From an uncultured delta proteobacterium (GTDB taxonomy: Bacteria; Desulfobacterota; Desulfobaccia; Desulfobaccales; 0-14-0-80-60-11): 64,000 nucleotides of DNA. The position numbers and the translations under genes were made by a program. Of the stretch, positions 1 through 64,000 are shown in pieces (the stretch's first letter is position 1; the number at the start of each line of letters is the position of its first letter). The notes beneath the pieces are model-generated. The model had not been told where the DNA came from and did not search any database. It worked only from the letters and a program-made list of their open reading frames with translations. The stretch covers positions 113,128-177,127 of the forward strand of contig CAVXZU010000014.1 in assembly GCA_963766185.1 (NCBI GenBank), given 5' to 3'.

Positions 1-60
1 TTCTTGTTATGATGAAAAATGCGTATGCGGCGGTTAAATTCCCTCTGAGCTATCCAGAAT

Positions 61-1507
61 ATGCAAAAAGCCACCTTTAAGATCCGACGCAAGATTATTT
101 TGGCCTTCCTGTTCAGCCTGCTGTCGGTGTTGATTTTCTCGGTGTTCAGCTTCCAGGTCCACCGGGAAATCGGCCACCGCCTGCGGCTTCTGGAACTCAC
201 CGACGACCTGTTTCACAACCATCCTGGAGCTGCGCCGGGTGGAGAAAAACTTTTTCCTTTACCGGCAGGTGGCCAGCCTCAATGAAGCCGAAACTTATTT
301 AACCCACGCCCAGGATATTTACCACAGTCATGAATCCGAGGTCCTGCGCTGGAAAACCCACCCGGAGCAAAATGAGTTTTCCCACAGCCTGGCTAACTAT
401 AAGGAAATTTTGGTCCAGATTAAAGCCAAGGCGCCCCGGGAAGGCGTGGCCTTGGAAAACCAGACGTTCACCCCCCTGGAAGAGTCCTTGCGCCGCCAGG
501 GTCAGGAACTGTTGAATATTACCGAAAAATGGGAGAAAGAAGAACGCCGCCAGATCGACCGGCTGTTTCAGCGGGCCATGATGCTCTTTATCATTTCGGT
601 GGTGGTGTTCCTGGCCCTGGGGATCGTGGTGGCCTTCTACCTCTCCCGCATGCTGGTGCAGCCGCTGTTGCAGATGCAGCAGGCCATGGACAAAATCGCC
701 CACGGCGATTTCACCCCGCTCCCGGAGCCGGAATCCTCCTCGGAGGAATTCTTTGCCCTGTTCCGGGCCTTCAACCGCATGATTCACGAGTTGGAAGAGC
801 ATCAGGAGCAACTGGTGCAGTCCCGAAAAATCGCCGCGGTGGGCACCCTGACCTCGGGGATCGCCCATGAGTTGAACAACCCCATTAATAACATCGTGCT
901 CACCGCCGAGTCCCTGAAGGAGGATTTTCGCGACCTGGCCCAGGAGGAGGCCATGGGGTTGATCCAGGATATCCTGACCCAGTCCGAGCGGGCCTCGGAG
1001 ATCGTCAAGGGTCTCCTGGATTTTTCCCGGGCCGAGCGCCCGGAATTTGAGGCCCTGTCCATCGCCACGGTCGTCCAGGATACCCTGAAGCTGGTGCGCA
1101 ACCAGCTGACCCTGTCGGGCATCAATGTGGAACAGGATTTCCCCGCCGGCCTGCCCCCCATCCGGGGCGAAAAGAAAAGTCTGCAACAGGTTTTTCTCAA
1201 TCTGTTCATCAACGCCATCCAGGCCATGCTGGACGGGGGCACCCTCCAGATCGGCGCCCACCCGTCCGCCGACGGCCACTGGATGGTCATTGACGTGACG
1301 GACACCGGGGTGGGCATCGACCCGGGGCACCTCTCCCAGATCTTTGATCCCTTTTACACCACCAAGCAGGTGGGGCGGGGCACCGGCCTGGGCCTGTCGG
1401 TGACTTACGGCATTGTCGAGAAACACGGCGGCCATATCGAGGTCAAGAGCAGCAAAGGTGCGGGGGCCACCTTTACCGTGACGCTGCCCCTCCAGAGAGA
1501 GACATAA
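61..1507 (+). pseudogene. sensor histidine kinase (TM-HAMP-HisKA-HATPase_c), frame broken by one extra base near 220
   Basis: ORF 61..285 (TM helix ILAFLFSLLSVLIFSVF) and ORF 239..1507 join if one c at ~220 is removed: ...LTDDLFHN/ILELRRVEKNFFLYRQ. This is colinear with the intact paralog 10313..11749 (DDVNISFLEMRKAEKNYFLYQDQ). H-box SGIAHELNNP, N-box FLNLFINAIQAM, G-boxes DTGVGI and GTGLGLS. Confidence 0.85.
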
Positions 1508-1535
1508 CCGGTGGCGGACCGGAATCGGGAGTACC

Positions 1536-2873
<1,338 letters not shown>

Positions 2874-3011
2874 CCCCCGGCTCCCCGTCATGGCGTGTTT
2901 CACCAGGTCGGTTTCAAAATGAAATGCGCCCAAACCCCGCAGTTTCCCGGCTTTCCGGGGTTTTGCCCCGCCACCGCTTTTCCATTATGAAACACCGCTC
3001 TTTCGCCTGTT

Positions 3012-3026
3012 TGGCTATCTAGTTGT
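3012..3026 (+). promoter_or_regulatory. candidate sigma-54 (-24/-12) promoter
   Basis: TGGCTATCTAGTTGT versus consensus TGGCAC-N5-TTGC. GG and TTG are correctly spaced; the -12 element is GT instead of GC. It lies ~50 nt upstream of the USP-like gene and is preceded by GTTTCA/TGAAAC half-sites (2897-2993). Confidence 0.3.
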
Positions 3027-3077
3027 TTTTATAATCTTAATCCCTTTGGCCCGATTGGTGCATTGCTCTTTTGGGAC

Positions 3078-3533
3078 ATGAACAAACGGGTACTCTTAGC
3101 TATCGACCTGGAGACGCCGGATTCCCGGGCCGCCTCTTATGCAGTGCAGTTGGCGGCGCGCCTGAAATTGTCCCTGGTGCTCATGGCGGTGTTTCCCCCC
3201 CGGGCCGGCGACCCCGCTGACCCCGGCGACATTTCCCTGGGGGGCCTGGCCGAAGAGCAGAGCCTGTGGCTGGGAAAGGTCCGGGAGCGCTGCCAGCAGG
3301 AAGGGGTGAGCCTGGAGATCTTCCTGGCGGCCGGGGCCTTCTGCGATGAAGTCCTGGCCTTCGCCCGGGCCCAGAGTTCCTTGCAGTTCATCGTCATGGG
3401 TTGGCCGGAGGGTGCCAGCCGGGAAAAGTACCCCGGCTGCGCCGCGGCCTTGAAAAGTCTGCACGAGCAAATCGGCGGGGAAATTCTCCTGGTGCGCGGC
3501 CAGGGAAAAGTCACCCGCCTGACGAATCTTTAA
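3078..3533 (+). CDS. universal stress protein (UspA)-like protein
   Basis: Start taken at MNKRVLLAIDLETPDS, a typical USP beta1 opening. ~150 aa, ends ...GGEILLVRG. The ATP-binding glycine motif is not clear. Confidence 0.6.
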   Translation: MNKRVLLAIDLETPDSRAASYAVQLAARLKLSLVLMAVFPPRAGDPADPGDISLGGLAEEQSLWLGKVRERCQQEGVSLEIFLAAGAFCDEVLAFARAQSSLQFIVMGWPEGASREKYPGCAAALKSLHEQIGGEILLVRGQGKVTRLTNL

Positions 3534-3561
3534 CGCCACGAGAAGGAGGGGAGAGCGGCAC

Positions 3562-4494
3562 ATGTCCTGGAACCTGTATCTACCACTGGCTGGTAACAGC
3601 ATCAACATCTTGATTCTTTTTGGCCTGGGGGGCGCCGTGGGCTTTCTCTCCGGGCTGTTCGGGGTCGGGGGCGGCTTTCTCATGACGCCGCTGCTGATCA
3701 TGGTCGGGATCCCGTCCACGGTGGCCGCGGCCTCGGACTCCAACCAGATTGTCGCGGCCTCCACCTCCGCTTCCTATGCCCACTACCGCCTGGGGAACGT
3801 GGACTTCAAGATGGGGCTTTACCTCATCATCGGCGGCGTCCTCGGGGGCACCCTGGGGGTGCAATTCATCAAGCTGCTCCGGGCCATGGGCAACGCCGAC
3901 TTCGTCATCAAGATCACCTACGTCATCATGCTGGGCGTCATCGGTTTCTACATGTTTGCCGAGAGCCTCCAGAGCATGCGGAAAAAGCCGGTGGAAACCA
4001 AGCGGGTGGAAGCCCCCGCCAAGGTCTCCCTCTACAACCGCATGATCCAGGCCCTGCCCTACCAGACGAAATTCGAGAAATCGGGCGTGGTCCTCTCCCC
4101 CCTGCTGCCCCTCGTCCTCGGGGTGTTCGTGGGGATCCTGGCGGCCATCATGGGCGTGGGCGGGGGCTTCATCATGGTGCCGGTGATGGTCTATATGCTG
4201 CGCATGCCCATGCACGTGGTGGTGGGCACCAGCCTGGTGCAAATCCTCTTTACCTGCATCAACGTCACCATCATGCAGTCCGCCTCCAACCATACCGTAG
4301 ACCTGATCCTGGCCATTATCCTGCTCCTGGGCTCCACCGTGGGGGCTCAGTTCGGGGTGCGCCTGAGCAAGCGCCTCAAGGCCGACCAGCTCAAGATTCT
4401 CCTGGCTTCCATCGTCTTGCTGGTGATGGTCCAGATGCTGATGAGCCTGGTGCTGCCGCCTCATCTCCTGCTGGCGCATAAAGGCGGGCACTGA
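3562..4494 (+). CDS. TauE/SafE (DUF81) family anion exporter, membrane protein
   Basis: 310-aa ORF with two homologous halves of hydrophobic helices. Each half carries the G-rich motif of the family (GLFGVGGGFLMTPLL; IMGVGGGFIMVPVM). Confidence 0.85.
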   Translation: MSWNLYLPLAGNSINILILFGLGGAVGFLSGLFGVGGGFLMTPLLIMVGIPSTVAAASDSNQIVAASTSASYAHYRLGNVDFKMGLYLIIGGVLGGTLGVQFIKLLRAMGNADFVIKITYVIMLGVIGFYMFAESLQSMRKKPVETKRVEAPAKVSLYNRMIQALPYQTKFEKSGVVLSPLLPLVLGVFVGILAAIMGVGGGFIMVPVMVYMLRMPMHVVVGTSLVQILFTCINVTIMQSASNHTVDLILAIILLLGSTVGAQFGVRLSKRLKADQLKILLASIVLLVMVQMLMSLVLPPHLLLAHKGGH

Positions 4495-4495
4495 G

Positions 4496-5272
4496 ATGAA
4501 AGACCTGGTCCAGTTAAGCCGCAAGGTCGCGTGGTTGGGGTTGGGGTTGTTGCTGGTTGGCACGTTGCCGGCCCGGGCCGCAGAACCGGGGCTCAAGATC
4601 TCGCCCCCCACGGTGCAAATCGGCACCTTCTTTAACGGCCAGACCGTGACGGTCTCGGGAACCATCCCGGCCGGGGCTCAGGCGGTCCTGGAGGTAATGG
4701 GCACCAGCGCCGAGGAACACCTCATGCGCAAAGGCCGCCGGGGGCCCCTGTGGATGAACGTGGGGGAAATCAAGGTCGAGGACGCGCCCTCCCTTTACCT
4801 GGTCATGAGCAGCGCCAAGGAATTGCTCACGGCCGCGCCGGCGGATGCCACCTGGGGCTATCGAGCCCTGGAGAAGCGCATTGTCTTCAGCGGCAAAATC
4901 GAACCCCAGGAGCGCCAGGAGTTCCTGAAGCAATTTCTCGAACTCAAGGAAAGCGAACAGATTTACTCCTCCCGGCCCGGGGCCCTCAAAGTTGCGGCCG
5001 CGGCCGGGGGAGTAAGCGCGGTGACCGCCAGTTTTCCCTTGCCCACCAATACCAGACCCGGCACTTACAAGATCTGCCTGTCGGTGATCGCCAACGGCAA
5101 GGCGGTGAGCAATACCTGCACCGACTTCACGGTTGAGCTGGTGGGTTTCCCGGCCCTGATGGCCCAGCTGGCCTATCAGCACGGGGTCGCCTACGGGGTG
5201 CTGGCGGTGGTCCTGGCCATTGTCGTCGGGTTTGCCATGGGCTTCCTCTTCAAGGGCGGGGGCGGGCATTGA
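4496..5272 (+). CDS. secreted/membrane-anchored protein, probably TIGR02186 (Alph_Pro_TM)-like partner of TauE
   Basis: Starts 1 nt after the TauE stop. N-terminal signal peptide (WLGLGLLLVGTLPARAAEP), C-terminal TM helix (VLAVVLAIVVGFAMGFLF). The family assignment comes from remembered architecture and TauE adjacency, not from a search. Confidence 0.55.
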   Translation: MKDLVQLSRKVAWLGLGLLLVGTLPARAAEPGLKISPPTVQIGTFFNGQTVTVSGTIPAGAQAVLEVMGTSAEEHLMRKGRRGPLWMNVGEIKVEDAPSLYLVMSSAKELLTAAPADATWGYRALEKRIVFSGKIEPQERQEFLKQFLELKESEQIYSSRPGALKVAAAAGGVSAVTASFPLPTNTRPGTYKICLSVIANGKAVSNTCTDFTVELVGFPALMAQLAYQHGVAYGVLAVVLAIVVGFAMGFLFKGGGGH

Positions 5273-5450
5273 GGGCGCGCCCGGCAGCATTTTCGGGTTA
5301 GGCCGAGGTTGCCCGGGCCGCTTTCCGTGTGTATAGTTTGGACGGGGTTCTCTATTCCCCAACCCCCTCCCACCGGGAGAGGGGGAGGGGCAAAAGGACA
5401 CCAACAGTGCATCCCGCCGGCGGTTGCAGCCGGATTAAGGATTAGACCCC

Positions 5451-8033
5451 ATGTGGCAAGTTGTCCAAAATCTCTGGAAGCGGATGCACCGGCCCAAACC
5501 GGACCTGGTGGCCTTTCCGGAGATTTTTGAACATTTCCAGGAGCTGCTGCAGGACCATCAGCGGGTCATGGAAAGGATTGCCGACCTGGGAGAAAAATCC
5601 GGCGGGGAATATATCTTTGACCGCAAGTACCTGATAGACACCACCGAAGAAATCCAGACGCTGCTGCTGCGTATGGTGAAAGGCTTGAATCTCATCACCT
5701 CGAACCGTTATCTGGATCTGTACCAGACCATCGACCACATCTTCATCCCCCTGGGGGCCGAACTCCGGGGACGGCTGATCCTCTCCAAGGAAATGCCCCT
5801 GGTGATCGGCCTGGCCGAAGCTTCCCAGGACCGCCCCGAACTCATCGGCGGTAAAGCCGCCAACCTGGCGGTGGCGATCCAGAACCTGGACCTGCCGGTG
5901 CCGGGCGGCTTCATCATCACCACCCGGGCTTACCGGCTCTTCCTGGAGCACAACCACCTGGAGGAGCGGATCCACGCCCTGCTGGAGAGTTGGGTGGCGG
6001 GGGAGCACGACGCACGCCAGGTCTCACGCCAGATCCAGTACAGCATCCTGGCGGGCGTGGTGCCCCACGAAGTGGCCGGAGAAATAAAGCGCCAGGCCGA
6101 GAAGGGCGGCGGGGACTGGGGCGTCCGCAGCAGCGCCTACGGCGAAGACGGGGAACTGTCTTTTGCCGGCCTCCATGAGAGCCTGCTGCACGTCCCGGCC
6201 CGGGGAGTCATCAAGGCCTATAAGCAGGTCCTGGCCAGTCTCTATTCCCCCGAGGCCCTGGTTTACCGGGAGAAGATGGGGATGCTGGGGGAAGAGGCGG
6301 CCATGGCGGTGCTGTGCCAGGAGATGATCCCCAGCCGGGCCAGTGGGGTCATACACACCCTGGACGTAAGCGGCCAGGAAAGCGACTGCCTGGTCATTTT
6401 TGCCTCCTGGGGCCTGGGGCGCACCGTGGTGGAGGGTAAGGGCCCCACGGACCGCTACGTGGTGGAGCGGGATTTTCCCCACCGCATCCGGTCCCAGGAA
6501 ATCGCCCAGAAAGAAAAACTGTTTCAGGCCATGACCGGCGGGGGTGAGGAGGAAGTGCCGGTCCCGCCGGAGGACCAGGGCCGGGAGACTCTCTCCGAGG
6601 CCACCGTTGAAGCCCTGGGGCGTTGGGCCCTGATTCTGGAGCGCTACTTCAAGCGCCCCCAGGAGATCGAATGCGCCATAGATCAGGCGGGTAACTGTTG
6701 GGTCCTGCAAGCCCGGGCCTTGCAGGTCCCCAAGCCCAAGGTCCCCCTGCGGCAGGATATTTGCGAGTCCTGCGCCCTCTACCCCGTCCTGACCCAGGAC
6801 GTCGGCGTGGTGGCCCATGCCGGGGTGGGCGCCGGCGTCGTGGCCCACGTCAGCACCGATGCGGACATGGACCACTTTCCCGAAGAAGCTGTCCTGGTGA
6901 CCAAATATACGGCCCCGTGGCTGGCCCGCATTGTGCCCAAGGCGGCGGCCATCGTCACGGAGCGGGGTTCCGCCGCCGGGCACCTGGCCACCATCGCCCG
7001 GGAATTCCGGGTGCCCACCCTGGTGGGGGTGGAGGGCGCCATGGAGATCCTGGCGGCCGGCATGAAAGTTACCGTGGATACCAAGCAGCGGACCATCTAC
7101 GAGGGCCGGGTCAAAGAACTGATTCAGTATGAACTGGTCCAGTCCATGGCCTTTGAGGACGCCCCGGAATTTCGGCTGCTCCGGCGGATTTTGGCCCGCA
7201 TCGCCCCGCTCCATTTGCTCGATCCCCAGGACCCGAATTTTACCCCCGGGGGTTGCCAATCCGTCCACGACGTCATCCGGTTCATCCACGAGAAGGCCGT
7301 GGAAGAATTGATGGACCTGCCCCGGTTTGTCAAGCGTTTCAAGGGGGTCAGGATCTTCACCCTGGTCTCCGACATCCCCCTGGGCCTGAAGGTTCTGGAC
7401 CTGGGCGGCGGCATCGCCCCCGAGGCCCAGGGCACCAAGCTCCTGCCGGAGCACATCCGGTCCTGGCCCATGCGGGCCCTGTGGGAGGGTCTGTCCGGTC
7501 CCGGGGTCTGGAGCACCGAACCCGTGCCGGTGGATTTCCAGGGGATGATGTCCAGCATCTCCAAGACCGGAGCTTTTACCTCCGGCGGCAGCACCGTTTC
7601 GGGCTTCAACCTGGCGGTGATCAGCGAAAACTACCTCAATCTGCACCTGCGGTTGGGCTACCACTTTAACCTGGTGGACGCCCGCATGGAGACCGAGGCC
7701 CCCCGCAACCACATCTATTTCCGCTTTGTGGGCGGGGTTACCGACCTCACCCGCCGATCCCGGCGGGCCCAACTCCTGGAAAAGATCTTGTCTCAATTCC
7801 ACTTCAAGGTGGACACCAAGGGCGATCTGGTCGTGGCCAAGGTGCTCCATCTGCCCCGGGAAGATATGGAGCAGCGTCTCCAACTCCTGGGCCGGTTGAT
7901 CGGGTTCACCCGCCAGCTGGATATTCAGCTGCGCAGCGACGAAGACGTTCCGGATTTTGTGGAGGCCTTTTTTCACCAAAACTCCCGGTTAAGGGAGAAG
8001 CCCCCGGAAGGAGGAAGTTATGTCGGAAAATAA
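5451..8033 (+). CDS. PEP-utilising enzyme family protein (PPDK_N ATP-grasp + phosphohistidine swivel domain + unassigned C-terminal ~330 aa)
   Basis: 860-aa ORF. Nucleotide-binding domain motif ELIGGKAANLA...GGFIITT, swivel-domain motif TERGSAAGHLATIAREFRVPTLVG. No canonical PEP/pyruvate TIM-barrel motifs are visible in the C-terminal third. Confidence 0.8.
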   Translation: MWQVVQNLWKRMHRPKPDLVAFPEIFEHFQELLQDHQRVMERIADLGEKSGGEYIFDRKYLIDTTEEIQTLLLRMVKGLNLITSNRYLDLYQTIDHIFIPLGAELRGRLILSKEMPLVIGLAEASQDRPELIGGKAANLAVAIQNLDLPVPGGFIITTRAYRLFLEHNHLEERIHALLESWVAGEHDARQVSRQIQYSILAGVVPHEVAGEIKRQAEKGGGDWGVRSSAYGEDGELSFAGLHESLLHVPARGVIKAYKQVLASLYSPEALVYREKMGMLGEEAAMAVLCQEMIPSRASGVIHTLDVSGQESDCLVIFASWGLGRTVVEGKGPTDRYVVERDFPHRIRSQEIAQKEKLFQAMTGGGEEEVPVPPEDQGRETLSEATVEALGRWALILERYFKRPQEIECAIDQAGNCWVLQARALQVPKPKVPLRQDICESCALYPVLTQDVGVVAHAGVGAGVVAHVSTDADMDHFPEEAVLVTKYTAPWLARIVPKAAAIVTERGSAAGHLATIAREFRVPTLVGVEGAMEILAAGMKVTVDTKQRTIYEGRVKELIQYELVQSMAFEDAPEFRLLRRILARIAPLHLLDPQDPNFTPGGCQSVHDVIRFIHEKAVEELMDLPRFVKRFKGVRIFTLVSDIPLGLKVLDLGGGIAPEAQGTKLLPEHIRSWPMRALWEGLSGPGVWSTEPVPVDFQGMMSSISKTGAFTSGGSTVSGFNLAVISENYLNLHLRLGYHFNLVDARMETEAPRNHIYFRFVGGVTDLTRRSRRAQLLEKILSQFHFKVDTKGDLVVAKVLHLPREDMEQRLQLLGRLIGFTRQLDIQLRSDEDVPDFVEAFFHQNSRLREKPPEGGSYVGK

Positions 8034-8409
8034 GCTCAGGGTACTGGTCCTGGACGATGAACCCATTGTCTGCAAACGCCTGCAGCCGGCGTTGGAAAAG
8101 TTGGGATTCGAAGTGGACACCTTCACCCAAAGCGTCGAGGCCATGCATCAGGTTCAACAGTCCGCCTACGACATCGTCATCACGGACCTGAAGATGAAAG
8201 AGGTCGACGGTATGCGCTTTCTGGAGGAAGTCAAAAAGCAGCGCCCGGAAACCGAAGTGATTGTCATCACGGGGTTCGCCACCATGGAAACCGCCAAGCA
8301 GTCATTCCAAAAGGGCGTCTTCGATTTCATCGCCAAGCCGTTCAAATTGAGCGAGATCCAGGACGTGGTGACCCGGGCGGCGGCCAAGATTCGCGGGGCG
8401 GGAGCCTGA
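8020..8409 (+). CDS. single-domain response regulator (CheY-like receiver)
   Basis: 129 aa. LRVLVLDDEP..., phospho-acceptor region DIVITDLKMKEVDG, conserved K in AKPF. The start overlaps the PEP-utilising gene end by 14 nt. Confidence 0.9.
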   Translation: MSENKLRVLVLDDEPIVCKRLQPALEKLGFEVDTFTQSVEAMHQVQQSAYDIVITDLKMKEVDGMRFLEEVKKQRPETEVIVITGFATMETAKQSFQKGVFDFIAKPFKLSEIQDVVTRAAAKIRGAGA

Positions 8410-8476
8410 AGGGAGCCGGCGTCGGCCCGGGCACTCCTGTTTGCCACACCTCATACTGATTAAGGGGGAAGTCTCT

Positions 8477-9277
8477 ATGCTGAAAACCCTGGTAGCCATC
8501 GAAGTGGACCTGGCCTCCAGTTTTGCCATCCGCTATGCCTGTGACCTGGGCAACCTCATTCCCATGGAGCTGTACCCGGTCTATGTCAAGGCGCCGCCGC
8601 CGGAAGTGCCGGTTACGGGCACGGGTTGGGTCCGGCATACCTGGGAACGGGAGATCGTCGAAATGGGCAAGGAGGAGATCCATGAAATGCTGGCCTCCGA
8701 GCAGGAAACCTGCCCCATGCTCCAACAACCCCGGGTAATCTACGGCGATCGCGATTACGAACTGGTCAAGATCGAGAGCCAGGAGGCCTTCGATTTATAC
8801 GTGGAAGGGGCGCCCTATCCCTTCACCCCGGCTAACATCCAGAGGCGCCTGCACGCCAAGTTCTACCAGAAGCTCGCCTGCCCCCTCATCTGGCTGAGGG
8901 GATTGCGGAAGGTCCACCAGGCCATGGTGGTGTGCCCGGATCTGGCCGGCGCCCGGCTAGCGCTGTCGGCCATGCAGAAACTCTGGGCCGGATGCTCCAT
9001 CCCGTTGCACCTGGCCCTGCCGCCCCAGGAAGGTTACGGCGGTCCCGGCGACGCCCTGCGGCAGGAGGCCCGGAAAGTTATGGCCGCCATGGAGGCCGCG
9101 GGGTGTACCCTGGAGGTAAAAGAAGTGGCTGACTGGTCCTCCGGGGGGCCGGCTCCGTCCACGTTTAAGGACTACGGCCTGGTGGCCGTGCCCCTGCCCC
9201 GGGCGGTGAAAAAAGATGATATCCGCTTGCAGTGGCTGGCCCAGGTAAAAAACCCTTTGATGCTGGTGCCGTATTGA
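8477..9277 (+). CDS. hypothetical protein with tandem USP-like halves
   Basis: Start at MLKTLVAIEVDLAS, preceded by RBS AAGGGGGA. A second half begins VHQAMVVCPDLAG. The resemblance to USP alpha/beta fold openings is weak. Confidence 0.5.
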   Translation: MLKTLVAIEVDLASSFAIRYACDLGNLIPMELYPVYVKAPPPEVPVTGTGWVRHTWEREIVEMGKEEIHEMLASEQETCPMLQQPRVIYGDRDYELVKIESQEAFDLYVEGAPYPFTPANIQRRLHAKFYQKLACPLIWLRGLRKVHQAMVVCPDLAGARLALSAMQKLWAGCSIPLHLALPPQEGYGGPGDALRQEARKVMAAMEAAGCTLEVKEVADWSSGGPAPSTFKDYGLVAVPLPRAVKKDDIRLQWLAQVKNPLMLVPY

Positions 9278-9388
9278 GCCCGGCGGCGAGCCCGGGAGGC
9301 GGTTTTTTTCCGACTAAGGACTGCAACATGCCTGACGATAACGATAAAACATATCTCTTCCCTTCAGGGTGAAGAGCTCATCAAGGCC

Positions 9389-10294
9389 ATGGAGGAATGG
9401 GCCGACCGCCGGGAACATCTGGCCGAGGACCGGACCGCCTTGTCCCAGTTCCGAACGAAGCTGGCCGAAGAACGCACTGCCCTGGCGCACAAGCGCACCG
9501 ACCTGGCCGAGGGCCGCACTAAACTCGCCAACGACCGCACCGGTCTAGCCAACAAGCGCACCGAATTGGCCGAGGGGCGGACCAATTTGGCCAATAAAAG
9601 GACCGACCTGGCTGAAGGCCGCACCCAATTAGCCGGGAAAAGAACTGAACTGGCCGAGGGCCGCACCAAACTGGCGGGGACCCGGACGGAGTTAGCCTCA
9701 AATCGCACCACCTGGGCCCAGGAGCGCACCGCCCTCTCCACCCGGCGCACGGAATTGGCCGACGACCGGACCAGACTGGCCGGTGACCGGACCCAATTGG
9801 CCAATCAGAGGACCGAGTTGGCCCAGGGCCGCACCGACCTGGCCCAGAAAAGGACCGGCCTGGCCGAATCCCGGACCAACTGGTCCCAGTCCCGGACCGA
9901 ATGGGCCGAGATGCGCAACAAGCTGGCGGAAATCCGCACTCGCATGAGCGGCGCCCGGACCGGCCTGGCCCAATCCCGGACCAACCTGGCCCAATTTCGC
10001 ACCCTGTTGGCCAAGCAACGCACCGAGCTCTCTTACCTGCGCACCGGCCTGGGCTTCATCGCCCTGGGCACCTTCTTCACCCGGCTCTTCGGCCTCGGGC
10101 CCTGGTCCGCCATTGACGCGGTCATTACCGGGGTGGGGGTGCTGAGCATCGGCATGGCCATCAAACTGTTCGTCAAATCCTACCGGGTCGAGCGCAAGAT
10201 GATGCCCCGCCTCGAGAAGGAGCTGGCCCCGGAAGCCGTGGAAAAGCGGGTGGAGGAGTCCATCCGGTCCCATAAATTCAGTTCGTTCACCTAG
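9389..10294 (+). CDS. DUF202 (YidH)-like membrane protein with ~30 tandem RTxLAxx heptads
   Basis: 301-aa ORF. Residues 13-222 are uninterrupted heptads (EDRTALS QFRTKLA EERTALA HKRTDLA EGRTKLA ... KQRTELS YLRTGLG). These are followed by hydrophobic helices FIALGTFFTRLFG and AVITGVGVLSIGMAI. The last heptads plus the TM region resemble the DUF202 ERTxLAWxRT motif. Confidence 0.8.
   Translation: MEEWADRREHLAEDRTALSQFRTKLAEERTALAHKRTDLAEGRTKLANDRTGLANKRTELAEGRTNLANKRTDLAEGRTQLAGKRTELAEGRTKLAGTRTELASNRTTWAQERTALSTRRTELADDRTRLAGDRTQLANQRTELAQGRTDLAQKRTGLAESRTNWSQSRTEWAEMRNKLAEIRTRMSGARTGLAQSRTNLAQFRTLLAKQRTELSYLRTGLGFIALGTFFTRLFGLGPWSAIDAVITGVGVLSIGMAIKLFVKSYRVERKMMPRLEKELAPEAVEKRVEESIRSHKFSSFT
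9425..10054 (+). repeat. 21-bp periodic coding tandem repeat (about 30 units)
   Basis: DNA period of 21 nt (cgcacc/cggacc...ctggcc). The periodicity also gives repetitive antisense ORFs (9364..9804, VRPSANSVR...). Confidence 0.85.
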
Positions 10295-10312
10295 CCCGTA
10301 AAGGGAGGACCG

Positions 10313-11749
10313 TTGTTCCGAACCGCGATCACCATACGCAAAAGAATCATCATCGCCGCGGTCATTCAAGCCATCGTCATCTGTCTGATCTGCGGGTTCG
10401 GCTATTTATCCTTCAAGGCGGTCTTAACCAAATTACAGGCCATTGAAATCATTGATGATGTTAATATTTCCTTTTTGGAAATGCGCAAGGCTGAAAAAAA
10501 TTACTTTCTTTACCAGGACCAGGGCTCCCTGGATGAATTACTGCAAATCGGCAAAAACCGGTATGATGTGCTCCAGGCTTCACGGTATTACCTGGTGTCC
10601 GGTTTACATGGCTTAAGCGGCCAGGAATACGCCAGTTTGCTGCATAATCTCAGACATTATTTGGAATTGGTTCAGCAAGCTCTCCACAATAAACGGGTTC
10701 CCCCGCCAGCCGAGGCGGAAATCAGAAAGCTGGGCCATGAACTTACCCAACAATCCTCCACCCTCCTGGCCCGGGAACGCAAGACCGTCAGTTATATCGT
10801 CAGCTATAACCTTATTATGCTCATTATCTCCCTGGGGATCATTTTCATCGTCCAGGTCGTTCTTTGGAGGTACTTTTTCCGGTTTATCATTCAAGAGATT
10901 GCCATCATGGAAAAAATGATCAAAATGGTCTCCGAAGGCCGCTTCCACGAGGTGGCCGTCCGGACCATCACCCCCAATAACGAAATTCAGGTGGCCGTCC
11001 AGGCCATCACCGATATGGCCCGGGAACTGGAAAAACGGGAGCAGGAGCTGATGCAGTCCGGGAAGCTGGCATCCCTGGGGGTCCTGATCTCCGGCGTGGC
11101 CCATGAACTGGGGAATCCTTTGAACAATATTTCGCTCATCGCCCAGACCTACATTAGTCTTTACGACCTGTTGGGCGATGAGGACAAAAAAAATTACATG
11201 GAAGATGTTTATACCCAAAGCGAGCGTATTAAAAAAATTGTGGAAAATCTCCTGGATTTCTCCCGCCAAAAAAAGCAAGAATTAAAGGACATCCAGGTTG
11301 GGGACCTCGTGCAGCGCAGCCTGGGGCTGGTGGCCAACCAGTTAAAAATCTCCAAGGTCAGACATACGATCACCATCGCCGACTCTCTGCCCATGATTTC
11401 CGTGGACCCGCCCCAGATCCAACAGGTGCTGGTCAATCTGTTTATTAACGCCATTCAGGCCATGGAAGGCGGGGGCGAATTATTCATCGCGGCGTCCTAT
11501 GACCCGGAGCACGACATGGTTGTCCTGACCGTGAGGGATACCGGCACCGGCATCAAAAAGGAGATTCTGCCCAATATTTTCGATCCGTTTTTTACCACTA
11601 AGAGCACCAAAGGCACCGGCCTGGGATTATCTGTGAGCTACGGCATCATCCGGCAGCATCACGGGGAAATCTCGGTGGAAAGCCAAGAGGGCCAGGGCAC
11701 CACGTTTATTATCAAGATACCTGCTCAGGGCAAAGATAAAGGGGAGTAA
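10313..11749 (+). CDS. sensor histidine kinase (paralog of 61..1507)
   Basis: 478 aa, TTG start with RBS AGGGAGG. Two TM segments, HAMP-like linker, H-box SGVAHELGNPLNN, N-box LVNLFINAIQAM, G-boxes DTGTGI and GTGLGLS. Confidence 0.92.
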   Translation: MFRTAITIRKRIIIAAVIQAIVICLICGFGYLSFKAVLTKLQAIEIIDDVNISFLEMRKAEKNYFLYQDQGSLDELLQIGKNRYDVLQASRYYLVSGLHGLSGQEYASLLHNLRHYLELVQQALHNKRVPPPAEAEIRKLGHELTQQSSTLLARERKTVSYIVSYNLIMLIISLGIIFIVQVVLWRYFFRFIIQEIAIMEKMIKMVSEGRFHEVAVRTITPNNEIQVAVQAITDMARELEKREQELMQSGKLASLGVLISGVAHELGNPLNNISLIAQTYISLYDLLGDEDKKNYMEDVYTQSERIKKIVENLLDFSRQKKQELKDIQVGDLVQRSLGLVANQLKISKVRHTITIADSLPMISVDPPQIQQVLVNLFINAIQAMEGGGELFIAASYDPEHDMVVLTVRDTGTGIKKEILPNIFDPFFTTKSTKGTGLGLSVSYGIIRQHHGEISVESQEGQGTTFIIKIPAQGKDKGE

Positions 11750-11751
11750 CC

Positions 11752-12114
11752 ATGGCCAAGAAAATTATCGTGATCGATGATGAAAAAATCGTGGGTGACA
11801 TGGCGAAAAAGATCTTGCAGGCCGAAGGCTATGAGGTGGACACCTTTACCGACAGTGAGCTGGCCCTGGAGGCCATCCGGGCGCATTCTTACGATCTGGT
11901 GATCACCGACCTGAAAATGGAAAACGTCAGCGGTATGGATATCTTGAAAGAAGTGAACCGGCTCTATCCGACCACCCGGGTGATTATGCTCACGGCCTAT
12001 GCCACCCTGGATGCCACCATCGAGGCCATCCGGGAGCGCATTTACGACTTTTTCCCGAAGCCGGTGAAAATCGAGGAATTGAAACAATCGGTCAAGAAAG
12101 CCTTGGGGGATTGA
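11752..12114 (+). CDS. single-domain response regulator (CheY-like)
   Basis: 120 aa. KIIVIDDEK, DLVITDLKMENVSG, PKPV. Starts 2 nt after the kinase stop. Confidence 0.9.
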   Translation: MAKKIIVIDDEKIVGDMAKKILQAEGYEVDTFTDSELALEAIRAHSYDLVITDLKMENVSGMDILKEVNRLYPTTRVIMLTAYATLDATIEAIRERIYDFFPKPVKIEELKQSVKKALGD

Positions 12115-12171
12115 CCCGACTGGCTCCGAGGTCCACTGCGGATTTCGTCAATCAAAGGGAGGGGAAGGACC

Positions 12172-13038
12172 ATGAAGATTTTATTTGCCGGAGATGAAAA
12201 TCCTTACAGCGCCTATGCGCTTAATGAAGTAATCCGGTTGGCCACCAACACCTGGGCCGACGTGACCCTGCTGTCGGTAGCCCCCGGTGAAACCTCTGCC
12301 AAACCCGGCGAGGACCATCCCCTGGCCCAGGCCTTACACGGGTACCGGGATAACTTTTTGACCAGCGCCGGGGGCGAGGGCTCACCCTTTGCCGTGGGAG
12401 CGCCGCGGTTTGAGTGGCTGCAAATGAAGGGCGGCCAGTGGGAAGAGCTGCTGGTGGCTCGAGGGGCTAAAAAAGACGTGAAGGTCCGCCTGAGGCTGGG
12501 CAATGAAGCCCAGGAAATCCTGGCGGAAGCCCGGGATGAAGAAAGCGACCTCATCGTGCTGGGGTGCACCAAGGGGGCGCAGTGCATCTGGCAAGGCTCG
12601 GCCCCGGTGCCCCAGAAAGTGATCAACGATGCCGGCTGTTCCGTGCTCCTGGTCAAAGAAGACCAGCCCATCAGCCGCATCCTGGCCTGCCTGGACCAGA
12701 GCTACATCAGCCAGGATTCCCTGGAGATGATCAACCAGATGGCCACGATTCACGGGGCCCAACTGGAGTTGATCGGGCTTTCCCAGGGAGGCGACATGAA
12801 AAAGGACGTGTACCGGCGGCTTATCGAGATCGGCGATTATTACGAGGATCGCCAGATCAAAGTGAGCACCCGCTTAACCGAGATTGCCGACTTTGAAAAC
12901 TTCATCGACAAAGAATTGCAGCAGGATCTCCTGGCCCTGTTTATGGGCAAGAAATCCCTGCTGGACCGGTTCTATCCCCGGGATTGGGCCGGACGCTTTG
13001 TGAGCAAGTGCCAGACGTCGGTTTTGGTGATGCGTTAA
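12172..13038 (+). CDS. tandem-domain universal stress protein
   Basis: 288 aa. MKILFAGDENPYS..., DLIVLGCTKG, CSVLLVK. The second half opens with ISRILACLDQS. Confidence 0.75.
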   Translation: MKILFAGDENPYSAYALNEVIRLATNTWADVTLLSVAPGETSAKPGEDHPLAQALHGYRDNFLTSAGGEGSPFAVGAPRFEWLQMKGGQWEELLVARGAKKDVKVRLRLGNEAQEILAEARDEESDLIVLGCTKGAQCIWQGSAPVPQKVINDAGCSVLLVKEDQPISRILACLDQSYISQDSLEMINQMATIHGAQLELIGLSQGGDMKKDVYRRLIEIGDYYEDRQIKVSTRLTEIADFENFIDKELQQDLLALFMGKKSLLDRFYPRDWAGRFVSKCQTSVLVMR

Positions 13039-13044
13039 TCTTAA

Positions 13045-13236
13045 GCCTGGGGCGATAGGGAATGCCAAAAGTTTTTTCCGTTATAACCTGCTCCAAGAGC
13101 CTAAATCCCCCCTAACCCCCCTTTTTCAAAGGGGGGAACTTAGCGAAATCGCTTCGAAAGTCCCCCTTTGAAAAAGGGGGATTTAGGGGGATTTAAAAAG
13201 CAGCAAACAGGAGAAATTTTTGGCAAACGCTATATA
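13045..13236. repeat. MITE/REP-like palindromic intergenic element
   Basis: Imperfect terminal inverted repeats (gcgatagggaatgccaaaagttttttcc / ggagaaatttttggcaaacgctatat). Internal GC hairpins aaatcccccctaacccccctttttcaaagggggg ... ccccctttgaaaaagggggatttaggggga. Related end motifs occur at 56157-56170 and 59185-59220. Confidence 0.6.
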
Positions 13237-13292
13237 ATCCGGAAAGCCGGCTACGGTTCCGGAGGCTTCAGTATACGAACGAGGTGATACCT

Positions 13293-14141
13293 ATGAAAAT
13301 CCTGGTCGCGGTGGATAAAAGCGAAGAGTCGCAGCAGGCCCTGCGCTACACCTGCCATTTGCTGGAACATTTCGAGGCGGACGTTGACGCCCTCTATGTC
13401 AAACCCAATTTAGTCGACTCCGTAGCCGAAAGCTCTTATGCCCCCTTCACTACCCGGGAGGATGTGGAAAAGTCCATCGAATCCGAGGCGGCAACAACCG
13501 TGGAGGAAATTTTTGAGGCCTGCGAGATCTGCCTGGGGGGTAAAGTGCCTTGCGAGCCCCTGGTGGCCGTGGGCGATCCCGCCGACGAGATCCTGAACAC
13601 CGCCAATGAAGGCATGTACGACCTGATCGTGCTGGGCTCCCAGGGCCGCTCCACGTTCCGGGGGTTTTTACTGGGCTCGGTGCATGCCAAGATTCTTCAC
13701 CATGCCCTGCAACCGGTGCTGCTCATGCGCAATTTCCGGCCGGTCCAGAAAATCCTGGTGGCCTACCGGGGGTCCCAATGCGACCAGGGCGCCCTGGAAT
13801 TCATCGCCCCGCTCTTTGCCAAGCATAAACCGGAAATCACCATACTCCACGTCCAGGAAACCGCGTTGGGCGAAACCCCCGAATTCGCCGAGGCCTGTCT
13901 GCTCACCGGGGAGGACACCTTAAAGAAATACGGCTATACCCCCAGCAAAAAATTGGCCCAGGGCGACTTTGTGGACGAAATCCTCAAGGCGGTGGCCGTG
14001 GAACGCTATGACCTGCTGGTCCTGGGGGCCTATGGACACAAGCGGCCTAAGTATCTGAAGATGATCAGTGACGAGGCCCTTAACCTGGTGCGGCTGTCTA
14101 CCCGCCCGGTCCTGGTGTTTCGGGATAAGACCGAAGCATAA
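13293..14141 (+). CDS. tandem-domain universal stress protein
   Basis: Start MKILVAVDKSEES with RBS GAGGTG. DLIVLGSQGRSTFRGFLLGSV, and a second half with DLLVLGAYGHKRP...VLVFR. Confidence 0.85.
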   Translation: MKILVAVDKSEESQQALRYTCHLLEHFEADVDALYVKPNLVDSVAESSYAPFTTREDVEKSIESEAATTVEEIFEACEICLGGKVPCEPLVAVGDPADEILNTANEGMYDLIVLGSQGRSTFRGFLLGSVHAKILHHALQPVLLMRNFRPVQKILVAYRGSQCDQGALEFIAPLFAKHKPEITILHVQETALGETPEFAEACLLTGEDTLKKYGYTPSKKLAQGDFVDEILKAVAVERYDLLVLGAYGHKRPKYLKMISDEALNLVRLSTRPVLVFRDKTEA

Positions 14142-14260
14142 GGGCCCCGGCAATCCCGGCCGATCTCAGGTTCCCTCTCCCTGGCTGGAGGAGGGTCCGG
14201 CTGGGGCGAAAAATATGTCTCCCCATGGCAATGAGAGAGCTCTGCGAAAGTCCCCTAACC

Positions 14261-14342
14261 TGTCATTCTGAGGGAGTGGAGCGACCGAAGAATCTCATAA
14301 CTACAAGAAAATACGAGATCCTTTGCTCCGCTCAGGATGACA
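14261..14342. repeat. inverted-repeat intergenic element (tgtcattctgag ... ctcaggatgaca)
   Basis: 12-nt arms at 14261-14272 and 14331-14342 match 11/12 as an inverted repeat. It resembles the widespread 'gtcattctgag...gaagaatct' intergenic repeat class that produces spurious ORFs. Confidence 0.55.
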
Positions 14343-14695
14343 AAATGGCTTTGCGCAGAAGTCTCAATTGCCTATCCTGGCCCGCTCCACCCCCTCCCCT
14401 TGCGCCAGGGGGGTGGATCGGCTGGAAGGCGCCCGCTCCCAAACCGCCAACGGCGTATGGTGGGAAATGTGGCCGGGTATTCCCTGGAGGATTACCCGAG
14501 ATCTCAACCCGGTGGGGCGGCGGCGGAGAAAGGCCCCTCGCCTCATTTACCGGCCTCTCCTGAATACGGCTTTTTTTACAGCATCTCTTGCTCTCTCCCC
14601 GGCTCCATGCCCGCCCGACGGCGCATTGTCCCTTGACAATCTTAGGCACCCATGATAATTTATTTCTTTAATTACGCAATATTACAAGGTCTTGC

Positions 14696-16069
14696 ATGCC
14701 CCAAGCGACCAAAGCCGAAATCGCTCCCGGCGCTCTTGAACCCTATATCAACTCCTGCGTGGCCCAGGCCCAAGAGAATTTAAGCCAGTTCTCCTCCCTG
14801 GCCGAAATTGCCGCCAGGGAAAAGGAACTCAACCGCTACCCCCGTCTGGAGCGCCTCTCGGAACCCCGGCAAATCCTGGTGCTTGATGAACATGACGAGC
14901 ACTCGGAAGGACTGGCCCGGGCCCGGGCCGCAGTGCTGCGGGGAGAAATTCTCTTCGAACATGCCGCCGCGGGTGAGGGCACCCGGTTGATGCTGGGTTC
15001 CAAATATTTCCTCACCATCTCCCGGGAGATCACCGTCGAGCGCACCGCCCACCTCATGAGCCAGGAAGCCGGCCGGGTGATTGCCCCCCGGGAAGTGGCG
15101 GCACAACTGGACTGCCTCCCCCAGGAGCTCCTGCCGCTGTCCCTGGGGGCCCGCCACATGCTCCAACTGGCCTTTGACCTGCAAAACCTGGCCCGGGACC
15201 TGGGGGCATCTCCCCGGGAGGTGCTCGGGCGTCAGCACCTGCTGATGGTCGTGGGCCGGGAAATGTTGGCCCACGTCGAAAAAGATTTTTACCAGTGGCA
15301 CTTTTTCGGCTTCAACCCCACCCAGGTCTATTTCATGGTGCAGGAGAGCTTTCACGGCCTCAACCTCAAGGGCGGCGATTTTTTCTATGATGTCGACAGC
15401 CCCCGCCGCCTTCACAACCACGGGCAGATGGTGATGCAGCAGACCGCGTCGCGCCAGCTTTTCACCCTGGTGGGGGCCCATCCCTGGGACAAGAGGGTTC
15501 ACTCCCGGCAAGAGATCGCCGACTGGCTCCAGGGGTTTGCCGATAAAATTTCTTATAATATCGAGGACCTGGACTATCTGACCGGTTCCCTGGATTTCCA
15601 CGGCTTGGGATTGGCCCTGCAGCTGGGGGACCAGGGGTACAACATGGTCATGGAAGTGAGTGCCAACAACCCCGCCAAACCTCAGAAGGGCGGGATGCTG
15701 GCCTGGGACCCGGAGCTCGGGCGGGACGTGATGATTGAAAGCTTTCAGTTGGGCGACATCGAGAACCGCGACATCAAGTTCTTGAACCGCAATTTCAATC
15801 ATTATCCCCGTCCCTGGGTGTGTTGGGGCCGCCTCAAGGAACAAGGCCTGCCCATGCCCATCGCCGTCAAGGAAGGGTTCCTCTATTTCCAGCCGGTCCA
15901 GGGAGATATCAATTTTTTGGTGAAAACCGCATTCTTCCGCCGCCAGGAGATGCGCCCCATCCGCAATTTAAAAAGTCCCGCGGCCTTGCCCCTGGCGATT
16001 AATCGCATGTATGCCCAGGATTGCCAGCCCGGGTTTAAGGAATTCGCCCAACGGTGCCATCAGGGGTAA
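14696..16069 (+). CDS. hypothetical protein, possibly UDPGP-type sugar-1-phosphate nucleotidyltransferase
   Basis: 457-aa ORF. AAGEGTRLMLGSKYF resembles the L(A/N)GG(Q/L)GT(R/S)(L/M)G pyrophosphorylase loop. The rest is unassigned. Confidence 0.35.
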   Translation: MPQATKAEIAPGALEPYINSCVAQAQENLSQFSSLAEIAAREKELNRYPRLERLSEPRQILVLDEHDEHSEGLARARAAVLRGEILFEHAAAGEGTRLMLGSKYFLTISREITVERTAHLMSQEAGRVIAPREVAAQLDCLPQELLPLSLGARHMLQLAFDLQNLARDLGASPREVLGRQHLLMVVGREMLAHVEKDFYQWHFFGFNPTQVYFMVQESFHGLNLKGGDFFYDVDSPRRLHNHGQMVMQQTASRQLFTLVGAHPWDKRVHSRQEIADWLQGFADKISYNIEDLDYLTGSLDFHGLGLALQLGDQGYNMVMEVSANNPAKPQKGGMLAWDPELGRDVMIESFQLGDIENRDIKFLNRNFNHYPRPWVCWGRLKEQGLPMPIAVKEGFLYFQPVQGDINFLVKTAFFRRQEMRPIRNLKSPAALPLAINRMYAQDCQPGFKEFAQRCHQG

Positions 16070-16071
16070 TC

Positions 16072-18011
16072 ATGAGCCCACCACGTAAGATGTTTGTTAA
16101 CGCCGCCGACCCGGAGATTTTTCGTGTCGCCATTGTCGAGGAAGGCCATATTGAAGAACTGGCCCTGGAGTCCGCTTCCCGGGAACCCACCAAGGCCAAT
16201 ATTTACAAAGGCATCGTGGTCAATATCGAGCCCAGCCTCCAGGCCTCCTTTGTCAACTACGGCGGGGAGCGCCACGGTTTCCTGCCCCTGTCGGAAGTGC
16301 ATCCCGACTATTACCAGGAAAAACCCCAGAATCGGGCCCAGACCAAGATTCAGCGGGTGCTGCGCAAAGGCCAGGAGCTCATCGTCCAGGTCTACAAAGA
16401 GGAGTCCGCCACCAAGGGCGCCTACCTCAGCACCTATATCTCTCTGCCCGGACGCCGTTTGGTGCTTCTGCCCCAGCAGACCCACCTGGGGGTTTCCCGC
16501 AAGATCGAAAAGGAAGAAGAGCGCCACCGCCTCAAAGAATTGGCCCAAAAACTGGGGCTGCCGCCGGAGATGGGCCTGATCGTCCGCACCGCCGGCGAGA
16601 CCGCCAAGACCCAGGAACTGGCCAAGGATATGAAATATCTTTTGAAGCTCTGGGAGACTCTCAACCAGGTCGCGGTGGGCCAGCCCGCCCCGTGCCTGCT
16701 GCACCGGGACCTGGACCTCATCACCCGGACCGTCAGGGACTATTTTTCCCCGGATATCACCACCATCCTGGTGGACAATGTGGATGTCTTCCAGACGCTG
16801 CGCACCTTTATCCTGGAAATGTCCCCCCGGCACGTCCACACCCTGAAACTCTATAAAGACAACCTCCCCATCTTCACCCGCTTCCAACTGGAAGACCAGA
16901 TCGACCGCATCTACTCGGAGCGCGTGCCCCTGAAATCCGGCGGCACCATCGTCATCAACCCCACCGAGGCCCTGGTCTCCATCGACGTCAACTCCGGGCG
17001 CTGCACCAGCCAGAAGGAAATTGAAGACACGGCTTTGAAGACCAACCTGGAGGCCGCCGACGAGGTCGCCCGGCAGCTCCGCCTCCGGGACCTGGGCGGC
17101 CTGGTGGTCATCGACTTCATTGACATGAAGGACAAAAAGCACCAGAAGCAAGTGGAGCAGGCCCTCAAGCAAAGCCTGAAAAAGGACAAGGCCCGGGTCA
17201 CCGTGGGGAACGTTGTCGAAGTTCGGCTTGCTGGAACTCTCCCGCCAGCGTCTGCGCCCCACCGCCGAGGTCAGCGCCTATACGCCTTGTCCTGCCTGCC
17301 AGGGCCGGGGCCGCATTAAACGGGTGGATACCCTGAGCCTGAGCCTCCTTCGGCAAATCTCCACCCAGGTGGCCCAAGGCCAGATCCAGGAGGTCCGGGC
17401 CGCGGTGCCCCTGGAAGTCAGCAATTTCCTGCTCAACAAGAAACGTAAAGACATCCATAACCTGGAAGAGCATTACCAACTCAAGATCGTGGTGGTCCCC
17501 AAAGAAGGCCTGGGGCCCGAAGAAATCCTGGTGGAATATATCAAGCGGGAGTCAACGGAGGGCAAACCCGCCCCCGAGGCCAGACCGGCAGCCGAACCCC
17601 AAACCTCGCCTGAGCCCCCCAAAGCCGGCGAACCCGCAACCGGCGGCTCCGCCGAAAAAAACCGGCCGGCCCCGGCGGGGCTCCGGCCGGTCCAGAAAGA
17701 AACCTGCACCCGCACCCGAGTCCGGGAAAGTCGAGTCCCAGACCGAGAGCGCACCCGAGGAGAAAACTCCGGAAGTCCAGCCCGGCAGCGAACCCGGGCC
17801 TGAAGCCTCCGGCGAACCCCAACCGGCCCCGACCCCGAAAAAAACCGGCCGGCCCCGACGGGGCTCCGGCCGGTCCAGAAAGAAACCTGCACCCGCACCC
17901 GAGTCCGGGAAAGTCGAGCCCCAGACCGAGAGCGCATCCGAGGAGAAGACCCCGGAAGCCCAGCCCGCCGGCGAACCCGGGCCTGGGCCTGATAATTCCG
18001 ATACCCCCTAA
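16072..18011 (+). pseudogene. ribonuclease E/G family (S1 + catalytic core + low-complexity tail), two frame breaks as sequenced
   Basis: N-terminus MFVNAADPEIFRVAIVEEG...ANIYKGIVVNIEPSLQASFVNYG (S1), DSGGTIVINPTEALVSIDVNSG (DNase I-like site), Zn-link CPACQGRG. Removing g~17212 joins ...ARVTVGN/LSKFGLLELSRQRL. A second +1 shift near 17635 leads into an open frame (no start codon, so absent from the ORF track) ending at TAA 18009-18011. Confidence 0.85.
17625..17985 (+). repeat. 183-bp (61-codon) tandem duplication in the RNase E/G tail
   Basis: Copy 1 ~17625-17800, copy 2 ~17809-17985. Both encode ...PKKTGRPRRGSGRSRKKPAPAPESGKVE(S/P)QTESA(P/S)EEKTPE(V/A)QP.. with few substitutions. The offset is 184 nt before and 183 nt after position ~17635. 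Confidence 0.85.
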
Positions 18012-18023
18012 AGGAGTAGTTGC

Positions 18024-19683
18024 ATGCGCAGTGACCTGATGAAGCAAGGCCTGGAAAAATATCCCCACCGGTCCCTCCTCAAGGCCATGGGATTGACCGA
18101 CCGGGAGATCGACCAGCCCATAATCGGCGTGGCCAATTCCTATAACGAATTTATCCCCGGGCACATCCACCTGGACAAGATTACCCAGGCGGCCAAGGCC
18201 GGGAGTGCGCCTCAATGGCGGCACCCCCCTGGAGTTCGGGGTCATCGGGGTCTGCGACGGCCTGGCCATGCACCACGCCGGCATGAAATATTCCCTGCCT
18301 TCCCGGGAGATCATTGCCGACTCCATCGAGATCATGGCCACCGCCCACCCCGTGGACGGCCTCATCCTGGTGGCCAACTGCGACAAAATCATCCCCGGCA
18401 TGCTCATGGCGGCCCTGCGCCTCAACATCCCCGCCATCCTGATTTCCGGCGGGCCCATGCTGGCGGGCCGCTATAAGGGCAAAGCCGTGGACCTGATCAC
18501 GGTCTTCGAAGGGGTAGGGGCGGTGAAGGGCGGCAAGATCGACGAAGCCGAGCTCCAAGAGCTCTCCGAGTGCGCCTGCCCCGGCTGCGGCTCCTGCGCC
18601 GGCATGTTCACCGCCAATTCCATGAACTGCCTGAGCGAGGCCCTGGGCCTGGCGCTGCCCGGCAACGGCACCATCCCGGCGGTGCACGCGGCGCGCTACC
18701 GCCTGGCCAAGGAAGCCGGCATGAAGATCATGGAGTTGGTCTTAAAGCAAATCCTGCCCCGGCAGATCGCCAGCCTCACGGCCTTTAAAAACGCCATGGC
18801 GGTGGACATGGCCCTGGGCTGCTCCACCAACACCGTGCTCCACGTGCCGGCCATCGCCCGGGAAGCCGGGATCGACCTGTCCCTGGACCTGTTCAACGAA
18901 ATCAGCGTCAAGACCCCCCACCTGTGCTCCATGAGCCCCGGCGGGTCCCACCACATGGAGGATCTGGACGCCGCCGGCGGGGTCCCCGCGGTCATGGCCG
19001 TCCTCATGGAGGCCGGCCTGGTGGATGGCTCGCCCATCACCGCCACCGGCGCCACTGTGGCGGACAACCTGGCGCCGGTCCGGGTCCTGGACGAGCAGGT
19101 CATCCGTCCCCTGGCCAATCCCTACCACGCCCAGGGAGGCATTGCCATCCTCCGGGGCAACCTGGCCCCGGACGGCGGGGTGGTGAAGCAATCCGCGGTG
19201 GACCCCCAGATGCTGGTGAACGAAGGCCGGGCCCGGGTCTTTGAGTCCGAGGAAGCGGCCACCCAGGCCATTTTAGCCGGAAGGATCATCTCCGGCGACA
19301 TCGTGGTCATCCGCTATGAAGGACCCAAGGGCGGCCCCGGCATGCGGGAGATGCTCACCCCCACCTCGGCCATCGCCGGCATGGGCCTGGACAAGGAAGT
19401 GGCCCTGTTGACCGACGGCCGCTTCAGCGGCGGCACCCGGGGCGCGGCCATCGGCCACATCTCCCCTGAGGCCGCGGAGGGCGGTCCCATTGCCCTGGTC
19501 CAAGAAGGCGACCGGATCAAGATCGATATCCCGGCCAAAACCCTGACCCTGCTGGTGGACGAGGCCGAGCTGGCCCAGCGCCGGCAAGCCTGGCAGCCCC
19601 CGGAGCCCAAGATCAAACAGGGTTACCTGTCCCGCTACAGCCGCCAAGTGAGCTCAGGGAGCCAGGGAGCCGTGTGTAAGTGA
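18024..19683 (+). pseudogene. ilvD: dihydroxy-acid dehydratase, one frame break as sequenced
   Basis: ORFs 18024..18476 and 18205..19683 join when a~18204 is dropped: ...[39 protein letters not shown]. Other IlvD/Edd motifs: [51 protein letters not shown] upstream. Confidence 0.93.
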
Positions 19684-19754
19684 GATTGGCGCGGCGGGAG
19701 TATGAGGAGGGAGTTGAGCCCGTGCCCTGGTCCGGTTCCCCAGTTCAACTGTTC

Positions 19755-19787
19755 TTCTGGTTCCCAAGTTGAACTTGGGAACCAGAA
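19755..19787. repeat. perfect 16-bp-arm palindrome followed by an A8 run
   Basis: ttctggttcccaagtt g aacttgggaaccagaa, then aaaaaaaa. Lies in the ilvD-dnaN intergenic region. It is not a canonical + strand intrinsic terminator because there is no T tract. Confidence 0.7.
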
Positions 19788-20072
19788 AAAAAAGGGCGAC
19801 CCACTGGGTCACCTCCAATCTATTTTATTTAATCATTATGATTTTGTTGTCAACCGCACCGTGAAGAAAATATGTCCAACTGACTCACTTTTCGACAAGG
19901 CCCCGGGGCCGGCCCGGAGGCGGCTAGGGATAACCCGGCGCCCGCAGCCAGGTAGGAACGATTCTCTGTAGATAAAAGTATGAGGAAAAATAAGCTCTTG
20001 CCTTACTTATCGACCAATCGCCGGTCCCTTATTAAAACGACTAGATTTCTAATCTTTTAGGAGAAAACCAAT

Positions 20073-21255
20073 ATGCGCCTGTCCATTGATCGGGAAACCT
20101 TGTTGAAGGGAGTGGGGCGGACCCTGGGAGTGGTGGACCGCCGGGGCACCATGCCCATCCTGGCTAATTTTCTCCTGCAAACCGATGAAAACCGGGTGGT
20201 CATTTCCGCCACCGACCTGGAGGTGAGCTTCCGGGGCTTCTACCCGGCGGAAGTGCAAGAACATGGGGCCCTCACGGTCCAGGCCCACTACTTTTTCAAC
20301 CTGATCAAGGAGCTGCCGGGAGAGACCCTGGAACTCAGGGCACGGAGGCTTCCAACCTGAAGATCCAGGTGGGGGATGCCCGGTACCAGCTCCATGGGCT
20401 ACCGGCGGACCAATTCCCCCCGGTGCCGGAGATCACCGACCAGGAACTGGTCCAGGTGGAGAGCGGCATGGTCAAAGAGATGATCGAAAAGACCATCTTT
20501 TCCGTCTCCGCCGACGATCTCCAGTACCATCTCTCCAGCATCTTTTGGGAGCGGGTGGGTATTCCCAAAGGCGGACCGGAGGTGGAGTACACGCCGGAGG
20601 AAGGGGTTGAGCCTGAACTGGATTACTGGCTCCGCCTGATCTCCACTGACGGCCACCGCCTCACCTTCATCGAGCGCCCCCTGCCCCTGTCGGGCCAGTT
20701 CGCCATGGCGAAAGGCATCCTCATCCCCCGGAAAGGCATGGCGGAAGTGATCCGCTTCCTGGCCGAGGAAGAAAAGGTCTCCCTGGGCCTGGGCAAACAG
20801 AGCCTGGCCCTGAAAGCGGACGACCGCTACCTCTTCATCCGGCTGCTTACGGACAAGAAATTCCCCGACTACCGCCGCATCATCCCCGAGAGCTTCGCCT
20901 ACCGGTTCGCCATCAACCGCCGCATCTTGTTCGACACCATCCGGCGGATTGCCCTGTTGTCCACCGAGCGCTTTAAAGGCGTGATCTTGAAGCTCATGCC
21001 GGACCACCTGGAAGTCACCTTCAACAACCCGGAGGTGGGTGAAGGCCGGGAAGTGGTGGGCCTGCTCATGGAACAGGGGGACGCCGGGGCGCTGCCCATG
21101 GAGATCGGCTTCAACGCCCGGTACTTCCTGGAGCCCTTGAACGCCATGCCAGCGACATGGTAATCCTCCAGGTCAACGAAAAGGACCGCCCCTGCTGCCT
21201 GGTGGACCAGGTTGACCCCCACTACCTCAGCATCATCATGCCCATGAGCCTGTAA
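20073..21255 (+). pseudogene. dnaN: DNA polymerase III beta sliding clamp, two frame breaks as sequenced
   Basis: MRLSIDRETLLKGVGRTLGVVDRRGTMPILANFLLQ... A 1-nt deletion near 20339 joins ...ETLELR(G)TEASNLKIQVGDARYQLHGLPADQFP. A second deletion near 21149 joins ...FNARYFLEPLNAM(P)SDMVILQVNEKDRPCCLVDQVDPHYLSIIMPMSL*, with the stop at 21253-21255. Confidence 0.9.
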
Positions 21256-21442
21256 AGACGGTTTTCAGTTTTCGGTTTCCGGTAAAGAAAGACCGATATC
21301 GGAAAAATTAGAGCCTGTAGGGTGCGTCCTACGCACCATAGCTTCACGATTATGGCGGGCACGGAGACCCACCCCACCAAACTTTTCATGCTTTATCGGT
21401 GGCGCTAAGACCCATAAAAAACTGCCCTGATAAGAGAGCCGC

Positions 21443-21946
21443 ATGGAAGATAACAAAGCCCTCAAGCGTTTCGGCGCCAAGGTCGGTTACACCGAGGCGG
21501 ACCTGGAGCAATTCCAGCCCGGAGACCCCCGGCTGCGGCAGATGGAGCGGCTGGGCCGGGCCGCGGCCCGCTATTCCCTCCAGGTCGAGGTGGTCCGGGC
21601 CCGGAACTGCAATTCCGGGTATCAGGCGGGCGATACCTTTATCCTGGACGTGGACGGCAATTTCATCACCAAGTTCTGTCCGCCCAGACTCTGTGTTTAC
21701 GCCATATCCCAGTTGGCGGTGCCGGTGGCCCTGATCAACGAGCGCCTGAGCGAAGGCCTGGACCCCAACCAGTTTCATTTCATGCACCAGGTGCGCTGCC
21801 TGGACGTGGGGGTCGAATGCTCCGGCTACGGCGAAGTGCGGTTCGAGGTCAAGGTCGTGCCCCGGGTTAAGGAGTCCAAAGCCGCGCCCTTGAGAAACGC
21901 AGGCGGGCACCGCCCACCCGCTATCCTGCCAAACGGAGACTACCTC
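21443..21946 (+). CDS. TIGR04076-like small Cys-rich protein (as sequenced, no stop before the next gene)
   Basis: NCNSGYQAGDTFILDVDGNFITKFCPPRLCVYAISQLAVPVALI...VRCLDVGVECSGYGEVRFEVKVV resembles the TIGR04076 pattern as remembered. It continues in frame into the MARIAILTC start of the CGGC gene. Confidence 0.45.
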
Positions 21947-22403
21947 ATGGCCCGTATCGCGATTCTCACCTGTTCCAACTGCACCCAGGACAGTAACTGC
22001 GCCTCCGTGGTCTGTCTGGGCGGATATGCGCAAACGCCGGGGGTTTTTCGAGCCGTACCCTCAGGATGAACCGCTGGATTTAATCGGCATCATTAATTGC
22101 GCCGGCTGCCCCACGCTGGCGGCGCCGGAAAAGATTCTCAAACGAGTCCGGGCGGTGGCCGAATTCCGCCTGGATGCCCTGCATCTGTCCTTCTGTATGG
22201 TGACCCTCTGTCCTTTTCTCAAGGCCTATACGGCATTGATAAAACGTGAGTTTCCTGATATAAATATCGTGATGGGGACCCATCGACCGGCGGAGCGGGA
22301 CCACTTCAAACGGGGGGTCAAGGAATTGCTCTGCCAGAGCCTGGCGGCGCCCCAGACCATGAATGATTTGATCCGGGGAACCTTAAAGATTCCCCCAGAA
22401 TGA
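21947..22403 (+). pseudogene. CGGC-domain protein, one frame break as sequenced
   Basis: ATG 21947 preceded by GGAG. MARIAILTCSNCTQDSNCASVVCLG/DMRKRRGFFEPYPQDEPLDLIGIINCAGCPT once an extra g (~22020-22023) is removed. The CGGC-type motif appears here as CAGC. Confidence 0.6.
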
Positions 22404-22428
22404 TTAAATTTTTTAGAGGAGTAACCCT

Positions 22429-24885
<2,457 letters not shown>

Positions 24886-24948
24886 GGCAACCAGGAGCGA
24901 GACCTCTGCTTGCATCCATAACCCCTCAATGCTAAAGGAGGCAACACC

Positions 24949-25353
24949 ATGCAGCGCAAGGCCAGCTTTAAGATTTTCGTCACTCGCCGGGAAATGCTTG
25001 CGGTGGGCGATGTTCCGGACCACGGCCTGATGCTCACCGAGATGGAAGGTGAGCCCGTCAATTACACCCCCGGGGTGGCCGGAGAATTTGTCTCCCGCCG
25101 CAGCGTTGGCTTCCACGATCGCGTCAAAGGCGACGGGCCGATGACGGGTTATGCCACCACCATCTACCAGAACGGCGCGGTTTACTCCCGCTTCCAGGGG
25201 GAAAAGAAGGGCGCCACGACCACGGGTAAATGGGAAGTTTACAAAGGTATCGGCAAGTTGGGCTCCCTCAAGGGGTCCGGCACCTTTGTCGTCAAGCCTT
25301 CTGACAAGCACGGCGAATTTGTCCTGGAGATGGAAGGGACCTACGAAATCTAG
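24949..25353 (+). CDS. hypothetical protein (134 aa, beta-rich, no signal peptide)
   Basis: ORF with RBS AAAGGAGG 7 nt upstream of the ATG. No recognisable motif. Confidence 0.6.
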   Translation: MQRKASFKIFVTRREMLAVGDVPDHGLMLTEMEGEPVNYTPGVAGEFVSRRSVGFHDRVKGDGPMTGYATTIYQNGAVYSRFQGEKKGATTTGKWEVYKGIGKLGSLKGSGTFVVKPSDKHGEFVLEMEGTYEI

Positions 25354-25556
25354 GGAATAATCCCTCATCCTTGCAGCCGGTCCCGCCAATCCGCCCTCCC
25401 CCCAGGGAGGCTCCGGGTGGGAGGGGCGTTAGGGGCGGTGAGCGCACCGCCCCTACCACTTTGGCGGCCGCCGGTCGGCAAAAGGGAAAAACTCCGGGGG
25501 AGGCGCCTTAACTCCTGGCGGAGTCGGCACTCTAAAAGTTAAGGAGATCACGCCGA

Positions 25557-25922
25557 ATGTCGGATAAGACTTGCGCCAAATGCGGCGACGCCTATGATCC
25601 CGCCGAGGCCCGGGAATACCAGGGCCAGATGCTCTGCGAAGACTGTTACCTGGATGCCATGAGCCCCACCAAGGTCTGCGACCCCTGGGCGGTGCACACG
25701 GCCAAAAGCCTCAAGGACCTGCCGGGAGGGCATGCTTTGAGCCCGCTCCAGCAAAAGCTCTATGACTTGGTGAAGGGAAAAGGTGAGGTGCCCATGCTCG
25801 AGGCCGCCGCCCACCTGGGCCTGAACGAAGACGACCTGCGCCGGGAGTTCGCGCCGCTGCGCCACATGGAAAAGCTCCGGGCTTGCAAGAAGGACGACCT
25901 CATCCTCCTTACTCTGTTTTGA
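25557..25922 (+). CDS. hypothetical zinc-ribbon protein with possible winged-helix C-terminus
   Basis: CAKCG...CEDC four-Cys N-terminus. RBS AAGGAG upstream. Its stop overlaps the sigma-factor start (TTGA). Confidence 0.6.
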   Translation: MSDKTCAKCGDAYDPAEAREYQGQMLCEDCYLDAMSPTKVCDPWAVHTAKSLKDLPGGHALSPLQQKLYDLVKGKGEVPMLEAAAHLGLNEDDLRREFAPLRHMEKLRACKKDDLILLTLF

Positions 25923-26473
25923 CCTCCGAGCCCACCGACCTGGATTATGCTGTGCTCCGAAGGGTGGCCCGGGGGGACCAGGCCGCCCTGGCGGAGCTTA
26001 TCCGGCGCCACCAGGGCCGTCTCTACCAGGTGGCCTATCGCTTGCTGAAAGACCCCCTGGAGGCCGAAGACGCCTTGCAGGAGGTCTTTCTCAAGGTCTA
26101 TGAGCATGCCCACCGCTTCGAGCCCCAGGCGACGGTGAGCGCCTGGCTCCACCGCATCACCGCCAACCACTGCCTGAACCTCCTGCGCCGGCGGCACCCC
26201 CACGAATCCCTGGACCAGGAAGGCGCTCCCAGCCCGGCCGATACCGGGGCCACGCCCCTTGAGGCCCTGGAGGAGCAAGACCTGAGCCGCCGGCTGGAGC
26301 AGCTCCTGGACGCCCTCCCGGAAAACCAGCGCCGGGCCCTGGTCCTGAAGCGCTTCGCCGGGCTCTCTTACCAGGAAATCGGCGACGAAATGGGCCTTTC
26401 CCCCCAGGCGGTGGACGGCCTGCTGAAGCGGGCCCGGCAGTTCTTGAAAAAGGCCCTGCAGGACTATTTATGA
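25919..26473 (+). CDS. ECF-type RNA polymerase sigma factor (sigma-70 family, regions 2 and 4)
   Basis: Region 2: LYQVAYRLLKDPLEAEDALQEVFLKVYEHAHRF...SAWLHRITANHCLNLLRRR. Region 4: LPENQRRALVLKRFAGLSYQEIGDEMGLSPQAVDGLLKRAR. The ORF opens at 25883; TTG 25919 is preferred as the start because of coupling to the upstream gene. Confidence 0.9.
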   Translation: MTSEPTDLDYAVLRRVARGDQAALAELIRRHQGRLYQVAYRLLKDPLEAEDALQEVFLKVYEHAHRFEPQATVSAWLHRITANHCLNLLRRRHPHESLDQEGAPSPADTGATPLEALEEQDLSRRLEQLLDALPENQRRALVLKRFAGLSYQEIGDEMGLSPQAVDGLLKRARQFLKKALQDYL

Positions 26474-26564
26474 GGCGGCGGGGTCTGTGGCGTTTTTCAA
26501 AAATTTGGCCTCTGCCCCCAAGGCCCCGGTCAGGGGCAGCCGGGAAACCAGGGGACCCGGGAAG

Positions 26565-26594
26565 CAGAAAAAATCCCCCTGAATTCAGGGGGAT
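26565..26594 (-). terminator. rho-independent terminator of the ferritin-like gene
   Basis: Perfect palindrome atccccctgaattcagggggat (26573-26594), followed on the minus strand by a T6-7 run. Confidence 0.75.
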
Positions 26595-26624
26595 GGCGTG
26601 GGTTAATGACTGGCGGCCACCGGT

Positions 26625-26909
26625 TTACTTGCCGGTGAGTTCCTTGATCTCCTTATGGGCGTGTTCCATTTCCTTGACCTGTTCGGCGTCGAAGCGCAGC
26701 AGCATGGTCTGGAATTCCCCCACGTGGGTTTTTTCTTCCCGGGCGATATCCAGGAGGACGGCCCGAATGTCCTTATCATCGGTGAGAGCCGCCATCTGCT
26801 CGTAAAAGTTGATGGCATCCAACTCGGCGATGATGGCCGCCCGGAGAATTTCCTGGTTGAGGTGCGACTTGGCGACTTTGGTAAAATCCGCCGGCAGTTG
26901 TGATAGCAT
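26625..26909 (-). CDS. small ferritin-like protein of the EncFtn / rubrerythrin-like type
   Basis: Start MLSQLPADF, preceded by RBS GGGAGGAA. The ORF track extends to 27059 without support. Metal-binding helix pair IIAELDAINFYEQMA...LLDIAREEKTHVGEF (ExxH) resembles encapsulated ferritins. Confidence 0.6.
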   Translation of the reverse strand: MLSQLPADFTKVAKSHLNQEILRAAIIAELDAINFYEQMAALTDDKDIRAVLLDIAREEKTHVGEFQTMLLRFDAEQVKEMEHAHKEIKELTGK

Positions 26910-27160
26910 GGTTCCTCCCTTGACCCCGCTAGAGGCAGTTGACGATGGTGCGTTTGGTTGAAAAATAATCATGGCCGACAGCCGCGTCAAGGCAGAAAGA
27001 AATTGGGGGGCCCGGACCGGTCTGCGACCCCGGGGCTCCCGGGGTGCAAAGCTCGTCATCGCCCTGCTCGTCCGGGCTCAGGGTCTTCCGGCTCGCCCAC
27101 CAGAGAAAAAGGGAAATAATTGTGCTTGGCGCGCCGGATATCCTCACGTATGGTGTTTAA

Positions 27161-27637
27161 ATGAGTAAAGAACAAAATTCTTCGGGACCACAAACCGCCA
27201 TGGAATGCAAAGCAGCAAAAGACCAATTATCCGCCTGGCTGGACCAGGAGCTGGATGCTGACGCCGAGGCCGTTCTGACCGCGCACCTGGAAGGCTGCGA
27301 GGCCTGCCGGCGCGAATGGCGGCAGCTGAGGGCCCTGGACGCCGCGCTCGGCAACCTGGCGGCGCCGGTGCCCATGGGGCTGGCTTCGAAGGTGGCGGAT
27401 CGGGTCAGGCGGCCCCGCCGGCGGCAAGGGTGGCAGTCCGCGGCCCTGGCCGCCTGCCTGGTCCTGGGCATCGCCCTGGGCGGCACGGTGGCCCGGAGTT
27501 TTTATAGCACCACGGCCCCCAGCGAGGCCGGGGCGGAAGTGGCCAGCCTGGAGGTCTTCCATGACTTCCCCCAGGGGTCCCTGGGCGCGGTGGTGGCCTC
27601 TTACCAGCCCGAAGAAGGGAATGGTAACCAACCGTGA
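27161..27637 (+). CDS. anti-sigma factor (zf-HC2 type, single TM)
   Basis: HLEGCEACRREW (Hx3Cx2C) at the N-terminus. TM helix SAALAACLVLGIALGG. Confidence 0.8.
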   Translation: MSKEQNSSGPQTAMECKAAKDQLSAWLDQELDADAEAVLTAHLEGCEACRREWRQLRALDAALGNLAAPVPMGLASKVADRVRRPRRRQGWQSAALAACLVLGIALGGTVARSFYSTTAPSEAGAEVASLEVFHDFPQGSLGAVVASYQPEEGNGNQP

Positions 27638-28161
27638 AGCGAGATTGGCTCCTCTACCTGGTAATATTTTCCCTGGCGCTGAACCTGGGGACCATCGGCA
27701 CCATCGCCTACCTGCGCTACCAGGACCACCAACAGGCGGCCGTCGGTCCCCCGCCACCGCCTGTGGTCCCGAAATCGTTGTGGCGGGAACTCAAGCTGGA
27801 CGACTCCCAGCGCCAGACCCTGCGCCGCCTGTTCCCGGAGCACCATAAGAAGGTAAAGGCCATCAGGCGGGAATTGAGCCAAAAGCGCCAGGAGCTTTTT
27901 GAGCTGATCAAGACGGATGCGACCCCCTGGAGCGCCATTCAGGCCAAGGTCCAGGAGATCAGCGTCCTGCAAGGAAGCCTGGAAGAAGAGATGGCGCGGT
28001 TTATGCTGGAGTTCAAGAAGAACCTGAATCCCGAACAACACGCCGCTTTTTTGACGCTTTTGCAAACCCGCCTGGGCTGTGGCCCGGAAGGGGCCTGTGG
28101 CCCCGGCGGGCGCCGGCGGCCCGGTATGGGCCCCGGTATGGGGCGCCGGGAAAGGCCTTAG
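27634..28161 (+). CDS. periplasmic Spy/CpxP/ZraP-family (LTxxQ) protein
   Basis: 4-nt overlap (GTGA) with the anti-sigma gene. N-terminal anchor/signal WLLYLVIFSLALNLGTIG. LKLDDSQRQTLRRLF and LNPEQHAAFLTLL motifs in helical repeats. Confidence 0.7.
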   Translation: MKRDWLLYLVIFSLALNLGTIGTIAYLRYQDHQQAAVGPPPPPVVPKSLWRELKLDDSQRQTLRRLFPEHHKKVKAIRRELSQKRQELFELIKTDATPWSAIQAKVQEISVLQGSLEEEMARFMLEFKKNLNPEQHAAFLTLLQTRLGCGPEGACGPGGRRRPGMGPGMGRRERP

Positions 28162-28230
28162 GTTCATCCCGGTAACTAATCAGCGGATAAAAAAGCGGAA
28201 TCTATAGAGCAAGCAAAAAGGAGAATTACC

Positions 28231-28539
28231 ATGAAAAGTCATAGATGGCTGACGATCAGCGTAGCACTCGCCCTGGCGGTGGTCATGATCTGGGCGGTGC
28301 CGACCCTGGCCCAAGGGCAAGGGCGCGGCAAAGGACGGGGCCAGGGCCAGGGCTGGGGCTGCGGCCAGGGCCAGGGCGCCGGAAATAACACGTGTCCCGT
28401 CTACCAGGGCGGCCAGGCCGGTCAAGGCGGCCAGGGCGCCTGGTGCCCCAACCCCCAGGGCAACGCCGGGGGCCGGGGTTCCCGGGGCGGCGGTCGCGCC
28501 TATCAACCCAAAACCCAGGTACCGCCTGCAACCCAATAA
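28231..28539 (+). CDS. small secreted Gly/Gln-rich, Cys-containing protein
   Basis: RBS AAAGGAGA. Signal peptide MKSHRWLTISVALALAVVMIWAVPTLA/QG. The mature part is GQGRGKGRGQGQGWGCGQGQGAGNNTCPVYQGGQAGQGGQGAWCPNPQG.... Followed by a strong terminator. Confidence 0.65.
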   Translation: MKSHRWLTISVALALAVVMIWAVPTLAQGQGRGKGRGQGQGWGCGQGQGAGNNTCPVYQGGQAGQGGQGAWCPNPQGNAGGRGSRGGGRAYQPKTQVPPATQ

Positions 28540-28567
28540 CTTCAAACGCAAAGCCTAACCTTATACC

Positions 28568-28608
28568 CCGCCCCCTCTTCCATCCCCCTGGGAGGGGGCG
28601 GTTTTTTT
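28568..28608 (+). terminator. rho-independent terminator
   Basis: 10-bp GC stem ccgccccctc / gagggggcgg followed by T7. Confidence 0.85.
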
Positions 28609-29038
28609 GCCGGAGATTTACCCCGGCCGGAACGCAGGCTGGATAATTCGCCAGACAGCAAAGAACTTGGTGGCACAGGCTTTCCAGCCTGTGCAAAAAA
28701 CACTCTGCTTTTCAGGGTTATTTAATTTACTGTTATATTTTAGTAGGTTATGCAATATTTCGAAAAGTTCATGAATAAAGCAGGCTAGGCCTGAGCCCCG
28801 GGAGGACACGGCTCCCCGGAATGACCAGGGATGGCCCCGGAGTCGCCCGGCCCCCTTTATGCAAAGCCATCCGGGACCCCTCGACCTGGTGCGGGCCGCG
28901 ACAGATGGAAGCTCTCTCGGTCCGGGCAAGCCGGAAAAGGGCGGGCGCCTCTGCCCGGCCGCGTTCTGTTCCTGCCAGCCCGGTTGACCTGTTTCCCGGC
29001 AGTGCTTACCTATATGTTTATCAGACAAGGAGGCAACC

Positions 29039-29905
29039 ATGAAGAAAAGACCCTTGATTGCGACGGTTGCGGCACTTTTCCTGGCAACCATGCTGTGGGG
29101 GGCGGTGGGCCAGGCCCAAACCGTCCAACAGCCTAAAGCCGCGCCACCTCAGGCGGAAAAGGCGGCGGTGCCGGCCCCCCAGGCGGAAAAGGCGCCGACG
29201 CCGGCCCCCGAGCCCCTCCAGGTGCTGCACAAGATGTGTGATTTCCTCAAAGCCCAGCAGCAGTTCACCTACAAGGCCGAGGTCGTCGACGACCAGGTCT
29301 ACCAGGGCGGCAAAAAACTGCAATATGGCATCGATATGGAGACCTTTGTCCGGCGGCCTGACCACCTCCGGGTCAACGCCGAGGGCGACCTGGTGGACAA
29401 GCAGTTCTACTTCGACGGCAAGACCATCACCCTGTACGATAAAGACCACAACGTCTATGGCGTCCTCCCGGTGCCCCCGGATATCGAAAGCGCCCTCTCG
29501 AAGGCGAACCGAGAGTTTGGGGTCCGGGTGGCATTGACCGACCTGGCCAGCCCTAACCTTTGGGAAGTCATGAACAAACGCGTCAAAAACGCAATCTATG
29601 TCGGTTTGCACAAGGTCCGGGGAGTTCCCTGCCATCATCTGGCCTTTGACGGGAAGATGGCCCATGTGCAGATCTGGATCGAAGCCGGGGATAAACCGTT
29701 ACCCCGCAAGGTCGTGATGGTTGCCAAGAAGGCGCCCGGTTCCCCCGAATGGATGGCTTATCTTTACGACTGGAATCTCGCCCCCCAGTTGCAGGACAAC
29801 CTGTTTGTCTTTACCCCCCCGGAGGGGGCGCAAAAGATCAAGTTTATCCCGGTCAAAACCGGCCCAGGCCACAAGCCCAAGCCGGGGAAGAAAGGAGGTA
29901 AGTGA
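29039..29905 (+). CDS. periplasmic DUF2092 (LolA-like) protein
   Basis: RBS AAGGAGG. Signal peptide, Pro/Ala-rich linker with duplicated PQAEKA, then FTYKAEVVDDQVYQGGKKLQYG...HLRVNAEGDLVDKQFYFDGKTITLYD, typical of DUF2092 as remembered. Confidence 0.65.
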   Translation: MKKRPLIATVAALFLATMLWGAVGQAQTVQQPKAAPPQAEKAAVPAPQAEKAPTPAPEPLQVLHKMCDFLKAQQQFTYKAEVVDDQVYQGGKKLQYGIDMETFVRRPDHLRVNAEGDLVDKQFYFDGKTITLYDKDHNVYGVLPVPPDIESALSKANREFGVRVALTDLASPNLWEVMNKRVKNAIYVGLHKVRGVPCHHLAFDGKMAHVQIWIEAGDKPLPRKVVMVAKKAPGSPEWMAYLYDWNLAPQLQDNLFVFTPPEGAQKIKFIPVKTGPGHKPKPGKKGGK

Positions 29906-30393
29906 TGAAACTGCTAAAACTGAGGTCTCCTTTTTGGAGCTTTTTCGCAGTGATGCTCGCGATTAGTCTGACCGGTCTTTGTCTCGAGGCCCAGGCCCGG
30001 GGCGGCTTTAGCGGGGGCAGCTTCCGCGGGGGCGGCGGCTATGCCAGAGGACCCCGGGGCGGTGGCGTGGCGGTCGGTCCCCGGGGCGGCGCCGTAGCTG
30101 AAGGTCCCCGGGGCGGCGTGGCTGCCAGGGGCCCCTACGGCGGGGCCGCGGCGGTCGGGCCCAGAGGGGGGACTTATCACCGCGCTCCCTACTATGGTCC
30201 CGGCTATCGCCCCGGCTATGGAGCCGTAGCCGCCGGCGTTGCGGTGGGCGCGGTGGTGGCGACTTTGCCGGCCAGGGCCGCAGCCCTGTCCGTGGCGGGC
30301 CAGACCTACTATTATGACGGCAGTAACTATTACCAGCCCTGCTATCAGGGCACGGACGTGAGTTACTGCGTGGTTGCTGATCCCAACCAGTAG
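29905..30393 (+). CDS. secreted Gly-rich repeat protein with Tyr-rich C-terminal domain
   Basis: The ATG overlaps the upstream stop (TGATG); RBS AAAGGAGG. Signal peptide, five GPRGG(A/V)xA-type decapeptide repeats, then C-terminal QTYYYDGSNYYQPCYQGTDVSYCVV. Confidence 0.7.
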   Translation: MKLLKLRSPFWSFFAVMLAISLTGLCLEAQARGGFSGGSFRGGGGYARGPRGGGVAVGPRGGAVAEGPRGGVAARGPYGGAAAVGPRGGTYHRAPYYGPGYRPGYGAVAAGVAVGAVVATLPARAAALSVAGQTYYYDGSNYYQPCYQGTDVSYCVVADPNQ

Positions 30394-30598
30394 GGCTGGA
30401 GCAGCGGGATTTATGCGGACATTGGCCACAAGCCATTATCACGCGAACGGGCACTCCCACCAGGGACGCCCAGCCTTATGGTGCGGCGGCAACGACCGCG
30501 CCGCGCCTCGGCTCAAAGACCAAAGGGATAGGGGCCAAAAGCACGCAAGCTTATCTCGGCCCCTGACACCAGAAAACTCTCTGGAGGGAGAAGGGAAA

Positions 30599-31123
30599 AT
30601 GTTCAAAGAAGAACGGGAAGAAACCCAATTCGAATGGAGCATGTTGGGCGATATCGAAAACGGCCGCCCCAATCTCGGCCCCATGGTCCACGTGGCCGTG
30701 TATCGTCTGATGCAGTTTACCCTGCGGGACATTCTCATCCGGGATTTTGGGGTCGAGGAGGCCAACAGGATTGTTTTCGAGGCCGGGAAGAAAGCCGGGG
30801 AAGAGTACTGCAAAAACGTCCTTGCCGAGAAGAAGGACATGGATGGCCTGTTTGCCGAGCTCCAGCGCACCATGAAGGAACTCGGCATCGGGATTTTCCG
30901 GGTCGAATCGGCCGATTACGACAAGGGCTCTTTTGTGGTAACCGTAGCAGAAGACCTGGATTGCTCGGGGATTCCCGTATGCTCCGAGGAGATCTGCACG
31001 TATGATGAGGGATTTATTGCCGGCCTCCTGCTGGCCTACTCGGGAAAGGACTTTCACGTCAAGGAAGTCGACTGCTGGGGCACCGGGGGGAGGGTCTGCC
31101 GTTTCACGGTTGACCCCAAATAA
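30599..31123 (+). CDS. V4R (4-vinyl reductase) domain protein
   Basis: Start MFKEEREE after GGAGGGAGAAGGG. The ORF track start at 30374 is unsupported. ...VTVAEDLDCSGIPVCSEEICTYDEGFIAGLLLAYSGKDFHVKEVDCWGTGGRVCRFTV matches the V4R C-terminal Cys pattern. Confidence 0.65.
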   Translation: MFKEEREETQFEWSMLGDIENGRPNLGPMVHVAVYRLMQFTLRDILIRDFGVEEANRIVFEAGKKAGEEYCKNVLAEKKDMDGLFAELQRTMKELGIGIFRVESADYDKGSFVVTVAEDLDCSGIPVCSEEICTYDEGFIAGLLLAYSGKDFHVKEVDCWGTGGRVCRFTVDPK

Positions 31124-31132
31124 GGTTCTCAG

Positions 31133-32572
31133 ATGATCGAGGTTGAAGAGAAGCTTATTGATGAGATTACCGCAACGTTCCATTATCTGCGCGCCGGGAA
31201 AGTCCCTGAACCCATCCCGATACCGGATGACCTCCCGGACAACGAGATTCGCCAGCTTCTTACCTATGTGAACCGCTTCCTGGTGGAGTTCGCCATGTTC
31301 ACCGAAGCCATGGCCCAGGTCGCCCAGGGAGAATTGGACCTCCGGCCCCTGGCAAGCCGCCTGGCCGTGACCCATTCCTTCAAGGCCCTCCAATCGAATC
31401 TCAAACACCTTACCTGGAAGACCCAGCAGATCGCTGGGGGGGATCTGGAGCAGCGGGTTGATTTCATGGGGGATTTCTCCATCGCCTTCAACACCATGAC
31501 CGAGCAGCTTAAGGAGTCCCGGGCCCAACTGGTCGACCTGAACCAGCAGCTTGAGCATCGCAATAAGTTCATCCGGGAGACCTTTGGCCGTTATACCGGC
31601 GACGACATCGTGGATGTGCTCCTCGACCTGCCCGAAGGGCTCAAGCTCGGGGGAGAGAAGCGCCAGGTTACCCTCCTGATGTCCGACCTCCGGGGGTTCA
31701 CCGCCCTGGCGGAGCGCCTTGAGGCCACCCAGGTTGTCGCCCTGCTTAACCATTACCTTTCCCGCATGATCGAGATAATCCAACGACGCGGCGGCACCAT
31801 CGATGACATCATCGGGGACGCCATCCTGGTGGTGTTTGGTGCCCCCGTGGCGACGCCGGATGCGGCCCAACGTGCGGTCTGCTGTGCCCTCGAGATGCAG
31901 AAGGTGATGCAGGAGGTAAACGAATATAATTTTCAAAAAGGTTGGCCCGAAATCGAGATGGGGATTGCTCTCCATACCGGCGAAACGGTGGTGGGCAATA
32001 TCGGCTCGGCTAAGCGGTCGAAGTACGGGGTCATAGGTCAGCCGGTCAACCTGACGGCTCGTATTGAGACCTTCACCGTTGGCGGGCAGGTGCTCGTCTC
32101 CCCTACCCTGATTGGCGCCGTTGATCGTGGACTTATCCTCGGTGATGAGGTCAAGGTCCGGGGCAAGGGCATGGAAAAGGCCCTGAGATGTCGTATGTTG
32201 CTGGGCCACGAAGACCACCCGGAGCTCTTGCTCACGGAAGAGGCGGCGAGCTTCATAACCCTTGCCGAACCCATGGCCTTCTCCTTCGTAAGTCTGGCCG
32301 GCAAACAACTTGACGACAAGATGCATCCGGGTACTTTTCTCTCCCTCTCCACCCGGCGGGCGATCATCGAGGTCGCCGACCCACTTGAGTCGTATGCCAA
32401 CATCATGCTGCGGGTGGAGGCCGAGACCGGGGACGCGGCGTCGGAGCTGTACGCCAAGGTGATGCGTCCTCTTGATGAGTCAGCCCGGCGTTACCTGATC
32501 CATTTCACCCTGGTCCCGCCTGCCGTCCAGTCGCGGTTCCAACGGCTGACAGAAGGGATCAAGGGCCCGTGA
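31133..32572 (+). CDS. class III adenylate/guanylate cyclase with HAMP-like linker and unassigned C-terminal domain
   Basis: VTLLMSDLRGFTALAE, IGDAILVVFGAP, GIALHTGETVVGNIGS..RSKYGVIGQPVNLTARIE. The preceding FNTMTEQLKESRAQL resembles HAMP. Confidence 0.88.
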   Translation: MIEVEEKLIDEITATFHYLRAGKVPEPIPIPDDLPDNEIRQLLTYVNRFLVEFAMFTEAMAQVAQGELDLRPLASRLAVTHSFKALQSNLKHLTWKTQQIAGGDLEQRVDFMGDFSIAFNTMTEQLKESRAQLVDLNQQLEHRNKFIRETFGRYTGDDIVDVLLDLPEGLKLGGEKRQVTLLMSDLRGFTALAERLEATQVVALLNHYLSRMIEIIQRRGGTIDDIIGDAILVVFGAPVATPDAAQRAVCCALEMQKVMQEVNEYNFQKGWPEIEMGIALHTGETVVGNIGSAKRSKYGVIGQPVNLTARIETFTVGGQVLVSPTLIGAVDRGLILGDEVKVRGKGMEKALRCRMLLGHEDHPELLLTEEAASFITLAEPMAFSFVSLAGKQLDDKMHPGTFLSLSTRRAIIEVADPLESYANIMLRVEAETGDAASELYAKVMRPLDESARRYLIHFTLVPPAVQSRFQRLTEGIKGP

Positions 32573-32660
32573 GCCTGGATGGATCTTGGGTCCCATCCAT
32601 CGGGTCCGGGTGGTCTTCCTTTGCCTTCGGGCTTATGATATATTTACATTTGCTGTAAGG

Positions 32661-32758
32661 GGAAGTGCGAGGTTCACTGGTGGGGCCCCCGGACTTCAAA
32701 TCCGGTGTGCCGTCTGCTGAAGGCGGTAGGTGGGTTCGATTCCCATGCACTTCCGCCA
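32661..32758 (+). tRNA. selC: tRNA-Sec (anticodon TCA, 32696-32698), CCA encoded
   Basis: GGAAGTGC...GCACTTCC 8-bp acceptor stem, anticodon loop CTTCAAA, long variable arm (tgtgccgtctgctgaaggcggtagg), T arm GGGTTCGATTCCC, 3' GCCA. Same architecture and conserved blocks as E. coli selC (GGAAG..., GGACUUCAAAUCC, CUUCCGCCA). Confidence 0.93.
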
Positions 32759-33021
32759 ACGATTTGCGAGAATGGAGGTCAAATTTTTTGGCCTCCTTTT
32801 TCTTTGGTGAGTAGGTTGTGATGCCAATTTATATGGCCGGGGCTTATATGGACGAAGGCCACTTCACCTACAAATCTAAATCTGAATTCATGAAGGTGGC
32901 CCGGGCGGCGCTCAACCCTTTACAGGCAGCCATCTTTTGGCAAGCGGGCGGTAAACTGACCTGAGCCGATAAGCTGGTGCGTAAGTTTTTTTACCTGGCT
33001 CGGAAGCCATTGACCATCGGG

Positions 33022-33654
33022 CTAAGCGCTCAGTGGATTGAACTGGAGCATTGCTTGGAGCCGTTGGGCCCAGACCGCTGCCTGCTCAGGTTTATGGGCC
33101 TCGGGCAGACCGAGACTCAAAAGACTGGAGCGAGTCTCGTGCCACCGGCGGGCCATGATGGATTTCTGGCCTCGGGTTGCCGGTTCGGGCTCAGCCAGCC
33201 GAAGATAATGGTCGATCATTCTCTCGACGGCATTCCAGAGATGTCTTTCGAAGTAAGGTTTGAGTTCGCCCCAATCCTGGAATGGCTTTATGGTGTGTCC
33301 GTGTTCGGGACTTTCGAGCCGGTCTATAAAGTCGGCGAGACGTGGTTCTCGGTCTTGACATTCCCTGACGTAGATAAGTATTTCCCGGCGGGAATTCTCC
33401 AGGGCGGTTTCGTATTCCAGACAGGTCGGGGAACTGTAAATGCAGCCAAACAAGCCTACATAAATGGGAGCGCGGCGGACGCGATTCAAGAATGTGTCCT
33501 TCACCGTCTCGCGTTCCGGAGACCAGTCCTCGGCAAGATCGGCGGCAAGCAGCGGTAACTTCCGGATTACCTGCTCCATCCCTAAGCGTTCACGTTGAAA
33601 TTCTTTCTGTTTGCTACTGATGAACACTCGCACCACCTCAGAAATTTCAGCCAT
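33022..33654 (-). CDS. DUF4062 domain protein (TIR/flavodoxin-like fold family)
   Basis: 210 aa. VRVFISSKQKEFQRERLGMEQVI...APIYVGLFGCIYSSPTCLEYETALENSRREILIYV matches the DUF4062 signature (VFISS..-ER; Y.G..G.RYG; E...A; L.F). The C-terminal ~90 aa are unassigned. Confidence 0.75.
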   Translation of the reverse strand: MAEISEVVRVFISSKQKEFQRERLGMEQVIRKLPLLAADLAEDWSPERETVKDTFLNRVRRAPIYVGLFGCIYSSPTCLEYETALENSRREILIYVRECQDREPRLADFIDRLESPEHGHTIKPFQDWGELKPYFERHLWNAVERMIDHYLRLAEPEPATRGQKSIMARRWHETRSSLLSLGLPEAHKPEQAAVWAQRLQAMLQFNPLSA

Positions 33655-33690
33655 AGATTTTCTCCCCAGGATACATCAACAGAGAATACT

Positions 33691-36534
33691 TTAGCACGTG
33701 TCGCGCCCCTGCTGTCCAGCCCAGAGGCGCTTTAATTTGTTTAACTTTTGCGAAGGCAACCGGACCCGGTTGGTAGCGCCGTAGAGAGAATAACCGGACC
33801 AGTGGATCGGGTTCGACACATCGAAGCCGACAGCGAGTCCGTGCAAACAATCGAGTTGGGTTTGGCGAAGCGCCTCAGCGCGAGAGAGCGATACAAGCCG
33901 ATCATAATAACGCGCCAGGAACATCGGCGCAAGCCGGTCATCGACTTCCCACAGATTCGCCACAACGCTACGCACTCCTGCGGCCCGGAGAGTCTGGGGT
34001 AAACTTATGACCCAGCGCCCTGGCAAAAGAAAGTTATCCGCGGACCAGCACGACGCCAGCACCGCCTGCTCCACTCTCCGAAGATCGAGCGTATGCAATT
34101 GCCGCAACGTGAGAAATTCTTCTTGATTTCCCTGTATCAGCACGAACCCGGATTGATCAGGTGCATCTACTCGGAACCTGCCATGACAGACGATGTGGAA
34201 AAAGCGGGATTCCGGAAGCAGGCGAATGAGTGAGTCAGAAGTGGGATCAAACTCGTTGCGGGAAGCTATGCCATGGGTGCTGAAATGGTCACTCACCGCG
34301 GTCGCTTCTTCCAGGGCGACTTTGATGGGCGGGTAATCTTCCGTGCCCTTTAGAACGGCAGCAACCAAAGCTTCGCCCTTCTTTGGGGCGGAGGAATGAA
34401 CCCCGCTCATAATGTATTCTACGGAAATTGAAAAGCGCTCGACAAGATATTGTCCACCATAGGGCAAAGCAGAGAACGGCAACCCATGCAAGACATCATC
34501 CGGCATAAAGCGGATTTGCCGTATGCGGGGGGGCAGTGTGCTGAGAAAGGCGGGGAGAGTCAGGGCATAAGCAAGCGGATCAAGGATATCTGACAACATT
34601 TGGCCGGTGGCTCCCTCGAGCACTGACTCATGCCAGTGGCGCACCGCATCCCGGAGCTGAATACGGCTGAGCGCGGCGATCGCGAAGTCAATGGAAAGAG
34701 CTCGAACATGTATGACAATCACTTGATCCGGGAGAACCACAAAGCGGAACGTGGTGCGTTTCCGCCCATGGGCGACCATCCACCGGAAAACCGCAAAGCG
34801 GTTCCACAAAGGTGCCGGGCGAGCGCCAGCCACACGCGCCCCGATTTCGGACTGATAACGATCGAGATAACCCAGAAACCGAAGGAGATCGCGGGTTAAT
34901 TTCCACTTAAGGATCAGGCGACGCAGGATTCCCGAATTTTGGGCTTGTTGGCGAACCGCGGCCAGGCGCACAAATTCCCCGGCGAGAAACTCCTCTTCAA
35001 CCGTCCATTTGTTCAGCTGGTAGATGGCGCGTTCAGGGGGAGGCAGGGTCAGAGTGAGTCGGTTGAGCACGTCATCAGTCTGTGCCCGTAGGAGGGCCGC
35101 CGCCTCTTGGTGACCAGCCCGGGTCTCGCACCAGGACAGGGAACGATACACCTGCCAAAGGAGGCCGGTGGCCTGCATATCAATAAACGCATCGCGGACC
35201 CGCGAGAATCCGCTATAGGCCTTATCGATTTCGTTTTGATAATAGAGGAGGTTGGAGCGCAGGGCATCGAGCAGGGTGTGAATGAGGATTGAATCGGTTT
35301 CGCCAAACGCGGCGTTCAGTTCATCCAAATAGATTTCGGCTGTGGCCCAGTCTGAGCGGTCCAGGAGAAAATGGAACCCGAGGGTGCGATCCTCGAACGA
35401 CGCCAGATAGCTTTGACAAGCCGGGATGTCCATGGGGGAGGGCCAGCCAGAGGTCTCTGCGGCAAGGGGAATAGGCGGGCTCTCCTCGCCGCCCCACATC
35501 TGGAGAACGGACGGGCCAATGGAGATACCGTCCAGGAAAGAACGGGCCCGTCCGGAAGCAAGATATTCCAGAAGCTCCGCCCGGATTTGCAGACGTGCAT
35601 GATTGTTGGTCTCGACCGCGGTCTTGACGCGCTGAATCAACCGGGTGGCCTGCTGGGTTTGATTGAGTATTATGAGGATGCTGGCCAGATTGAGGGAAGC
35701 GTTCAATTCGGCTAATGGGAAAGATCCCTGCTGGCAGGTCTTAATTACCCGTTCGAAGCTTTCCTTAGCCAAGCCCAACTCACCCTGGAGAAGATGCAAC
35801 TTACCGAGCAACTCATCCCGCTGCACCGCAAGGGCTGGATTGGGCTGTTGGTCAAGCTGAGCCTCAAGGTTATCCAGCTCGGAATAAGCCCCCAGCAGAT
35901 CGCCGGATTCGAGGTTTGCCGTGGCGATGACTAGATGGAAGGCCGGTTTGGCTTGAAGGCTAATTTCACCTTGACCGTGCTGGAGGCCGCGCGCCGCGGC
36001 GGTTAGGGCGCAGCGATACTGACCGTTCGCGAGGTGGATGTGCGCCATTTCCAGATAAAGACGTGAAAACATGAGGGATATTTCGTCCGGAGCGCCGGTC
36101 CAGCCATGGCCCGATTCCCATTTTTTGAGGGCCGACTCCGTGAACTCGAGATCGTCAATGTTCCCGGGTGCGCCGTGGAGATTCAGCAGGATTGCGTAGG
36201 CGTCGCGAATCAATCCCTGAGCACGATAAACAGAGGCGAGTTTGAGAGCTGTGAAGTCGGCGCAATAGAGATTTGAGCTGGCCGCGTACCAAGCACGCAC
36301 GGCTTGCAGCAGATTCACAGCCGGGGTGTAAAACCCATACAGGACCGCGAGGTCGGAGAGCCGTTCCAGGGCGACGACGTCAAGGCCCGTGGCTGGACTT
36401 TGGGCGCCGACGCCCGCTTGCAGGCGGGCCACCATCAGATCGCGATAGCTCTGAAAGGCGCCTTCAAAGTCGCCACGCTGAAACTGGTCTTCGGCACGGT
36501 GAAAGGCCGTCCGCACAGCAGTAATATCCATCAC
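33691..36534 (-). CDS. TPR-repeat CHAT-domain (caspase-like) protease
   Basis: 947 aa. The N-terminal ~550 aa are TPR-like helical repeats. The C-terminal CHAT domain has catalytic His (FFHIVCHGRF) and Cys (AVLASCWSAD), then RAAGVRSVVANLWEVDD...FYD. Confidence 0.9.
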   Translation of the reverse strand: MMDITAVRTAFHRAEDQFQRGDFEGAFQSYRDLMVARLQAGVGAQSPATGLDVVALERLSDLAVLYGFYTPAVNLLQAVRAWYAASSNLYCADFTALKLASVYRAQGLIRDAYAILLNLHGAPGNIDDLEFTESALKKWESGHGWTGAPDEISLMFSRLYLEMAHIHLANGQYRCALTAAARGLQHGQGEISLQAKPAFHLVIATANLESGDLLGAYSELDNLEAQLDQQPNPALAVQRDELLGKLHLLQGELGLAKESFERVIKTCQQGSFPLAELNASLNLASILIILNQTQQATRLIQRVKTAVETNNHARLQIRAELLEYLASGRARSFLDGISIGPSVLQMWGGEESPPIPLAAETSGWPSPMDIPACQSYLASFEDRTLGFHFLLDRSDWATAEIYLDELNAAFGETDSILIHTLLDALRSNLLYYQNEIDKAYSGFSRVRDAFIDMQATGLLWQVYRSLSWCETRAGHQEAAALLRAQTDDVLNRLTLTLPPPERAIYQLNKWTVEEEFLAGEFVRLAAVRQQAQNSGILRRLILKWKLTRDLLRFLGYLDRYQSEIGARVAGARPAPLWNRFAVFRWMVAHGRKRTTFRFVVLPDQVIVIHVRALSIDFAIAALSRIQLRDAVRHWHESVLEGATGQMLSDILDPLAYALTLPAFLSTLPPRIRQIRFMPDDVLHGLPFSALPYGGQYLVERFSISVEYIMSGVHSSAPKKGEALVAAVLKGTEDYPPIKVALEEATAVSDHFSTHGIASRNEFDPTSDSLIRLLPESRFFHIVCHGRFRVDAPDQSGFVLIQGNQEEFLTLRQLHTLDLRRVEQAVLASCWSADNFLLPGRWVISLPQTLRAAGVRSVVANLWEVDDRLAPMFLARYYDRLVSLSRAEALRQTQLDCLHGLAVGFDVSNPIHWSGYSLYGATNRVRLPSQKLNKLKRLWAGQQGRDTC

Positions 36535-36552
36535 GACACCGATCAGCCTTAC

Positions 36553-39500
36553 TCAGTGCGAGGCGCGGGTTACCACGATGTAGGCTAACCGCTGGCGCCG
36601 CTTCTTCTCGTCATCTTGCCCCGCTGATGTTGGTAAAATCGCGATTACGGGCGTATAGCGGAACGATTGTTGAGCATGATATTCGTGGTTTGCCAGGCGA
36701 AGGGTAACCGTGGGCTTGGATCCGAAGGCCACAGTGGGCCGAAAATGGGCCAGGTCAACCAGGTCAATTTCATGGATGGAGACCTTTCCGGCGGAGATGG
36801 ACTGGCGTAGGCTGGCCTGCACGGAAGGATTCCAGTCGAGATTGTTGATCCCGGCGCCATCCGGGATATAGACCGGCCTATCCGGGTGGAGCAGCAAGGT
36901 TTCGAGATCAGCGGTCTTGCCTGTGGGAAGCTCTCTGGTTCGATACTCGAAAGTGATTTGTTTCCCCTTCACAACCGGCCGGAGATCCCCTGCGGGCTTA
37001 AACTGGAGGCGGTAGTTGCGCCAGTCGGAAATCGCGGCAAGGTGATGGAGATTTTCCTGGATGGGTTTGTTGCCGATGGAACCTCGGATACGCAGGTTGA
37101 CTTCATCGAAGAAGGCGTTGTACTCACGCATCGGAGTTAAATCCGCCTCTTGAAGACTGGCAATGGCTCGCTCCGGCTTGCCGGCGCTCAGTTCTGCTAA
37201 TCCCTTTCTGGCCATGAAATCCGGGTGTTTCCCATAGAAGAAAATCAAGTCGTCCATTTGACGTGAGGCCAGATCAAACTGGCCGCGGGCCAGATAGGCG
37301 TCATTTTGCTTGAGCTGTTCGCCTAAGAAGGCCTTAAATCGGACCCGGAATTTATCCGGATCAGCAGCGACCTCGCGGGCCGCCTTGAAGTAGTCGCGTT
37401 TCCCCAGGATTTGCTGCAGCCGGGCGGTATCTGAGAATCCACCGCCTCCGCCTGCTCCCAACTCCGCGAGTCGCCCGGGGTTCCCGTGCAAATCCGGGGG
37501 GAGATCCCGGTACCGGATGTAGTAAGAGCCGGTTTTGGGGTCGATATGGCCGGGTAACCGTTTACCACCGATAGTGAAATTCGTGAGGGGGACGCCTTCC
37601 GGGGGGCCGCGGGCGCCGAATTCAACGATGGGTGCTTCGGTAACTGCCGAGGCCGGCTTTATCCTGATGAAGCTTTCGCCAGGGAGGTCTGCCGGGACCT
37701 CGAACGTTTTCGTCCAGGCCACGTCGATGGAAAAAGCTTTGGGGTCCGCTTCGGCGATGCGAGCCTGGCACCCTGGGGAAATTACCTGGCTGTCTCTGGA
37801 GCCCGCCGTGAACCTGATCCAACGGCCGCTGCCGCTCAGTTCAACCGAGATACCCTTCCCAGGCACTAAGATCACTGATTTTACCGCCGGGTCGGATTGG
37901 AGTATTTGGAGGACCTTATCATCACGCGCAATGCTAAGCCGGCGGGCCGCGGTTTGAGCCCAGTCAACATCGCGACTGCGCCAGCCGATTTTGAAGCCCT
38001 GGGTACTGGGGGAGATTCGCAGTTCGCCGACCTCCGCGCCCGCGGCCCTGGTTTGGAGGACAAAGCGATGCGGGGTCCGTTCAATGACAGTTTCGAAATG
38101 AGTGTTTTTGATTTCCCCGAAAATGCCGCGTAAACGGACTTTGGGGCCGGTATGGGCGATAATCTTGGTGACATTACCCTCCACCGGCTTAAAAATGAAT
38201 TTACTCTTGTTGAGCATTTGGATCTCACCGACGCCGGACTCGGCAAAGTCAACAGCTCCCCGGCGAGCCGAGGCGGGGACCTTTTGGGTCAATGAGGCGC
38301 GGAAGGCCAGGGCTTCGCGGCGGGCCAGAGAGACACCCCCCCTCCAAATAATCAGACGGCCGGAAGGAGTATGGAGGATGGGAAGCGCTTCGGTTGAAGT
38401 GCCGGCATAGCCTTGGGGCAGGAAACTGATGGCGTCCCAGTTCCGGAACGTCAGTTCCGGATGCTTGCGGGCCCAGTCAGGGAACTGTTGCGGCTTTTCG
38501 TCAGGAACGTTTTTGAGGAAACCGAGCAGGCTGCCATTACCTTCCGTGTTGAGCCAGCCGATAAGTTGGCTCCACTTCATGATCTCGTTAAGACGTTCAT
38601 ACTCCGGTTCGTGGCGGGCGACCTCTTCAAAGTGGTCGTTCCACCAGGCGATGAATATACGGGTTACGTAGTTGGGCTCGGCTTCGGTACGGTGATCGGC
38701 GTTGGTGAGGAAATCATGGGGCACGGCGAAGACGCGGGTAGCGTTGCGTGCAAATGATATCGAGCCTTTATGTTGGCCTATCTGAAAACCGCTGTCGAGG
38801 GAACCGAGCCATAATCTGGTTTCGCCCAGGTCACGAAATTCCTGGTTATAGTTGACTGGGACAATTATGTCTGGATTGAATGGGAAGCCATCGATCGACC
38901 TGGGGCAGCATTGGTGAAGTCCAGTGCCCACAGCTTCATGAGCAGATCGGTATAGAACAGGACCATGCCGGTTTCGGTGCCTTGGAGTCGACCGTCATAC
39001 CGGGCTGCCTGAATCAGTCCCTTCCAGAAAATATCGCGAACGAGGGGGGAGGATTTATCTCCTGGGATACCGCTGGCCTGGAAGCCATGTAATAACGCTT
39101 GACTTAAGGCCCTTTCATCCTTCGCAGCGATGGCCTCCCGAGCCTTTTTAAAAGCGTTCTCGTCCAACAATATGGAAAGAATAAACTGAGTTTCCAACTC
39201 AATGCACAGCTCTTTGCCGAGGCCTCGGGCTTGGCAGCCTTTAATTAAGGCCTCGATTTTGTCGCCATGGATAAAAGCTTGGAGGGCCTCCTTACCGAAA
39301 ATTTTTTCGGCGTTTTTGCGGACTAACAACAATTCGTTCAGATAGGCGCCCATCTTCTCGAAGTCCATCCGAGGGTCGAGAGAACCCGCTGCCGGTCCGC
39401 TTGCCGGAGGAATCGTTTTCTGATTTCCAGACGGTGGCCACATCCTCGACCCGGATGTGGCGATACGGGCGGCTCAGAAGTTTCCGCCCTCCCAGCACAA

Positions 39501-40209
39501 GAGCGGAACCATCCTTCCGGGCATAGGTGATATCATCGATCTGGCTCATGAAGGCACGGAAGTCAGCGAGTGAGGTGATGGTCTGTTCCCGGTAGCCGTA
39601 GGTTGCGGTGAAGAGGGCCTTGCCTTCAAGGGATTGGCGGCGGGTTACCCGGGCAAACTGCTCGTCAGGGATGATTTGGTATTCGAAGATATGCACAACC
39701 GCGGGGATACTGCCCAAATTCTTGCGCTCTCTATCAGCAATGTGGGCCAGTTGATCGGGGCGCGCCGGGGTTCCCGCCGGAATGAGGGCAATGACCTCAC
39801 CTGTCCCGACGAGGGCGGAACGGGTTTCCCCTGATTCGATAGTGGCAACGCGCCGCAGGTGGTCATTGCGCGCCACCGGTATATCGTAGAGCACCTGGTT
39901 GAGGCTATCCAGAGGCAGGTTGAGCGAAGAGATAATCGAGATCAGCAGCCAATCCCGGTATTGATCAAGGAGATCGCGACGGGAAATCTTGCCGTTTTTG
40001 GTGCGGGAGTTTTCCTCTCGCCAGCCGGCCTGAAGCTCGTCGAGGTTGGCATCAAAGTCGATGGCGCGGACCTGGTCAACCGGAAAACCAACGAATTGAA
40101 GCGTCGCAGCCACTGGTTTGGCGATCGGGCTTAATAACTTTACCATGACAACGACGGCTACCAGGATGACCAAGGTGCTGAGCGTAGCGACGATCCTTTT
40201 GAGGTTCAT
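36553..40209 (-). pseudogene. ~1,200-aa N-terminally TM-anchored protein of unknown function; three overlapping ORFs joined by two frame changes
   Basis: ORFs 39292..40209 (TM helix IVATLSTLVILVAVVVMV), 38865..39443 and 36553..38931 run frame 0 -> 2 -> 0. The tails after the overlaps look like out-of-frame junk (R/S/G-rich). Plausible junctions are ...[28 protein letters not shown] (~39380) and ...[12 protein letters not shown]/(S)[20 protein letters not shown] (~38900, at cgatcgat). The C-terminal part has TPR-like helices. Confidence 0.6.
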
Positions 40210-40224
40210 CTCTGCTTCTCCTTA

Positions 40225-42171
40225 CTAGTCTGGTTGGCGAACCGCGACGAGTTTCCGGAACCGCTTAAAATGAAGCCGGGCGGCATCGGACTTAGGGTCC
40301 TGGGCGAAGGACCAACGTACCAACGCTTCGCTATAGAGCGCTTCAACCTCTTGCTGGCGTGGATCAGGCGCCAACACGCCATTACTCAAAAACTGTTCTG
40401 ATTTCTCAATGATGGTAATATGATCGCCCTGAGCGGAGGCCTGGATAATAGCTTGATAAGCGGCATCGCGCGCGTTGCGGTGGCTGGGCTCTCGAATGCC
40501 AAGGACTGCAGCGCAGCAGATCAGGACCAGGGCAAGCGCAAGTTCGGCTTTGACCCACTTCGCCTGGCGGCTGAACAGCCAGAGCATGAACGGTTCCAAG
40601 CTGAACCTCTTCTTATCAGTTTCCGGGACGATCATGGGCAGGGAGGCCTGGCTGGCTTCAGACTGAGGTTCCGCCTGGGGCGCCGGAGAGAGTTCTGCTT
40701 TGGTTGCATCCCTGAGCAGCCGGTTGGCCAGAAAGGAGGTAACGGTGTTGGCGTCGAGTGCGGCAAGTGCGGGATCTTCGGCGGCGATCTGCATCCAAAG
40801 AGTGCTGATCTGCGACTCGGATTCTGGTTTCTGTTCGGCAACTTTTCCCAAGGCGGTGAAAAGGTTGAGGGGGCGCGGATCTTCCACCGTGGGCTTGTCG
40901 AAGCCCATTTCTGTCCAGATCGTGAACGCCAGTGCTTTTTGTCTGTCGTGCTGCAGTTGGGCGGAAGCTTCCGATTCCGCAAACTCGTTTATGAGGGAAA
41001 AGCCAATGGCTGCCTCCTGGTGCATCCGCACTCCCTCCGGGGTGAGAGTGGTGTTGGGGGCAGCTTTGATTTCTTCGAGTACCTTTGATACGTCCTCTTG
41101 GAGATCGGTCATCAGCTTGATGATTTGTTCACGTGAACTCCAAAACTTTTCAGAGCCGGGATTTAATACAACCGCGGTTTCTACTTCAAGCAGGGCTGTT
41201 GACAGCTTTCCGGCATTCGCCAACTTCACGGCGCAAAGGTGATGCAAATCGCCGAGTAGATCGAGAACAAACAGGCTGTACGGAGCATAAGAGCGCAAGG
41301 TATCAAGACGCAGAATTCCCTCGTGAATCGTCTCTGCATCTCTGGTGGACGCCGTTCCAGAGTCATCGCCGCTGAGGCTTTCGAGAGTCGCAGAGAATTG
41401 AAGGTCTGCTGCGAGATTAACGTACTCCTCCTCATCTGGAAAGCGCTCGACCAAGTCTAATTTTGCGCGCCAATAGGCGTTTTCCCATTGTTTGGCATCC
41501 CGAAGAGCAGCAATTTCCCGTTTGGTATTGGTGACGAAAGCCGAATCGTCGTGAAAACAAAGCTCAGCGCAGTCACGCTTAAGCTTATAGATATAGTTGA
41601 GGTGAACGAAACAGCGATGCGATGGCTCTGGTGATGTGCCCAACGACCGAAGCCCATTGTAGAAAGCCCAATGTACATTTAAAAAGAGTTCCTGGACAAA
41701 GTGGCGGCGGATCTGGTCGAGAGAAACGGCACCAGACAGGCCAAGCCGATCGGATACTTCGGTTATGAGCTGCTGCCAATCCGCACCTGCTTTGACGACT
41801 TTACCAAGTTGCAAGTGAGCTTCTTGCCAGAGGAAATCGGCGCGGACGTATCTGCCTTGGCGTTCGGCGTCGATGGCCAACTGCCGGAGGCGAAGGAGAC
41901 GACCGATACGTTCTGGGAAATTGAGTTTTAGGCCAGCGATAAAACGAGAGCGGCTCAAGGTCTCGCCGGCCGTGACAATCTCATGCGCAACCTTTTGGGC
42001 AGCAGATGGTTCGCTCTGGCCGACGGCGTCTGTTCCAGGCTGGGGCTCGAAAATCCAATCAAATGCCGGAGTTGAATCTGCATTTGCCATTTCATTCGCC
42101 TCCGTTCTCCCCTGACGGGCCACAGTGGGGTTGGGAATTGTGTTGAAAAAGTTTCTGTTCCATAAAGACAC
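40225..42171 (-). CDS. 648-aa all-helical protein with a single TM helix near the C-terminus, unknown function
   Basis: Intact ORF 15 nt upstream of the giant gene. TM segment WVKAELALALVLICCAAVLGI at about residues 545-570. No P-loop or known catalytic motif seen. Confidence 0.7.
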   Translation of the reverse strand: MSLWNRNFFNTIPNPTVARQGRTEANEMANADSTPAFDWIFEPQPGTDAVGQSEPSAAQKVAHEIVTAGETLSRSRFIAGLKLNFPERIGRLLRLRQLAIDAERQGRYVRADFLWQEAHLQLGKVVKAGADWQQLITEVSDRLGLSGAVSLDQIRRHFVQELFLNVHWAFYNGLRSLGTSPEPSHRCFVHLNYIYKLKRDCAELCFHDDSAFVTNTKREIAALRDAKQWENAYWRAKLDLVERFPDEEEYVNLAADLQFSATLESLSGDDSGTASTRDAETIHEGILRLDTLRSYAPYSLFVLDLLGDLHHLCAVKLANAGKLSTALLEVETAVVLNPGSEKFWSSREQIIKLMTDLQEDVSKVLEEIKAAPNTTLTPEGVRMHQEAAIGFSLINEFAESEASAQLQHDRQKALAFTIWTEMGFDKPTVEDPRPLNLFTALGKVAEQKPESESQISTLWMQIAAEDPALAALDANTVTSFLANRLLRDATKAELSPAPQAEPQSEASQASLPMIVPETDKKRFSLEPFMLWLFSRQAKWVKAELALALVLICCAAVLGIREPSHRNARDAAYQAIIQASAQGDHITIIEKSEQFLSNGVLAPDPRQQEVEALYSEALVRWSFAQDPKSDAARLHFKRFRKLVAVRQPD

Positions 42172-42212
42172 CTCCTCATCGAAGCAGGATTGAGGAGTTG
42201 GAGGAGCGATGC

Positions 42213-42983
42213 CTACACTTTGGCGTTCTTGGCAATTTCAATGTTGGTCAGCCAACCCATAACCGGTTCATCAGGTTTACCGTGTTCCGTAACGAAAACA
42301 TCTTGACAATCCTTTACACCCTCCATGATGGCTTTTGCGTCTGCAAGATTTTGATCTAGAGCCACAAAGGCCAATGTCTTGCTAACGTAATCCTTCATCC
42401 CATTGAAGTTCAGGAAATCTTCCAGAGTCGTGGTGTTCAATTGGAATCCCTGCCCCTTAGCAAGGCTTTCTTCGGCGAGGAACTTGTAGAGCATGCTCTG
42501 ATGGATCACGTACCGGGTGACACCCTTGTCGTCCAGGATAGGAATGCGGGTGACCACGCCCACCAGAAAGTCTTTCAAAATCTCGAGTTTTATATCCTTT
42601 TCGCTCTGGCCGGCGGACAACCGTACGGCCTTTATAGAGCTTACCGGCAACATGGCTTTCCGGACCGGGATGCTGCGAAGCTTCTCATCCGGGGTTAACT
42701 CTTTGACTGTATTAATAAAGGACTGACTTGCTGCCTGAAAGTTATCTTTAGAAAAGTAGTAGGCCAGTATCGTCCCGACCCAAGTTCCGATAAGCGGTAA
42801 GATGGCGGTAAAGACCATTTGGGTTGTCTCTCGGAGGTGCGAGGTGCTGGTGAGGGCAACGGCAATAATGACCATTGCTGCCAGAAGCATCAAACCTATG
42901 GTGGATCCGTAAACAATCCGCCTGGCGATGGTGGCACGGTCCTGTCGTTCGGCGACTTCAACCGCTTTATCTCCGTTTGACAT
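42213..42983 (-). CDS. 2-TM membrane protein with cytoplasmic CBS-domain pair
   Basis: TM helices IVYGSTIGLMLLAAMVIIAVAL and MVFTAILPLIGTWVGTILAYYF. CBS-like units IPVRKAMLPVSSIKAV...VTRIPILDDKG and VSKTLAFVALDQNLADAKAIM...DVFVTEHGKPDEPVMGWLTNIEI. Confidence 0.75.
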   Translation of the reverse strand: MSNGDKAVEVAERQDRATIARRIVYGSTIGLMLLAAMVIIAVALTSTSHLRETTQMVFTAILPLIGTWVGTILAYYFSKDNFQAASQSFINTVKELTPDEKLRSIPVRKAMLPVSSIKAVRLSAGQSEKDIKLEILKDFLVGVVTRIPILDDKGVTRYVIHQSMLYKFLAEESLAKGQGFQLNTTTLEDFLNFNGMKDYVSKTLAFVALDQNLADAKAIMEGVKDCQDVFVTEHGKPDEPVMGWLTNIEIAKNAKV

Positions 42984-43052
42984 ACGTATTCTCCTTGTAA
43001 TTAATTATCTTTATGTATCTGAATGAATGGACGGGCCATATCCAGTCAGATC

Positions 43053-43265
43053 TTAAATCCTTAGCCTTTTAGAGTTTGGATATTTCCCATCAATGATATG
43101 CTGAACGCATTTCAAGACCTCACCCTGGGGGGATATTGATCCGGGTAAGACAGGGTTTTGATAACCAAGTTCTTTGATTTTTTTGTGATAAACTGGTTCA
43201 CAAGGAAGACAAAAAGAAAGAAAAGTTTGAGGTGGGGGAAGCGAGGAGGAGGCAGTCATGCTCAT
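43053..43265 (-). CDS. small hypothetical protein with CxxC (possible degenerate glutaredoxin-like fold)
   Basis: 70-aa ORF. First reading frame downstream of the predicted promoter. FLSFCLPCEPVYHKKIKELGY...QHIIDGKY loosely resembles NrdH/Grx. The RBS is poor. Confidence 0.3.
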   Translation of the reverse strand: MSMTASSSLPPPQTFLSFCLPCEPVYHKKIKELGYQNPVLPGSISPQGEVLKCVQHIIDGKYPNSKRLRI

Positions 43266-43383
43266 TACCTCGATAAAAATAAAAGCCGGGCCCCTCTTTC
43301 GGAAACCCGACTTTTTACGTCAGCATAGTGATGCCCCCTGCTGGGGATTGAATGGCAGTATTTTATCTACCGCATTTTTTAAA

Positions 43384-43412
43384 ATTTAACCATTAACCTA
43401 TAAATTTGTCAA
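43384..43412 (-). promoter_or_regulatory. candidate sigma-70 promoter of the island operon
   Basis: Minus strand reads TTGACA (43412-43407) - 17 nt - TTAAAT (43389-43384). It sits in a short AT-rich tract ~120 nt upstream of the first island ORF. Confidence 0.5.
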
Positions 43413-43438
43413 CAATTTATAAGACTATTTAAGAAACT

Positions 43439-43831
43439 TTGCATGGTCCAGCAGTTTGGGCCGGGACCCCTTGCTTTCTCCATTTTTGGCAGAATAGACA
43501 CGTGGCTGAAGGTGCTCTTGAGAAGTTGGGGATGAACTTGAAGCCAGCCAAGACCAAGGCCGAGGTTCAACGGGTGCAGTGCCTGTGGTTGCGGGCTTCT
43601 CTGAGGCTTTCTGCGGGCCAGGTGGCTACCCGCTATAGCTTTGCTTCCCAAGCTCTCAATTCCGGAACTCCTCAGCATTTAATCGGGGCTTTCTTGGGGC
43701 ATAAAGATCCCCAATCTACCGAGCGCTACGCCCATCTGGAAACCGGGCCCCTGGTCCAGGGCTGGAACCGCCACGAGCAGGTGCGGCACCAACTTGGCAC
43801 CAAAGCGCAAATTGGCGGCGCTAACCTATGA
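43439..43831 (+). pseudogene. tyrosine recombinase (integrase) remnant, C-terminal box only
   Basis: ...ATRYSFASQALNSGTPQHLIGAFLGHKDPQSTERYAHL retains the LGH....T..Y.H catalytic tail, but the HxxR box is degenerate. The ~250 N-terminal residues of a normal integrase are missing. Ends 30 nt before the distal direct repeat. Confidence 0.65.
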
Positions 43832-43860
43832 GAATTTTATCTTCAACTGTAACTATTCTT

Positions 43861-43889
43861 TGGGTTCGATTGCCATGCACTTCCGCCAA
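43861..43889 (+). repeat. distal direct repeat (att-like) = copy of the tRNA-Sec 3' end
   Basis: tgggttcgattGccatgcacttccgccaa versus tRNA positions 32731-32759. The single mismatch is at 43872. Confidence 0.85.
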
Positions 43890-44524
43890 TCTTTTCCAGG
43901 AGGCGCCATAGCCGCCCCTGGCCCGCCTGACCGGAACCATCTTGCGACTAACTGTTTGACAACGGGGAAATATTTTATAAAATTTAATAAGAAACCAGGC
44001 TAGGGGGCCTGCAAGCCTTTCCATGAGGGGAACGCTTTCCGGTCGTTCCCTTTATAGTTTTCAGGCAACGCTGAAGCTGACCTTGAGCCCGAATCTTTGG
44101 AAGTTACAGTTCCCTGCGGGTATGCGGCGAGGTTACCTGGTGCAGAGAACCCAAGGGCTACGGTTTTATTTCCCGGAACGGGCGGCCCGAGGTCTTCGTC
44201 CACCACCGTAAAATTTCGGGCGAGGGCTTTCGCACCCGGGATGAGGGCCAGAAAGTCGAATTCGGAATGGCGGCAGGGACAAAGGGTCCCTCATGACGAA
44301 GCTTTAGCGTAGCGGAGCCTTAAGGCGGTGGCGGCTGACTATTGGCGGCCACCCCGAGGCCGGAATACCACGATCTCAGCGGTTCAGGCGCGGGGCAAAC
44401 CGCAGCAACAGTTTGACCCGACGGCGTGGCGGCCGCCCCTGAAAGGAGTCGCCGCCTTAGTAACCATCAAGCAACTGGCGCAGCAGGCGTGACATCTGTT
44501 GCCACCAGACCACTAGGAGAAGTT

Positions 44525-45022
44525 ATGAGCAAAGTTAAAAATGGCGATTTTGTCCAATTGCATTACACCGGCACCCTGGAAGACGGCTCGGTCTTTGACA
44601 GCAGCGACGGCCGCCCCCCCCTGGAGTTTCAGGTGGGCGGCGGGGGAATTATCCAGGGCTTCAATGATTCGGTTATCGATATGGCCCTCAATGAAGAGAA
44701 AAAAGTGGTTCTCACCCCGGACCAGGCTTATGGCGAACCCCGGGAGGATCTCAAGCGGGATTTTCCCGCCTCGATGTTGGAAGGGAATCCGGTTGAGGTG
44801 GGCCAGCAGCTGCGGTTCTCCAGCCCCCACGGCCCTGTATCCGGGACGGTCTTGAGCATCGAACCCGAGAAATTTGTGGTGGATTTCAACCATCCGTTGG
44901 CCGGGCAGACGCTCTCGTTCGATATCAAGATCGTGGGCATCAGCGACACCCCCAGCCAGCCCCAGGAAGGGTGCTCCTGTACGCCTTCCTCCTGCTCCTC
45001 CGGCTGCGACTCCTGCGGCTAA
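44525..45022 (+). CDS. slyD: FKBP-type peptidyl-prolyl isomerase, SlyD-like, with Cys-rich tail
   Basis: Start MSKVKNGDFVQLHYTGTLEDGSVFDSS after GGAGAAG. IIQGFNDSVIDMALNEEK, IF-insert region, NHPLAGQTLSFDIKIVGI, tail CSCTPSSCSSGCDSCG. The ORF track start at 44426 is not supported. Confidence 0.85.
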   Translation: MSKVKNGDFVQLHYTGTLEDGSVFDSSDGRPPLEFQVGGGGIIQGFNDSVIDMALNEEKKVVLTPDQAYGEPREDLKRDFPASMLEGNPVEVGQQLRFSSPHGPVSGTVLSIEPEKFVVDFNHPLAGQTLSFDIKIVGISDTPSQPQEGCSCTPSSCSSGCDSCG

Positions 45023-45062
45023 CTTAGCCGGTTGACAGGGGAATTATAAACTTACTCAATAA

Positions 45063-45103
45063 CCAGGGGTTAGGCCGCATCAGCCTAACCCCTGGCTTTT
45101 ATT
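45063..45103 (+). terminator. rho-independent terminator
   Basis: 13-bp perfect stem ccaggggttaggc / gcctaacccctgg, 7-nt loop, then cttttatt. Confidence 0.8.
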
Positions 45104-45552
45104 GCCAACCCCTGCGTCAACAACGGGTCGGAAAAGCCCAAAATATGCCTTTGGCCTGCCCCCATGGATTATCCCGGAACTTAAGTTAGCGTTGGGGCAA
45201 AGCCGGGCAAGTTGGGCGGTGATTGGCACCACCACGATTATCATGATGACCGGCAGGTGGTTGCCCATCTCGCCGCCACCACCCCGGGCGTCAAGCCCCG
45301 GCCCTCCCTCTAGTGGCCCCTGCTGGCTCTGACCGTGCTCGGCTATTTCTTTCTGACCCAAGGGGTAAAGTTCTGGATAGGGCGTAAGGCCTGGATTTGA
45401 TCCGCATCGACGGAGTTTCGCGAGGTGGTGGTGAAATGCCCAAGAGCGGAGGCCATCAGGCAGAAAAGAGTCGATATGCTCTGGATATGGAGTGTTGAGG
45501 CGTTCGGTGATACGGCCAGAGGCTCGATGACTGGGTGATAGAGAGTTAGGGG

Positions 45553-46065
45553 TTAAGGTTCATTTTCAATCTTGGCCAGGATACGTTGCCGGTCTTCCTC
45601 TTTACTGAGATCAAAGATACGGATGCCGAAGTGCTCGGCCACCTTGACGCCCATGCCGGTGCCCCCGCCCTCGGGCTTGTCCCAGTCGGGCAGGGCAATG
45701 ACAAACTCGCTGCCTTCGATGATGCCGATATTGCGGCAGTGCAACCTGACCGTTCGGTCGTTGAGGGTTTCCGCCTTCGGATGCAGCTTTCTGACCAGCA
45801 TCTGGCGCTCATGCGTGTCGGGCTCCACAATCACCTGGTTCAACAGGAAAATGAACTCAGGGTTGTAGCCCTCCCAGGGGAGATGCAGCTCCACCAAACG
45901 AGGGTTCACCATACTAGCCCCCAGGGCAAAGAACCGCTCGCTGCCGGCGGCATTGCCACTGGAGACGGTTAAGCCTTGGAGAGCCAGCCAACCGCCGATC
46001 TTGATGAGTAAATTTTGCTCTTCCGGTGAAGTCTCTTTCTTACCGATGCAGGCCACCTTTTTCAT
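45553..46065 (-). CDS. DprA/Smf-like SLOG (Rossmann) domain protein, stand-alone
   Basis: 170 aa. VACIGKKETSPEEQNLLIKIGGWLALQGLTVSSGNAAGSERFFALGA and ...LHCRNIGIIEGSEFVIALPDWDKPEGGGTGMGVKVAEHFGIRIFDL follow the DprA pattern (GSR..S..G......L...G..vVSG.A.G.D..A / RNriI.g.s....V.e....SG...t...A...g..v). Confidence 0.55.
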   Translation of the reverse strand: MKKVACIGKKETSPEEQNLLIKIGGWLALQGLTVSSGNAAGSERFFALGASMVNPRLVELHLPWEGYNPEFIFLLNQVIVEPDTHERQMLVRKLHPKAETLNDRTVRLHCRNIGIIEGSEFVIALPDWDKPEGGGTGMGVKVAEHFGIRIFDLSKEEDRQRILAKIENEP

Positions 46066-47310
46066 AAACTCTCTCCCTTGCCGCCCTCAGGATCACCCAA
46101 ACAACCAAGGCTGCCATGACTTCTGCCGCCCTGCCTCCAGTGATTGTACCAAGTTTTAAGTGAGGATGGGATTCAATTCAAGCTCTAGAGATGGTTTGCC
46201 AACGGAAACGCGAAAATCGGCGCTACGAAAGTTTCTCAATCTTGGCACGATCAGCGCTTATCACCCCTGCCTTAAAAATTGCCGATATGCTCTGGATGGC
46301 GAAACCTTTCCGGACCATCGTGATGAGCGCATAAAAAGCTTGCCCGCTACCCTGCCTTCGTACCGACCGCGTCCTGCTTGGCAGCTTTCAGCACAACTTT
46401 CTCCGGCTCACCTAACTCCTTGAGGGCCTCTCACCCCAGGCACTTCGCCGGCCTCGCCCCAAAAAGCCTCGCGCGGTGGTTCGGTGGTCACGTTGGCCAT
46501 ATTGCCCACGTAAAATTTCGTATTCATATCTTCTCGATGCTGCAAAGCTATACCCGCCAAAAAGCAGGGCGCACAGCAGTCAGGTAAAAAAATCGGCCGG
46601 GGAGACTGGGCAACCCGTCCGATCATTGTCCAGGACTTGTGGCCCGGCTTTCATGCTGACCTGATAAACTTTTTCTATTCTACAAGAAAATTAATCAATG
46701 CCAGACTAATAAAATTAACATTGGACCTGCTCGTAAAATTAAAGAGTTGAAGTCATAATTGGCATAATGGAAGAATGGAATGATTGCAGCAGATATTCTT
46801 GAGCTTGTGAAAATAATAAACAAGATCAAAAAAATCATTAAATCATAGATAACTTAAAGTATTTGCCATGTAATAAATATATTCTCATAGCGGTTGGTTT
46901 CTCATTGGACTCTTTTTTATTAATGACAAAACTATAATTTTATGTCAAAGTTAAGATTAGCATAAAATTAGGGGAAATGGAGTTTGCCTGGTTGATTCAT
47001 GGGTGACTCCGAGCGTCAGCCTAAGGTAAGGCCGTTTGACGACTGCCACTCTATCCAGCCAGTCTATCTCATTGCCGCGGCTCAGGCGCCAAGACCTGCC
47101 CCTTTCACTCCACTGGACAATCACCTATAAAAAGAAGATAATTCAAAAGGTTGTGGCAATACTCCCCTCAGGAGATCTCTCGAGGCCGGTGGACTTGCGG
47201 CACGTAGTCTGAGGGATTCATAGCAGCCGCCTTGCACCCCAATTTAATCGTCTTACCTCGGATTTCGGTTGAGCTGGCCGAGTAGCTCAGGTCAAAAGGA
47301 GACCTTAAGC

Positions 47311-50300
47311 ATGGTGTTGAGCAGCGAGAGCCCTCGTGAGCCCTTGCTTCGGCTGAGGTCTTACCTTCCGGGAGGGGACTTGGGGCGGAAGTATGCCGGC
47401 GACGACCTGCCGTTGCGATCGGAGTTGTTCAGCGCCGAGCAGATGGAGCAGCATGGCAAGATCCTGGCGGGCTTGCACCAGCTGAGCCCGGAACGTCCCC
47501 GGGACCGGCTGCTGACACGGCTGGCAGAGAATGAAGACCTCCTCATTGGGGTCCGCGGCCTGTTGACGGAGGCGGTCAAGGCCAATCGCCGAATGACGCC
47601 GGCCGGGGAATGGCTGCTCGACAACTTTTATCTGATCGAAGAACAGATTCGCACCGCCAAGAGGCATTTGCCCAAAGGTTACAGCCGGGAACTCCCTCGC
47701 CTGCTGAATGGTCCGTCGGCCGGGCTGCCCCGGGTGTATGACCTGGCGCTGGAGACGATCTCACACGGCGATGGACGGGTGGACCCGGAAAGTCTCAGCA
47801 GTTTCGTTGCCGCCTACCAGACCGTCATACCCCTGAAGTTGGGGGAATTGTGGGCCATCCCCATCATGCTGCGCCTGGCTCTGATCGAGAACCTGCGGCG
47901 CGTGGCCGCCCGGATTGCCGCCGACCGGACCGACCAAAACCATGCCGATTACTGGGCGGACCAGATGACGGAGATCGCCGAGACCGACCCCAAGAGCCTG
48001 ATCCTGGTGATCGCCGACATGGCGCGGTCGAACCCGCCGATGGTGAGCTCGTTCGTGGCGGAACTGACGCGCCGGTTGCAGGGGCAGGGCCCCGCCCTGG
48101 CCTTGCCCCTCACCTGGATCGAGCAGCGACTTGCCGAAAGCGGGTGGACGATCAAGAAGTTGGTACAGGCAGAGAACCAACAACAAGCCGCGGATCAGGT
48201 CTCCATGAGCAATAGTATCGGCAGCCTCCGTTTCCTGGGGGCGATGGACTGGCGCTCCTTCGTCGAGACGCTGAGCGTGGTCGAGCAGACCCTGCGTACG
48301 GATCCTCACGGCGTCTATGGCACGATGAATTTTGCCACCCGTGACCGCTACCGACATGTCGTGGAGAAAATCGCCAAGACCAGCCCGCACTCCGAAAGCG
48401 AGATCGCGCTCCAGGCGATCCAATTGGCGCACGAGGGCGCGGCCAGGAACGGCGACGACCGCACGGCCCATGTCGGCTTTTATCTGATCGATGCGGGATT
48501 AACGCAGCTCGAGGCGGCCGTGGCCAGGCGCCGCTCCTTCTTGGAGACGGTGTGCAGTGTGACCTGCCGGTTCCCTTTGCTGCTGTATGGGGGTCCGATC
48601 ACGCTGCTTTCGGTAATCATTGCCGGCGGCTTCCTGGCGCAGGCCCATGCCGGGGGGGTATCCGGTTGGCCGCTGGCGCTGATCGCCATCCTCTCGCTTC
48701 TAGGCGCCAGTCATCTGGCAATCGCCCTGGTGAACTGGCTGGCGACGTTGCTGGTGACGCCGCACCCACTGCCGCGCCTGGACTTTTCCGCCGGAATTCC
48801 CGTGGACTCGAGGACCCTGGCGGTGGTGCCGACCATGCTCACGAGCCCCCAGAATATCACGGCTCTGATCGAGGCGCTTGAAGTCCGGTTCCTGGCAAAC
48901 CGGGACGAAAACCTGCACTTCGGTCTGCTGACTGATTTTCGGGATGCGGACGCAGAAACCCTGCCGGAAGACGAGTCGCTGCTGAGGCTGGCCCGGCAGG
49001 GCATCGAAGCGTTGAACAAAAAGTACCGGAACGCCAAAGGCGATATTTTTTTCCTGTTCCATCGCCCTCGCCGCTGGAATCCCCGGGAGCGGATTTGGAT
49101 GGGTTACGAGCGCAAGCGGGGCAAGCTCGCGGAACTGAATTCCTTGTTGCGCGGGGGCTCCAGGGAGTGTTTCTCGCTCATCGTCGGGGCGACTGCAGCC
49201 TTATCGGGCGTGAAGTACGTGATCACCCTGGATACCGACACGCAACTGCCCCGGGACTCGGCCTGGCAGCTGGTGGGAGCCATGGCGCACCCCTTGAACC
49301 GGGCGCACTTACGACGCGGACCAGCAGCTGGTGCTGCAAGGGCTACGGCATCCTGCAGCCCCGCGTGGCCGTGAGCCTGCCCGGCACGAACCGGTCGCGT
49401 TATGCGCAACTCTGGGGGAGTGATCCGGGCATCGATCCGTATACCCAGGCCGTTTCCGATGTTTACCAGGATCTGTTCCAGGAAGGCTCGTTCATCGGCA
49501 AGGGCATCTACGAGGTCGATGCGTTCGAGCAGGCGCTCCACGGGCGCTTCCCCGAAAACCGGATTCTCAGCCACGATCTTCTGGAAGGGTGTTACGCCCG
49601 GGCCGGGTTGTTGAGCGATGTGCAGCTCTACGAGGAATACCCCTCGCGCTATAGCGCCGACGTAAGCCGCCGGTACCGTTGGATCCGCGGGGATTGGCTT
49701 ATTGCGCGGTGGCTGCTGCCGGGGGTTCCCGGCCCTGGCCCACACCTTCAGAAGAATCCGCTCTCGGGTCTATCCCGATGGAAGATTTTCGACAACCTGC
49801 GCCGCAGTCTCGTGGCCCCGGCGTTGACGCTCCTGTTGCTCCTGGGCTGGACGGTCCTGCCATCAGCCTGGTTTTGGACCTTGTCGGTGATCGGGATCAT
49901 CCTGATTCCTTCTTTGATGAGCTCTCTTCTGGATATGTTTCGGAAGCCGGGCGATGTGCTTCTGGGCCAGCACCTCACTGGCATAGGGCGCTCGACCGTC
50001 CGGCACCTGGCCCAGGCCGCCTTTACGCTGGTGTGTCTCCCCTATGAGGCATTTTTCAGTCTGGATGCGATCATCCGCACGAGCGTCCGGCTGCTGATTA
50101 CCCACAAGCGGCTTCTTGAATGGAATCCGTCGGGCGATTCCGATCGCCCCGGCCGCGGGGATCTGGTCGGCTCCTATCAAACGATGTGGATCGGCCCCTT
50201 TGTCTCTGTGGCCGCGGTAATCTACCTCGCGTGTGCGAGGCCAGCCGTGTTATTGACGGCTGGGCCCATACTGGGCCTCTGGTTGGCTTCGCCGGCTATC

Positions 50301-53300
50301 GCCTGGTGGATCAGTCGACCGCTCCTGCGCCGCGCCGCCAGGTTGACGGCAGACCAAACCCTCTTCCTCCAGAAGATTGCCCGAAAGACCTGGGCGTTTT
50401 TCGAGACCTTCGTCGGCCCGGAAGATCATTGGCTGCCGCCCGATAACTATCAGGAGCATCCCGTGGCCAGGGTGGCGCACCGCACCTCGCCGACCAACAT
50501 GGGGCTGGCGCTCCTGGCGAATTTATCCGCCTACGACTTCGGCTACATTTCAGCCGGACGACTTGTCGAACGCACGGCGAACACGCTCCACACCATGGCA
50601 GCTTTGGAGCGGCACCGGGGCCACTTCTACAACTGGTACGACACGCAGTCTCTGCAGCCTTTGTTGCCCATCTACATTTCCACCGTGGACAGCGGCAACC
50701 TGGCGGGGCATCTGCTGACCTTGCGGGCCGGTCTGCTCGCCCTTCCCGATCAGCCGATCCTGGGGGGACGCTGGTTTGACGGACTGATTCACACCCTCAA
50801 GATTATTGTGGACGCGGCGGCAGGAGCCGCTCTGGCCCCGCTGGCCCAACTGCAAAAAGATCTGGCGTCAGCAGCCGCGGCCCCGCCAACTACGCTGGCG
50901 GCGGTGCGGCTGTGCCTCGAGGGGCTGGCGGCGTCCGCCGAGGTGATGGTCCGCAGCCTCGATGCCGATCCCGAGAGCCAGGTGCGGTGGTGGACGGATA
51001 TCCTGTCACGGCAGTGCCGGGATGGACTCGATGAGTTGACCTTTCTGGCGCCATGGACCTCGTTGCCGGCTTCGCCGGGCAATCTCAGCGAGTTCCCGGG
51101 TATCGACGGGAATCCGACGCTCCGCCAATTGGCCAGGCTTGAGGTGAATCTGCTGCCGGCCATCGCGCCTCAACTCGCTTTGGCGGTAACGCCCGAGGAG
51201 TGCGCCCGGTTTGATAAGCTTCAAGGCCTCATCACGGAGGCCAGCCGCCGGGCCGGCGCCAGGATTGCGGCTATTGAAGAGCTGGCCCGGCAATCGAGCG
51301 AATTCGCCCGTATGGAGTATGATTTCCTGTTCGACAAGGCGCGTCACTTAATGGCTATCGGCTACAATGTGAGCGAGCGTCGGCTGGACTCGAGTTACTA
51401 CGATCTGCTGGCTTCGGAAGCGAGATTTCCCACGTTCGTGGCGATTGCCCAAGGTGAGTTGCCCCAGGATAGCTGGTTTGCCCTGGGACGTCTCCTCACC
51501 ACCGTGGGGGGAGAATCGCTGCTCCTGTCGTGGAGCGGGTCGATGTTCGAATACCTCATGCCGCTCCTGGTAATGCCGACCTACGAACACACGCTGCTCG
51601 ACCAGACCTGTAAAGTGGCGGTGGCGAGGCAGATCGAGTATGGCAAAAAGCGCGGGGTGCCGTGGGGCATTTCAGAATCCGGTTACAATGCCATCGATAT
51701 TCATCTCAACTACCAGTACCGCGCCTTCGGCGTGCCCGGCCTGGGACTCAAGCGCGGCCTGGCCGAGGACCTGGTCATCGCCCCGTATGCCTCGGCACTG
51801 GCGTTGATGGTGGCGCCCGAGGCGGCCTGCTCGAATCTCGAGCACCTGACCGCGGCAGGGTTTGAAGGGAAATTCGGCTTCTATGAAGCCATCGACTACA
51901 CGCCGTCGCGCCTGCCCCGGGGCAAATCCAGCGCCGTGGTTCGGTCCTTCATGGCCCATCACCAGGGCATGAGCCTCCTCTCCCTGGCCTATCTGCTCCT
52001 GGACCGGCCGATGCAGCAGCGCTTCGAATCGGACCCGTTGTTCCAGTCGACCTTGTTGTTGCTCCAGGAGCGGATTCCCAAAGCCACGACTTTTTATGTG
52101 CACACCGAAGAGATCACCGGCCCACAGCCGACCTCCAGTGATGCGGAGACCCCGGTGCGGGTTTTCAACAGCCCCGATACACCGATACCGGAAGTGCAGT
52201 TGTTGTCGAATGGCAGGTATCATGTGATGATCACCAACGCCGGCGGCGGTTACAGCCGCTGGAAGGATATCGCGGTCACCCGTTGGCGCGAAGACAGTAC
52301 CTGCGACAACTGGGGCACGTTCTGTTACCTCCGGGACGTGACGAGCGGGGAGTTCTGGTCCACCGCCTATCAGCCGACCCTGAAGCGATCCGGGAATTTT
52401 GAGGCCATCTTCTCGGAAGGGCGAGCCGAGTTCCGTTGCCGCCAACAAGACTTTGACGCCTATACCGAGATCGTGGTTTCCCCCGAAGACGATATCGAGT
52501 TGCGCCGCATCACCATTACCAATCGCGCCCGGACCACAAGAGAGATCGACGTCACGAGTTACGCCGAAGTAGTCCTGGCGCCGCCAGCCGCGGATGCACT
52601 GCATCCGGCGTTCAGCAATCTCTTTGTGCAGTCCGAGATTATCCGCCCCCGGCACGCCATCCTCTGCACACGCCGGCCCCGCTCCCTCGACGAGCGGGCG
52701 CTCTGGATGTTTCACCTGATGGCGGTGCATGGGGCGGAGATCGGTGAGATTTCCTACGAGACTGACCGCATGCGGTTCATCGGCCGGGGCGGGACCGTCG
52801 CTGATCCAGAGGCGATGCGCGGTCCAGAGGGGCTCTCGGGCGCCGAGGGCTCAGTGTTGGACCCGATTGTCGCCATCCGGTACCGCCTCAGGCTCGATCC
52901 GGGAGCCTCGGTAACGGTCAATGTGGTCTCCGGCATCGGCGAAACTCGCGAGGCGTGCCTGGGCCTGGTAGAGAAATACCAGGACCGGCGTCTGGCGGAC
53001 CGCGTCTTTGATCTGGCCTGGCCGCATAACCAGGTGGTTTTGCGGCAGATCAACGCCTCAGAGGCAGATGCTCAGCTCTACTGTCGCCTGGCGAGCTCGG
53101 TAATCTATGCCAATGCGACGCTGCGAGCCGACCCCGGTGTCCTCATCAAAAACCGCCGGGGGCAATCCGGTCTCTGGGGTTACTCCATTTCCGGGGATTT
53201 GCCCATCGTGCTGCTGCAGATTGAAGATCCGGCCAATATCGACCTGGTGCGTCAACTCATACAGGCCCATGCCTACTGGCGCTTAAAAGGATTGGCGGTT

Positions 53301-56042
53301 GACCTGGTGATCTGGAATGAAGATCACGCCGGTTACCGGCAACTTCTCCACGACCAGGTCATCGGACTCATTGCCGCCGGGGTCGAGGCCAGCGAGATAG
53401 ACCGGCCAGGCGGCATTTTCGTAAGATCTGGGGACCAGATATCGGAGGAGGACCGCATTCTGTTCCAAACGGTGGCCCGGGCCATCATCAGCGATAGCCG
53501 GGGGGCGCTGGGGGACCAGCTCAACCGTCGGGGCCAGGTGGAAGTGACCGTACCGCCCCTGACGCCGACCCGAACCCACCGCGCCGAATCCCCGGGAACG
53601 GCTGCATTGTCCCGCCGTGATCTGATGTTCTTCAATGGGCTGGGCGGATTCACCCCGGACGGACGCGAGTACGTCATTACGACCGCTCCCGGGCAGGAGA
53701 CTCCGGCGCCCTGGGTAAATGTGCTGGCCAACCCGCACTTCGGCACCGTCATCTCGGAGAGCGGCGGCGCCTATACCTGGAGCGAGAATGCCCACGAGTT
53801 CCGCCTCACTCCCTGGGAGAACGATCCCGTGGGCGATGCGAGCGGAGAAGCCTTCTATATCCGTGATGAAGAGACCGGCCACTTCTGGTCCCCCATGCCG
53901 CTGCCCAGCCGCGGCGTGACGCCTTACGCCAGCCGCCACGGATTCGGTTACAGTGTTTTCGAGCACACCGAGGATGGCATCAGCTCTGAGGTGTGGGTTT
54001 ACGTGGCCCTGGATACACCGATTAAGTTCACGGTGCTCAAAGTGCGGAACGTCTCGGGCCGGTCGCGCCGCCTCTCCGTTACGGGTTACCTGGCATGGGT
54101 TATGGGAGATCAGCGGTCGAAATCCGCCATGCACGTGTGCACGGAAGTTGACCCGAAGAGCGGGGCGCTCTTCGCCCGCAATCCTTATAACACGGAGTTC
54201 GCCGATCGAGTCGCCTTCTTCGAGGTGGATGCGGAGATTCGGACCATAAGCGGCGACCGGACCGAATTCCTGGGGCGTAACGGCACGCTTCGCAGTCCCG
54301 CGGCCATGACCCGGTCGCGGCTCTCCGGCAAGGTGGGGACCGCTTTGGACCCCTGTGCCGCGATTCAGGTTCCCTTCGAGCTGGCCGACGGCCAAGAGCG
54401 TGAGATCGTCTTCACCCTCGGCGCCGGGCGCGGCATCGATGCAGCCAGAGACCTGGCGCGCCGCTTCCGGGGACCAACTGCCGCCCGTGAGGCTCTCGAT
54501 GCGGTCTGGCATTATTGGAATCATACTCTGGGCGCGGTGCAGGTGGAAACCCCCGACCCATCCCTCAACGTGCTCACGAACGGCTGGCTGTTATACCAGA
54601 CTCTGGCCTGCCGCGTTTGGGCGCGCAGCGGCTTTTACCAATCAGGGGGCGCCTTCGGTTTCCGGGATCAGTTGCAGGACGTCATGGCGCTGATCTACGC
54701 CGAGCCGCACCTGGTGCGGGAGCACCTGCTCCTGTGCGCCTCACGCCAGTTCCCGGAAGGAGATGTGCAGCATTGGTGGCACCCCCCCCTGGGCCGGGGC
54801 GTGCGCACCCATTGCTCCGATGATTACCTCTGGCTGCCGTTGGCGACGTGCCGCTACGTCTTGAACACCGGGGACACCGGCGTGTTGGCTGAGCCGGTTC
54901 ACTTCGTCCAGGGCCGCCCAGTAAACGCCGAGGAGGACTCGTATTACGATTTGCCCAGTTGGTCTCAAAAAGCGGCCAGTTTGTATGACCACTGTGTGCG
55001 AGCCATCCTGAGGGGCCTCAGATTCGGCGAGCACGGCTTGCCGCTCATGGGCTCCGGTGACTGGAATGACGGCATGAACCTGGTGGGCGCACACGGCAAG
55101 GGTGAAAGCGTCTGGTTGGGCTTTTTCTTTTATGAAGTGCTTATGCAGTTCACGAAAGTTGCCCGCTCCCGGGGCGACATCTCCTTCGCCGAGCGTTGCG
55201 AAACAGAGGCGGCCGGGCTGCGCCGCAATATCGAAGCGCATGGCTGGGACGGCGAGTGGTATCGCCGCGCCTACTTCGATGACGGCTCACCGCTGGGGTC
55301 GGCGCTCAACCCCGAGTGCCGGATCGATTCGATTTCCCAGAGCTGGTCCGTTCTCTCCGGTGCGGGAGAGGCGGTCCGGGCCCGCCTGGGCATGGAAGCT
55401 ATGGATCAGCGTCTCGTGCGCCGGGAGCCGGCGCTCATCCAGCTGTTAGATCCGCCGTTTGACAAGTCGACGTTAAATCCCGGCTACATCAAAGGCTACG
55501 TCCCCGGGGTGAGGGAGAACGGCGGGCAATACACCCACGCGGCGATTTGGGCGGCCATGGCCTTTGCGGCCTTGGGCGACCAGGCCCGGGCCTGGGAACT
55601 CCTGGCCATGATCAACCCGTTGCACCATGCCGGATCTCCCGAGGCGATGGCCATCTATAAAGTTGAACCCTACGTCATGGCGGCCGACGTCTATGCCCTC
55701 TCGCCGCATATTGGCCGCGGTGGCTGGACGTGGTATACCGGGTCTGCCGGCTGGATGTACCGGCTGATCGTGGAATCACTCCTGGGGCTGAGGCTCGAGG
55801 TGGATAAGCTGCGGTTCACGCCATGCCTCCCGGCGGATTGGCCGCGCTTCACCATGCATTACCGCTATCGGGAGACGGTTTACCACATCATAGTCCAGCG
55901 CTCGCCGGCCGAAAATGGCGAGGCGCAGGTGATCGTTGACGGCGTCGACCAACCCGATAACACGATTCCCCTGGTTGACGACCATCAAGAACACTATGTT
56001 GAGGTGAGCCTGCCCGCGGGGCGCAGTCAAACGCAGCATTGA
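47311..56042 (+). pseudogene. cyclic beta-1,2-glucan synthase (Cgs/NdvB/ChvB-type: membrane GT84 glycosyltransferase + GH94 phosphorylase-like domain), ~2,900 aa, two frame breaks as sequenced
   Basis: ATG 47311 after AAAGGAG. ORFs 47269..49374 and 49095..56042 are bridged by 11 codons in the third frame: ...MAHPLNRAH/YDADQQLVLQG/YGILQPRVAVSLPG (extra t ~49309 and extra g/c ~49340-49343). GT motifs TLDTDTQLP and YGILQPRV, multiple TM segments, and a C-terminal GH94-like region (FRDQLQD..., GDWNDGMN, GGQYTHAAIWAAMA). Confidence 0.85.
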
Positions 56043-56231
56043 CCCCTAAAAGGAAATAGCCGCGACGGTTTCCCCCGAATTCGCCATCTCCTGCCCCAGC
56101 CGGTTGGCCATTTTTGTTTTGCGGCGTTAAGATGGATTTGTGCTATCCTATCTTTATGGCAAACGCTATAAGTGCTTCACTATCCTTCGTCCTGACCAGA
56201 CTGAAAAGTCGAATAATTAAAGGAGAACGCG

Positions 56232-56333
56232 ATGGGAGACAAAGGTAAGAAGGATAAAGGCAAGAAGGAAGCCAAAAAGCCCAAGAAAGACAAACCGAAG
56301 GGCGGCCCCAAAGAAAAGCCCAGCAATAAGTAG
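56232..56333 (+). CDS. 33-aa lysine-rich small protein (candidate)
   Basis: AAAGGAGA RBS 7 nt upstream of the ATG. MGDKGKKDKGKKEAKKPKKDKPKGGPKEKPSNK*. Below the 60-aa cut-off of the ORF track. Confidence 0.4.
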   Translation: MGDKGKKDKGKKEAKKPKKDKPKGGPKEKPSNK

Positions 56334-56454
56334 CAGGTCTAACCGCGTGAGGGGTGGGTTAGATCAGCCCGCCCCTCTCCCTCAACGCCGCGCTCACGTT
56401 TTGAGACGTTGCCTTGGCGCTCACGGCCGCGCTCTATCTTGCCAAACCCTGGCC

Positions 56455-59127
56455 TTAATCCGCGACCAGGGACATCTCCACGCGCCTCACCCCGTCATCG
56501 AAGGCCTTGATGCTGAAGCCCGTTTTCTTCATGAGGCCCAGCATAGGCAGGTTGGTGGCCAGAACATCACCAGAGAGCATCTTGACCCCGTTGTCCCGGG
56601 CAATCTCAATAACCCGCTCGATGAGTTTTTCACCCAGGCCCTTGCCCTGCCAGGGGTCCGCGACGATCACGGCGAATTCCGCGGTGGACCGGTCCGCGGC
56701 CATGACCATGCGGCTGACTCCCATCATGACCTCGGGACCCGGCGGCAGGCCGATGGCCATCAGGCCCAGCTCGCGGTCGTAATCGTTTTGGGTGAAGCGG
56801 ATGAGCATTTCATGGGTCCACTTCTTGATCAGCTTGAAGTAGCGAAAATAAACGGTATCTTCCGAACAGTTGCTGAGGAACTCGGCCACCAGGGATTCGT
56901 CTTCCGGTTTCATGGGCCGCAGCAACAGGGGCATCCCGTCTTCCAGGAGCCAGTCGCTTTCGTATTGGTTGGGGTAGGGGGCGATGATCAGGTGGCGGGG
57001 GGCCGGCACGGTGCTCGGTTCCAGGAGAATCCTGGCATCCACACAAACCGGGCGGCCATTGCTGATCAGCAGGGGGTTAATGTCCAGTTCCACTATCTCC
57101 GGGAAGTCCGCCACGAGCTGGGAGAGGCGCACCAAAACCTCTTCCAGAAGGTCCAGATGCGCGGGCGGGATGTTACGGTAGCCCTGAAGAACCTTATAGA
57201 AGCGGGTCCGCTCCATAAGCCGCCGGGCCAGCAGCAGATTAAGGGGAGGAAGATCCACGGACGATTCGTGGAGGACTTCGGTCAGAACCCCGCCCAGGCC
57301 GAAAACCAGCAACGGTCCGAACTGAGGGTCTCTCTTGGACCCTAAAATCAGTTCCAGGGGCGATTTTTCCACCTGGGTCTGAATGGTTACGCCAAAGATC
57401 CTGGCCTCAGGCCTGGCAGCCCGGGCCCGGTTCACCATGTCCTCAAAAGCGGCCGCCACTTCTTCTTCACTCTTGAGAAAGGCCTGCACCCCATCCACAT
57501 CCGACTTATGAGAAATTTCCGGAGAGTGAATCTTCGCCACCACCGGAAACCCGAGCTTTTTGGCTGCGGCGGCCGCGGCCGCGGCGGTTGACGCAGTCAC
57601 GGTGGGATTTACCGGAATGCCATAAGCCGAGAGAATCGCCTTGGCTTCCACTTCAGTCAGCAGCAGCGTTTGGCGCTTGAAGAACTCGTCGATAAAGGTC
57701 CGGACCTGCTTCGTGTTCACCTTCAGATCAGCAGGGAGCCGGGGTGGCGTTTCCTGGAGCAGTTCCAGGTTACGGGTGTAGGAGTACATCTCCATGAAGG
57801 TATCCACCGCTTCCTCGACGGTCTCGTACGTCGGGATGCCGGCCTCATTTAACAACCGAATCCCCGGGGCCACGTCATTGGCCCCCATCCAGACGGCAAA
57901 GACGGGCTTGGCCTGTTTTTTGATCTCCGGGGCCAGGGTCTGGGCCACGGCAGTGGGGTCGGTCATGGCCTGGGGGGAAAGGAGGACCAGCACGCCGGCG
58001 ACTTCCGGAGCGGCCAGGACGCCCTGCACCGCCGCTAAATACCGCTCCGGCGGCGCATCCCCCAGGATATCCACCGGATTGCTCCGGCTCCAAAACGGCG
58101 GCAACACCTGGTCGAGACTCCCCACGGTTTCGGGGCTCAAGACCGCCGGCTCCAACTCCCACTTGCTGAAGGCGTCCACCGCCATCACCCCCGGCCCGCC
58201 GGCATTGGTAATGATGGCCAGGTCCCCCCCCAGGGGACGGCTCATTTTGCCCAAAGCCTCGGCGCAGTTAAAGAGCTGGGCGATGGTGTCCACCCGAATG
58301 ATGCCGGCCCGCCGGAACGCCGCATTATAAGCTTCGTCTTTGCCGGCCAGGGCGCCGGTATGCGAGGTTGCGGCCCGGGCGGCCGCTTCGCTCCGGCCGG
58401 ACTTCACCACGATGATGGGTTTCACCCGGGACACCGAACGGGCGGCGCTCATGAACTGGCGGTGGTGCGTCAGGCTTTCCATGTAAATGAGGATGCTGCG
58501 CACCTGGTCAACGTTGCCTAAATAGTCGATCATTTCGGCAAAATCGAGGTCCGCCATGGAACCGATGCTGACGAAATGGCTGAAGCCGATATTCTGATCC
58601 TCGGCCATATCCAGGATCGCACTGCAGATGGCCCCGCTCTGGGAGAGCAGGGCCACGCTCCCGGGTCGCACCGAATGCGCCGCAAAACTGGCGTTGAGGT
58701 GGGCGTGAGGGCACAGAATCCCCATGCAGTTGGGCCCGAGATAGCGAATACCGCCGGCCTGGGCCGCCGCATGGATCTCGGCTTCGATCTTCTCCCCCTC
58801 TTGGCCCACTTCCTTGCCGCCGGCGGAGATAATGATCACCCCGGGAACTTTGGCCCGGCCGCACTCCCGCATGATCTCCGGCACCCCTTTGATGGGAACG
58901 GCCACGATGGCAAGATCGATGCCGGCAGGCGCGGCCGTGATCGACGGAAAAGCCTTAATCCCCAAGATTTCTGTATGGTTGGGGTTGATGGGATAAATGC
59001 GCCCCGGAAAGCCGTCCTTTTGCAAATTCTCTATGAGGATGCGGCCGATGCTGTTCTCCTTGGCACTGGCTCCCACAATGGCAATTGATTCCGGCTTAAA
59101 AAATTTATCAAGGATATGACTGTGCAT
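56455..59127 (-). CDS. Pat-like bifunctional protein: ADP-forming acyl-CoA synthetase-like region (CoA-binding + ligase-CoA + ATP-grasp) fused to a C-terminal GNAT acetyltransferase
   Basis: 890 aa. N-terminus FKPESIAIVGASAKENSIGRILIENL, HTGALAG, ATP-grasp region KAILSAYGIPV...GFPVVAKIHSPEISHKSDVDGV, GNAT motif A ADPWQGKGLGEKLIERVIEIAR. Confidence 0.88.
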   Translation of the reverse strand: MHSHILDKFFKPESIAIVGASAKENSIGRILIENLQKDGFPGRIYPINPNHTEILGIKAFPSITAAPAGIDLAIVAVPIKGVPEIMRECGRAKVPGVIIISAGGKEVGQEGEKIEAEIHAAAQAGGIRYLGPNCMGILCPHAHLNASFAAHSVRPGSVALLSQSGAICSAILDMAEDQNIGFSHFVSIGSMADLDFAEMIDYLGNVDQVRSILIYMESLTHHRQFMSAARSVSRVKPIIVVKSGRSEAAARAATSHTGALAGKDEAYNAAFRRAGIIRVDTIAQLFNCAEALGKMSRPLGGDLAIITNAGGPGVMAVDAFSKWELEPAVLSPETVGSLDQVLPPFWSRSNPVDILGDAPPERYLAAVQGVLAAPEVAGVLVLLSPQAMTDPTAVAQTLAPEIKKQAKPVFAVWMGANDVAPGIRLLNEAGIPTYETVEEAVDTFMEMYSYTRNLELLQETPPRLPADLKVNTKQVRTFIDEFFKRQTLLLTEVEAKAILSAYGIPVNPTVTASTAAAAAAAAKKLGFPVVAKIHSPEISHKSDVDGVQAFLKSEEEVAAAFEDMVNRARAARPEARIFGVTIQTQVEKSPLELILGSKRDPQFGPLLVFGLGGVLTEVLHESSVDLPPLNLLLARRLMERTRFYKVLQGYRNIPPAHLDLLEEVLVRLSQLVADFPEIVELDINPLLISNGRPVCVDARILLEPSTVPAPRHLIIAPYPNQYESDWLLEDGMPLLLRPMKPEDESLVAEFLSNCSEDTVYFRYFKLIKKWTHEMLIRFTQNDYDRELGLMAIGLPPGPEVMMGVSRMVMAADRSTAEFAVIVADPWQGKGLGEKLIERVIEIARDNGVKMLSGDVLATNLPMLGLMKKTGFSIKAFDDGVRRVEMSLVAD

Positions 59128-59283
59128 CCTGACCTCCGCCCCGTTGCGTCATCTTTGACCGCGCTGGCGCCTCATAGTTACTCTTATAGCGTTTGTAGCG
59201 TTTGCCCAAAGTTCTTTCCTCTTGTCGCCTTTCCCCCCAGCAGGGGTGAGGGGGGGACAAGAGGATAGACTGATCTGACGCCT

Positions 59284-59877
59284 TTATGTTTTCTTCTTCT
59301 TCCACTCAGAAAGCAACACCTCAAGGTCATTAAGAATTTCCGGCATCGACAAGGCGGCGGCAAATTCTCGTACCCACCGCCGCACCCGCCGGAGGTTAAG
59401 CTTCGAGTGAGCCGCCAGCACAGCCTCAATGTCGGCCAGGTCCTGGGGACGATGGGCCACTGCCTTCATGATGATCAGGTCCTCCGGAAGCGGCAGGGGG
59501 ATCTGGACGCCGCCCAGGTCCATCCAGGTGGCCTCGGCTACGGCCCTTTTCTCGAAGGGGAGCGACCCGAAGACAATATCGACATCTATACCACTTTCCT
59601 GGTGACGCATGAGGAGGACCCGGGCTTCCCGGGCAAAGGCCAGGGCATCATCACGCCGTAAGCTGAAACCATGCCCCACTCCTGCGGCCATAAACTCACC
59701 CCAGTTGCCCTCCTCCACCAGCACGAGTGCGTCCACGTCCCGGGTTAGCCGGGGCCGGCCCAAAAGGGAAGCCGCCAGGCCGCCGATAACCACTCCCGGA
59801 ACCTTCCCGGCCTTCCACCAGGCCACCAGGTCCCGCATAACCGCCAGCAGGGGCGCCAGTTCGGTGGGGTCAACCAT
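59284..59877 (-). CDS. minimal nucleotidyltransferase-fold protein (MNT/AbiEii-like)
   Basis: Start MVDPTELAPLL. This ATG overlaps the upstream stop by 8 nt. VVIGGLAASLLGRPRLTRDVDALV (G-x-hhG / D-x-D NTase core), IDVDIVF, EDLIIMKAVAHRPQDLADI. Confidence 0.7.
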   Translation of the reverse strand: MVDPTELAPLLAVMRDLVAWWKAGKVPGVVIGGLAASLLGRPRLTRDVDALVLVEEGNWGEFMAAGVGHGFSLRRDDALAFAREARVLLMRHQESGIDVDIVFGSLPFEKRAVAEATWMDLGGVQIPLPLPEDLIIMKAVAHRPQDLADIEAVLAAHSKLNLRRVRRWVREFAAALSMPEILNDLEVLLSEWKKKKT

Positions 59878-60271
59878 GATGCTCCTGGCGCAGCCGGGCC
59901 CAACGTTCACGGACCAATTCCTCTCCCTCGGCCCGGTTCCATCCGAGCGTTACGGCCGAGGCCAGGAGCGCCGCTGCCTGGCGGAATTTGTCGGCTATCG
60001 GCGTGGAGGCCAGCTCATCCTTTTCGGCGGCATTGACGGCTTGCCACCTCTGCTGGAAAGCCTGGGCCTCTCCCTTGGTCAAGGCTTCGCCCGAGGCAGC
60101 CTCCATTTCCCGGAGCCGGGTCAAGAGAAACGGCTGAGGACGCCGGCGGCCATTTTCCCACTGGTTTACCGTGCTGAAGGTAACCCCGACTTCGGCGGCG
60201 AACTGCTCCTGGGTCAACCCCAACCGCTTTCGCAAGCTCTTTACTAAAGGAGGAATATCGATGGCAGCCAC
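59870..60271 (-). CDS. XRE-family helix-turn-helix protein with C-terminal extension
   Basis: LRKRLGLTQEQFAAEVGVTFSTVNQWENGRRRP is a canonical HTH_3/XRE motif. A ~75-aa helical tail follows. Confidence 0.85.
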   Translation of the reverse strand: MAAIDIPPLVKSLRKRLGLTQEQFAAEVGVTFSTVNQWENGRRRPQPFLLTRLREMEAASGEALTKGEAQAFQQRWQAVNAAEKDELASTPIADKFRQAAALLASAVTLGWNRAEGEELVRERWARLRQEHHG

Positions 60272-60441
60272 AGTAAATGGGTTCTCCCTATTTAATCTAC
60301 TATATCATTCAAAATACTCATTTTGTCAAAACATTCGGCAACGATCTCCCGGACAGGCTCCCCAGGGTCTTGGCCTCTTGAATGTATTCTTTCAAGTGAT
60401 TAATTATTATTAGATAAATTGAATTCTCTAAAGAGGACACA

Positions 60442-62844
60442 ATGCGACCGCGCCAGGTGAAATTTCCTTTCAAAAGTAGACTGAGCCTGAAGCCACTGCT
60501 GGATTTCTGGGAAGGCTTATTGGCTGAAGGCAAATGTGGCATGAGTTCCTTGGGGCCGGTTATCCGGCAAAAGTTGGAGAACACCCCTGAGCTCAGGGAA
60601 CCCATCGAGGACCTCTCCATCCTGGAAAATCACCGGGAATTCATTGATCTGCTGATGACCGTGGTGTTCCCGCCGGCGTTTTGGGAGACTGATTGCGCCG
60701 CCGCCTTCGTGCCCTTCCAGTTTACCAGCTTTTATGCCACCCCGGCCTTCAAGACCATGTTCAGGATGGCAGGACCGGGTTTTACGCCACAATTAAACAT
60801 TGACCCCCAAGAGTGGCAATGGGGCCGGACCCTCAAGGCGTATGTTCTTATCCTGAATAAATATTACGGCATCGACCTCACCTGGGATCATCCCCTGATT
60901 GCCAAAGCCCGATGCCCCAAAACCGGCATGGATCGGTTCTTTAATATCGTCCTAGACCCCAAATTCCTGGAAATCAGAGCGATTGGAGAACCCAGGAGTT
61001 TGACGGAAGCAGACCGGAACCGGCTTCTGGCTAACGTTACTAACCTGAAACTATGGATGGAGCTGATACCCCCGGAGAACTTTGAATTTCACGGTCTTGG
61101 CGTGTTCAAGGCTGTAGATGTGACGGCTCGGGAGATATTATCGGCCCTCCAGGCGGATCTGTTCGAAAAGGAAGCGATTTTTCAGCAGGATGGTTTTGAC
61201 GGCCTCAGGGAAAAATTGCAGATCTATTTGCAGGAGAAAGACCTGGCCCTGGTCTTGGCCGCCATCCGGGGTGAACAGATTCTCATCTTACCGATTGCCC
61301 ATAAACAGCCGGAAACGTGCTGCGTCCTGGAGTATGCGCAGCATTACCAAAGAAGTGATTTCCAAGGATCAATCCTCTCCCAGGCGATGAGGCGAAGCGA
61401 ACCTCTGATCATCGAAGATCTGCAGTATTATCCTAAAAGCACGCCCCTGGAAGAGCGCCTGCTTGAGCAAGGGTGCCGTAGCCTCTATGTCGCCCCCCTT
61501 ACCTACCAGGATAGGCTCCTGGGAACCTTGATGCTCAAGTCAACCCGGGCCGGGGCGTTGAACGCCCTGAACACGGCCAACCTGGACCAGGTGCTGCCGT
61601 TGTTTGCCGTGGCCTTGAATCGCAGCCTGGAACAACTGAACCAAAAGATTCAAGGGGTCATCAAGGAAGAGTTCACCGCGATCCACCCCTCGGTGGAATG
61701 GCGCTTTCAGCAGGCCGCCCTGCACCATATCCAGCATAAGGACGAAGGAGTTTCCGGGCTGGAACCCATTGTCTTCCATCAAGTCTATCCCCTGTTCGGC
61801 GTTTCGGATATCCGGATGTCCAGTGATCATCGCAACGCCGCCATCCAGGCCGATCTCGTCGAACACTTCCGCCTGGCCCAAGAAATCCTGCGGCTTGCCT
61901 ATGCCCACCGGCCCTTGCCGATCCTGGCGGCCTACAGCCATCGCGTCGACCAGCAGGTTAAAGCCCTGAAGGTTGGCCTGAATGCGGGGGACGAGATCAC
62001 CAAGCCGATGTTCATCCAACAGTCGATCGAACCCATTTTTGACCATGTGGCAGGCTTCGGCGCCCCGGTGGCCGAAAAGATAGCCTCTTACCGGGCCGCT
62101 CTGGATCCTCAGATGCAGACGATATACCGGAGCCGGCGAGACTTTGAGGACAGTCTCAAGCTTATTAATGAGACTATCGCGGCGTATCTGGAGGAGGAGG
62201 AAGCCAAGGCGCAGGAATATTTCCCCCACTATTTTGAAAAACTTAAGACCGACGGGGTGGAACACACCATATATATCGGCGCCAGCATGGTGGAGGACGG
62301 TAATTTCTGTCCCATGTATCTGAAAAACCTGCGCCTCTGGCAGCTTATGGTTACCTGTGAGGTGGTGCGCCGCACCGAGGAAATCAAAGGCAGCCTGGCG
62401 GTGCCCCTGGAGACTACGCACCTTATTTTGGTCCAGGATTCACCGCTCTCCATCTTCTTCAGTCCTGATGAGCGGCACTTCGAAGTGGCGGGGGCTTACG
62501 ATATCCGCCATGAGATCATCAAGAAACGGATTGACAAGGCGGTTATCAAAGGCAAGTCCGAGCGGCTTACGCAACCGGGCAAGATTGCCATTGTGTACTC
62601 CCAAAAACAGGAGGGCGCGGAGTACCTGGAATATATCGATTACCTCCAGGCCTCCGGCATGCTTAAGGCTGGAACGGAGGATGTGGAGTTGGAGGACCTG
62701 CAAGGGGCTCAGGGATTGAAAGCCCTGCGGGTCACAGTAGATTTGCAGGCCTCCCCGCTGCAGGATCAGGCTCTCCCGGAAACCGTCACGGCCGCGGTCA
62801 AGGCCCTGCCCAAGCGGACAGATAATTTGGCGGTGCAAGGTTAG
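60442..62844 (+). CDS. 800-aa GAF-domain protein of unknown function
   Basis: The central GAF-like segment ([49 protein letters not shown]) is the only recognisable module. Confidence 0.65.
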
Positions 62845-62981
62845 ACCGGGCTGATGCGCAGCACCGGCTTGATGGTGTCGCCCCGCTCGGCATCGGCGCT
62901 GGCCCGGTTGATCTCCCGGAACTCATAGAACTTCACCAATCGGTCCAAGGGAAACCGGCCGGCCTGATAGAGCCCCGGGCC
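62841..62981 (-). pseudogene. C-terminal fragment (~46 aa) of a Zn-dependent alcohol dehydrogenase
   Basis: Minus-strand translation [46 protein letters not shown] matches the conserved MDR-ADH tail. Similarity is lost upstream, a stop appears, and there is no start codon. Convergently overlaps the GAF gene stop. Confidence 0.55.
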
Positions 62982-63066
62982 CCTGCCCAAGGCTCTCCTG
63001 CTCAGGGGGTAAGCCTGGGCCTGCCCCCCATACCTGCAGACAAATCTTGGCCGCTACCGGGCTAAA

Positions 63067-63501
63067 TCAATACCACGGGCCTGCTTCGCCCCATTCGCCC
63101 CAGTCCCAGGCCGCGGCGGCTTGATTCATCTCGGCCGCCTGGTACTGCATCGCCGCCAGGTTGTACTGGGCCGCCAGTCGCTGATATGCCTGGTATTGCT
63201 GCTGGTTGCCGGCATAGAGGCAGCCGCAGCCCGCGGCATCAGCATACACGTAGAACAGCTTCGATCCCCGGCTCGCCATGAAAATCTGTTTCTGGGGCAT
63301 GGCCTGCAAACGGGCTTTCAGCTTAGGCGTAGCGGGGAAAATCTGTTTAAACCCCGCGGCCGAGAGCAGCTGTTCCGCACTCTTGGTTTGCTGGGCTGTT
63401 TCGGCCTGCTCGGCCTGCTGCACGGCGGCGCACCCCCCCAGGACCAGGCTGAGAATGATGAGTCCTGCCGCGCTGATCCACCCAACCGTCGTTTTACGCA
63501 T
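63067..63501 (-). CDS. lipoprotein, Gln/Ala-rich, unknown function
   Basis: Signal peptide with lipobox LSLVLGG/C. RBS AGGAGA upstream. Confidence 0.75.
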   Translation of the reverse strand: MRKTTVGWISAAGLIILSLVLGGCAAVQQAEQAETAQQTKSAEQLLSAAGFKQIFPATPKLKARLQAMPQKQIFMASRGSKLFYVYADAAGCGCLYAGNQQQYQAYQRLAAQYNLAAMQYQAAEMNQAAAAWDWGEWGEAGPWY

Positions 63502-63660
63502 ACGTTATCTCCTTTTCCTGATTTTTGGCGGCCTCACGTGCCTGAGGCGAGGCCTTGGCGACCCCGGAATCCGATAGTGCCGCATTGTGCCCCATAACCC
63601 ATTATCGGCCAGTGGTTGATGATCATAAAATCCGCCGGGACGACAACCGTCTGAGTTATC

Positions 63661-63840
63661 TTACGGCGCCTGCTTCACCGCCGGCGGCTTCCAGGTGCCG
63701 TCGATGATGGAGGCCTTGGGAGGCTCCACCGGCCAGTAGAGCCGGAGCATCAGAACGAATTTATCTTTGGGGGCCGGTTGGCCCCCAGGCCGATGGGTGT
63801 AACCAGGGCCAGGATGACTTTGCCCCCGAAGCCGTGATGC
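63661..63840 (-). pseudogene. C-terminal fragment of a DUF1214/DUF1254-like protein
   Basis: Minus-strand translation ...PAPKDKFVLMLRLYWPVEPPKASIIDGTWKPPAVKQAP* resembles the conserved tail of that family as remembered. The upstream part is out of frame around the c5 run (~63780) and then hits stops. No start codon. Confidence 0.4.
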
Positions 63841-64000
63841 CAGCCGGTCAGTCTTCTCTTGGTGTCTCTCTCAGTTTAACAGCAATTTATTTCTTGATAT
63901 TTTTTCTTGATATAAAGGTTAGACTATTATTTCTTTTGTCAAGGTGTGCGTCCCACCGTCTCCATTGCCGGCCCGCGCCACTACCCCGGGAAAGCGCCGG

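Follow-up and report, generated by a model that had tools for sequence, protein, structure and literature searches.

A DUF202 protein with an in-register array of some thirty arginine–threonine heptads: sequence anatomy, length variation and candidate roles

A gene in the DNA analyzed here (hereafter the window, a 64,000-nucleotide stretch from the genome of an uncultured soil/wetland relative of sulfate reducers) encodes about thirty arginine–threonine heptads that run directly into a DUF202-type membrane hairpin. The question it raises is whether so long an array is genuine, from what it was built and what it might do for the protein that carries it. To our knowledge the DUF202/YidH family is widespread and has no known bacterial function, its sole characterized relative being the pore of the eukaryotic VTC polyphosphate polymerase. 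YidH itself was put forward in a screen as a candidate D-alanine exporter, yet no transport was shown (PMC10299036).

The array, its gene and its variation

Residues 13–222 of the open reading frame as it stands in the window (nt 9425–10054) comprise exactly 30 uninterrupted heptads in a single register, which bears out the preliminary description of some thirty perfect-register RTxLA heptads. Position 3 is arginine in all 30, position 4 threonine in 29 (asparagine in the other), position 6 leucine in 26 (three tryptophans, one methionine) and position 7 alanine in 24 (five serines, one glycine). A degenerate unit, DRREHLA, lies ahead of these, so that the count may be given as 30–31. The column-consensus score of the array is 130 of 210, as against 45 ± 2.8 (maximum 58) in 20,000 shuffles of the identical residues. 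In the DNA the 21-nt period is found by TRF with just 57% matches, and copies of the heptad are only 60–76% alike, which makes collapse of the repeat unlikely. The invariant arginines are encoded by CGC (16), CGG (9), AGG (3), CGA (1) and AGA (1), and this synonymous variety at invariant residues indicates that conservation acts on the protein.

Logan unitigs from independent metagenome runs are colinear with the window across the array and leave its length unchanged (one corresponds to 9244–10011 with 3 mismatches, two others to 9371–10077), and the array is therefore not an artefact of assembly, a concern about repeat number that had been voiced at the outset. Upstream of the array the unitigs and the RNA-derived contigs have one base fewer than the window at about 9303, 9324 and 9351. 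In the window an AAAA run near 9346–9351 has one nucleotide too many, and once the extra base is removed an ATG at 9328 comes into frame and the N-terminus MPDDNDKHISSLQGEELIKA, present in all orthologues, is regained. The true start is thus ATG 9328 and the protein has ∼321 amino acids; the start at 9389 that was first taken for the gene is a product of the homopolymer error, which hides the upstream ATG. The acidic head restored in this way is in frame in 28 orthologues, with a mean pairwise identity of 64% and a mean charge of −4.6. Other long reading frames over the array (9364..9804 and 9698..10369 on the minus strand, 9901..10116 on the plus strand) were rejected as by-products of repeat composition, and the array frame on the plus strand is preferred because the Pfam match lies in it and because indels comprise whole codons in multiples of seven. 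In several public long-read contigs of relatives there are frameshifts inside the array.

Table 1. Features of the array gene and its neighbours, in window coordinates
Feature	Position	Strand	Remarks
PEP-synthase-like PPDK_N/PEP-utilizers protein	5451-8033	+	conserved upstream gene
Upstream stand-alone receiver	8020-8409	+	conserved upstream gene
Usp-like 278-aa protein	8441-9277	+	conserved upstream gene
Acidic N-terminal head, true 5' end	9328..9403	+	MPDDNDK(H)ISSLQGEELIKAMEEWA; out of frame in the window through the 1-nt insertion
Window ORF	9389..10294	+	301 aa; opens at a Met within the head, closes at the stop
Conserved first four heptads, DRREHLA EDRTALS QFRTKLA EERTALA	9404..9487	+	orthologous between species
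Variable-number middle of the array	9488..9844	+	17 heptads in the window, 7-27 in orthologues
Conserved membrane-proximal ten heptads, QKRTGLA ... KQRTELS YLRTGLG	9845..10054	+	strongly basic
Pfam DUF202 (PF02656) match	9998..10165	+	residues 204-259, model positions 1-60 of 68
Hydrophobic helix 1, TM1	10043..10099	+	residues 219-237; by hydropathy; continuous with the array
Hydrophobic helix 2, TM2	10106..10174	+	residues 240-262; by hydropathy; invariant D243
Conserved C-terminal tail, predicted cytoplasmic	10175..10291	+	..ERKxxxxLEKELAPEAVExRxEE..SHKFxSF
Histidine kinase	10313..11749	+	begins 19 nt past the array gene; HisKA and HATPase_c domains after two N-terminal TM segments
Stand-alone receiver (REC only), kinase partner	11752..12114	+	40% identical to the DUF202-fused REC of P0074

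The 28 orthologues, mainly from Desulfobaccales, carry 21–41 heptads in one register throughout, and in every complete orthologue the register is unbroken from the head to TM1. The window, counted as 31 units, lies in the middle of this range, and the length polymorphism for which an orthologue count had been proposed is thus real. Over the 870 heptads of these 28 proteins and the window protein, position 3 is arginine in 99%, position 4 threonine in 92%, position 6 leucine in 85% and position 7 alanine in 83% (serine in a further 14%), with positions 1, 2 and 5 polar and variable. Indels among orthologues are all multiples of seven residues, even inside one species: a locus whose flanking genes are 93–98% identical in amino acids (L011) has two heptads fewer than the window, unitigs of a related population show a 63-nt deletion of three heptads (9761->9825), and blocks of eight heptads have been duplicated in orthologues. 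The length differences fall in the middle of the array, and its ends are conserved, the first four heptads with 82% mean pairwise identity (still 68% when only the variable positions b, c and f are compared) and the ten membrane-proximal heptads with 79% and a mean charge of +8.2. In all, about 30 species-level genomes retain the array in frame and in register. Nor is the expansion peculiar to this gene, since besides these orthologues 6–16 heptads of the xxRTxLA type recur in other DUF202 subfamilies.

Membrane hairpin, family and neighbourhood

The DUF202 match of the window ORF scores 34.1 bits against a cut-off of 23.4 (34.4 bits with the corrected 321-aa protein), and the Pfam model begins inside the array, at residue 204, in keeping with the original proposal that the array arose from the DUF202 juxtamembrane motif by multiplication in register. 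The last two heptads, KQRTELS and YLRTGLG, make up the canonical ERTxLAxxRT motif; with the following FIALG they occupy residues 209–227, entering TM1, and are invariant across three family alignments. The register itself carries on into the membrane (R204, R211, R218, A225, R232), and by alignment columns R232 is invariant within TM1 at heptad position 3. A short loop, GLGPW, joins TM1 to TM2. The C-terminal tail has a mean pairwise identity of 57%, and the same site bears a REC domain in receiver-fused relatives. The positive-inside rule and this REC fusion suggest that both termini lie in the cytoplasm (N-in/C-in).

On its sequence, the protein can be assigned to the DUF202/YidH family as a member with an unusual array. 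It resembles Escherichia coli YidH in having an ERTxLAxxRT-type motif that leads into TM1, a short loop and TM2, but family members normally have one or two copies of the motif and three helices, whereas the window clade has 21–41 copies and two helices followed by a hydrophilic tail. Because the Pfam model spans TM1 and TM2 only, the missing third helix of YidH and VTC is a difference between subfamilies that is still compatible with membership. The clade further differs in its conserved acidic head, its conserved C-tail and the fixed, operon-like arrangement of the gene with a histidine kinase and a receiver. Sub-threshold Pfam matches (FBF1, ATG14, TPR_MLP1_2 and others) were set aside as compositional, NCBIfam matches to SMC, Rad50 and similar models as sub-threshold coiled-coil noise, and eukaryotic ERTELAE-type repeats (e.g. 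Tuber indicum P0095), which occur without DUF202, as convergence of repeats.

The order array gene, kinase, receiver is kept in about 35 of 37 orthologous loci. The gene had been described as sitting between two histidine-kinase/response-regulator modules; the HisKA kinase is in fact downstream only, and the place of an upstream kinase module is taken by the PPDK_N/PEP-utilizers protein, a receiver and the Usp-like protein. This upstream set also adjoins DUF202 proteins in Desulfothermus, in loci with REC fusions and in a Thermoleophilia MAG. Signalling domains are joined to the family directly as well, with REC fused C-terminally to the DUF202 hairpin in P0052 and P0074, MshEN fused to triple-DUF202 proteins, and a DUF202-MshEN-HK-REC-dikinase cluster in a Thermoleophilia MAG.

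The array gene is transcribed in related strains, whose assembled metatranscriptome contigs (in which DNA carry-over is possible) cover the cluster, one of them (10037–10374) bridging the junction of array gene and kinase. A promoter and terminator scan gave nothing better than shuffled sequence, and there was no plus-strand terminator between the genes.

Geometry of the array and a possible stalk

AlphaFold2 models the monomer as one continuous helix over residues 2–234 (mean pLDDT 83.7, above 90 over residues 90–180) with further helices at 240–279 and 281–298, and the early suggestion of a long helix or stalk agrees with this prediction. The companion statement that the array does not fit a coiled coil was too strong, in that the four conserved positions form one contiguous face, with g-a-d-e occupied by L-A-R-T and polar residues at b, c and f. 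The heptads are unbroken by stutter or stammer in the window (30–31) and in orthologues (21–41), but hydrophobic residues do not fill a and d: L6 and A7 alone are apolar, so that a is Ala and d is Arg if the stripe is centred, and a is Arg and d is Leu if it is shifted. With a period of 3.5 residues such a stripe winds left-handed round a straight helix, as supercoiled bundles use. The geometry appears to be that of a wide (Type-2) coiled-coil interface of unusual chemistry. Type-2 rules specify four positions, with small flanking residues setting the spacing between helices (PMC8503928). The designed CC-Type2 peptides and alpha-helical barrels share with the array a strict heptad in which g, a, d and e are specified and b, c and f polar, with small residues (Ala, Thr) flanking; the barrels, however, have hydrophobic a and d (Leu/Ile) where the array has alanine and an invariant arginine centrally, and the array is 7–10 times longer than the designs (PMC8503928).

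The best PDB sequence match of the family profile is a design, sc-apCC-6-SLLA, at a non-significant E of 0.018, and PDB sequence and profile searches with the C-terminal module and the family profiles returned nothing significant and no VTC match. Foldseek with the full AlphaFold2 model against the PDB found generic long helices (best E = 0.17), and with a truncated hairpin model (pLDDT 75) generic helical hairpins, none at E ≤ 0.001.

The reading that we tentatively prefer, placing its chance somewhat short of even, is that the array is a long helical coiled-coil stalk, derived by serial duplication of the juxtamembrane heptad, in a protein that is the effector part of a signalling module. 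The xxRTxLA heptad of DUF202 would have been multiplied in register to give a single alpha-helix that runs into TM1 and reaches ∼32 nm into the cytoplasm, or 22–43 nm for relatives. This helix would most likely assemble with copies of itself into a coiled coil, with the stripe L6-R3-A7-T4 (g-d-a-e) as interface or axis and the polar residues at b, c and f exposed to solvent. Between two conserved ends, namely the acidic head with its four heptads and the ten basic heptads with the hairpin (R232, D243) and C-tail, the variable middle may be a spacer of adjustable length. The whole protein could then be a membrane effector or partner of the adjacent kinase and stand-alone receiver, with the receiver probably docking on the C-terminal tail.

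Such a stalk is consistent with the way in which the array merges into the Pfam match with its register kept, with the predicted helix and with a left-handed stripe suited to a supercoiled bundle; the conserved ends around a variable middle, the codon diversity, the expression contigs, the synteny with kinase and receiver and the REC and MshEN fusions point the same way. It must nevertheless accommodate an arginine per heptad in a core or axis, which is chemically unusual where the classical hydrophobic a and d are absent, as well as glycine at position 2 (16% in the window), and neither the full model nor the hairpin found a significant Foldseek match. More distant array-bearing DUF202 proteins, in Acidobacteriota and Desulfomonilaceae, lie without two-component neighbours, so the link to signalling may be specific to the clade.

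Two other kinds of coiled coil bear comparison with the array. Trimeric autotransporter adhesins have N@d layers in their stalks ([IV]xxNTxx), where polar layers hold anions in the core, and they share with the array a polar d followed by threonine at e in a long repetitive stalk; their polar residue is asparagine and not arginine, they are extracellular trimers, and no homology is implied. In Braun's lipoprotein Lpp and the streptococcal M proteins whole-heptad changes between strains set a physical distance, much as the array shifts in length by whole heptads, although these spacers belong to other compartments, have classical hydrophobic cores and bear no sequence relation to it.

Other readings and wider relatives

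The conserved ends could also be explained without a projecting stalk. Chains anchored ∼30 nm apart might join in twos as a strut on the inner side of the membrane, their arrays running antiparallel, arginine packing against leucine and the small alanine permitting Alacoil-like contact, so that each chain's acidic head and first heptads meet the basic membrane-proximal heptads and C-tail of its partner. An antiparallel homodimer would automatically tolerate a freely varying middle between conserved ends, the charges of the head (−4.6) and last ten heptads (+8.2) are complementary, position 7 is always small, and in VTC an acidic helix latches the positive mouth of the channel (10.1101/2023.01.27.525886), a precedent for acidic residues binding such a motif. 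We nonetheless regard this arrangement as unlikely: a rod lying along the membrane would have to suit lipid or solvent all round, and the AlphaFold2 prediction, being of a monomer, gives no hint of pairing.

The comparison with VTC leads to a bolder proposal, that of an arginine-lined parallel helical barrel in which a VTC-like ring of TM1 helices around an axis is prolonged by the array, making a 20–40 nm electropositive vestibule or rail for polyphosphate or a similar polyanion. Its lumen would have alternating rings of Arg (d) and Ala (a), and it would be gated by the kinase and receiver as the output of a module that includes the PEP-synthase-like dikinase and the Usp-like protein. Residues 24–85 of Vtc1 (PDB 8i6v_A) match Pfam DUF202 at 63.9 bits from model position 1, and through this shared model Vtc1 K24 and R31 correspond to window R204 and R211, at heptad position 3. 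The VTC pore is lined by five TM1 helices; polyphosphate is attracted by two positive rings, made by K24 and R31, and the constriction, M42, falls at heptad position 7 (10.1101/2023.01.27.525886). VTC (Vtc1, Vtc3 and Vtc4; PDB 7YTJ, 8I6V) and the window protein thus have in common the Pfam domain and heptad-spaced basic residues ahead of TM1; R31 even lies in a unit, NERTFLS, of the array's xxRTxL[AS] type, and the VTC channel is ruled by a cytoplasmic SPX signalling domain, as bacterial DUF202 is linked to REC and MshEN. To this may be added the four conserved positions per face, a Type-2 alpha-helical-barrel pattern (PMC8503928), the net charge of the array (+0.55 per heptad), the invariant R232 and D243, which suggest a hairpin that is more than an anchor, and the REC and MshEN fusions, which mark DUF202 as a regulated output.

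The likeness has its limits, and we consider the conduit improbable. VTC has two positive rings and three TM helices per subunit where the array protein has about thirty heptads and two helices, so the geometry of the VTC oligomer is not simply transferable; TM3, part of the VTC subunit interface, is absent, and VTC is a heteropentamer topped by a catalytic domain. The VTC TM1 helices splay towards the cytosol, so that a prolonged TM1 need not close into a tube, and a narrow lumen with at least five guanidinium groups in each layer would be unfavourable without bound anions. The similarity detected in sequence and fold is weak, hhalign pairing KQRTELS with NERTFLS at a probability of 6% and Foldseek with the hairpin model placing Vtc1 (9umg_A) 37th, at E = 2.2 and 21% identity. 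No polyphosphate gene adjoins the array gene in the loci inspected.

It is likewise improbable that the array stays monomeric, as a single alpha-helix of the SAH kind, and serves as a spacer or tether holding the head off the membrane, even though the helix predicted by AlphaFold2 is long and isolated, charged residues abound in the array (45 K+R and 28 D+E among 217 residues) and its length varies. SAH domains owe their stability to pairs of Glu with Lys or Arg spaced i→i+4 and also i→i+3. In the array, by the heptad sequence itself, the invariant arginine has just leucine and alanine at i±3 and i±4, and in place of dense opposite-charge pairs without a conserved apolar stripe one face strictly keeps L, A and T, a pattern with no role in an SAH; glycine is also common (14 of 210 residues). 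More improbable again is an amphipathic helix on the cytoplasmic membrane surface that senses lipid or curvature, with Arg and Thr on anionic head groups and Leu and Ala in the bilayer. The canonical motif does stand at the membrane interface ahead of TM1 and its basic stripe is flanked by Leu and Ala, but a stripe with an exact 7-residue period turns by about −20 degrees per heptad (∼600 over 30 units), so that no face can keep to a flat plane. Repeats known to lie on surfaces have periods of 11 residues instead, and with only L and A the hydrophobic moment is small. Finally, homopolymer errors near the array and frameshifts in long-read contigs of relatives notwithstanding, an assembly artefact or functionless low-complexity expansion is barely credible for an array of unchanged length in short-read unitigs, with divergent DNA copies and synonymous codon diversity, that is transcribed and kept in frame and register across genomes.

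Whichever of these applies, the family's signature heptad can evidently be multiplied up to 41 times without loss of register, and the near-constant Arg–Thr pair is very unusual chemistry for a long helical rod, which makes the array a natural test case for the role of an 'arginine ladder' stalk and for the effect of its length. The neighbourhood that recurs from Desulfobacterota to Thermoleophilia, together with the REC and MshEN fusions, gives a first concrete, testable handle on the function of bacterial DUF202, probably as a regulated membrane effector. A passive spacer would be a neat example of repeat-number evolution with limited wider importance; a conduit, if true, would give a conserved cross-phylum signalling module its output device.

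Within the literature searched the array is undescribed, the family DUF202 itself being known: searches on DUF202/YidH, arginine heptad coiled coils and motif strings found no description of it, and PMC10434189 matched through DUF2023 and DUF2027 only. The preliminary description would have given way had such repeat numbers proved both common and already described; common they are among the orthologues, already described they are not in these sources. Public annotation names the relatives 'DUF202 domain-containing protein' or 'YidH', and a few homologues bear the precomputed labels PF28019 and PF27734.

The heptad array and its reading frame

As read, ORF 9389–10294 (+ strand) encodes 301 aa, and residues 13–222 (nt 9425–10054), when cut in sevens from residue 13, form 30 heptads in which position 3 is Arg in 30/30, position 4 is Thr in 29/30, position 6 is Leu (otherwise W/M) and position 7 is Ala (otherwise S/G); a degenerate unit (DRREHLA) stands before them. 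The periodic signal is far above chance, with a column-consensus score of 130/210 against 45 ± 2.8 (maximum 58) in 20,000 shuffles. Pfam DUF202 (PF02656) matches above its cut-off at residues 204–259 and two hydrophobic segments follow the array at residues 219–237 and 240–262, which bears out the preliminary description of about 30 uninterrupted heptads joined to a DUF202-type membrane part. Since DNA identity among the copies is only 60–76 per cent and the invariant arginine is encoded by five codons from both codon families, conservation acts at the protein level, and the array is no fresh product of slippage. Long ORFs overlap the array in other frames or on the other strand (9364–9804, −; 9698–10369, −; 9901–10116, +) and were rejected as by-products of stop-poor repeat composition; the frameshifted public gene calls P0040, P0112 and P0022 run into these frames.

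The concern that the array is an assembly artefact could be ruled out, as independent soil-metagenome Logan unitigs are colinear across it: record 10 of run X2 spans 9244–10011 with 3 mismatches, and unitigs of run X1 span 9371–10077 in two pieces. Related ENA long-read contigs (∼91 per cent nt identity) carry 23 and ∼27 units, together with the frameshifts that are usual in assemblies of this kind. Compared with the window, short-read-derived DNA unitigs and metatranscriptome contigs are one base shorter at ∼9303, ∼9324 and ∼9351, and the window therefore carries three single-base homopolymer insertions (9303, 9324, 9346–9351). The A-run insertion near 9346–9351 shifts the true start, ATG 9328, out of frame, such that the ORF seems to start at 9389; its removal restores the N-terminus MPDDNDKHISSLQGEELIKAMEEWA, which is found in every orthologue. 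The real product is therefore ∼321 aa.

Heptad number among relatives

A word-indexed protein search returned 176 relatives, most of them named DUF202/YidH by the source databases and most with 12–20 RT units. Scanning one genome per species found 37 array loci in Desulfobaccales/Desulfobacca, Syntrophales, Desulfohalobiaceae, Desulfothermus okinawensis, Desulfonauticus, Desulfofervidaceae and Thermodesulfatator. The closest to the window are two 'uncultured delta proteobacterium' MAGs (loci L011 and L010), and L011, with flanking genes 93–98 per cent identical in amino acids, appears to be of the same species. When units are counted in one register, going back from the LRTG motif, the window has 31 units, complete long-array orthologues 21–41 and a short paralogue 15. 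Length polymorphism was thus found where it had been sought: L011 has two units fewer than the window, and 63 nt (window 9761–9825), exactly three heptads, have been lost in a related wetland population (run X4). The register is unbroken in all orthologues, and every indel between them is a multiple of seven residues. Among 870 heptads pooled from 28 orthologues and the window, R3 is conserved at 99 per cent, T4 at 92 per cent, L6 at 85 per cent and A7 at 83 per cent (with a further 14 per cent Ser).

When 1.84 billion representatives were searched exhaustively with a profile, 1253 matched at E <= 0.001, 149 of them at <= 1e-10 and 23 at <= 1e-30. Other DUF202 subfamilies carry 6–16 units (e.g. 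EHRTDLS...ERTLMSWIRT) and, given the long arrays of the orthologues, motif expansion is recurrent within the family. The array is genuine and, as a feature of the sequence, striking, but it is typical of a conserved clade rather than a singular expansion, and the window's unit number is unremarkable within that clade. By its domain match the protein belongs to a known, functionally uncharacterised family, for one member of which, YidH, D-alanine transport has been reported absent (PMC10299036). The repeat number is indeed common, although no description of the array was found in the literature searched.

In the longest-array orthologues (L025 5929–7101, L024 2035–3162, L012 5953–7026), 8-heptad (168-nt) block duplications with 77–79 per cent nt identity occur in L025 and L024, and a 2-heptad (42-nt) super-repeat is also present in long-array orthologues. 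This points to unequal recombination of blocks of several units, rather than slippage of single units, as part of how the arrays grow. The MAG of L011 has a second locus (L042) with a short paralogue of the P0004–P0024 class (215 aa, ∼15 heptads) that is without kinase neighbours there, while a kinase and REC follow this class in L003/L004. Precomputed Pfam labels PF28019 and PF27734 fall on some homologues among P0001, P0009, P0017, P0018, P0042 and P0041.

Geometry and candidate roles of the array

Five parts make up the protein: an acidic head (∼25 aa, mean charge −4.6) with four heptads orthologous between species, a middle of variable unit number (7–27 heptads, +0.55 charge per heptad), a membrane-proximal stretch of ten conserved heptads that is very basic (+8.2), a TM hairpin with invariant R232, F234, G235 and D243, and a C-terminal tail that is conserved and close to neutral in charge. 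A single-chain AlphaFold2 model built from a 16-sequence alignment has one long helix over residues 2–234, followed by a five-residue loop and helices 240–279 and 281–298 (mean pLDDT 83.7). At a helix rise of 0.148–0.15 nm per residue, the modelled stalk would be about 32 nm long in the window protein and 22–43 nm in relatives. The lack of a signal peptide, the strongly basic N-terminal part and the REC that follows TM2 in relatives suggest an N-in/C-in topology. The Arg ladder extends in register into TM1 (R204, R211, R218, A225, R232). R232 and D243 are invariant even across distant subfamilies, which hints that the two form a charged pair close to the membrane's outer face and do more than anchor the protein; the motif R-x-F-G-x-G-x-W-x-x-x-D (window 10082–10117, residues 232–243) crosses the TM1–loop–TM2 turn.

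With a 3.5-residue period, positions 6, 3, 7 and 4 lie at 257, 309, 0 and 51 degrees, a single contiguous face (g-d-a-e, L-R-A-T), while positions 1, 2 and 5 (b, c, f) are polar. The array, previously held not to fit a classical coiled coil, thus shares the wide Type-2 footprint of alpha-helical barrels (PMC8503928), albeit with an invariant Arg in place of the expected hydrophobic residue. Our preferred reading, to which we give somewhat less than an even chance, is that homo-oligomers form a helical stalk of variable length projecting into the cytoplasm, which would continue TM1, join the conserved head to the conserved membrane module and serve the adjacent two-component system as its effector or partner.

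One rival is an antiparallel strut. Another, an Arg-lined polyanion conduit, is motivated by the eukaryotic polyphosphate polymerase/channel VTC, an SPX-VTC-DUF202 architecture (PMC12388464). In its cryo-EM structure the polyphosphate pore of VTC is lined by five TM1 helices, with K24 and R31 as two positive rings in the cytoplasmic vestibule and M42 as the constriction (10.1101/2023.01.27.525886). DUF202 model position 1 aligns at residue 24 of yeast Vtc1 (sequence checked against PDB 8i6v_A) and at window residue 204, so that K24 and R31 (within NERTFLS) are equivalent to R204 and R211, at heptad position 3; M42 falls on position 7. This equivalence speaks for an R/A stripe that faces the axis. 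However, the bacterial protein lacks the TM3 of VTC subunits, it resembles Vtc1 only weakly in direct profile and fold comparisons, and a closed lumen filled with guanidinium groups would be chemically demanding. A monomeric single alpha-helix is disfavored because the Arg has only Leu/Ala at i±3 and i±4, unlike the ER/K pattern, and the exact 7-residue period speaks against a helix that lies along the membrane surface.

Gene neighbourhood and a possible signalling link

Every gene from 1536 to 14141 is on the same strand. The array gene had been placed between two His-kinase/response-regulator modules, but the only HisKA kinase lies downstream.

Genes surrounding the array gene in the window
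Feature	Position	Strand	Remark
Sigma-54 response regulator	1536–2873	+	
Usp	3063–3533	+	
TauE	3562–4494	+	
Alph_Pro_TM	4496–5272	+	
PEP-synthase-like PPDK_N/PEP-utilizers protein	5451–8033	+	
Stand-alone REC (RR1)	8020–8409	+	
Usp-like protein	8441–9277	+	278 aa, no Pfam match
Array gene	9328–10294	+	corrected start
HisKA kinase	10313–11749	+	
Stand-alone REC (RR2)	11752–12114	+	
Two Usp proteins	12172–13038, 13284–14141	+	

Three Usp paralogues accompany the Usp-like protein, whose Desulfothermus counterpart has only a faint Usp match. About 35 of the 37 loci retain the array–kinase–REC triad. The upstream genes are kept by most Desulfobaccales and also by Desulfothermus; kinase/REC-type neighbours are absent from more distant array-bearing homologues (Acidobacteriota and Desulfomonilaceae MAGs). 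In wetland metatranscriptomes, contigs from related strains cover the cluster in full, and one spans the array-gene stop and kinase start, consistent with co-transcription, though carried-over DNA can contribute to such contigs.

In another lineage a REC (40 per cent identical to RR2, 38 per cent to RR1) is fused to the C-terminus of an array-DUF202 protein, at a locus that retains TauE, Alph_Pro_TM and two PEP-synthase-like genes. Triple-DUF202 proteins have MshEN domains fused to them or encoded after them, and one of these proteins, from a Thermoleophilia MAG, lies upstream of MshEN, kinase, REC and the PEP-synthase-like gene. As REC and MshEN are input domains, DUF202 with its array would be the regulated output. 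The HisKA kinase, stand-alone REC and PEP-synthase-like protein (∼850 aa, the C-terminal third without domain assignment) recur beside DUF202 proteins in the window (5451–12114) and in L005/L044, L047–L049 and L052 (Desulfobacterota, REC-fusion loci and the Thermoleophilia MAG), often with Usp, TauE, Alph_Pro_TM or MshEN, and together with DUF202 may constitute an undescribed signalling module. Elsewhere in the window, a 2315-aa ORF lies at 49095–56042 (+ strand).

What the first reader, a model, noticed from the sequence alone, without database searches (positions are those of the whole stretch)
32731..43889. ~11.1 kb genomic island inserted in tRNA-Sec, bounded by a 29-nt direct repeat
The last 29 nt of selC, including the T arm and acceptor 3' strand (32731-32759), recur at 43861-43889 with one mismatch. 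The intervening DNA is visibly more AT-rich than its flanks. It encodes only accessory functions and ends with an integrase remnant 30 nt from the distal repeat. selC is a classical island integration hotspot (LEE, SHI-2 and PAI-I in enterobacteria). Seeing the same logic in this unrelated high-GC genome supports horizontal acquisition of the CHAT operon.
Basis: partly seen in the sequence, partly recalled or inferred. Interest (0 to 1): 0.7.

Follow-up and report, generated by a model that had tools for sequence, protein, structure and literature searches.

The report
Decayed genomic island in tRNA-Sec gene
An 11.1-kb piece of foreign DNA sits in the selenocysteine tRNA gene of an uncultured sulfate-reducer-like deltaproteobacterium, put there by a phage-type integrase that is now mostly deleted. 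This is an ordinary kind of genomic island, but it carries an uncharacterised caspase-like (CHAT) and NADase-like gene cassette that may be a new immune system.

Summary

- **Repeat:** tRNA-Sec lies at 32661-32758. Its last 29 nt (32731-32759) recur at 43861-43889 with one mismatch, and 100 shuffles gave no chance matches.
- **Empty sites:** two relatives (L001, L070) have selC joined directly to the sequence that follows 43889.
- **Occupied sites:** a 98.75%-identical strain (L073) carries the same island with a perfect 29/29 repeat. A third relative (L071) has the same site occupied by a sister element with an intact 432-aa tyrosine integrase that abuts the selC fragment.
- **Integrase:** the window keeps only about the last 82 codons, so the island is immobilised.
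- **Composition:** G+C is 54.7% against 59.9% for the rest of the window. GC3 is about 0.62 against about 0.78.
- **Cargo:** a four-gene cassette conserved across phyla.
  - A is a TPR-like membrane protein.
  - B is about 1200 aa with no known fold.
  - C is a TPR-CHAT protease.
  - D is a DUF4062 TIR-like NADase.
  - An unrelated membrane protein (E) is also present.
  - B is broken by two frameshifts here and by a different one in L073.

The island is a new member of a known kind. The cassette is the more novel part, and a defence role for it is inferred, not shown.

The parts
32661..32758 (+). selC, an intact tRNA-Sec gene (anticodon TCA, CCA encoded). It is the integration target, and its 3' end is re-supplied by the element.
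   Evidence: ARAGORN. Rfam RF01852 at 74.7 bits. It is 100% identical over 99 nt to selC of the empty-site relative L001.
32731..32759 (+). attL copy of the 29-nt direct repeat, covering the T arm to the 3' end of selC plus one A.
   Evidence: Junction alignments A1 and A3.
32774..32796 (+). Terminator-like hairpin followed by a T run, 15 nt after selC and inside the island. It is probably a transcription terminator supplied by the element for the tRNA.
   Evidence: 10-pair stem, 5 G-C pairs, then TTTTTCTTTG. Alignment A3 shows no counterpart to this sequence downstream of selC in the empty-site relatives L001 and L070.
33022..33654 (-). Gene D, 210 aa: an N-terminal DUF4062 (TIR-like NADase) domain plus a C-terminal extension.
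   Evidence: Pfam PF13271, E 1e-06, 29.3 bits against a cut-off of 24.7. Orthologues follow the CHAT gene in L045 and L067, at 42-44% identity; E80 in the LEY motif is invariant in all three.
33691..36534 (-). Gene C, 947 aa: a TPR plus CHAT (caspase-like, clan CD) protease.
   Evidence: Pfam PF12770, E 1.5e-48. It is 40% identical end to end to the L045 CHAT protein. The motifs FFHI(V/A)CHG and L(A/S)SCWSADN are conserved.
36553..40209 (-). Gene B, about 1200 aa, with an N-terminal membrane helix, a large alpha/beta body and a TPR-like region. It is split into three ORFs (40209-39292, 39443-38865, 38931-36553) by frameshifts at about 39378 (2 nt missing) and 38902 (1 nt missing).
   Evidence: The three ORFs align to P0004 residues 1-277, 277-396 and about 400-1179. 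Reading frames run -2, -3, -2 against the continuous L072 gene. Exact indels come from comparison with L073. The AF2 model of the homologue has pLDDT 86.5, with no PDB match below E 0.05.
40225..42171 (-). Gene A, 648 aa: an all-alpha TPR-like solenoid with one long membrane helix near the C terminus.
   Evidence: It is 35% identical to the gene upstream of B in L045. An exhaustive HMMER search gave 409 cluster representatives. The AF2 model has pLDDT 88.9, with a helix at residues 538-581 and only weak TPR matches in the PDB.
42213..42983 (-). Gene E, 256 aa: a predicted membrane protein that matches no family. It is not part of the conserved cassette elsewhere.
   Evidence: Searches gave no significant family. 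The six cassette loci from other organisms have a different gene, or none, upstream of A; the short contig L072 has a histidine-kinase C terminus there.
42984..43584 (.). AT-rich non-coding stretch (about 40% G+C at 43001-43500) holding a promoter-like site on the - strand (43412-43383). It is the likely scar of the deletion that removed most of the integrase gene and the element backbone.
   Evidence: No ORF here matches a family.
43585..43831 (+). Tyrosine integrase remnant, about the last 82 codons of a protein of about 432 aa. It keeps box II with the catalytic Tyr.
   Evidence: Pfam PF00589 and PHROG 1. It is 72% identical to residues 342-425 of the intact L071 integrase, and 75% identical to the L065 integrase.
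43861..43889 (+). attR copy of the 29-nt repeat. G43872 breaks the T stem.
   Evidence: Strain L073 has C at this position, giving a perfect repeat.
43890..45138 (+). Native downstream flank, including an FKBP-type isomerase gene (44426-45022). In the empty-site relatives it is contiguous with selC.

Best explanation
Window 32760-43889 is the fixed remnant of an integrative element. The element entered the 3' end of the tRNA-Sec gene (selC) by tyrosine-recombinase site-specific recombination.

Shown:
- The element's attP carried a copy of the last 29 nt of selC, with the integrase gene ending just upstream of it (39 nt in the sister element L071).
- Recombination with selC therefore left an intact tRNA at attL.
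- It placed the integrase and a selC 3' fragment at the far end (attR).
- Relatives have the same site empty, or occupied by a sister element with an intact integrase.
- The island was already present, with its truncated integrase, in the common ancestor of two strains that are 98.75% identical.

Inferred:
- A later deletion removed about 80% of the integrase gene and any excision or backbone genes. This locked the island in place.
- The terminator-like hairpin just after selC is supplied by the element.
- The cargo is a conserved cassette A-B-C-D. A is a TPR-like membrane scaffold, B a large membrane-anchored protein of unknown fold, C a TPR-CHAT caspase-like protease and D a DUF4062 TIR-like NADase.
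- The cassette most plausibly acts as a membrane-associated abortive-infection or conflict system. A and B would sense a signal and control the protease, and the NADase would deplete NAD+.
- In this genome the cassette is probably inactive, because B is frameshifted.
For: - Repeat and tRNA.
- Empty sites: L001 has selC at 100% identity, followed directly by the homologue of 43890-45138 at 87.7%. L070 shows the same.
- Same island in a strain: L073 is 98.75% identical over 16.1 kb and has a perfect 29/29 repeat. SNP density is 1.05% in the island against 1.24% and 1.22% in the flanks.
- Sister element: L071 has an intact 432-aa integrase (PF00589, E 2e-18) whose stop codon abuts a 39-nt selC fragment, followed by the same host flank at 88% identity. 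A CI-like HTH-S24 repressor and a Cro-like HTH protein lie upstream.
- Second relative of the integrase: L065 has an integrase 75% identical to the remnant, ending about 8 nt before an identical 29-mer.
- General layout: 18 IMG/VR viral contigs carry the selC 3' fragment without a full tRNA. In at least 11 of them a 348-540-aa ORF ends 20-105 nt upstream in the same orientation, and five representatives were confirmed as PF00589.
- Composition.
- No phage structural genes or defence-model hits.
- Cassette conservation in Acidobacteriota, Verrucomicrobiota, Cyanobacteria and metagenomes.
- DUF4062 is a TIR-like NADase acting in antiphage defence: preprints 10.64898/2026.05.01.722283, 10.64898/2026.09.04.749371 and 10.64898/2026.06.25.731849.
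- Frameshifts in B.
Against: - No excised circle or attP of this exact element was seen, so mobility is inferred from relatives only.
- Polarity is not settled. Insertion in this lineage, and ancestral occupancy followed by precise excision in L001 and L070, predict the same junctions.
- The composition shift is modest.
- For the cargo, no PADLOC or NCBIfam model matches. The only PADLOC hit is BovA at E 0.0013.
- A and B have no informative structural match.
- D is present in only 3 of the 7 distinct cassette loci examined.
- No experiment links this cassette to defence.
- I could not map the catalytic Glu of D onto the published E97, because I lacked a reference sequence.
- The frameshifts in B could still be assembly errors, although the distribution of indels argues against that.
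Confidence: 0.9

Rival explanations
1. Reverse polarity. The selC site was already occupied in the common ancestor of the window organism, L001, L070 and L071. L001 and L070 then became empty by precise integrase-mediated excision, and the cargo was later exchanged between the window and L071 lineages.
For: The host flanks of the window, L071 and L001 are about equally diverged, at 86.5-88.3%, and two of the four lineages are occupied by elements with related integrases. Precise excision restores exactly the junction seen in L001 and L070.
Against: The integrase remnant is more diverged from the L071 gene (79.5% nt, 72% aa) than the adjoining host flank is (88.3%). No cargo similarity between the window island and the visible 4.8 kb of the L071 element was found by blastn. 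This scenario needs two excisions plus a cargo replacement, against one or two insertions.
Confidence: 0.2
2. The island is what remains of a full temperate phage that integrated at selC, like the L071 element and the IMG/VR contigs. It lost its structural and regulatory genes by deletion, leaving only a moron-type cargo and the integrase tail. The alternative is that it was always a small integrase-plus-cargo island.
For: The sister element has CI-like and Cro-like regulators next to its integrase. Viral contigs of 10-120 kb share the integrase-then-selC-fragment layout. The window has an AT-rich non-coding scar and an integrase truncated at its 5' side.
Against: No phage family other than the integrase was detected among island ORFs (PHROGs), so there is no positive trace of a phage backbone. 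Only 4.8 kb of the L071 element is visible, so its own nature is not fully known.
Confidence: 0.4
3. The repeat is a coincidence or an assembly artefact, and the region is native DNA.
For: None beyond the modest size of the composition shift.
Against: No chance matches in 100 shuffles. The same structure appears in an independent assembly from another sample, L073. Relatives have empty sites. The integrase remnant is placed exactly as in intact sister elements.
Confidence: 0.01

Closest known systems
tRNA-gene-integrated genomic islands and prophages using tyrosine recombinases, with crossover in the T-loop to 3'-end part of the tRNA gene (Williams 2002 classification and Islander-type islands; from my own knowledge)
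   Same: It has an intact tRNA at one end and a displaced 3' tRNA fragment as a direct repeat at the other. A tyrosine integrase gene lies next to the att site. Composition is atypical, and the element is absent from relatives.
   Different: The integrase is reduced to about 82 codons. No excisionase or backbone genes remain. The host is an uncultured Desulfobacca-like deltaproteobacterium (the genus is named only for L006).
Enterobacterial selC islands (LEE, SHI-2, PAI-I; for example PMC6174562 and PMC3408504)
   Same: The target gene is the same, selC, so the same logic is used in an unrelated phylum.
   Different: In enterobacteria a P4-type integrase sits immediately next to selC (my own knowledge). 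Here the integrase is at the distal end and reads towards attR. The cargo is not virulence genes. The selC sequence itself differs.
Type IV Thoeris, a TIR protein plus a caspase-like protease (10.1101/2024.10.24.620036; PMC13243611)
   Same: It pairs a TIR-type NAD-processing protein with a caspase-superfamily protease in one operon carried on mobile DNA.
   Different: D is DUF4062 rather than a canonical TIR domain. C is a 947-aa TPR-CHAT protein. Two large membrane proteins (A and B) are conserved partners. No PADLOC model matches. No signalling molecule is known.
Single-gene DUF4062 defence systems: Swarozyc, Evangelion, and the NIR-domain systems Vulcan and Vesta (2026 preprints)
   Same: D has a DUF4062 core followed by an auxiliary C-terminal region and is carried on a mobile element.
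   Different: Here D is the last gene of a conserved four-gene cassette with a CHAT protease, and it is absent from some versions of that cassette. Its activity has not been tested.
Craspase (type III-E CRISPR gRAMP with TPR-CHAT; PMC9729208)
   Same: The protease has a TPR-CHAT architecture.
   Different: No CRISPR array or gRAMP is nearby. A sequence search of the PDB with C at E <= 0.01 returned nothing.

Membership tests
tRNA-integrated genomic island (tyrosine-recombinase integrative element) | Intact tRNA gene at one boundary | tested here: met
   tRNA-Sec at 32661-32758, identical to selC of the empty-site relative.
tRNA-integrated genomic island (tyrosine-recombinase integrative element) | Direct repeat of the tRNA 3' end at the other boundary | tested here: met
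   28 of 29 positions match in the window, and 29 of 29 in strain L073.
tRNA-integrated genomic island (tyrosine-recombinase integrative element) | Integrase gene inside, next to an att site | tested here: met
   Only a C-terminal remnant survives (43585-43831), 30 nt from attR. Intact relatives in L071 and L065 lie in the same position relative to a selC fragment.
tRNA-integrated genomic island (tyrosine-recombinase integrative element) | Absent from the same site in related genomes | tested here: met
   Empty sites in L001 and L070.
tRNA-integrated genomic island (tyrosine-recombinase integrative element) | Composition differs from the host genome | tested here: met
   54.7% against 59.9% G+C, and GC3 about 0.62 against about 0.78.
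tRNA-integrated genomic island (tyrosine-recombinase integrative element) | Excision to a circular form | not testable with these tools
   This needs reads or PCR. It is expected to be negative here because the integrase is truncated.
Prophage | Phage structural, packaging or lysis genes | tested here: not met
   PHROGs matched only the integrase.
Enterobacterial-type selC island (LEE or SHI-2 layout) | Integrase immediately adjacent to selC at the tRNA-proximal end | tested here: not met
   The integrase remnant lies at the distal end. The gene nearest to selC is D, the DUF4062 gene.
Type IV Thoeris | Canonical TIR-domain protein and caspase-like effector recognised by the system's models | tested here: not met
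   A PADLOC scan gave no Thoeris hit for any island protein. D matches DUF4062, not TIR.
DUF4062 (NIR, Swarozyc or Evangelion) NADase effectors | DUF4062 domain above the Pfam gathering threshold | tested here: met
   PF13271 at 29.3 bits against 24.7.
DUF4062 (NIR, Swarozyc or Evangelion) NADase effectors | Catalytic glutamate (E97 in KpSwz, E1008 in TEP1) | tested here: inconclusive
   E80 in a conserved T-x-L-E-Y motif is invariant in three cassette D proteins. I had no reference sequence to map it onto E97.
CHAT (clan CD caspase-like) proteases | CHAT domain with a His and Cys dyad | tested here: met
   PF12770, E 1.5e-48, profile positions 17-288 of 289. The CHG and SC motifs are conserved with L045. 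Assigning these as the dyad is by analogy.
[quoted passage not shown]
   Pfam, NCBIfam and PADLOC scans of the island ORFs gave no Cas or gRAMP family. The repeat finder on 30000-50000 reported only two-copy direct-repeat families among those shown, so there is no array.

The most novel reading that the evidence does not exclude
The conserved A-B-CHAT(-DUF4062) cassette may be a previously undescribed, membrane-linked immune or conflict system. [quoted passage not shown] The cassette would be spread by selC-targeting integrative elements. Its cost or toxicity would explain why B has been knocked out independently, by different frameshifts, in two strains that are 98.75% identical.
Probability: 0.35. 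Interest if true: 0.65.

Novelty: new member of a known kind. Interest (0 to 1): 0.35.

Why it matters
The island itself is a textbook case. Its value is as a clean, fully bracketed example from an uncultured deltaproteobacterial lineage: empty site, occupied site, strain-level copy and a sister element with an intact integrase. It also shows that selC is a recurrent integration target well outside the enterobacteria. Eighteen viral contigs carry the same selC 3' fragment next to an integrase or integrase-sized ORF.

The more useful lead is the cargo. The four-gene cassette pairs a CHAT protease with a DUF4062 NADase domain, which was shown to act in antiphage defence only in 2026. The cassette is conserved across at least four phyla and is absent from the defence-system models I searched. 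It includes two large proteins with confident predicted structures but no known relatives. That makes it a concrete candidate for experimental testing.

Tried and rejected
- Exact-sequence look-ups of the window cyclase and of P0001 found nothing on record. The organism was instead placed through relatives.
- PADLOC, NCBIfam and PHROGs scans of all island proteins gave nothing useful. The exceptions were the integrase and a sub-threshold BovA hit on the CHAT domain.
- Sequence searches of the PDB with C, D and a B homologue found nothing.
- Foldseek with the B model against the PDB gave no hit below E 0.05. Against BFVD there was only a Tupanvirus J-domain protein at TM 0.16-0.20, which I regard as uninformative.
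- Foldseek with the A model gave only generic TPR solenoids.
- Three-frame translation of 42990-43835 and a scan of small ORFs found no further integrase fragments and no excisionase.
- A first attempt to judge the frameshifts from indels against L001 was too noisy. It was replaced by the comparison with strain L073.
- I first considered that the repeat mismatch marked an attP/attB difference locating the crossover. I rejected this because L073 and L065 have C at that position.
- I considered a tandem second island downstream. I rejected it because there is no third repeat copy at up to 3 mismatches, and L001 is collinear up to 45138.
Full report
**1. Observation**

ARAGORN finds a single tRNA in the window, tRNA-Sec (anticodon TCA) at 32661-32758 on the + strand. 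Rfam's tRNA-Sec model confirms it at 74.7 bits against a gathering score of 47.

The last 29 nt of the gene region, 32731-32759 (TGGGTTCGATTCCCATGCACTTCCGCCAA), run from the T arm through CCA plus one A. They recur at 43861-43889 with one mismatch, C32742 against G43872. No other copy exists in the window at up to 3 mismatches, and 100 shuffles gave none.

The 11,130 bp between equivalent repeat positions have 54.7% G+C against 59.9% elsewhere. All 307 non-overlapping windows of the same size are at least 58.5%. Island genes have GC3 of 0.58-0.66, against about 0.74-0.89 for most flanking genes.

The + strand ORF 43439-43831 carries the C-terminal box II of a tyrosine recombinase (LGHKDPQSTERYAHL; Pfam PF00589 positions 131-169 of 172, 27.0 bits against a 27.1-bit cut-off). 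It stops 30 nt before the distal repeat.

**2. Comparative test**

A search of species-representative genomes with the upstream HAMP-adenylate-cyclase protein returned 11 orthologous loci from uncultured deltaproteobacteria, including Desulfobacca and Syntrophobacterales MAGs.

| Locus | Relation to window | State of the selC site |
|---|---|---|
| L001 | cyclase 92% aa identical | Empty: selC 100% identical over 99 nt, followed directly by the homologue of 43890-45138 (87.7%), including the FKBP gene |
| L070 | metagenome contig, about 88% nt | Empty: selC joined to the FKBP flank |
| L071 | host flank 88% identical | Occupied by a sister element with an intact integrase |
| L073 | 98.75% identical over 16.1 kb | Same island, same place, perfect 29/29 repeat |

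- **L071.** The host flank is preceded by a 39-nt selC fragment. An intact 432-aa tyrosine integrase has its stop codon abutting that fragment, and it is 72% identical to the window remnant over residues 342-425. Upstream lie a CI-like HTH-peptidase-S24 repressor, a Cro-like HTH protein, a nucleoside deoxyribosyltransferase-like protein and a nucleotidyltransferase. This is a phage-like sister element with different visible cargo.
- **L073.** This is an independent assembly from another sample. It has the same truncated integrase. SNP density is about the same in the island (1.05%) as in the flanks (1.24% and 1.22%). The island therefore predates the split of these strains, and the single repeat mismatch in the window is a recent point mutation.
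- **L065.** This contig has an integrase 75% identical to the remnant, ending about 8 nt before an identical 29-mer in a different host context.

**3. Generality of the target**

The 26-nt core of the repeat occurs in 18 IMG/VR viral contigs, and none of them has a full tRNA-Sec. Some carry only the part from the T arm to the 3' end. Others carry a longer fragment that starts in the anticodon loop.

In at least 11 contigs an ORF of 348-540 aa ends 20-105 nt upstream in the same orientation. Five representatives are PF00589 integrases. The integrase-then-selC-fragment layout is therefore the normal attP organisation of elements that target selC. It predicts exactly what the window shows after integration: an intact tRNA at attL, and the integrase beside the displaced fragment at attR.

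The 29-mer is not a dispersed repeat.

**4. State of the element**

Only about the last 82 codons of the integrase survive (43585-43831). The 600 nt upstream are AT-rich, non-coding and without further integrase or excisionase fragments. PHROGs detects no phage gene other than the integrase.

A terminator-like hairpin lies at 32774-32796, just inside the island after selC. Alignment A3 shows no counterpart to it downstream of selC in the empty-site relatives. It is probably the terminator the element provides for the tRNA (inference). The island is an immobilised remnant.

**5. Cargo**

All large genes are on the - strand.

| Gene | Coordinates | Size | Description |
|---|---|---|---|
| E | 42213-42983 | 256 aa | Membrane protein with no family match |
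| A | 40225-42171 | 648 aa | TPR-like membrane scaffold |
| B | 36553-40209 | about 1200 aa | Membrane-anchored, unknown fold, frameshifted |
| C | 33691-36534 | 947 aa | TPR plus CHAT (PF12770, E 1.5e-48) |
| D | 33022-33654 | 210 aa | DUF4062 (PF13271), above the gathering threshold |

- **B is one gene.** Its homologues are about 1120-1220 aa. The three window ORFs of 305, 192 and 792 aa align to residues 1-277, 277-396 and about 400-1179 of P0004.
- **The order is conserved.** A-B-C is found in six other loci, from Acidobacteriota (Vicinamibacterales), Verrucomicrobiota (Nibricoccus), Cyanobacteria (Pseudanabaena) and metagenomes. D is present in two of them.
- **The genes are orthologous.** A, C and D are 35%, 40% and 44% identical to their L045 counterparts, and the first B fragment is 44% identical to P0004, the L045 B protein. 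The gene order is the same.
- **A's family.** It has 409 cluster representatives in an exhaustive search.
- **Structure models.** The models are confident: B homologue pLDDT 86.5 and pTM 0.83, A pLDDT 88.9. B has no PDB match below E 0.05. A resembles only generic TPR solenoids and has a long helix at residues 538-581.
- **Known systems.** No PADLOC or NCBIfam model recognises the cassette.

DUF4062 was shown in 2026 preprints to be a TIR-like NADase acting in antiphage defence, under the names Swarozyc, Evangelion and NIR. A TIR protein paired with a caspase-like protease is the design of type IV Thoeris.

On that basis I infer that the cassette is a membrane-associated abortive-infection or conflict system. 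This is an inference from domain content, conservation, patchy distribution and carriage on a mobile element. It is not a demonstrated function.

**6. Decay of the cargo**

Relative to strain L073, the window lacks GA at 39378 and one base at 38902. Those are the two frameshifts that split B here. L073 in turn has an extra C at 39180 that splits its own B into ORFs of 354 and 883 aa. A more distant relative, L072 (80% nt identity), reads through all three sites.

The other seven indels between the two strains fall in non-coding DNA; one at the alignment edge may be an exception. None falls in A, C, D, E, the cyclase, the FKBP gene or the rest of B, which together make up 75% of the aligned 16.1 kb (P about 6e-5 if indels were random). 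The indels therefore look filtered by selection rather than like random sequencing errors.

This suggests B has been inactivated independently in the two strains. Systematic assembly error at these sites cannot be excluded without the reads.

**7. Comparison with known systems and verdict**

The element meets every testable criterion of a tRNA-integrated genomic island. It differs from the classical enterobacterial selC islands in integrase position and in cargo, and it is not a recognisable prophage.

The polarity remains open: insertion in this lineage, or ancestral occupancy with precise excision in L001 and L070. The integrase is more diverged than the host flank (79.5% against 88.3% nt), which mildly favours separate acquisitions of related elements.

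The finding is correct and well supported, but it is of an ordinary kind: a new member of a known kind, with interest about 0.35. The part worth following up is the uncharacterised A-B-CHAT-DUF4062 cassette.

Noticed in passing
window 38902-39378 (gene B); L073 equivalent of window 39180: Three private frameshift indels cluster in a 476-nt segment of gene B: two in the window and one in the 98.75%-identical strain L073. No other indel hits any intact gene in 16 kb. The same segment is the least conserved part of the B family and cannot be aligned at DNA level with L072.
   Followed up: partly
L047-L064 (IMG/VR contigs): Eighteen viral contigs carry the selC 3' end without a full tRNA. They fall into two classes: a fragment from the T arm to the 3' end, and a longer fragment starting in the anticodon loop. 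Most have an integrase or integrase-sized ORF ending just upstream. selC with this exact 26-mer seems to be a common phage attachment site in environmental bacteria.
   Followed up: partly
L002, L004, L070 compared with window 28800-32760: The selC neighbourhood is rearranged among relatives. L002 (cyclase 90% identical) has no selC after the cyclase. L004 has selC 7.4 kb upstream of the cyclase, followed by about 1.5 kb of 45-52% G+C DNA, a sulfatase gene and an IS transposase. In L070 the selC-FKBP block is inverted.
   Followed up: partly
L001:11512-11911 compared with window 32645-32660: The empty-site relative has about 400 nt more DNA between the cyclase gene and selC than the window does (475-nt gap against 89 nt).
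   Followed up: no
L045:1-6022 and L066:45-6091: In two other genomes the A-B-CHAT cassette lies directly downstream of a ubiquitin-like conjugation gene set (YukD-like, ThiF E1, UQ_con E2, Prok-RING, JAB, FHA). In L066, L068 and L069 it lies next to further CHAT or caspase proteins with TCAD and DUF736x/7379 domains. This points to conflict-system neighbourhoods.
   Followed up: no
L065:1737-2690: The integrase most similar to the window remnant is interrupted by an in-frame TAG, giving ORFs of 193 and 120 aa in the same frame. It may be another decaying copy, or a sequencing error.
   Followed up: no
window 46650-47000: About 350 nt of very AT-rich non-coding DNA (35.8% G+C over 46501-47000) lies between small ORFs and the 701-aa ORF at 47269-49374. 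L001 collinearity with the window ends at 45138, and parts of 46355-46715 are conserved in inverted orientation in L003.
   Followed up: no
window 10313-11749 and 60442-62844: Two further genes, a histidine kinase and a GAF-domain protein, have low GC3 (0.66-0.68) and lie in lower-G+C stretches. They may be other acquired segments.
   Followed up: no
window 49095-56042: A 2315-aa ORF has GH94 supersandwich and catalytic domains plus a glucoamylase-like domain. It looks like a cyclic beta-1,2-glucan synthase or phosphorylase type protein and is unrelated to the finding.
   Followed up: no

Follow-up and report, generated by a model that had tools for sequence, protein, structure and literature searches.

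The window, a 64,000-nt stretch of DNA from an uncultured delta proteobacterium, carries an 11.1-kb island at its selC gene that has, in our judgment, about an even chance of encoding a member of an unnamed, horizontally scattered conflict system, probably of the abortive-infection type, with a role in defence suggested by genomic context. The core of this candidate system is three genes, which encode two proteins that we call X and Y and a TPR-CHAT protease. All three keep their order and strand in 47 non-redundant loci, which span nine phyla (Acidobacteriota, Cyanobacteriota, Bacteroidota, Pseudomonadota, Verrucomicrobiota, Gemmatimonadota, Planctomycetota, Chloroflexota and Actinomycetota), with usual sizes of ~620 aa for X, ~1,200 aa for Y and ~950 aa for the TPR-CHAT protein. 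The original prediction that the locus matches no named system agrees with our searches, as neither X nor Y has a family match in Pfam, NCBIfam or PADLOC and a literature search found no published description of the cassette.

The selC island itself is confirmed. The integration site is a tRNA-SeC gene (selC; 32661..32758, plus strand; ARAGORN, with 74.7 bits to the Rfam tRNA-Sec model), and a repeat search identified a 29-nt direct repeat whose left, att-like copy (32731..32759) consists of the last 28 nt of tRNA-SeC plus one adjoining base. The right copy (43861..43889), identical at 28 of 29 positions, repeats the 3' end of the tRNA gene at the far island boundary, and GC is lower inside the island. 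A tyrosine integrase (43439..43831, plus strand; Pfam Phage_integrase E = 4.3e-6, profile positions 131–169 of 172) is left as a remnant comprising only the C-terminal catalytic region, so the island is no longer mobile; this remnant also contradicts the claim that all island cargo lies on the minus strand. Five minus-strand ORFs are co-oriented (33022–33654, 33691–36534, 36553–40209 in three pieces, 40225–42171 and 42213–42983), and the gaps of 36, 18, 15 and 41 nt reported between these large genes follow from their coordinates. All five are under purifying selection relative to contig L087, which is 98.8% identical (pN/pS 0.13–0.47). A hydrophobicity scan reproduces the transmembrane (TM) segments claimed for three of the products, at the N-terminus of Y, at residues 541–563 of X, and at residues 22–51 and 55–75 of the 256-aa protein. 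As predicted, Pfam, NCBIfam and PADLOC searches of the operon found no P-loop NTPase, nuclease, gasdermin or CRISPR/cyclase gene, and PADLOC gave no match beyond a weak one of CHAT to BovA (E = 1.3e-3). The near-consensus promoter proposed for the operon is present as a site (TTGACA-18-TAAATT, 43383..43412, minus strand; 10/12 matches in a consensus scan), but such sites are no more numerous in the region than in shuffles (5 observed versus 6.4), and a strong terminator-like hairpin from the same type of scan (43281..43315, minus strand; 14-bp stem then a T-run) sits between it and the first ORFs. This hairpin, which has no match in an Rfam search, is possibly a leader or attenuator; the fold of 43270–43378 has an energy of −35.2 kcal/mol (z = −2.8).

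Comparison with other genomes narrows the unit to three genes rather than the five originally grouped together. Co-occurrence of X, Y and CHAT is strong, with X homologues directly upstream of Y in most loci (tblastn), but the DUF4062 gene is found in only 6 of the 47 loci and the gene for the 256-aa protein in none of 86 loci compared. A second caspase adjoins the core in at least 21 of the 47 and never together with DUF4062, 20 have no recognisable accessory gene, although flanks are short in 14 of the 47. Pfam matches among 69 immediate neighbours are led by Peptidase_C14 (14), followed by CHAT (4) and TIR_2, nSTAND1 and DUF4062 (3 each), while PADLOC labels 14 neighbours as caspases and 3 by TIR models and gives single matches to DrmA, MADS and AriA. 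Judged by these matches, the neighbouring slot is variable and death-related.

The 256-aa protein (42213..42983, minus strand) was central to the five-gene model, in which a membrane-anchored CBS pair responds to adenine nucleotides by setting off cleavage of the two large membrane proteins by CHAT. Its gene is co-oriented with X, 41 nt upstream, and is under purifying selection (pN/pS 0.15 versus L087), and the protein does have a weak CBS match (E = 0.029 for the whole protein, 0.0067 for the soluble part). That match is single rather than a pair, however, and scores 17 bits against a Pfam cut-off of 24; faint SLATT-like matches are also seen (SLATT_1, E = 0.038; SLATT_fungal, E = 0.023). 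The 90% cluster of the protein has three members, and even upstream of X in L088, where X is 72% identical, the homologue is absent. Because the gene is not co-conserved, its product cannot be the sensor of the system, and it is, as far as sequence comparison tells, a lineage-specific passenger or add-on outside the conserved cassette. The five-gene model is largely refuted by this lack of co-conservation, and with the bulk of Y exported beyond reach of a cytosolic protease (see below) we regard it as very improbable.

The protease of the core is a 947-aa TPR-CHAT caspase-like protein (33691..36534, minus strand) with a Pfam CHAT match over residues 656–919 (E = 1.5e-48) and TPR matches to PDB profiles at residues 150–316. 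Its His/Cys dyad is intact, as first noted, and alignment shows His784 and Cys829 to be invariant in 24 relatives. The protein has no signal peptide, for which reason we read it as cytosolic, and its N-terminus is not hydrophobic. Y (36553..40209, minus strand; ~1,219 aa) belongs to an unnamed family. Its N-terminal signal anchor is followed by an alpha/beta domain, a beta-rich region and a TPR region, and a second alpha/beta domain lies at the C-terminus. Among 120 homologues we found no Pfam domain beyond TPR repeats in two, and the AlphaFold2 (AF2) model of one homologue, P0003 (pLDDT 84, pTM 0.81), has no PDB neighbour at E < 1e-3. Since a Sec-type signal peptide, signal anchor or lipobox is present at the N-terminus in 46 of 47 relatives, with the lipobox Cys in several homologues, the bulk of Y is probably outside the cytoplasm. 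An exported Y and a cytosolic CHAT make it unlikely that Y is a substrate of the protease, one of the roles first proposed for it, and a function as extracytoplasmic sensor is more likely.

In the window, Y is split into three ORFs (39292–40209, 38865–39443 and 36553–38931) by a 2-nt deletion near 39384 and a 1-nt deletion near 38902, located by the tblastn frame pattern and as indels relative to L087. If these breaks are real, this copy of the cassette is dead, and the locus would be a decaying remnant with non-functional cargo whatever the family does elsewhere. Such decay would fit the loss of the invariant GSGFSLDP motif to one of the two frameshifts, a frameshifted Y in the sister contig L087 as well, the prior reduction of the island integrase to a remnant, and the concentration in Y of three of the four frame-shifting indels within listed ORFs of the 16-kb comparison. 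The break sites differ between these two near-identical assemblies, however, each Y being intact where the other is broken, and a 3-nt repair restores a single 1,219-aa ORF that carries all family motifs. In a relative with 72% identity in X, Y runs without interruption for at least 726 codons, and these span both sites. L087 also has a frameshift in an unrelated gene of 170 aa, which the window carries intact, and its contig name appears to follow the long-read style of indel-prone MAG assemblies. Because L087 breaks elsewhere and Y shows a pN/pS of 0.19 against it (18 synonymous and 11 non-synonymous differences), the breaks are most likely assembly errors, or else lesions of very recent date, and we consider decay distinctly unlikely.

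X (40225..42171, minus strand; 621–648 aa, starting at GTG 42171 or ATG 42090) is one of a family of 409 representative clusters and combines a TPR-like solenoid (residues 57–485), a single TM helix and an ~85-aa helical C-terminal domain. Its AF2 model (pLDDT 89.7, pTM 0.82) returns TPR scaffolds in Foldseek, including the protease adaptors LapB and LbcA, with none at E < 1e-3. As X has no signal peptide, we favour an N-in topology and propose that it is a bitopic inner-membrane protein with its solenoid in the cytosol and the short domain on the outer side, although the K/R count around the TM helix (55 before versus 77 after) favours the opposite orientation.

The resemblance of X to LapB and LbcA, together with an extracytoplasmic Y, would also suit a non-immune module for envelope signalling or regulated proteolysis, acting in stress response or development. 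Y would then monitor or act on the envelope and X would present substrates to CHAT, like LapB–FtsH and LbcA–CtpA. Most bacteria that host the cassette come from soil or are filamentous or complex in some other way, and the 20 of 47 loci without an obvious death effector beside the core point the same way. What makes this explanation unlikely is the very patchy spread of the family, with Y relatives in 112 of about 185,600 species genomes across nine phyla, the location of the cassette here on a tRNA island with an integrase remnant, and an enrichment of caspase, TIR, NIR, nSTAND1, DISARM and MADS genes among its neighbours. The partner gene here, moreover, encodes an NADase whose only known role is that of a defence effector.

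This partner is a 210-aa DUF4062 (NIR/TIR-like NADase) protein (33022..33654, minus strand), its domain assignment upheld by a PF13271 score of 29.3 bits against a Pfam cut-off of 24.7. Glu80 of the motif YSxPTxxEY is invariant in an alignment with 7 relatives, and the gene has a pN/pS of 0.13 versus L087; PADLOC 2.0 gives no match. The label TIR-like still holds, and preprints from 2026 go beyond it, showing that in several phage-defence systems DUF4062/NIR acts as the effector, an NADase with a catalytic Glu (bioRxiv 10.64898/2026.09.04.749371; 10.64898/2026.05.01.722283). Here the gene adjoins that of CHAT with a 36-nt gap, and homologues directly follow CHAT in six loci (L008, L010, L013, L026, L048 and L086). 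We infer coupling to CHAT from this adjacency, with DUF4062 in only 6 of 47 cores; rather than part of a five-gene unit, it is one of several alternative accessory genes and the predicted accessory effector of this lineage. The wiring could also run the other way, as in type IV Thoeris, where a TIR protein makes N7-cADPR that activates a caspase-like protease (bioRxiv 10.1101/2024.10.24.620036); the TIR-like DUF4062 enzyme would then act upstream, its NAD-derived product activating CHAT, and TIR_2 genes do flank some cores too. We find this very unlikely: 41 of the 47 cores are without DUF4062, so activation of CHAT cannot generally depend on it, and the second caspase that takes the same slot in half of the loci is a better fit to a downstream effector.

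In the mechanism we favour for the conflict system, Y would detect an event at the cell envelope and X, as a docking scaffold, would carry the signal across the membrane. The TPR-CHAT protease would then be switched on to cleave, and so activate, a swappable downstream killer. Here that killer would be the DUF4062/NIR enzyme, depleting NAD+, while about half of the relatives would use a second caspase, of the C14 type, and so form a protease cascade.

Parts of this scheme have precedents. Steens et al. (bioRxiv 10.1101/2023.06.23.546230) describe a type III-B CRISPR/CBASS hybrid whose CHAT protease activates a second caspase by cleaving it. The proposed cassette would share with this SAVED-CHAT/PCaspase system an abortive-infection logic and the use of CHAT as a switchable first protease, and in at least 21 of its 47 loci a second caspase gene adjoins the core. 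Unlike SAVED-CHAT, it has no SAVED domain, cyclic-oligonucleotide synthase or CRISPR locus, X and Y replacing the sensor side; its CHAT protein has an N-terminal TPR region, and the partner in the window is an NADase instead of a caspase. The TPR-CHAT architecture is that of Craspase (type III-E gRAMP with Csx29), in which, as in our proposed model, a protease docked on a large sensor cleaves a co-encoded protein once the sensor has switched it on. In contrast to Craspase, the cassette lacks Cas7-11/gRAMP, a CRISPR array and Csx30/31, similarity to Csx29 is marginal (7zoq, E = 0.13), and the putative sensor is an exported protein instead of an RNA-guided complex. DdvA, an anti-sigma factor that spans the membrane and carries a TPR-CHAT domain in the periplasm, links TPR-CHAT to signalling across the envelope by which phage defence is controlled (PMC11506125). 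Its TPR-CHAT domain, however, has an incomplete active site and is fused to a TM helix and anti-sigma domain, whereas the CHAT protein here is separate and cytosolic with an intact dyad, and the island encodes no sigma factor. The DUF4062 protein shares its domain and the invariant Glu in the expected motif with the NIR systems of the 2026 preprints (Avs2-NIR, Vulcan, Vesta, Swarozyc and Evangelion), and like VstA of Vesta it is a small, stand-alone NIR with adjoining partner genes; those preprints mention no CHAT, caspase or protease partner, making X, Y and TPR-CHAT new partners.

A further parallel is seen in the EACC1 and EACC2/TRADD-N caspase conflict systems of multicellular bacteria (Kaur et al. 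2020, 2021, eLife), which also combine membrane-associated constant parts with caspase-family proteases and variable effectors and show a similar phyletic bias. Of 14 cyanobacterial loci, at least 9 have a DUF1822 (TRADD-N+TPR) gene and C14-caspase pair directly upstream of the cassette, a pair that we infer from the text and tables of Kaur et al. to be equivalent to their EACC2-caspase. One Fischerella neighbourhood in their source tables probably contains a putative Y and CHAT, unnamed and undiscussed there, and neither study describes a three-gene X-Y-CHAT system. The cassette also differs in that X and Y have no match to any Pfam family that came out of those studies and in that eight other phyla carry it without the EACC2 pair. 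If our reading is correct, X-Y-CHAT would be a new kind of bacterial self-defence system, joined in this organism to an NAD-destroying enzyme.

The genes lie on an 11.1-kb island that is integrated at a tRNA gene and has lost its integrase. The integration site is tRNA-SeC (32661–32758, plus strand), and a 29-nt repeat composed of the last 28 nt of this tRNA and one adjoining base is found at 32731–32759 and 43861–43889, with 28 of 29 positions identical; a directly repeated tRNA 3′ end at the distal edge is a mark of tRNA-integrated islands. Just inside the far repeat, a fragment on the plus strand (43439–43831) matches tyrosine integrases in their C-terminal catalytic part only (Phage_integrase, E = 4.3e-6; 27.0 bits, just under the 27.1 cut-off), and GC content falls from 0.60–0.64 in the flanks to 0.47–0.58 within the island. 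The cargo occupies the minus strand and comprises, from 5′ to 3′, a 256-aa protein with two TM helices (42213–42983), a 648-aa protein that we call X (40225–42171), a large gene that we call Y (36553–40209) and that is split into three ORFs in the window, a 947-aa TPR-CHAT protease (33691–36534; hereafter CHAT), and a 210-aa DUF4062 protein (33022–33654). Counted from the DUF4062 end, the intergenic gaps are 36, 18, 15 and 41 nt, in agreement with the original prediction, and the positions of the hydrophobic segments that it listed were borne out. The near-consensus promoter it proposed is indeed present as a site at 43412–43383 on the minus strand, but such sites are no commoner than in shuffled sequence. 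A strong terminator-like hairpin (43315–43281) sits between this promoter-like site and the first gene. The leader (43270–43412, minus strand) carries the promoter-like site and, within ~70 nt of it, a 14-bp GC-rich hairpin and a T-run, and a 109-nt stretch of it folds at −35 kcal/mol (z = −2.8). The leader could give rise to a small RNA or attenuate transcription; a comparison of the region with Rfam returned no match, and the three copies available are nearly identical to each other, too alike for covariation.

When a homologue is aligned to Y in the window, it passes through frames −3, −1 and −3 in succession. A near-identical sister contig, L087 (29 kb, 98.8% identical over 16 kb, same gene order), locates the breaks. 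In the window, TC is missing at ~39384, inside the family-invariant GSGFSLDP motif that is intact in L087, and compared with L087 a T is missing at ~38902; L087 in turn has an extra G at the equivalent of window position 39180. As the indel sites differ between the two, each assembly is intact where the other is broken, and three added bases give a single 1,219-aa ORF for the window Y with all conserved motifs present. The two versions of Y differ at 18 synonymous and 11 non-synonymous sites (pN/pS 0.19, with 0.13–0.47 for the other genes), and Y reads through at least 726 codons without a break in a relative with a 72%-identical X. We conclude that the frame breaks in Y are assembly errors or very recent lesions. 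Just outside the island, the gene for a conserved 170-aa hypothetical protein (45553–46065, minus strand) is intact in the window and frame-broken in L087 (6010–6523) by a 1-nt indel, which supports indel errors in these assemblies; the protein belongs to a 90% cluster of 285 members and has a faint match to SLOG cluster4. A very large GH94/glycoamylase-type gene (47269–56042, plus strand) that probably encodes a cyclic beta-1,2-glucan synthase falls into two ORFs, of 701 and 2,315 aa, which overlap but lie in different frames. The gene is also split in L087, into 704 aa and a 2,225-aa product running off the locus; the cause would be a frameshift common to both or an assembly error of a systematic kind.

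X, Y and CHAT recur together across nine phyla. With a 792-aa fragment of Y as the query, we recovered 120 proteins, mostly of 1,100–1,300 aa, in which Pfam finds no domain except TPR repeats in two. A TPR-CHAT gene of ~950 aa follows Y on the same strand in every annotated neighbourhood inspected (n = 5), and an unannotated gene of 500–650 aa precedes it in four of the five; the exception is L001, a locus from an Acidobacteriota MAG with a split X-like region. A survey that sampled each species by one genome gave 112 loci with Y relatives, and tblastn of the window proteins against 86 loci identified the core, taken as X-Y-CHAT or at least Y with a full-length CHAT, in 47 non-redundant loci. 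These belong to Acidobacteriota (17), Cyanobacteriota (14), Bacteroidota (5), Pseudomonadota (3), Verrucomicrobiota, Gemmatimonadota and Planctomycetota (2 each), and Chloroflexota and Actinomycetota (1 each); two of the 47 are cultured strains, Bradyrhizobium ganzhouense and Pseudomonas sp. C2B4. Word-indexed searches for X returned only 2–3 proteins, even with a 25-sequence profile, and an exhaustive representative search among 1.84 billion proteins returned 409 representative clusters at E ≤ 1e-3.

The trio also has variants. X is undetectable in three cyanobacterial loci (L036, L042 and L049), where a C14 caspase of 712–759 aa lies directly 5′ of Y, with a ~125-aa ORF after it in L036 and L042. 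A Fischerella neighbourhood string in the source data of Kaur et al. 2021 matches these three loci, the caspase there carrying CHASE2 and two TM segments, and a membrane-spanning caspase may replace X. Actinomycetota, Myxococcota and Geobacteraceae have shorter Y-like proteins whose similarity is confined to the first ~500 residues. The genes for these proteins often have a CHAT gene 3–4 kb 3′, with many actinobacterial cases (L070–L085), and the Geobacteraceae versions (L055, L059, L062 and L063; 780–880 aa) have no CHAT gene nearby. Since the short proteins share these ~500 residues, the N-terminal domain of Y appears to be an older, separable module.

The His784/Cys829 dyad of CHAT is invariant in 24 family members, and residues 150–316 match TPR proteins. 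A PDB sequence search with CHAT alone found nothing, and with a 24-member profile the closest solved CHAT is Csx29 (7zoq, E = 0.13), a marginal match over the catalytic region only. CHAT has no signal peptide, no strong TM segment and no anti-sigma domain; export as in DdvA was considered and rejected, given a protein without a signal peptide or TM helix. The confident AlphaFold2 model of X (pLDDT 89.7, pTM 0.82) is all-helical, with a TPR-like solenoid (residues 57–485), a linker, a long helix that contains the TM segment, and a three-helix C-terminal unit. Foldseek relates it to TPR scaffolds that include the protease adaptors LapB and LbcA, none at E < 1e-3. For Y we modeled a homologue, P0003 (pLDDT 84, pTM 0.81), which has an N-terminal helix and an alpha/beta domain of ~520 residues with most of the invariant residues, followed by a beta-rich region, a TPR stretch and a C-terminal alpha/beta domain. 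Foldseek finds no PDB chain at E < 1e-3 for this model, a Y profile has no match among PDB sequences, and Pfam detects only TPR in 30 Y members. The sole Foldseek match below 1e-3 in any library is to BFVD A0A6N1NXY0_2, a J domain-containing protein of Tupanvirus soda lake (E = 9.8e-5, probability 1.0, 640 columns), with poor superposition; part of Y may have eukaryotic or giant-virus relatives.

In 46 of the 47 loci, Y begins with a short Lys/Arg-rich start followed by 15–20 hydrophobic residues. A lipobox cysteine closes the hydrophobic segment in Bacteroidota, in one Planctomycetota genome and in some Acidobacteriota, and the Emticicia Y has a typical cleavable signal. This N-terminal survey indicates that Y is exported or anchored, and we infer from these sequence signals that its bulk would be extracytoplasmic. 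We also considered Y as a cytosolic, N-terminally anchored substrate, a reading that we rejected on account of the lipobox and SPI variants. With CHAT and the X solenoid on the cytoplasmic side, X would be the only component able to connect the two compartments.

The genes that adjoin the core vary. By tblastn, a second caspase-family gene adjoins it in at least 21 of the 47 loci, L042 and L049 being cases additional to this automated count. DUF4062 follows CHAT in six (L008, L010, L013, L026, L048 and L086), and none of the 47 has both. Pfam on 69 immediate neighbours gives Peptidase_C14 (14), CHAT (4), nSTAND1 (3), TIR_2 (3) and DUF4062 (3), and PADLOC assigns neighbours to its caspase model (14) and TIR models (3), with single matches to DISARM DrmA, MADS and AriA. 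At least nine of the 14 cyanobacterial loci have a DUF1822 gene and a C14-caspase gene directly 5′ of the cassette. From its text and tables, this pair appears to be the TRADD-N+TPR/EACC2-caspase pair of Kaur et al. 2021, and unnamed neighbours in those tables, which receive no discussion in that paper's text, are probably Y and CHAT. In L001, genes of a ubiquitin-like conjugation set (YukD, ThiF E1, UQ_con E2, Prok-RING and FHA) lie directly 5′ of X-Y-CHAT on the same strand (2045–8091), and three more caspase-family genes lie 3′ of the core, making a dense conflict-gene cluster.

The window's DUF4062 protein matches PF13271 over residues 9–73 (29.3 bits against a cut-off of 24.7), and a conserved tail of ~70 residues follows the domain. 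Glu80, within a YSxPTxxEY motif, is invariant in seven cassette-linked homologues and, judging from its position in the motif, may be the counterpart of PsAvs2 E108 or TEP1 E1008. A PDB sequence search with the protein alone found nothing, and a profile returned only de novo TIM barrels, which we rejected as spurious. Three preprints of 2026 (among them bioRxiv 10.64898/2026.09.04.749371 and 10.64898/2026.05.01.722283) establish DUF4062, now named NIR, as an NADase related to TIR that uses a catalytic glutamate and serves several phage-defence systems as their effector; a CHAT or protease partner is mentioned in none of them. One possible wiring resembles type IV Thoeris (bioRxiv 10.1101/2024.10.24.620036), with a NIR signal activating CHAT; because most cores are without NIR, this is less likely than an arrangement with NIR downstream of the protease.

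The first gene of the operon had been predicted to encode a CBS pair, a description that did not survive: the 256-aa protein has a single, sub-threshold CBS motif (15–17 bits against a cut-off of 24). Two independent SLATT models weakly match its 2TM region, in the N-terminal 100 aa (window 42684–42983), both far below cut-offs (NCBIfam SLATT_1, E = 0.038; Pfam SLATT_fungal, E = 0.023). Should these matches be real, the product would be a membrane effector of the SLATT type, ending in a CBS-like tail, instead of a sensor. By tblastn, none of the 86 loci has a homologue of this protein or of the two small ORFs, and a PDB sequence search with the protein alone found nothing; in the relative with the 72%-identical X, a histidine-kinase fragment takes its place upstream of X.

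The locus does not show the features that define Craspase, SAVED-CHAT/PCaspase, type IV Thoeris, Borvo, the EACC and ternary systems, and DdvA. Craspase combines TPR-CHAT with gRAMP (Cas7-11) and a CRISPR array, whereas the island has neither: no Cas or CRISPR family was found among the operon products by Pfam, NCBIfam or PADLOC, and a repeat search gave four two-copy families and no array. In SAVED-CHAT the SAVED domain is fused to CHAT, whereas here the N-terminal part of CHAT is TPR; the same three resources detect no cyclic-oligonucleotide cyclase among the operon products, and the second caspase of SAVED-CHAT/PCaspase is absent from the window although present beside at least 21 of the 47 related cores. 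Type IV Thoeris consists of two genes, a TIR and a caspase-like protease, whereas the protease partner here is DUF4062 and the core contains X and Y besides; the window has no Pfam TIR match and no PADLOC Thoeris match. Borvo is a single-gene CHAT, unlike the cassette's CHAT, which is always within a three-gene unit (PADLOC BovA on the CHAT region, E = 1.3e-3, 15.8 bits). The Pfam EACC, VMAP, TCAD, EAD and MoxR-vWA families have no match in the window products or in 30 Y homologues, and such components are confined to genes adjoining the core in some of the relatives. Finally, DdvA fuses CHAT to a TM helix and an anti-sigma domain and has a cognate ECF sigma factor, whereas the island encodes no sigma factor. 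Only the accessory gene belongs to a known effector family (DUF4062/NIR), and we found no published description of the X-Y-CHAT cassette, which we regard as a candidate system that would work like caspase-based abortive infection with a new sensor and adaptor module.

To our knowledge, caspase-family defence described so far relies on intracellular sensing, be it by RNA-guided complexes, cyclic nucleotides or TIR signals. The mechanism we consider most likely here has as its observed basis the fixed three-gene core, the intact dyad, the export signals of Y, the TPR-scaffold fold of X, the death-related neighbours and the mobile-element remnant; the steps themselves are predicted. Y would sense an envelope event, X would relay the signal and dock the TPR-CHAT protease, and CHAT would cleave and activate the adjoining executioner, in this island the NIR NADase and in other loci a C14 caspase. 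Each step has a precedent only separately: a CHAT protease activates a second caspase (bioRxiv 10.1101/2023.06.23.546230), TPR-CHAT is docked on a sensor in Craspase, and TPR-CHAT is tied to trans-membrane signalling in DdvA (PMC11506125). Tentatively, and with more doubt than confidence, we hypothesize that the cassette is a trans-envelope innate-immune sensor new to bacteria, in which Y, with its novel fold, detects attack at the surface or in the periplasm, X relays the signal, and CHAT acts as an ‘initiator caspase’ for interchangeable executioners. The attack could come from phage, at adsorption or injection, or consist in damage to the cell wall or membrane, and the executioners, activated by proteolysis, could be the NIR NADase, C14 caspases or TIR proteins. 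Such a chain of receptor, adaptor, caspase and executioner would be analogous in its logic to animal death-receptor signalling. Alternatively, the cassette may have a non-immune role in envelope proteolysis.

The cassette carries real weight as a candidate system, with a function that is predicted. If the trans-envelope reading is true, it would add an outside-in route to caspase-family defence, pairing an exported family that carries no annotated domain and, in the libraries searched, has no significant structural neighbour, with a TPR adaptor in the membrane and a CHAT protease of initiator type. It would also place the NIR NADase in a protease-linked context beyond that of the 2026 papers and supply a second caspase cascade found naturally in bacteria. 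Furthermore, some 400 clusters of so far unannotated protein sequences from soil and cyanobacterial genomes would gain a function.

Follow-up and report, generated by a model that had tools for sequence, protein, structure and literature searches.

Described TPR-CHAT proteins and related systems

The workings of TPR-CHAT proteases are, to our knowledge, understood for separase with securin, for Craspase and for DdvA only. The eukaryotic separase has a large helical, TPR-like N-terminus followed by a caspase-like domain, and is regulated by securin, a bound pseudosubstrate. In Craspase, the type III-E CRISPR system, Csx29 has its TPR array at the N-terminus and, at the C-terminus, a CHAT domain whose dyad is His-Cys; it lacks an NTPase. 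A separate partner controls its activity, and the substrate, Csx30, is encoded alongside. DdvA is a transmembrane anti-sigma factor of Myxococcus xanthus that controls a defence island and uses TPR-CHAT for signalling across the cytoplasmic membrane (PMC11506125). Its TPR-CHAT part is periplasmic, with an incomplete His-Cys site, and shares one polypeptide with a TM helix and a zinc anti-sigma domain; the protein pairs with an ECF sigma factor.

Caspase-like proteases are also linked to TIR-type or latent death effectors in type IV Thoeris and other protease-effector modules, where the effectors can be released by site-specific proteolysis; such release of latent effectors is an established theme (PMC12642450). 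DUF4062 domains are NADases in defence systems (bioRxiv 10.64898/2026.05.01.722283; 10.64898/2026.09.04.749371), and the described DUF4062/NIR systems (Swarozyc, Evangelion, Vulcan, Vesta, NIR-Avs2) are self-contained, paired with a phosphatase, or fused to a STAND sensor. In the defence literature searched, no mention was found of CHAT together with partners like A and B below or with DUF4062, and operon linkage to a CHAT protease was not reported in the DUF4062/NIR preprints searched.

The locus studied here lies in a window of 64,000 nucleotides, the whole stretch of DNA that was analysed, and encodes a TPR-CHAT protein (gene C) preceded by two large genes, A and B. We hold with middling confidence that A-B-C is an envelope-linked, protease-based conflict module, of which the CHAT protease is component C, carried as cargo of a tRNA-Sec island.

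The features are collected in Table 1. The conserved undescribed partners, the tRNA-Sec island with its cargo, the downstream DUF4062 gene and the probable assembly artefacts in B go beyond an earlier, preliminary description of this DNA.

Table 1. Positions of the island, its genes and their candidate functional sites in the window
Feature	Position	Strand	Remarks
tRNA-Sec gene, integration target	32661..32758	+	anticodon TCA; ARAGORN; Rfam RF01852, 74.7 bits
Left direct repeat	32731-32759	+	tRNA-Sec 3' end
Island	32759-43889		11.1 kb; carries the operon between direct repeats
Gene D, DUF4062 (NIR, TIR-like NADase) protein	33022..33654	-	210 aa
Gene D, candidate catalytic Glu80	33415-33417	-	codon
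Gene C, TPR-CHAT cysteine protease	33691..36534	-	uninterrupted ORF, 947 aa
Gene C, candidate catalytic Cys829	34048-34050	-	codon
Gene C, candidate catalytic His784	34183-34185	-	codon
Gene B, partner of CHAT protease	36553..40209	-	~1219 aa if read through
Gene B, split ORFs	39292-40209, 38865-39443, 36553-38931	-	frame pattern 0/1/0
Gene B, N-terminal hydrophobic anchor	40141-40194	-	residues 6-23
Gene A, helical protein	40225..42171	-	648 aa; family size ~620 aa
Gene A, single TM helix	40495-40548	-	residues 542-559; then conserved ~90-aa C-terminal tail
256-aa protein, first gene of island operon	42213..42983	-	outside conserved module
Tyrosine-recombinase (integrase) remnant	43439..43831	+	last ~45 catalytic-domain residues, ~43631-43753
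Right direct repeat	43861..43889	+	28/29 identical to tRNA-Sec 3' end

The CHAT protease

The uninterrupted ORF of 947 aa given in the preliminary description was found at exactly that position on the minus strand; it starts with GTG, and an ATG one codon later would give 946 aa. The motifs FFHIVCHG, from residue 778, and AVLASCWS, from residue 824, contain the candidate catalytic His784 and Cys829. Pfam CHAT (PF12770) matches residues 656-919 with 166.2 bits and E=1.5e-48 against a cut-off of 24 bits, covering profile positions 17-288 of 289, so that the earlier assignment to CHAT agrees with the profile. The residues His784, Gly785 and Cys829 do not vary across 33 aligned full-length family members or across all 43 CHAT genes from related genome loci, nor in an eight-sequence alignment, where the His and Cys columns match those of seven generic TPR-CHAT proteins. 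The canonical CHAT context earlier claimed for both residues is thereby upheld, and a pseudo-protease is rejected on the invariance of the dyad. The loop CWSADNFxLPGRW after the catalytic Cys is specific to the gene C family.

Ahead of the CHAT domain, TPR-like repeats had been proposed, and an AF2 model of this region (pLDDT 85.6, pTM 0.83) indeed has helical hairpins arrayed over residues 4-330 and 376-570, with a disordered linker at 334-362 between them. Pfam TPR models match the region weakly and the family profile matches PDB TPR proteins; "TPR-like" is a fair description of residues 4-570. The protein has no N-terminal hydrophobic segment, its most hydrophobic 19-mer (605-623) being modelled as beta-strands, and no nucleotide-binding domain is evident in it by Pfam or in the AF2 model. 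Pfam, NCBIfam and PADLOC show no NTPase, NACHT or death-like domain in gene C or any other island gene, and no island gene product contains a Walker A motif. The earlier statement that no fused or visible NTPase or death-like adaptor is present therefore stands, and a hidden NTPase among the neighbours of gene C is rejected, since they have neither Walker A motifs nor Pfam matches for one.

Comparison of the predicted structure with Csx29 and with separase/caspase folds, suggested in the preliminary description, gave matches by Foldseek. The best entries were Csx29 (8eey_B, E 2e-14), human separase (9hn5_A, E 5e-14) and DdvA (8rw5, E 8e-13), with probability 1.0; TM-scores against the solved CHAT proteins are modest (0.3-0.46) because the proteins are multi-domain. 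At the sequence level, the single CHAT protein had no match in PDB. Csx29, the best structural match, resembles gene C in its order of domains, its dyad and its lack of an NTPase, but sequence similarity is undetectable. Cas7-11/gRAMP, Csx30, Csx31 and RpoE are absent from the island (Pfam, NCBIfam), no sigma factor is found there by Pfam, and no CRISPR-like repeat array lies within the window. Identity with Craspase is rejected, there being no Cas gene or CRISPR array; the partners here are two membrane-linked proteins. Separase is much larger, has a pseudo-protease domain before the active one and shows no sequence similarity; by analogy with securin, A might act as a pseudosubstrate, which we offer as a hypothesis. 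Compared with DdvA, the dyad of gene C is complete and the membrane-spanning parts are separate proteins, with no zf-HC2 or similar anti-sigma domain in gene C and no ECF sigma gene in the island (Pfam). Type IV Thoeris and the protease-effector modules rely on TIR signalling or on STAND/Avs sensors; the island has no PADLOC match to such systems.

Together, the sequence and the model suggest, at the even level of confidence that applies jointly to the whole preferred explanation, that the gene C product is a catalytically competent, cytoplasmic cysteine protease, similar to separase and Csx29, which would act with partners.

Conservation and distribution of the A-B-C module

An exhaustive HMMER search revealed 308 clusters of gene C relatives at E<=1e-30, with full-length matches, so that gene C is no orphan. 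A word-indexed homologue search, by single protein or family alignment, returned only gene C itself and generic CHAT matches; an exact-sequence look-up of the CHAT protein found no contig, and a genome scan with the single CHAT protein found none, the genome loci having come from a scan with the partner alignment. The family CHAT gene lies directly downstream of a full-length B in 49 of 49 genome loci, and B lies upstream of the CHAT gene in 30 of 30 CHAT-centred metagenome loci with room to show it. Gene A is present in 38 of the 49 genome loci and in 16 of 21 metagenome loci. The operon in the window is tight, with intergenic gaps of 41, 15, 18 and 36 nt.

The preliminary description had argued that, with no NTPase in sight, partner proteins must activate the CHAT protease. 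This is now much more plausible, though short of proven, because the CHAT family never occurs without a B gene of ~1200 aa directly upstream, and because a single-pass membrane protein of ~620 aa usually lies upstream of B in turn.

The distribution of the module is patchy across at least eight bacterial phyla. It is common in filamentous cyanobacteria and Acidobacteriota, and the family includes culturable strains of Pseudomonas, Bradyrhizobium and Calothrix; no relatives of B were found on plasmids or in IMG/VR viral contigs. In Elusimicrobia (L066), B-like N-terminal modules stand by themselves next to housekeeping genes such as MutL and SMC, and in Geobacter relatives they are isolated, with no CHAT gene at all, so the ancestral role of the module need not be defence. 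NCBIfam gave no significant match for any island protein; of the seven island proteins PADLOC matched CHAT alone, and that only weakly, to BovA. The A-B-C module is absent from PADLOC and from the literature searched, and the set with its CHAT protease is probably a new bacterial self-defence module.

Partner proteins B and A

The preliminary description had contrasted the intact gene C with genes carrying indels, and the adjoining upstream gene B indeed carries two frameshifts, near 39377 and 38901, which break it into three ORFs. Its homologues are 1170-1250 aa long and without a Pfam domain, and the family motifs extend over all three ORFs. Contigs assembled from soil runs contain, relative to the window, one additional nucleotide after 38901 in three runs (X1, X2, X4) and two after 39377 in one run (X1), and these short-read contigs have no indel in the CHAT or DUF4062 genes. 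Since independent short-read contigs restore both frames, the two frameshifts are probably assembly errors, to which other single-base indels between the window and the same runs, found outside the island, also point.

The model of a B homologue (pLDDT 86.3) has no match in PDB, the best E being 0.07; a BFVD fold search gave one marginal match, a Tupanvirus J-domain protein with TM 0.16-0.20, which is not relied on. In 45 of 48 B members a single N-terminal TM helix follows a short N-terminus bearing K/R, and L076, a paralogue resembling B, starts with a signal-peptide-like stretch and carries a PG_binding_1 insertion. Based on these features, B is predicted to lie outside the cytoplasm, and its bulk is probably periplasmic.

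In three loci (L001, L003, L006) the gene upstream of B is a homologue of gene A, with 27-32% identity; the true start of A is probably ~27 codons further downstream. It has no Pfam, NCBIfam or PADLOC match, and its profile gave only weak TPR matches in PDB sequences, Csx30 chains among them. The TM helix lies ~95 aa from the C-terminus in 25 of 27 members, and short variants retain the TM helix and tail only. This conserved position, with the restriction of short variants to helix and tail, suggests that A may be an adaptor. An N-in/C-out topology is assumed, mainly because no signal peptide precedes the ~510-aa N-terminal domain; K/R residues around the helix (2.1 before, 3.2 after) do not favour the assumed orientation. 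At its N-terminus the 256-aa protein encoded ahead of A has a pair of hydrophobic helices, and its C-terminus is weakly CBS-like, with sub-threshold Pfam matches; the protein occurs in none of the 13 recurrent flank clusters listed.

The fourth gene and its alternatives

Pfam DUF4062 matches residues 9-73 of gene D with 29.3 bits (cut-off 24.7), and the protein is 43% identical to the product of the gene after the CHAT gene in L003. Seven module-linked homologues share the motifs FISSKQ.E..ER and T..E80Y without variation. Gene D resembles the described DUF4062/NIR systems in its DUF4062 domain and in the C-terminal auxiliary region behind it, and the conserved Glu in T..EY is a candidate for the catalytic residue; the glutamates of experimentally tested DUF4062/NIR proteins are E98, E103, E108 and E1008. 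A DUF4062 gene occupies the D position in 7 of 49 genome loci and 6 of 33 metagenome loci, and D is therefore placed outside the core mechanism, being found in only 13 of 82 examinable loci. The DUF4062-type modules with a named source are all acidobacterial.

In the 49 loci the fourth gene encodes DUF4062 in 7, TIR_2 with DUF4384 in 6 and Peptidase_C14 in 21, and these sets have no locus in common. Most fourth genes lie within 500 nt of the module on the same strand. DUF4062, TIR and C14 caspase-like domains are effector domains of known conflict systems. C14 neighbours that come with DUF1822 and ECF sigma genes might instead belong to independent systems alongside the module, like those of the EACC2-caspase type (PMC8195603).

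The tRNA-Sec island

The direct repeats that bound the island measure 29 nt and are separated by 11,130 nt; in 100 shuffles no such match arose by chance. The island has a GC content of 54.7%, against 60-61% in the flanks. The integrase remnant matches Pfam Phage_integrase at profile positions 131-169 of 172, and in tblastn with the intact integrase of L003, which together with a ParE/Phd pair adjoins the module there, only one alignment has an E below 0.1, and it spans residues 268-312 of 319. The island is probably no longer mobile, since its integrase is reduced to a C-terminal stub. In a contig from soil run X2 the tRNA end is directly followed by what lies right of 43889 in the window, and the depth of the flanks is ~2x that of the island in the soil-run data; the contigs that span the junction are short, and the observations are suggestive of an empty-site allele and thus of an island polymorphic in the population.

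Proposed mechanism and alternatives

A model is proposed in which B, anchored in the membrane with its bulk outside, would sense an envelope event, and A, as a single-pass adaptor, would contact B through its TM helix and C-terminal tail. The cytoplasmic part of A may dock on the TPR arm of the protease, or may itself be its substrate or pseudosubstrate. Upon a signal, the CHAT protease would be switched on, so that a periplasmic protein would control a cytoplasmic enzyme, and would then cut A, a co-encoded latent effector, or both. The effector would be the DUF4062/NIR NADase here and a TIR or caspase-like C14 protein in other genomes, and the outcome would be NAD+ loss or proteolysis with growth arrest, as in conflict systems of the abortive-infection type. 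The topologies of A and B, their sensing roles, the cleavage targets and the defence role are taken in this model as we infer them.

A bolder version, which we put forward tentatively and think rather less probable than the model as such, is a new class of trans-envelope immune sensor. Here the periplasmic, novel-fold B would detect an envelope event, for instance a phage adsorbing or injecting, a damaged cell wall or a competitor's attack, and would act through the adaptor A on a cytoplasmic, separase-like protease, which would cut the adaptor, unleash swappable death effectors (NIR NADase, TIR, caspase-like), or do both. If so, protease-based immunity would be triggered outside the cytoplasm, without an NTPase or a nucleic-acid sensor.

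With its 308 clusters in at least eight phyla, the gene C family is a fourth, widespread setting for TPR-CHAT proteins, in which the protease is tied to two large proteins without domain annotation, one of them without a structural relative in PDB. The module clearly illustrates how effectors are exchanged while the protease core stays constant, and raises the concrete question of whether A, D or both are cleaved. If it is a defence system, it links an extracytoplasmic sensor to a cytoplasmic caspase-like protease, and CHAT proteases to the newly recognised DUF4062/NIR NADases.

A-B-C could instead be a regulatory or developmental signalling device, in which an envelope or cell-wall cue leads the protease to process a regulator, with the NADase, TIR and caspase genes as unrelated neighbours; parallels would be DdvA as an anti-sigma factor, HetF in the differentiation of cyanobacteria, or one-substrate control of the separase type. 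The B-like modules beside housekeeping genes and the peptidoglycan-binding insert in L076 are in keeping with such a device, as are ECF sigma and zf-HC2 anti-sigma genes near the module in 4 of 49 loci, an FHA-GAF sigma-54 activator nearby in four loci, and the frequency of the module in filamentous cyanobacteria and Acidobacteriota. DdvA and separase, among the closest solved folds, are both regulators, and PADLOC gave no match. Carriage as cargo of a polymorphic tRNA island, however, would be unusual for core regulation, and three classic death-effector domains replace one another without overlap, mostly within 500 nt and on the same strand. Toxin-antitoxin and integrase genes adjoin the module in L003, and its patchy spread over at least eight phyla also counts against regulation, which we judge unlikely while taking it seriously. 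The position of a TIR-like gene 36 nt downstream of a caspase-like protease gene is reminiscent of type IV Thoeris, where the DUF4062 protein would be the sensor, making an NAD-derived nucleotide, and the CHAT protease the effector. TIR-to-caspase-like signalling is cited as established (Rousset et al. 2025), and according to the NIR paper, NIR domains may generate signalling molecules. Yet D accompanies just 7/49 and 6/33 loci while A and B are near-universal, and in 21 loci it is replaced by a caspase-like protease, which cannot make a nucleotide signal. With no PADLOC Thoeris match among the seven island proteins and no evident nucleotide-binding domain in the CHAT protein, this arrangement appears distinctly improbable.

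Decay of the operon, which would leave an immobilised island, a broken partner and an intact CHAT ORF as a functionless leftover, might be read from the integrase, reduced to its last ~45 residues, and from the two frameshifts that split B in the window. Both frameshifts are restored in the soil-run contigs, however, the single-base differences outside the island point to assembly error, and no damage is seen in the CHAT, A and D genes, which keep every residue invariant in their families. We consider decay highly unlikely; a pseudogenised operon is rejected, as the frameshifts are missing from the short-read contigs. Scarcely credible is a gene C that acts alone as a Borvo-like, single-gene CHAT defence protein with irrelevant neighbours: the weak PADLOC match to BovA (E=0.0013, 15.8 bits) involves the CHAT domain only, is limited to residues 743-894 and is near noise level. 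Co-occurrence with B is strict in both directions, and a stand-alone gene is rejected because partner B is obligate.

A CHAT peptidase with a complete dyad

The reading frame of gene C, which the preliminary description had assigned to a TPR-CHAT protease, is present as claimed and gives 947 aa from its GTG start or 946 aa from an ATG one codon on. Its CHAT identity was borne out by Pfam CHAT (PF12770), which matches residues 656-919 at E=1.5e-48 (166 bits; cut-off 24). Alignment with seven generic TPR-CHAT proteins placed His784 and Cys829 in the invariant His and Cys columns, in agreement with the canonical context proposed for the dyad. His784, Gly785 and Cys829 are invariant in an alignment of 33 full-length family members and again in 43 of 43 CHAT genes of related genome loci; since the dyad columns do not vary across the family, a degenerate pseudo-protease is excluded at the sequence level. 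The gene had been described as uninterrupted, and in four soil-metagenome runs independent contigs derived from short reads, covering most of it, show substitutions and no indel. An orphan CHAT protein was suggested by a word-indexed search and overturned by an exhaustive HMMER search, which gave 39,134 CHAT-level matches, among them 308 clusters at E<=1e-30. Most of the listed matches at that threshold align over residues ~5-925 with 30-47% identity and are 900-1000 aa long, so that the N-terminal 640 aa, judged from these alignments, is a conserved region specific to the family rather than a run of generic TPRs.

AlphaFold2, run on the family alignment, gave a confident model (pLDDT 85.6, pTM 0.83). 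The TPR-like character of the N-terminal region is upheld in it by helical hairpins at 4-330 and a second helical array at 376-570, separated by a linker (334-362) modelled as disordered; the rest, to about residue 943, is a beta-sheet and the CHAT domain. Directly after the catalytic Cys a flexible loop (831-839) is predicted; it is part of CWSADNFxLPGRW, a motif that is specific to the family and largely invariant. Pfam TPR models match the window protein weakly and do match its homologues, and the family profile matches TPR proteins in the PDB such as LGN/Pins and Rap phosphatases. The comparison with Csx29 and separase that had been called for returned Csx29 as the top Foldseek hit (E 2e-14), with human separase (5e-14) and the anti-sigma factor DdvA (8e-13) also among the best, all at probability 1.0 and TM-scores of 0.3-0.46. 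No NTPase, NACHT, death-like or other sensor domain was found in the protein, as originally noted, nor in longer family members, and no Walker A motif occurs in any island protein. By sequence and predicted fold, the ORF belongs squarely to the CHAT peptidases. A cytoplasmic location is assumed, because an N-terminal hydrophobic segment is lacking and the model places the most hydrophobic 19-mer in beta-strands.

Features of the window with their coordinates
Feature	Position	Strand	Remarks
Gene A	40225-42171	-	648 aa; directly upstream of B; homologues occupy this position in other loci
Gene B	36553-40209	-
Gene C (CHAT)	33691-36534	-
His784 codon	34183-34185	-	catalytic candidate; claimed motif starts at residue 778
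Cys829 codon	34048-34050	-	catalytic candidate; claimed motif starts at residue 824
Gene D	33022-33654	-	210 aa; downstream of CHAT gene; DUF4062 match above Pfam threshold
tRNA-Sec gene	32661-32758
Island	32759-43889		11.1 kb
Repeat of tRNA-Sec end	43861-43889
FKBP/SlyD-like gene	44426-45022
HAMP + adenylate/guanylate cyclase protein	31133-32572	+	immediately before tRNA-Sec gene
ORF	47269-49374	+	701 aa
ORF	49095-56042	+	2315 aa; overlaps the preceding ORF
Tandem duplication	17625-17985		183 nt, 2 copies, 92% matches
Degenerate repeats	9419-9995		21-nt period; inside ORF 9389-10294

Gene B and its frameshifts

The operon genes of the island all lie on the minus strand, with intergenic gaps of 41, 15, 18 and 36 nt. 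The CHAT gene is preceded by three overlapping ORFs (305, 192 and 792 aa; frames 0/1/0). The 792-aa ORF has more than 100 homologues, typically of 1170-1250 aa and with no Pfam domain, whose conserved motifs run on into the other two ORFs; on this sequence evidence the three together form a single gene, B, of about 1219 aa that two frameshifts interrupt. Soil-run contigs of 95-99+% identity carry two additional nucleotides, GA, after 39377 (run X1) and one after 38901 (X1, X2 and X4), which coincide exactly with the two frameshift sites and restore the frame. Single-base indel differences between the window and the same runs occur outside the island too, and the B frameshifts are thus probably assembly errors. 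Further differences from these runs lie just upstream of or inside the FKBP/SlyD-like gene, where X2-X4 lack one base of the window at 44392, X1 and X4 have 10 extra nt after 44293, and X1 has 1 extra nt after 44458, so that the annotated GTG start and N-terminus of this gene may be wrong.

A model of the B homologue P0028 is confident (pLDDT 86.3, pTM 0.82), and a PDB fold search with it gave no significant match (best E 0.07, probability 0.11); B may have a new fold. A PDB search with the B sequence profile gave nothing beyond a weak TPR match at positions ~890-1000. Anywhere in the structural searches, the sole match for B below 0.001 was a Tupanvirus 'J domain-containing protein' fragment in BFVD (E 4e-4, probability 0.99, TM 0.16-0.20, 637 aligned columns), which may reflect the TPR-like part only. 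A single hydrophobic helix follows a short K/R-bearing N-terminus in 45 of 48 B proteins, and in a B-like paralogue of a Bryobacteraceae genome (L076) the N-terminus resembles a signal peptide and the module contains a PG_binding_1 insertion. From these features the bulk of B is inferred to lie outside the cytoplasmic membrane.

Gene A

A shares 27-32% identity with the same-position genes of other loci. One TM helix lies ~95 aa from the C-terminus in 25 of 27 members; in Pyrinomonadaceae and some cyanobacteria A has shrunk to this helix plus the C-terminal tail, which, by such a comparison, is its conserved core. No signal peptide precedes the ~510-aa N-terminal part of A, which is therefore assumed to be cytoplasmic, although the K/R count near the helix, 2.1 before and 3.2 after, lends no support to that orientation.

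Conservation of the module and its variable partners

An A-like gene, B and a CHAT gene were found in this order in 5 of 5 first look-ups of B homologues. With the B alignment 78 genome loci were then fetched, and their ORFs scored with purpose-built HMMs for A, B, the CHAT-family N-domain, the CHAT domain and D. Among the 49 non-redundant loci with full-length B, the family-specific CHAT gene is directly downstream of B on the same strand in all 49, A is upstream in 38 and D downstream in 7. The reciprocal, CHAT-centred scan of metagenome contigs placed B upstream of the CHAT gene in 30/30 loci with at least 1.5 kb of upstream sequence, A upstream in 16/21 with at least 5.5 kb, and D downstream in 6/33 with at least 0.9 kb of downstream sequence. 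Hosts include Acidobacteriota, Verrucomicrobiota, Planctomycetota, Gemmatimonadota, Bacteroidota and Cyanobacteria (Calothrix PCC 7103, Tolypothrix, Nostoc), as well as Pseudomonas sp. C2B4 and Bradyrhizobium ganzhouense JCM19881; searches of plasmids and viral contigs turned up no B relative. In a further 33 loci, outside the core family, B is represented by its N-terminal ~600-aa module alone. A different CHAT protein comes next in 12 of these, chiefly in Actinobacteria, and no CHAT gene follows in 21, from Geobacter relatives, Elusimicrobia, Bacteroidota and others; in L066 the module adjoins MutL and SMC genes. Solo B-like modules sit in proteins of ~800-1600 aa in Geobacter relatives, Elusimicrobia, Nitrospirae and Bacteroidota (e.g. 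L051, L054, L055, L059, L066, L067, L070, L072, L076).

Clustering of flanking ORFs with Pfam scans revealed three recurrent neighbours: a caspase-like Peptidase_C14 protein of ~700-760 aa in 21/49 loci, mostly within 500 nt and on the same strand; a TIR_2+DUF4384 protein of 385 aa, encoded immediately upstream, in 6/49; and DUF4062 in 7/49. The three sets of loci have zero overlap. Conflict systems typically show this pattern, in which the core stays the same and NADase or protease partners are exchanged. The C14 genes, accompanied in cyanobacteria by DUF1822 and ECF sigma genes, may belong instead to adjacent systems of the EACC2-caspase type (PMC8195603). DUF4062 is a TIR-like NADase, renamed NIR, which serves as effector of several anti-phage systems and needs a catalytic Glu (bioRxiv 10.64898/2026.05.01.722283, 10.64898/2026.09.04.749371, 10.64898/2026.06.25.731849); the motifs FISSKQ.E..ER and T..E80Y, with Glu80 as candidate catalytic residue, are invariant in seven module-linked D proteins.

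Other genes were observed around the module. A complete ubiquitin-like set (YukD-like Ubl, ThiF E1, JAB, FHA, two Prok-RING genes and UQ_con E2) lies directly upstream of A on the same strand in L003 (105-6482, with a 63-nt gap to A), L004 and L002 (2045-8091), and ThiF-type clusters are near the module in 3/49 loci (L002, L003, L009). Many module loci hold extra, unrelated TPR-CHAT and Peptidase_C14/C25 genes and ECF sigma/zf-HC2 anti-sigma pairs, and look like protease-rich islands (L002 16396-23555; L005 4890-8012 and 16577-18439; L009, L018, L025, L030).

Proposed mechanism and its rivals

In the proposed mechanism, C would be an active protease, restrained until the state of A and/or B changes, with B reporting an envelope event and A linking B to the protease across the membrane. 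By analogy with Csx30-Csx29 and securin-separase, A might itself be substrate or pseudosubstrate; the activated protease would also, or instead, free a co-encoded latent effector, in the window the NIR NADase D, and proteolytic effector release has precedent (PMC12642450). An active protease C that has obligate partners, in line with the earlier view that partner proteins must activate it, is very probable. A conflict or defence role is mildly favoured, and the relay across the envelope, in which A or D would be cut, is a tentative and rather doubtful proposal.

A non-immune regulatory device is a less likely reading, against which the exchangeable partners of the core speak. A Thoeris-like alternative, in which a signal would pass from D to C, is unlikely, as D accompanies a minority of the loci. 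A decaying remnant is also unlikely, in view of the intact dyad and the restored frames of B, and a stand-alone Borvo-like gene is very unlikely, given the constant pairing with B. Among known systems, Csx29, separase and DdvA share the TPR-CHAT plan with the window protein. Unlike Csx29, it has neither Cas7-11 nor a CRISPR array in the window; unlike DdvA, it has no fused anti-sigma or TM part, and its dyad is complete whereas that of DdvA is not. A and B are recognised by none of PADLOC (2023), NCBIfam and Pfam, and the literature searched neither links CHAT with DUF4062 nor describes the A-B-CHAT trio. The module would add to protease-based conflict systems, to which component B may bring a new fold.

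The tRNA-Sec island and the rest of the window

The last 29 nt of the tRNA-Sec gene are repeated at the far end of the island with 28/29 identical (0 matches expected by chance), and just inside this repeat is a tyrosine-recombinase stub of which the last ~45 residues remain. GC content is 54.7% in the island and 60-61% in the flanks. One contig of run X2 departs from the tRNA at 32759 and runs on with TCTTTTCCAGGAGGCGC, the sequence directly right of 43889; the island-free junction is bridged by a 51-nt unitig, and flank depth is about 2x island depth. Taken together, these sequence features indicate that the operon is cargo of a tRNA-Sec island, probably immobile by now, and suggest that part of the population only carries it, X2 holding the island-free allele (32758/32759 and 43861-43906). 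The same four genes adjoin ParE/Phd and an intact integrase in L003. Several other contigs exit tRNA-Sec at the same base (32758/32759) with differing continuations, so that its end may be a recurrent integration site.

Elsewhere, the window also holds a cyclase gene, a tandem duplication and degenerate repeats, as tabulated. The Pfam scan gave no match in the 701-aa ORF; this and the overlapping 2315-aa ORF may be one gene of >2900 aa split by an indel.
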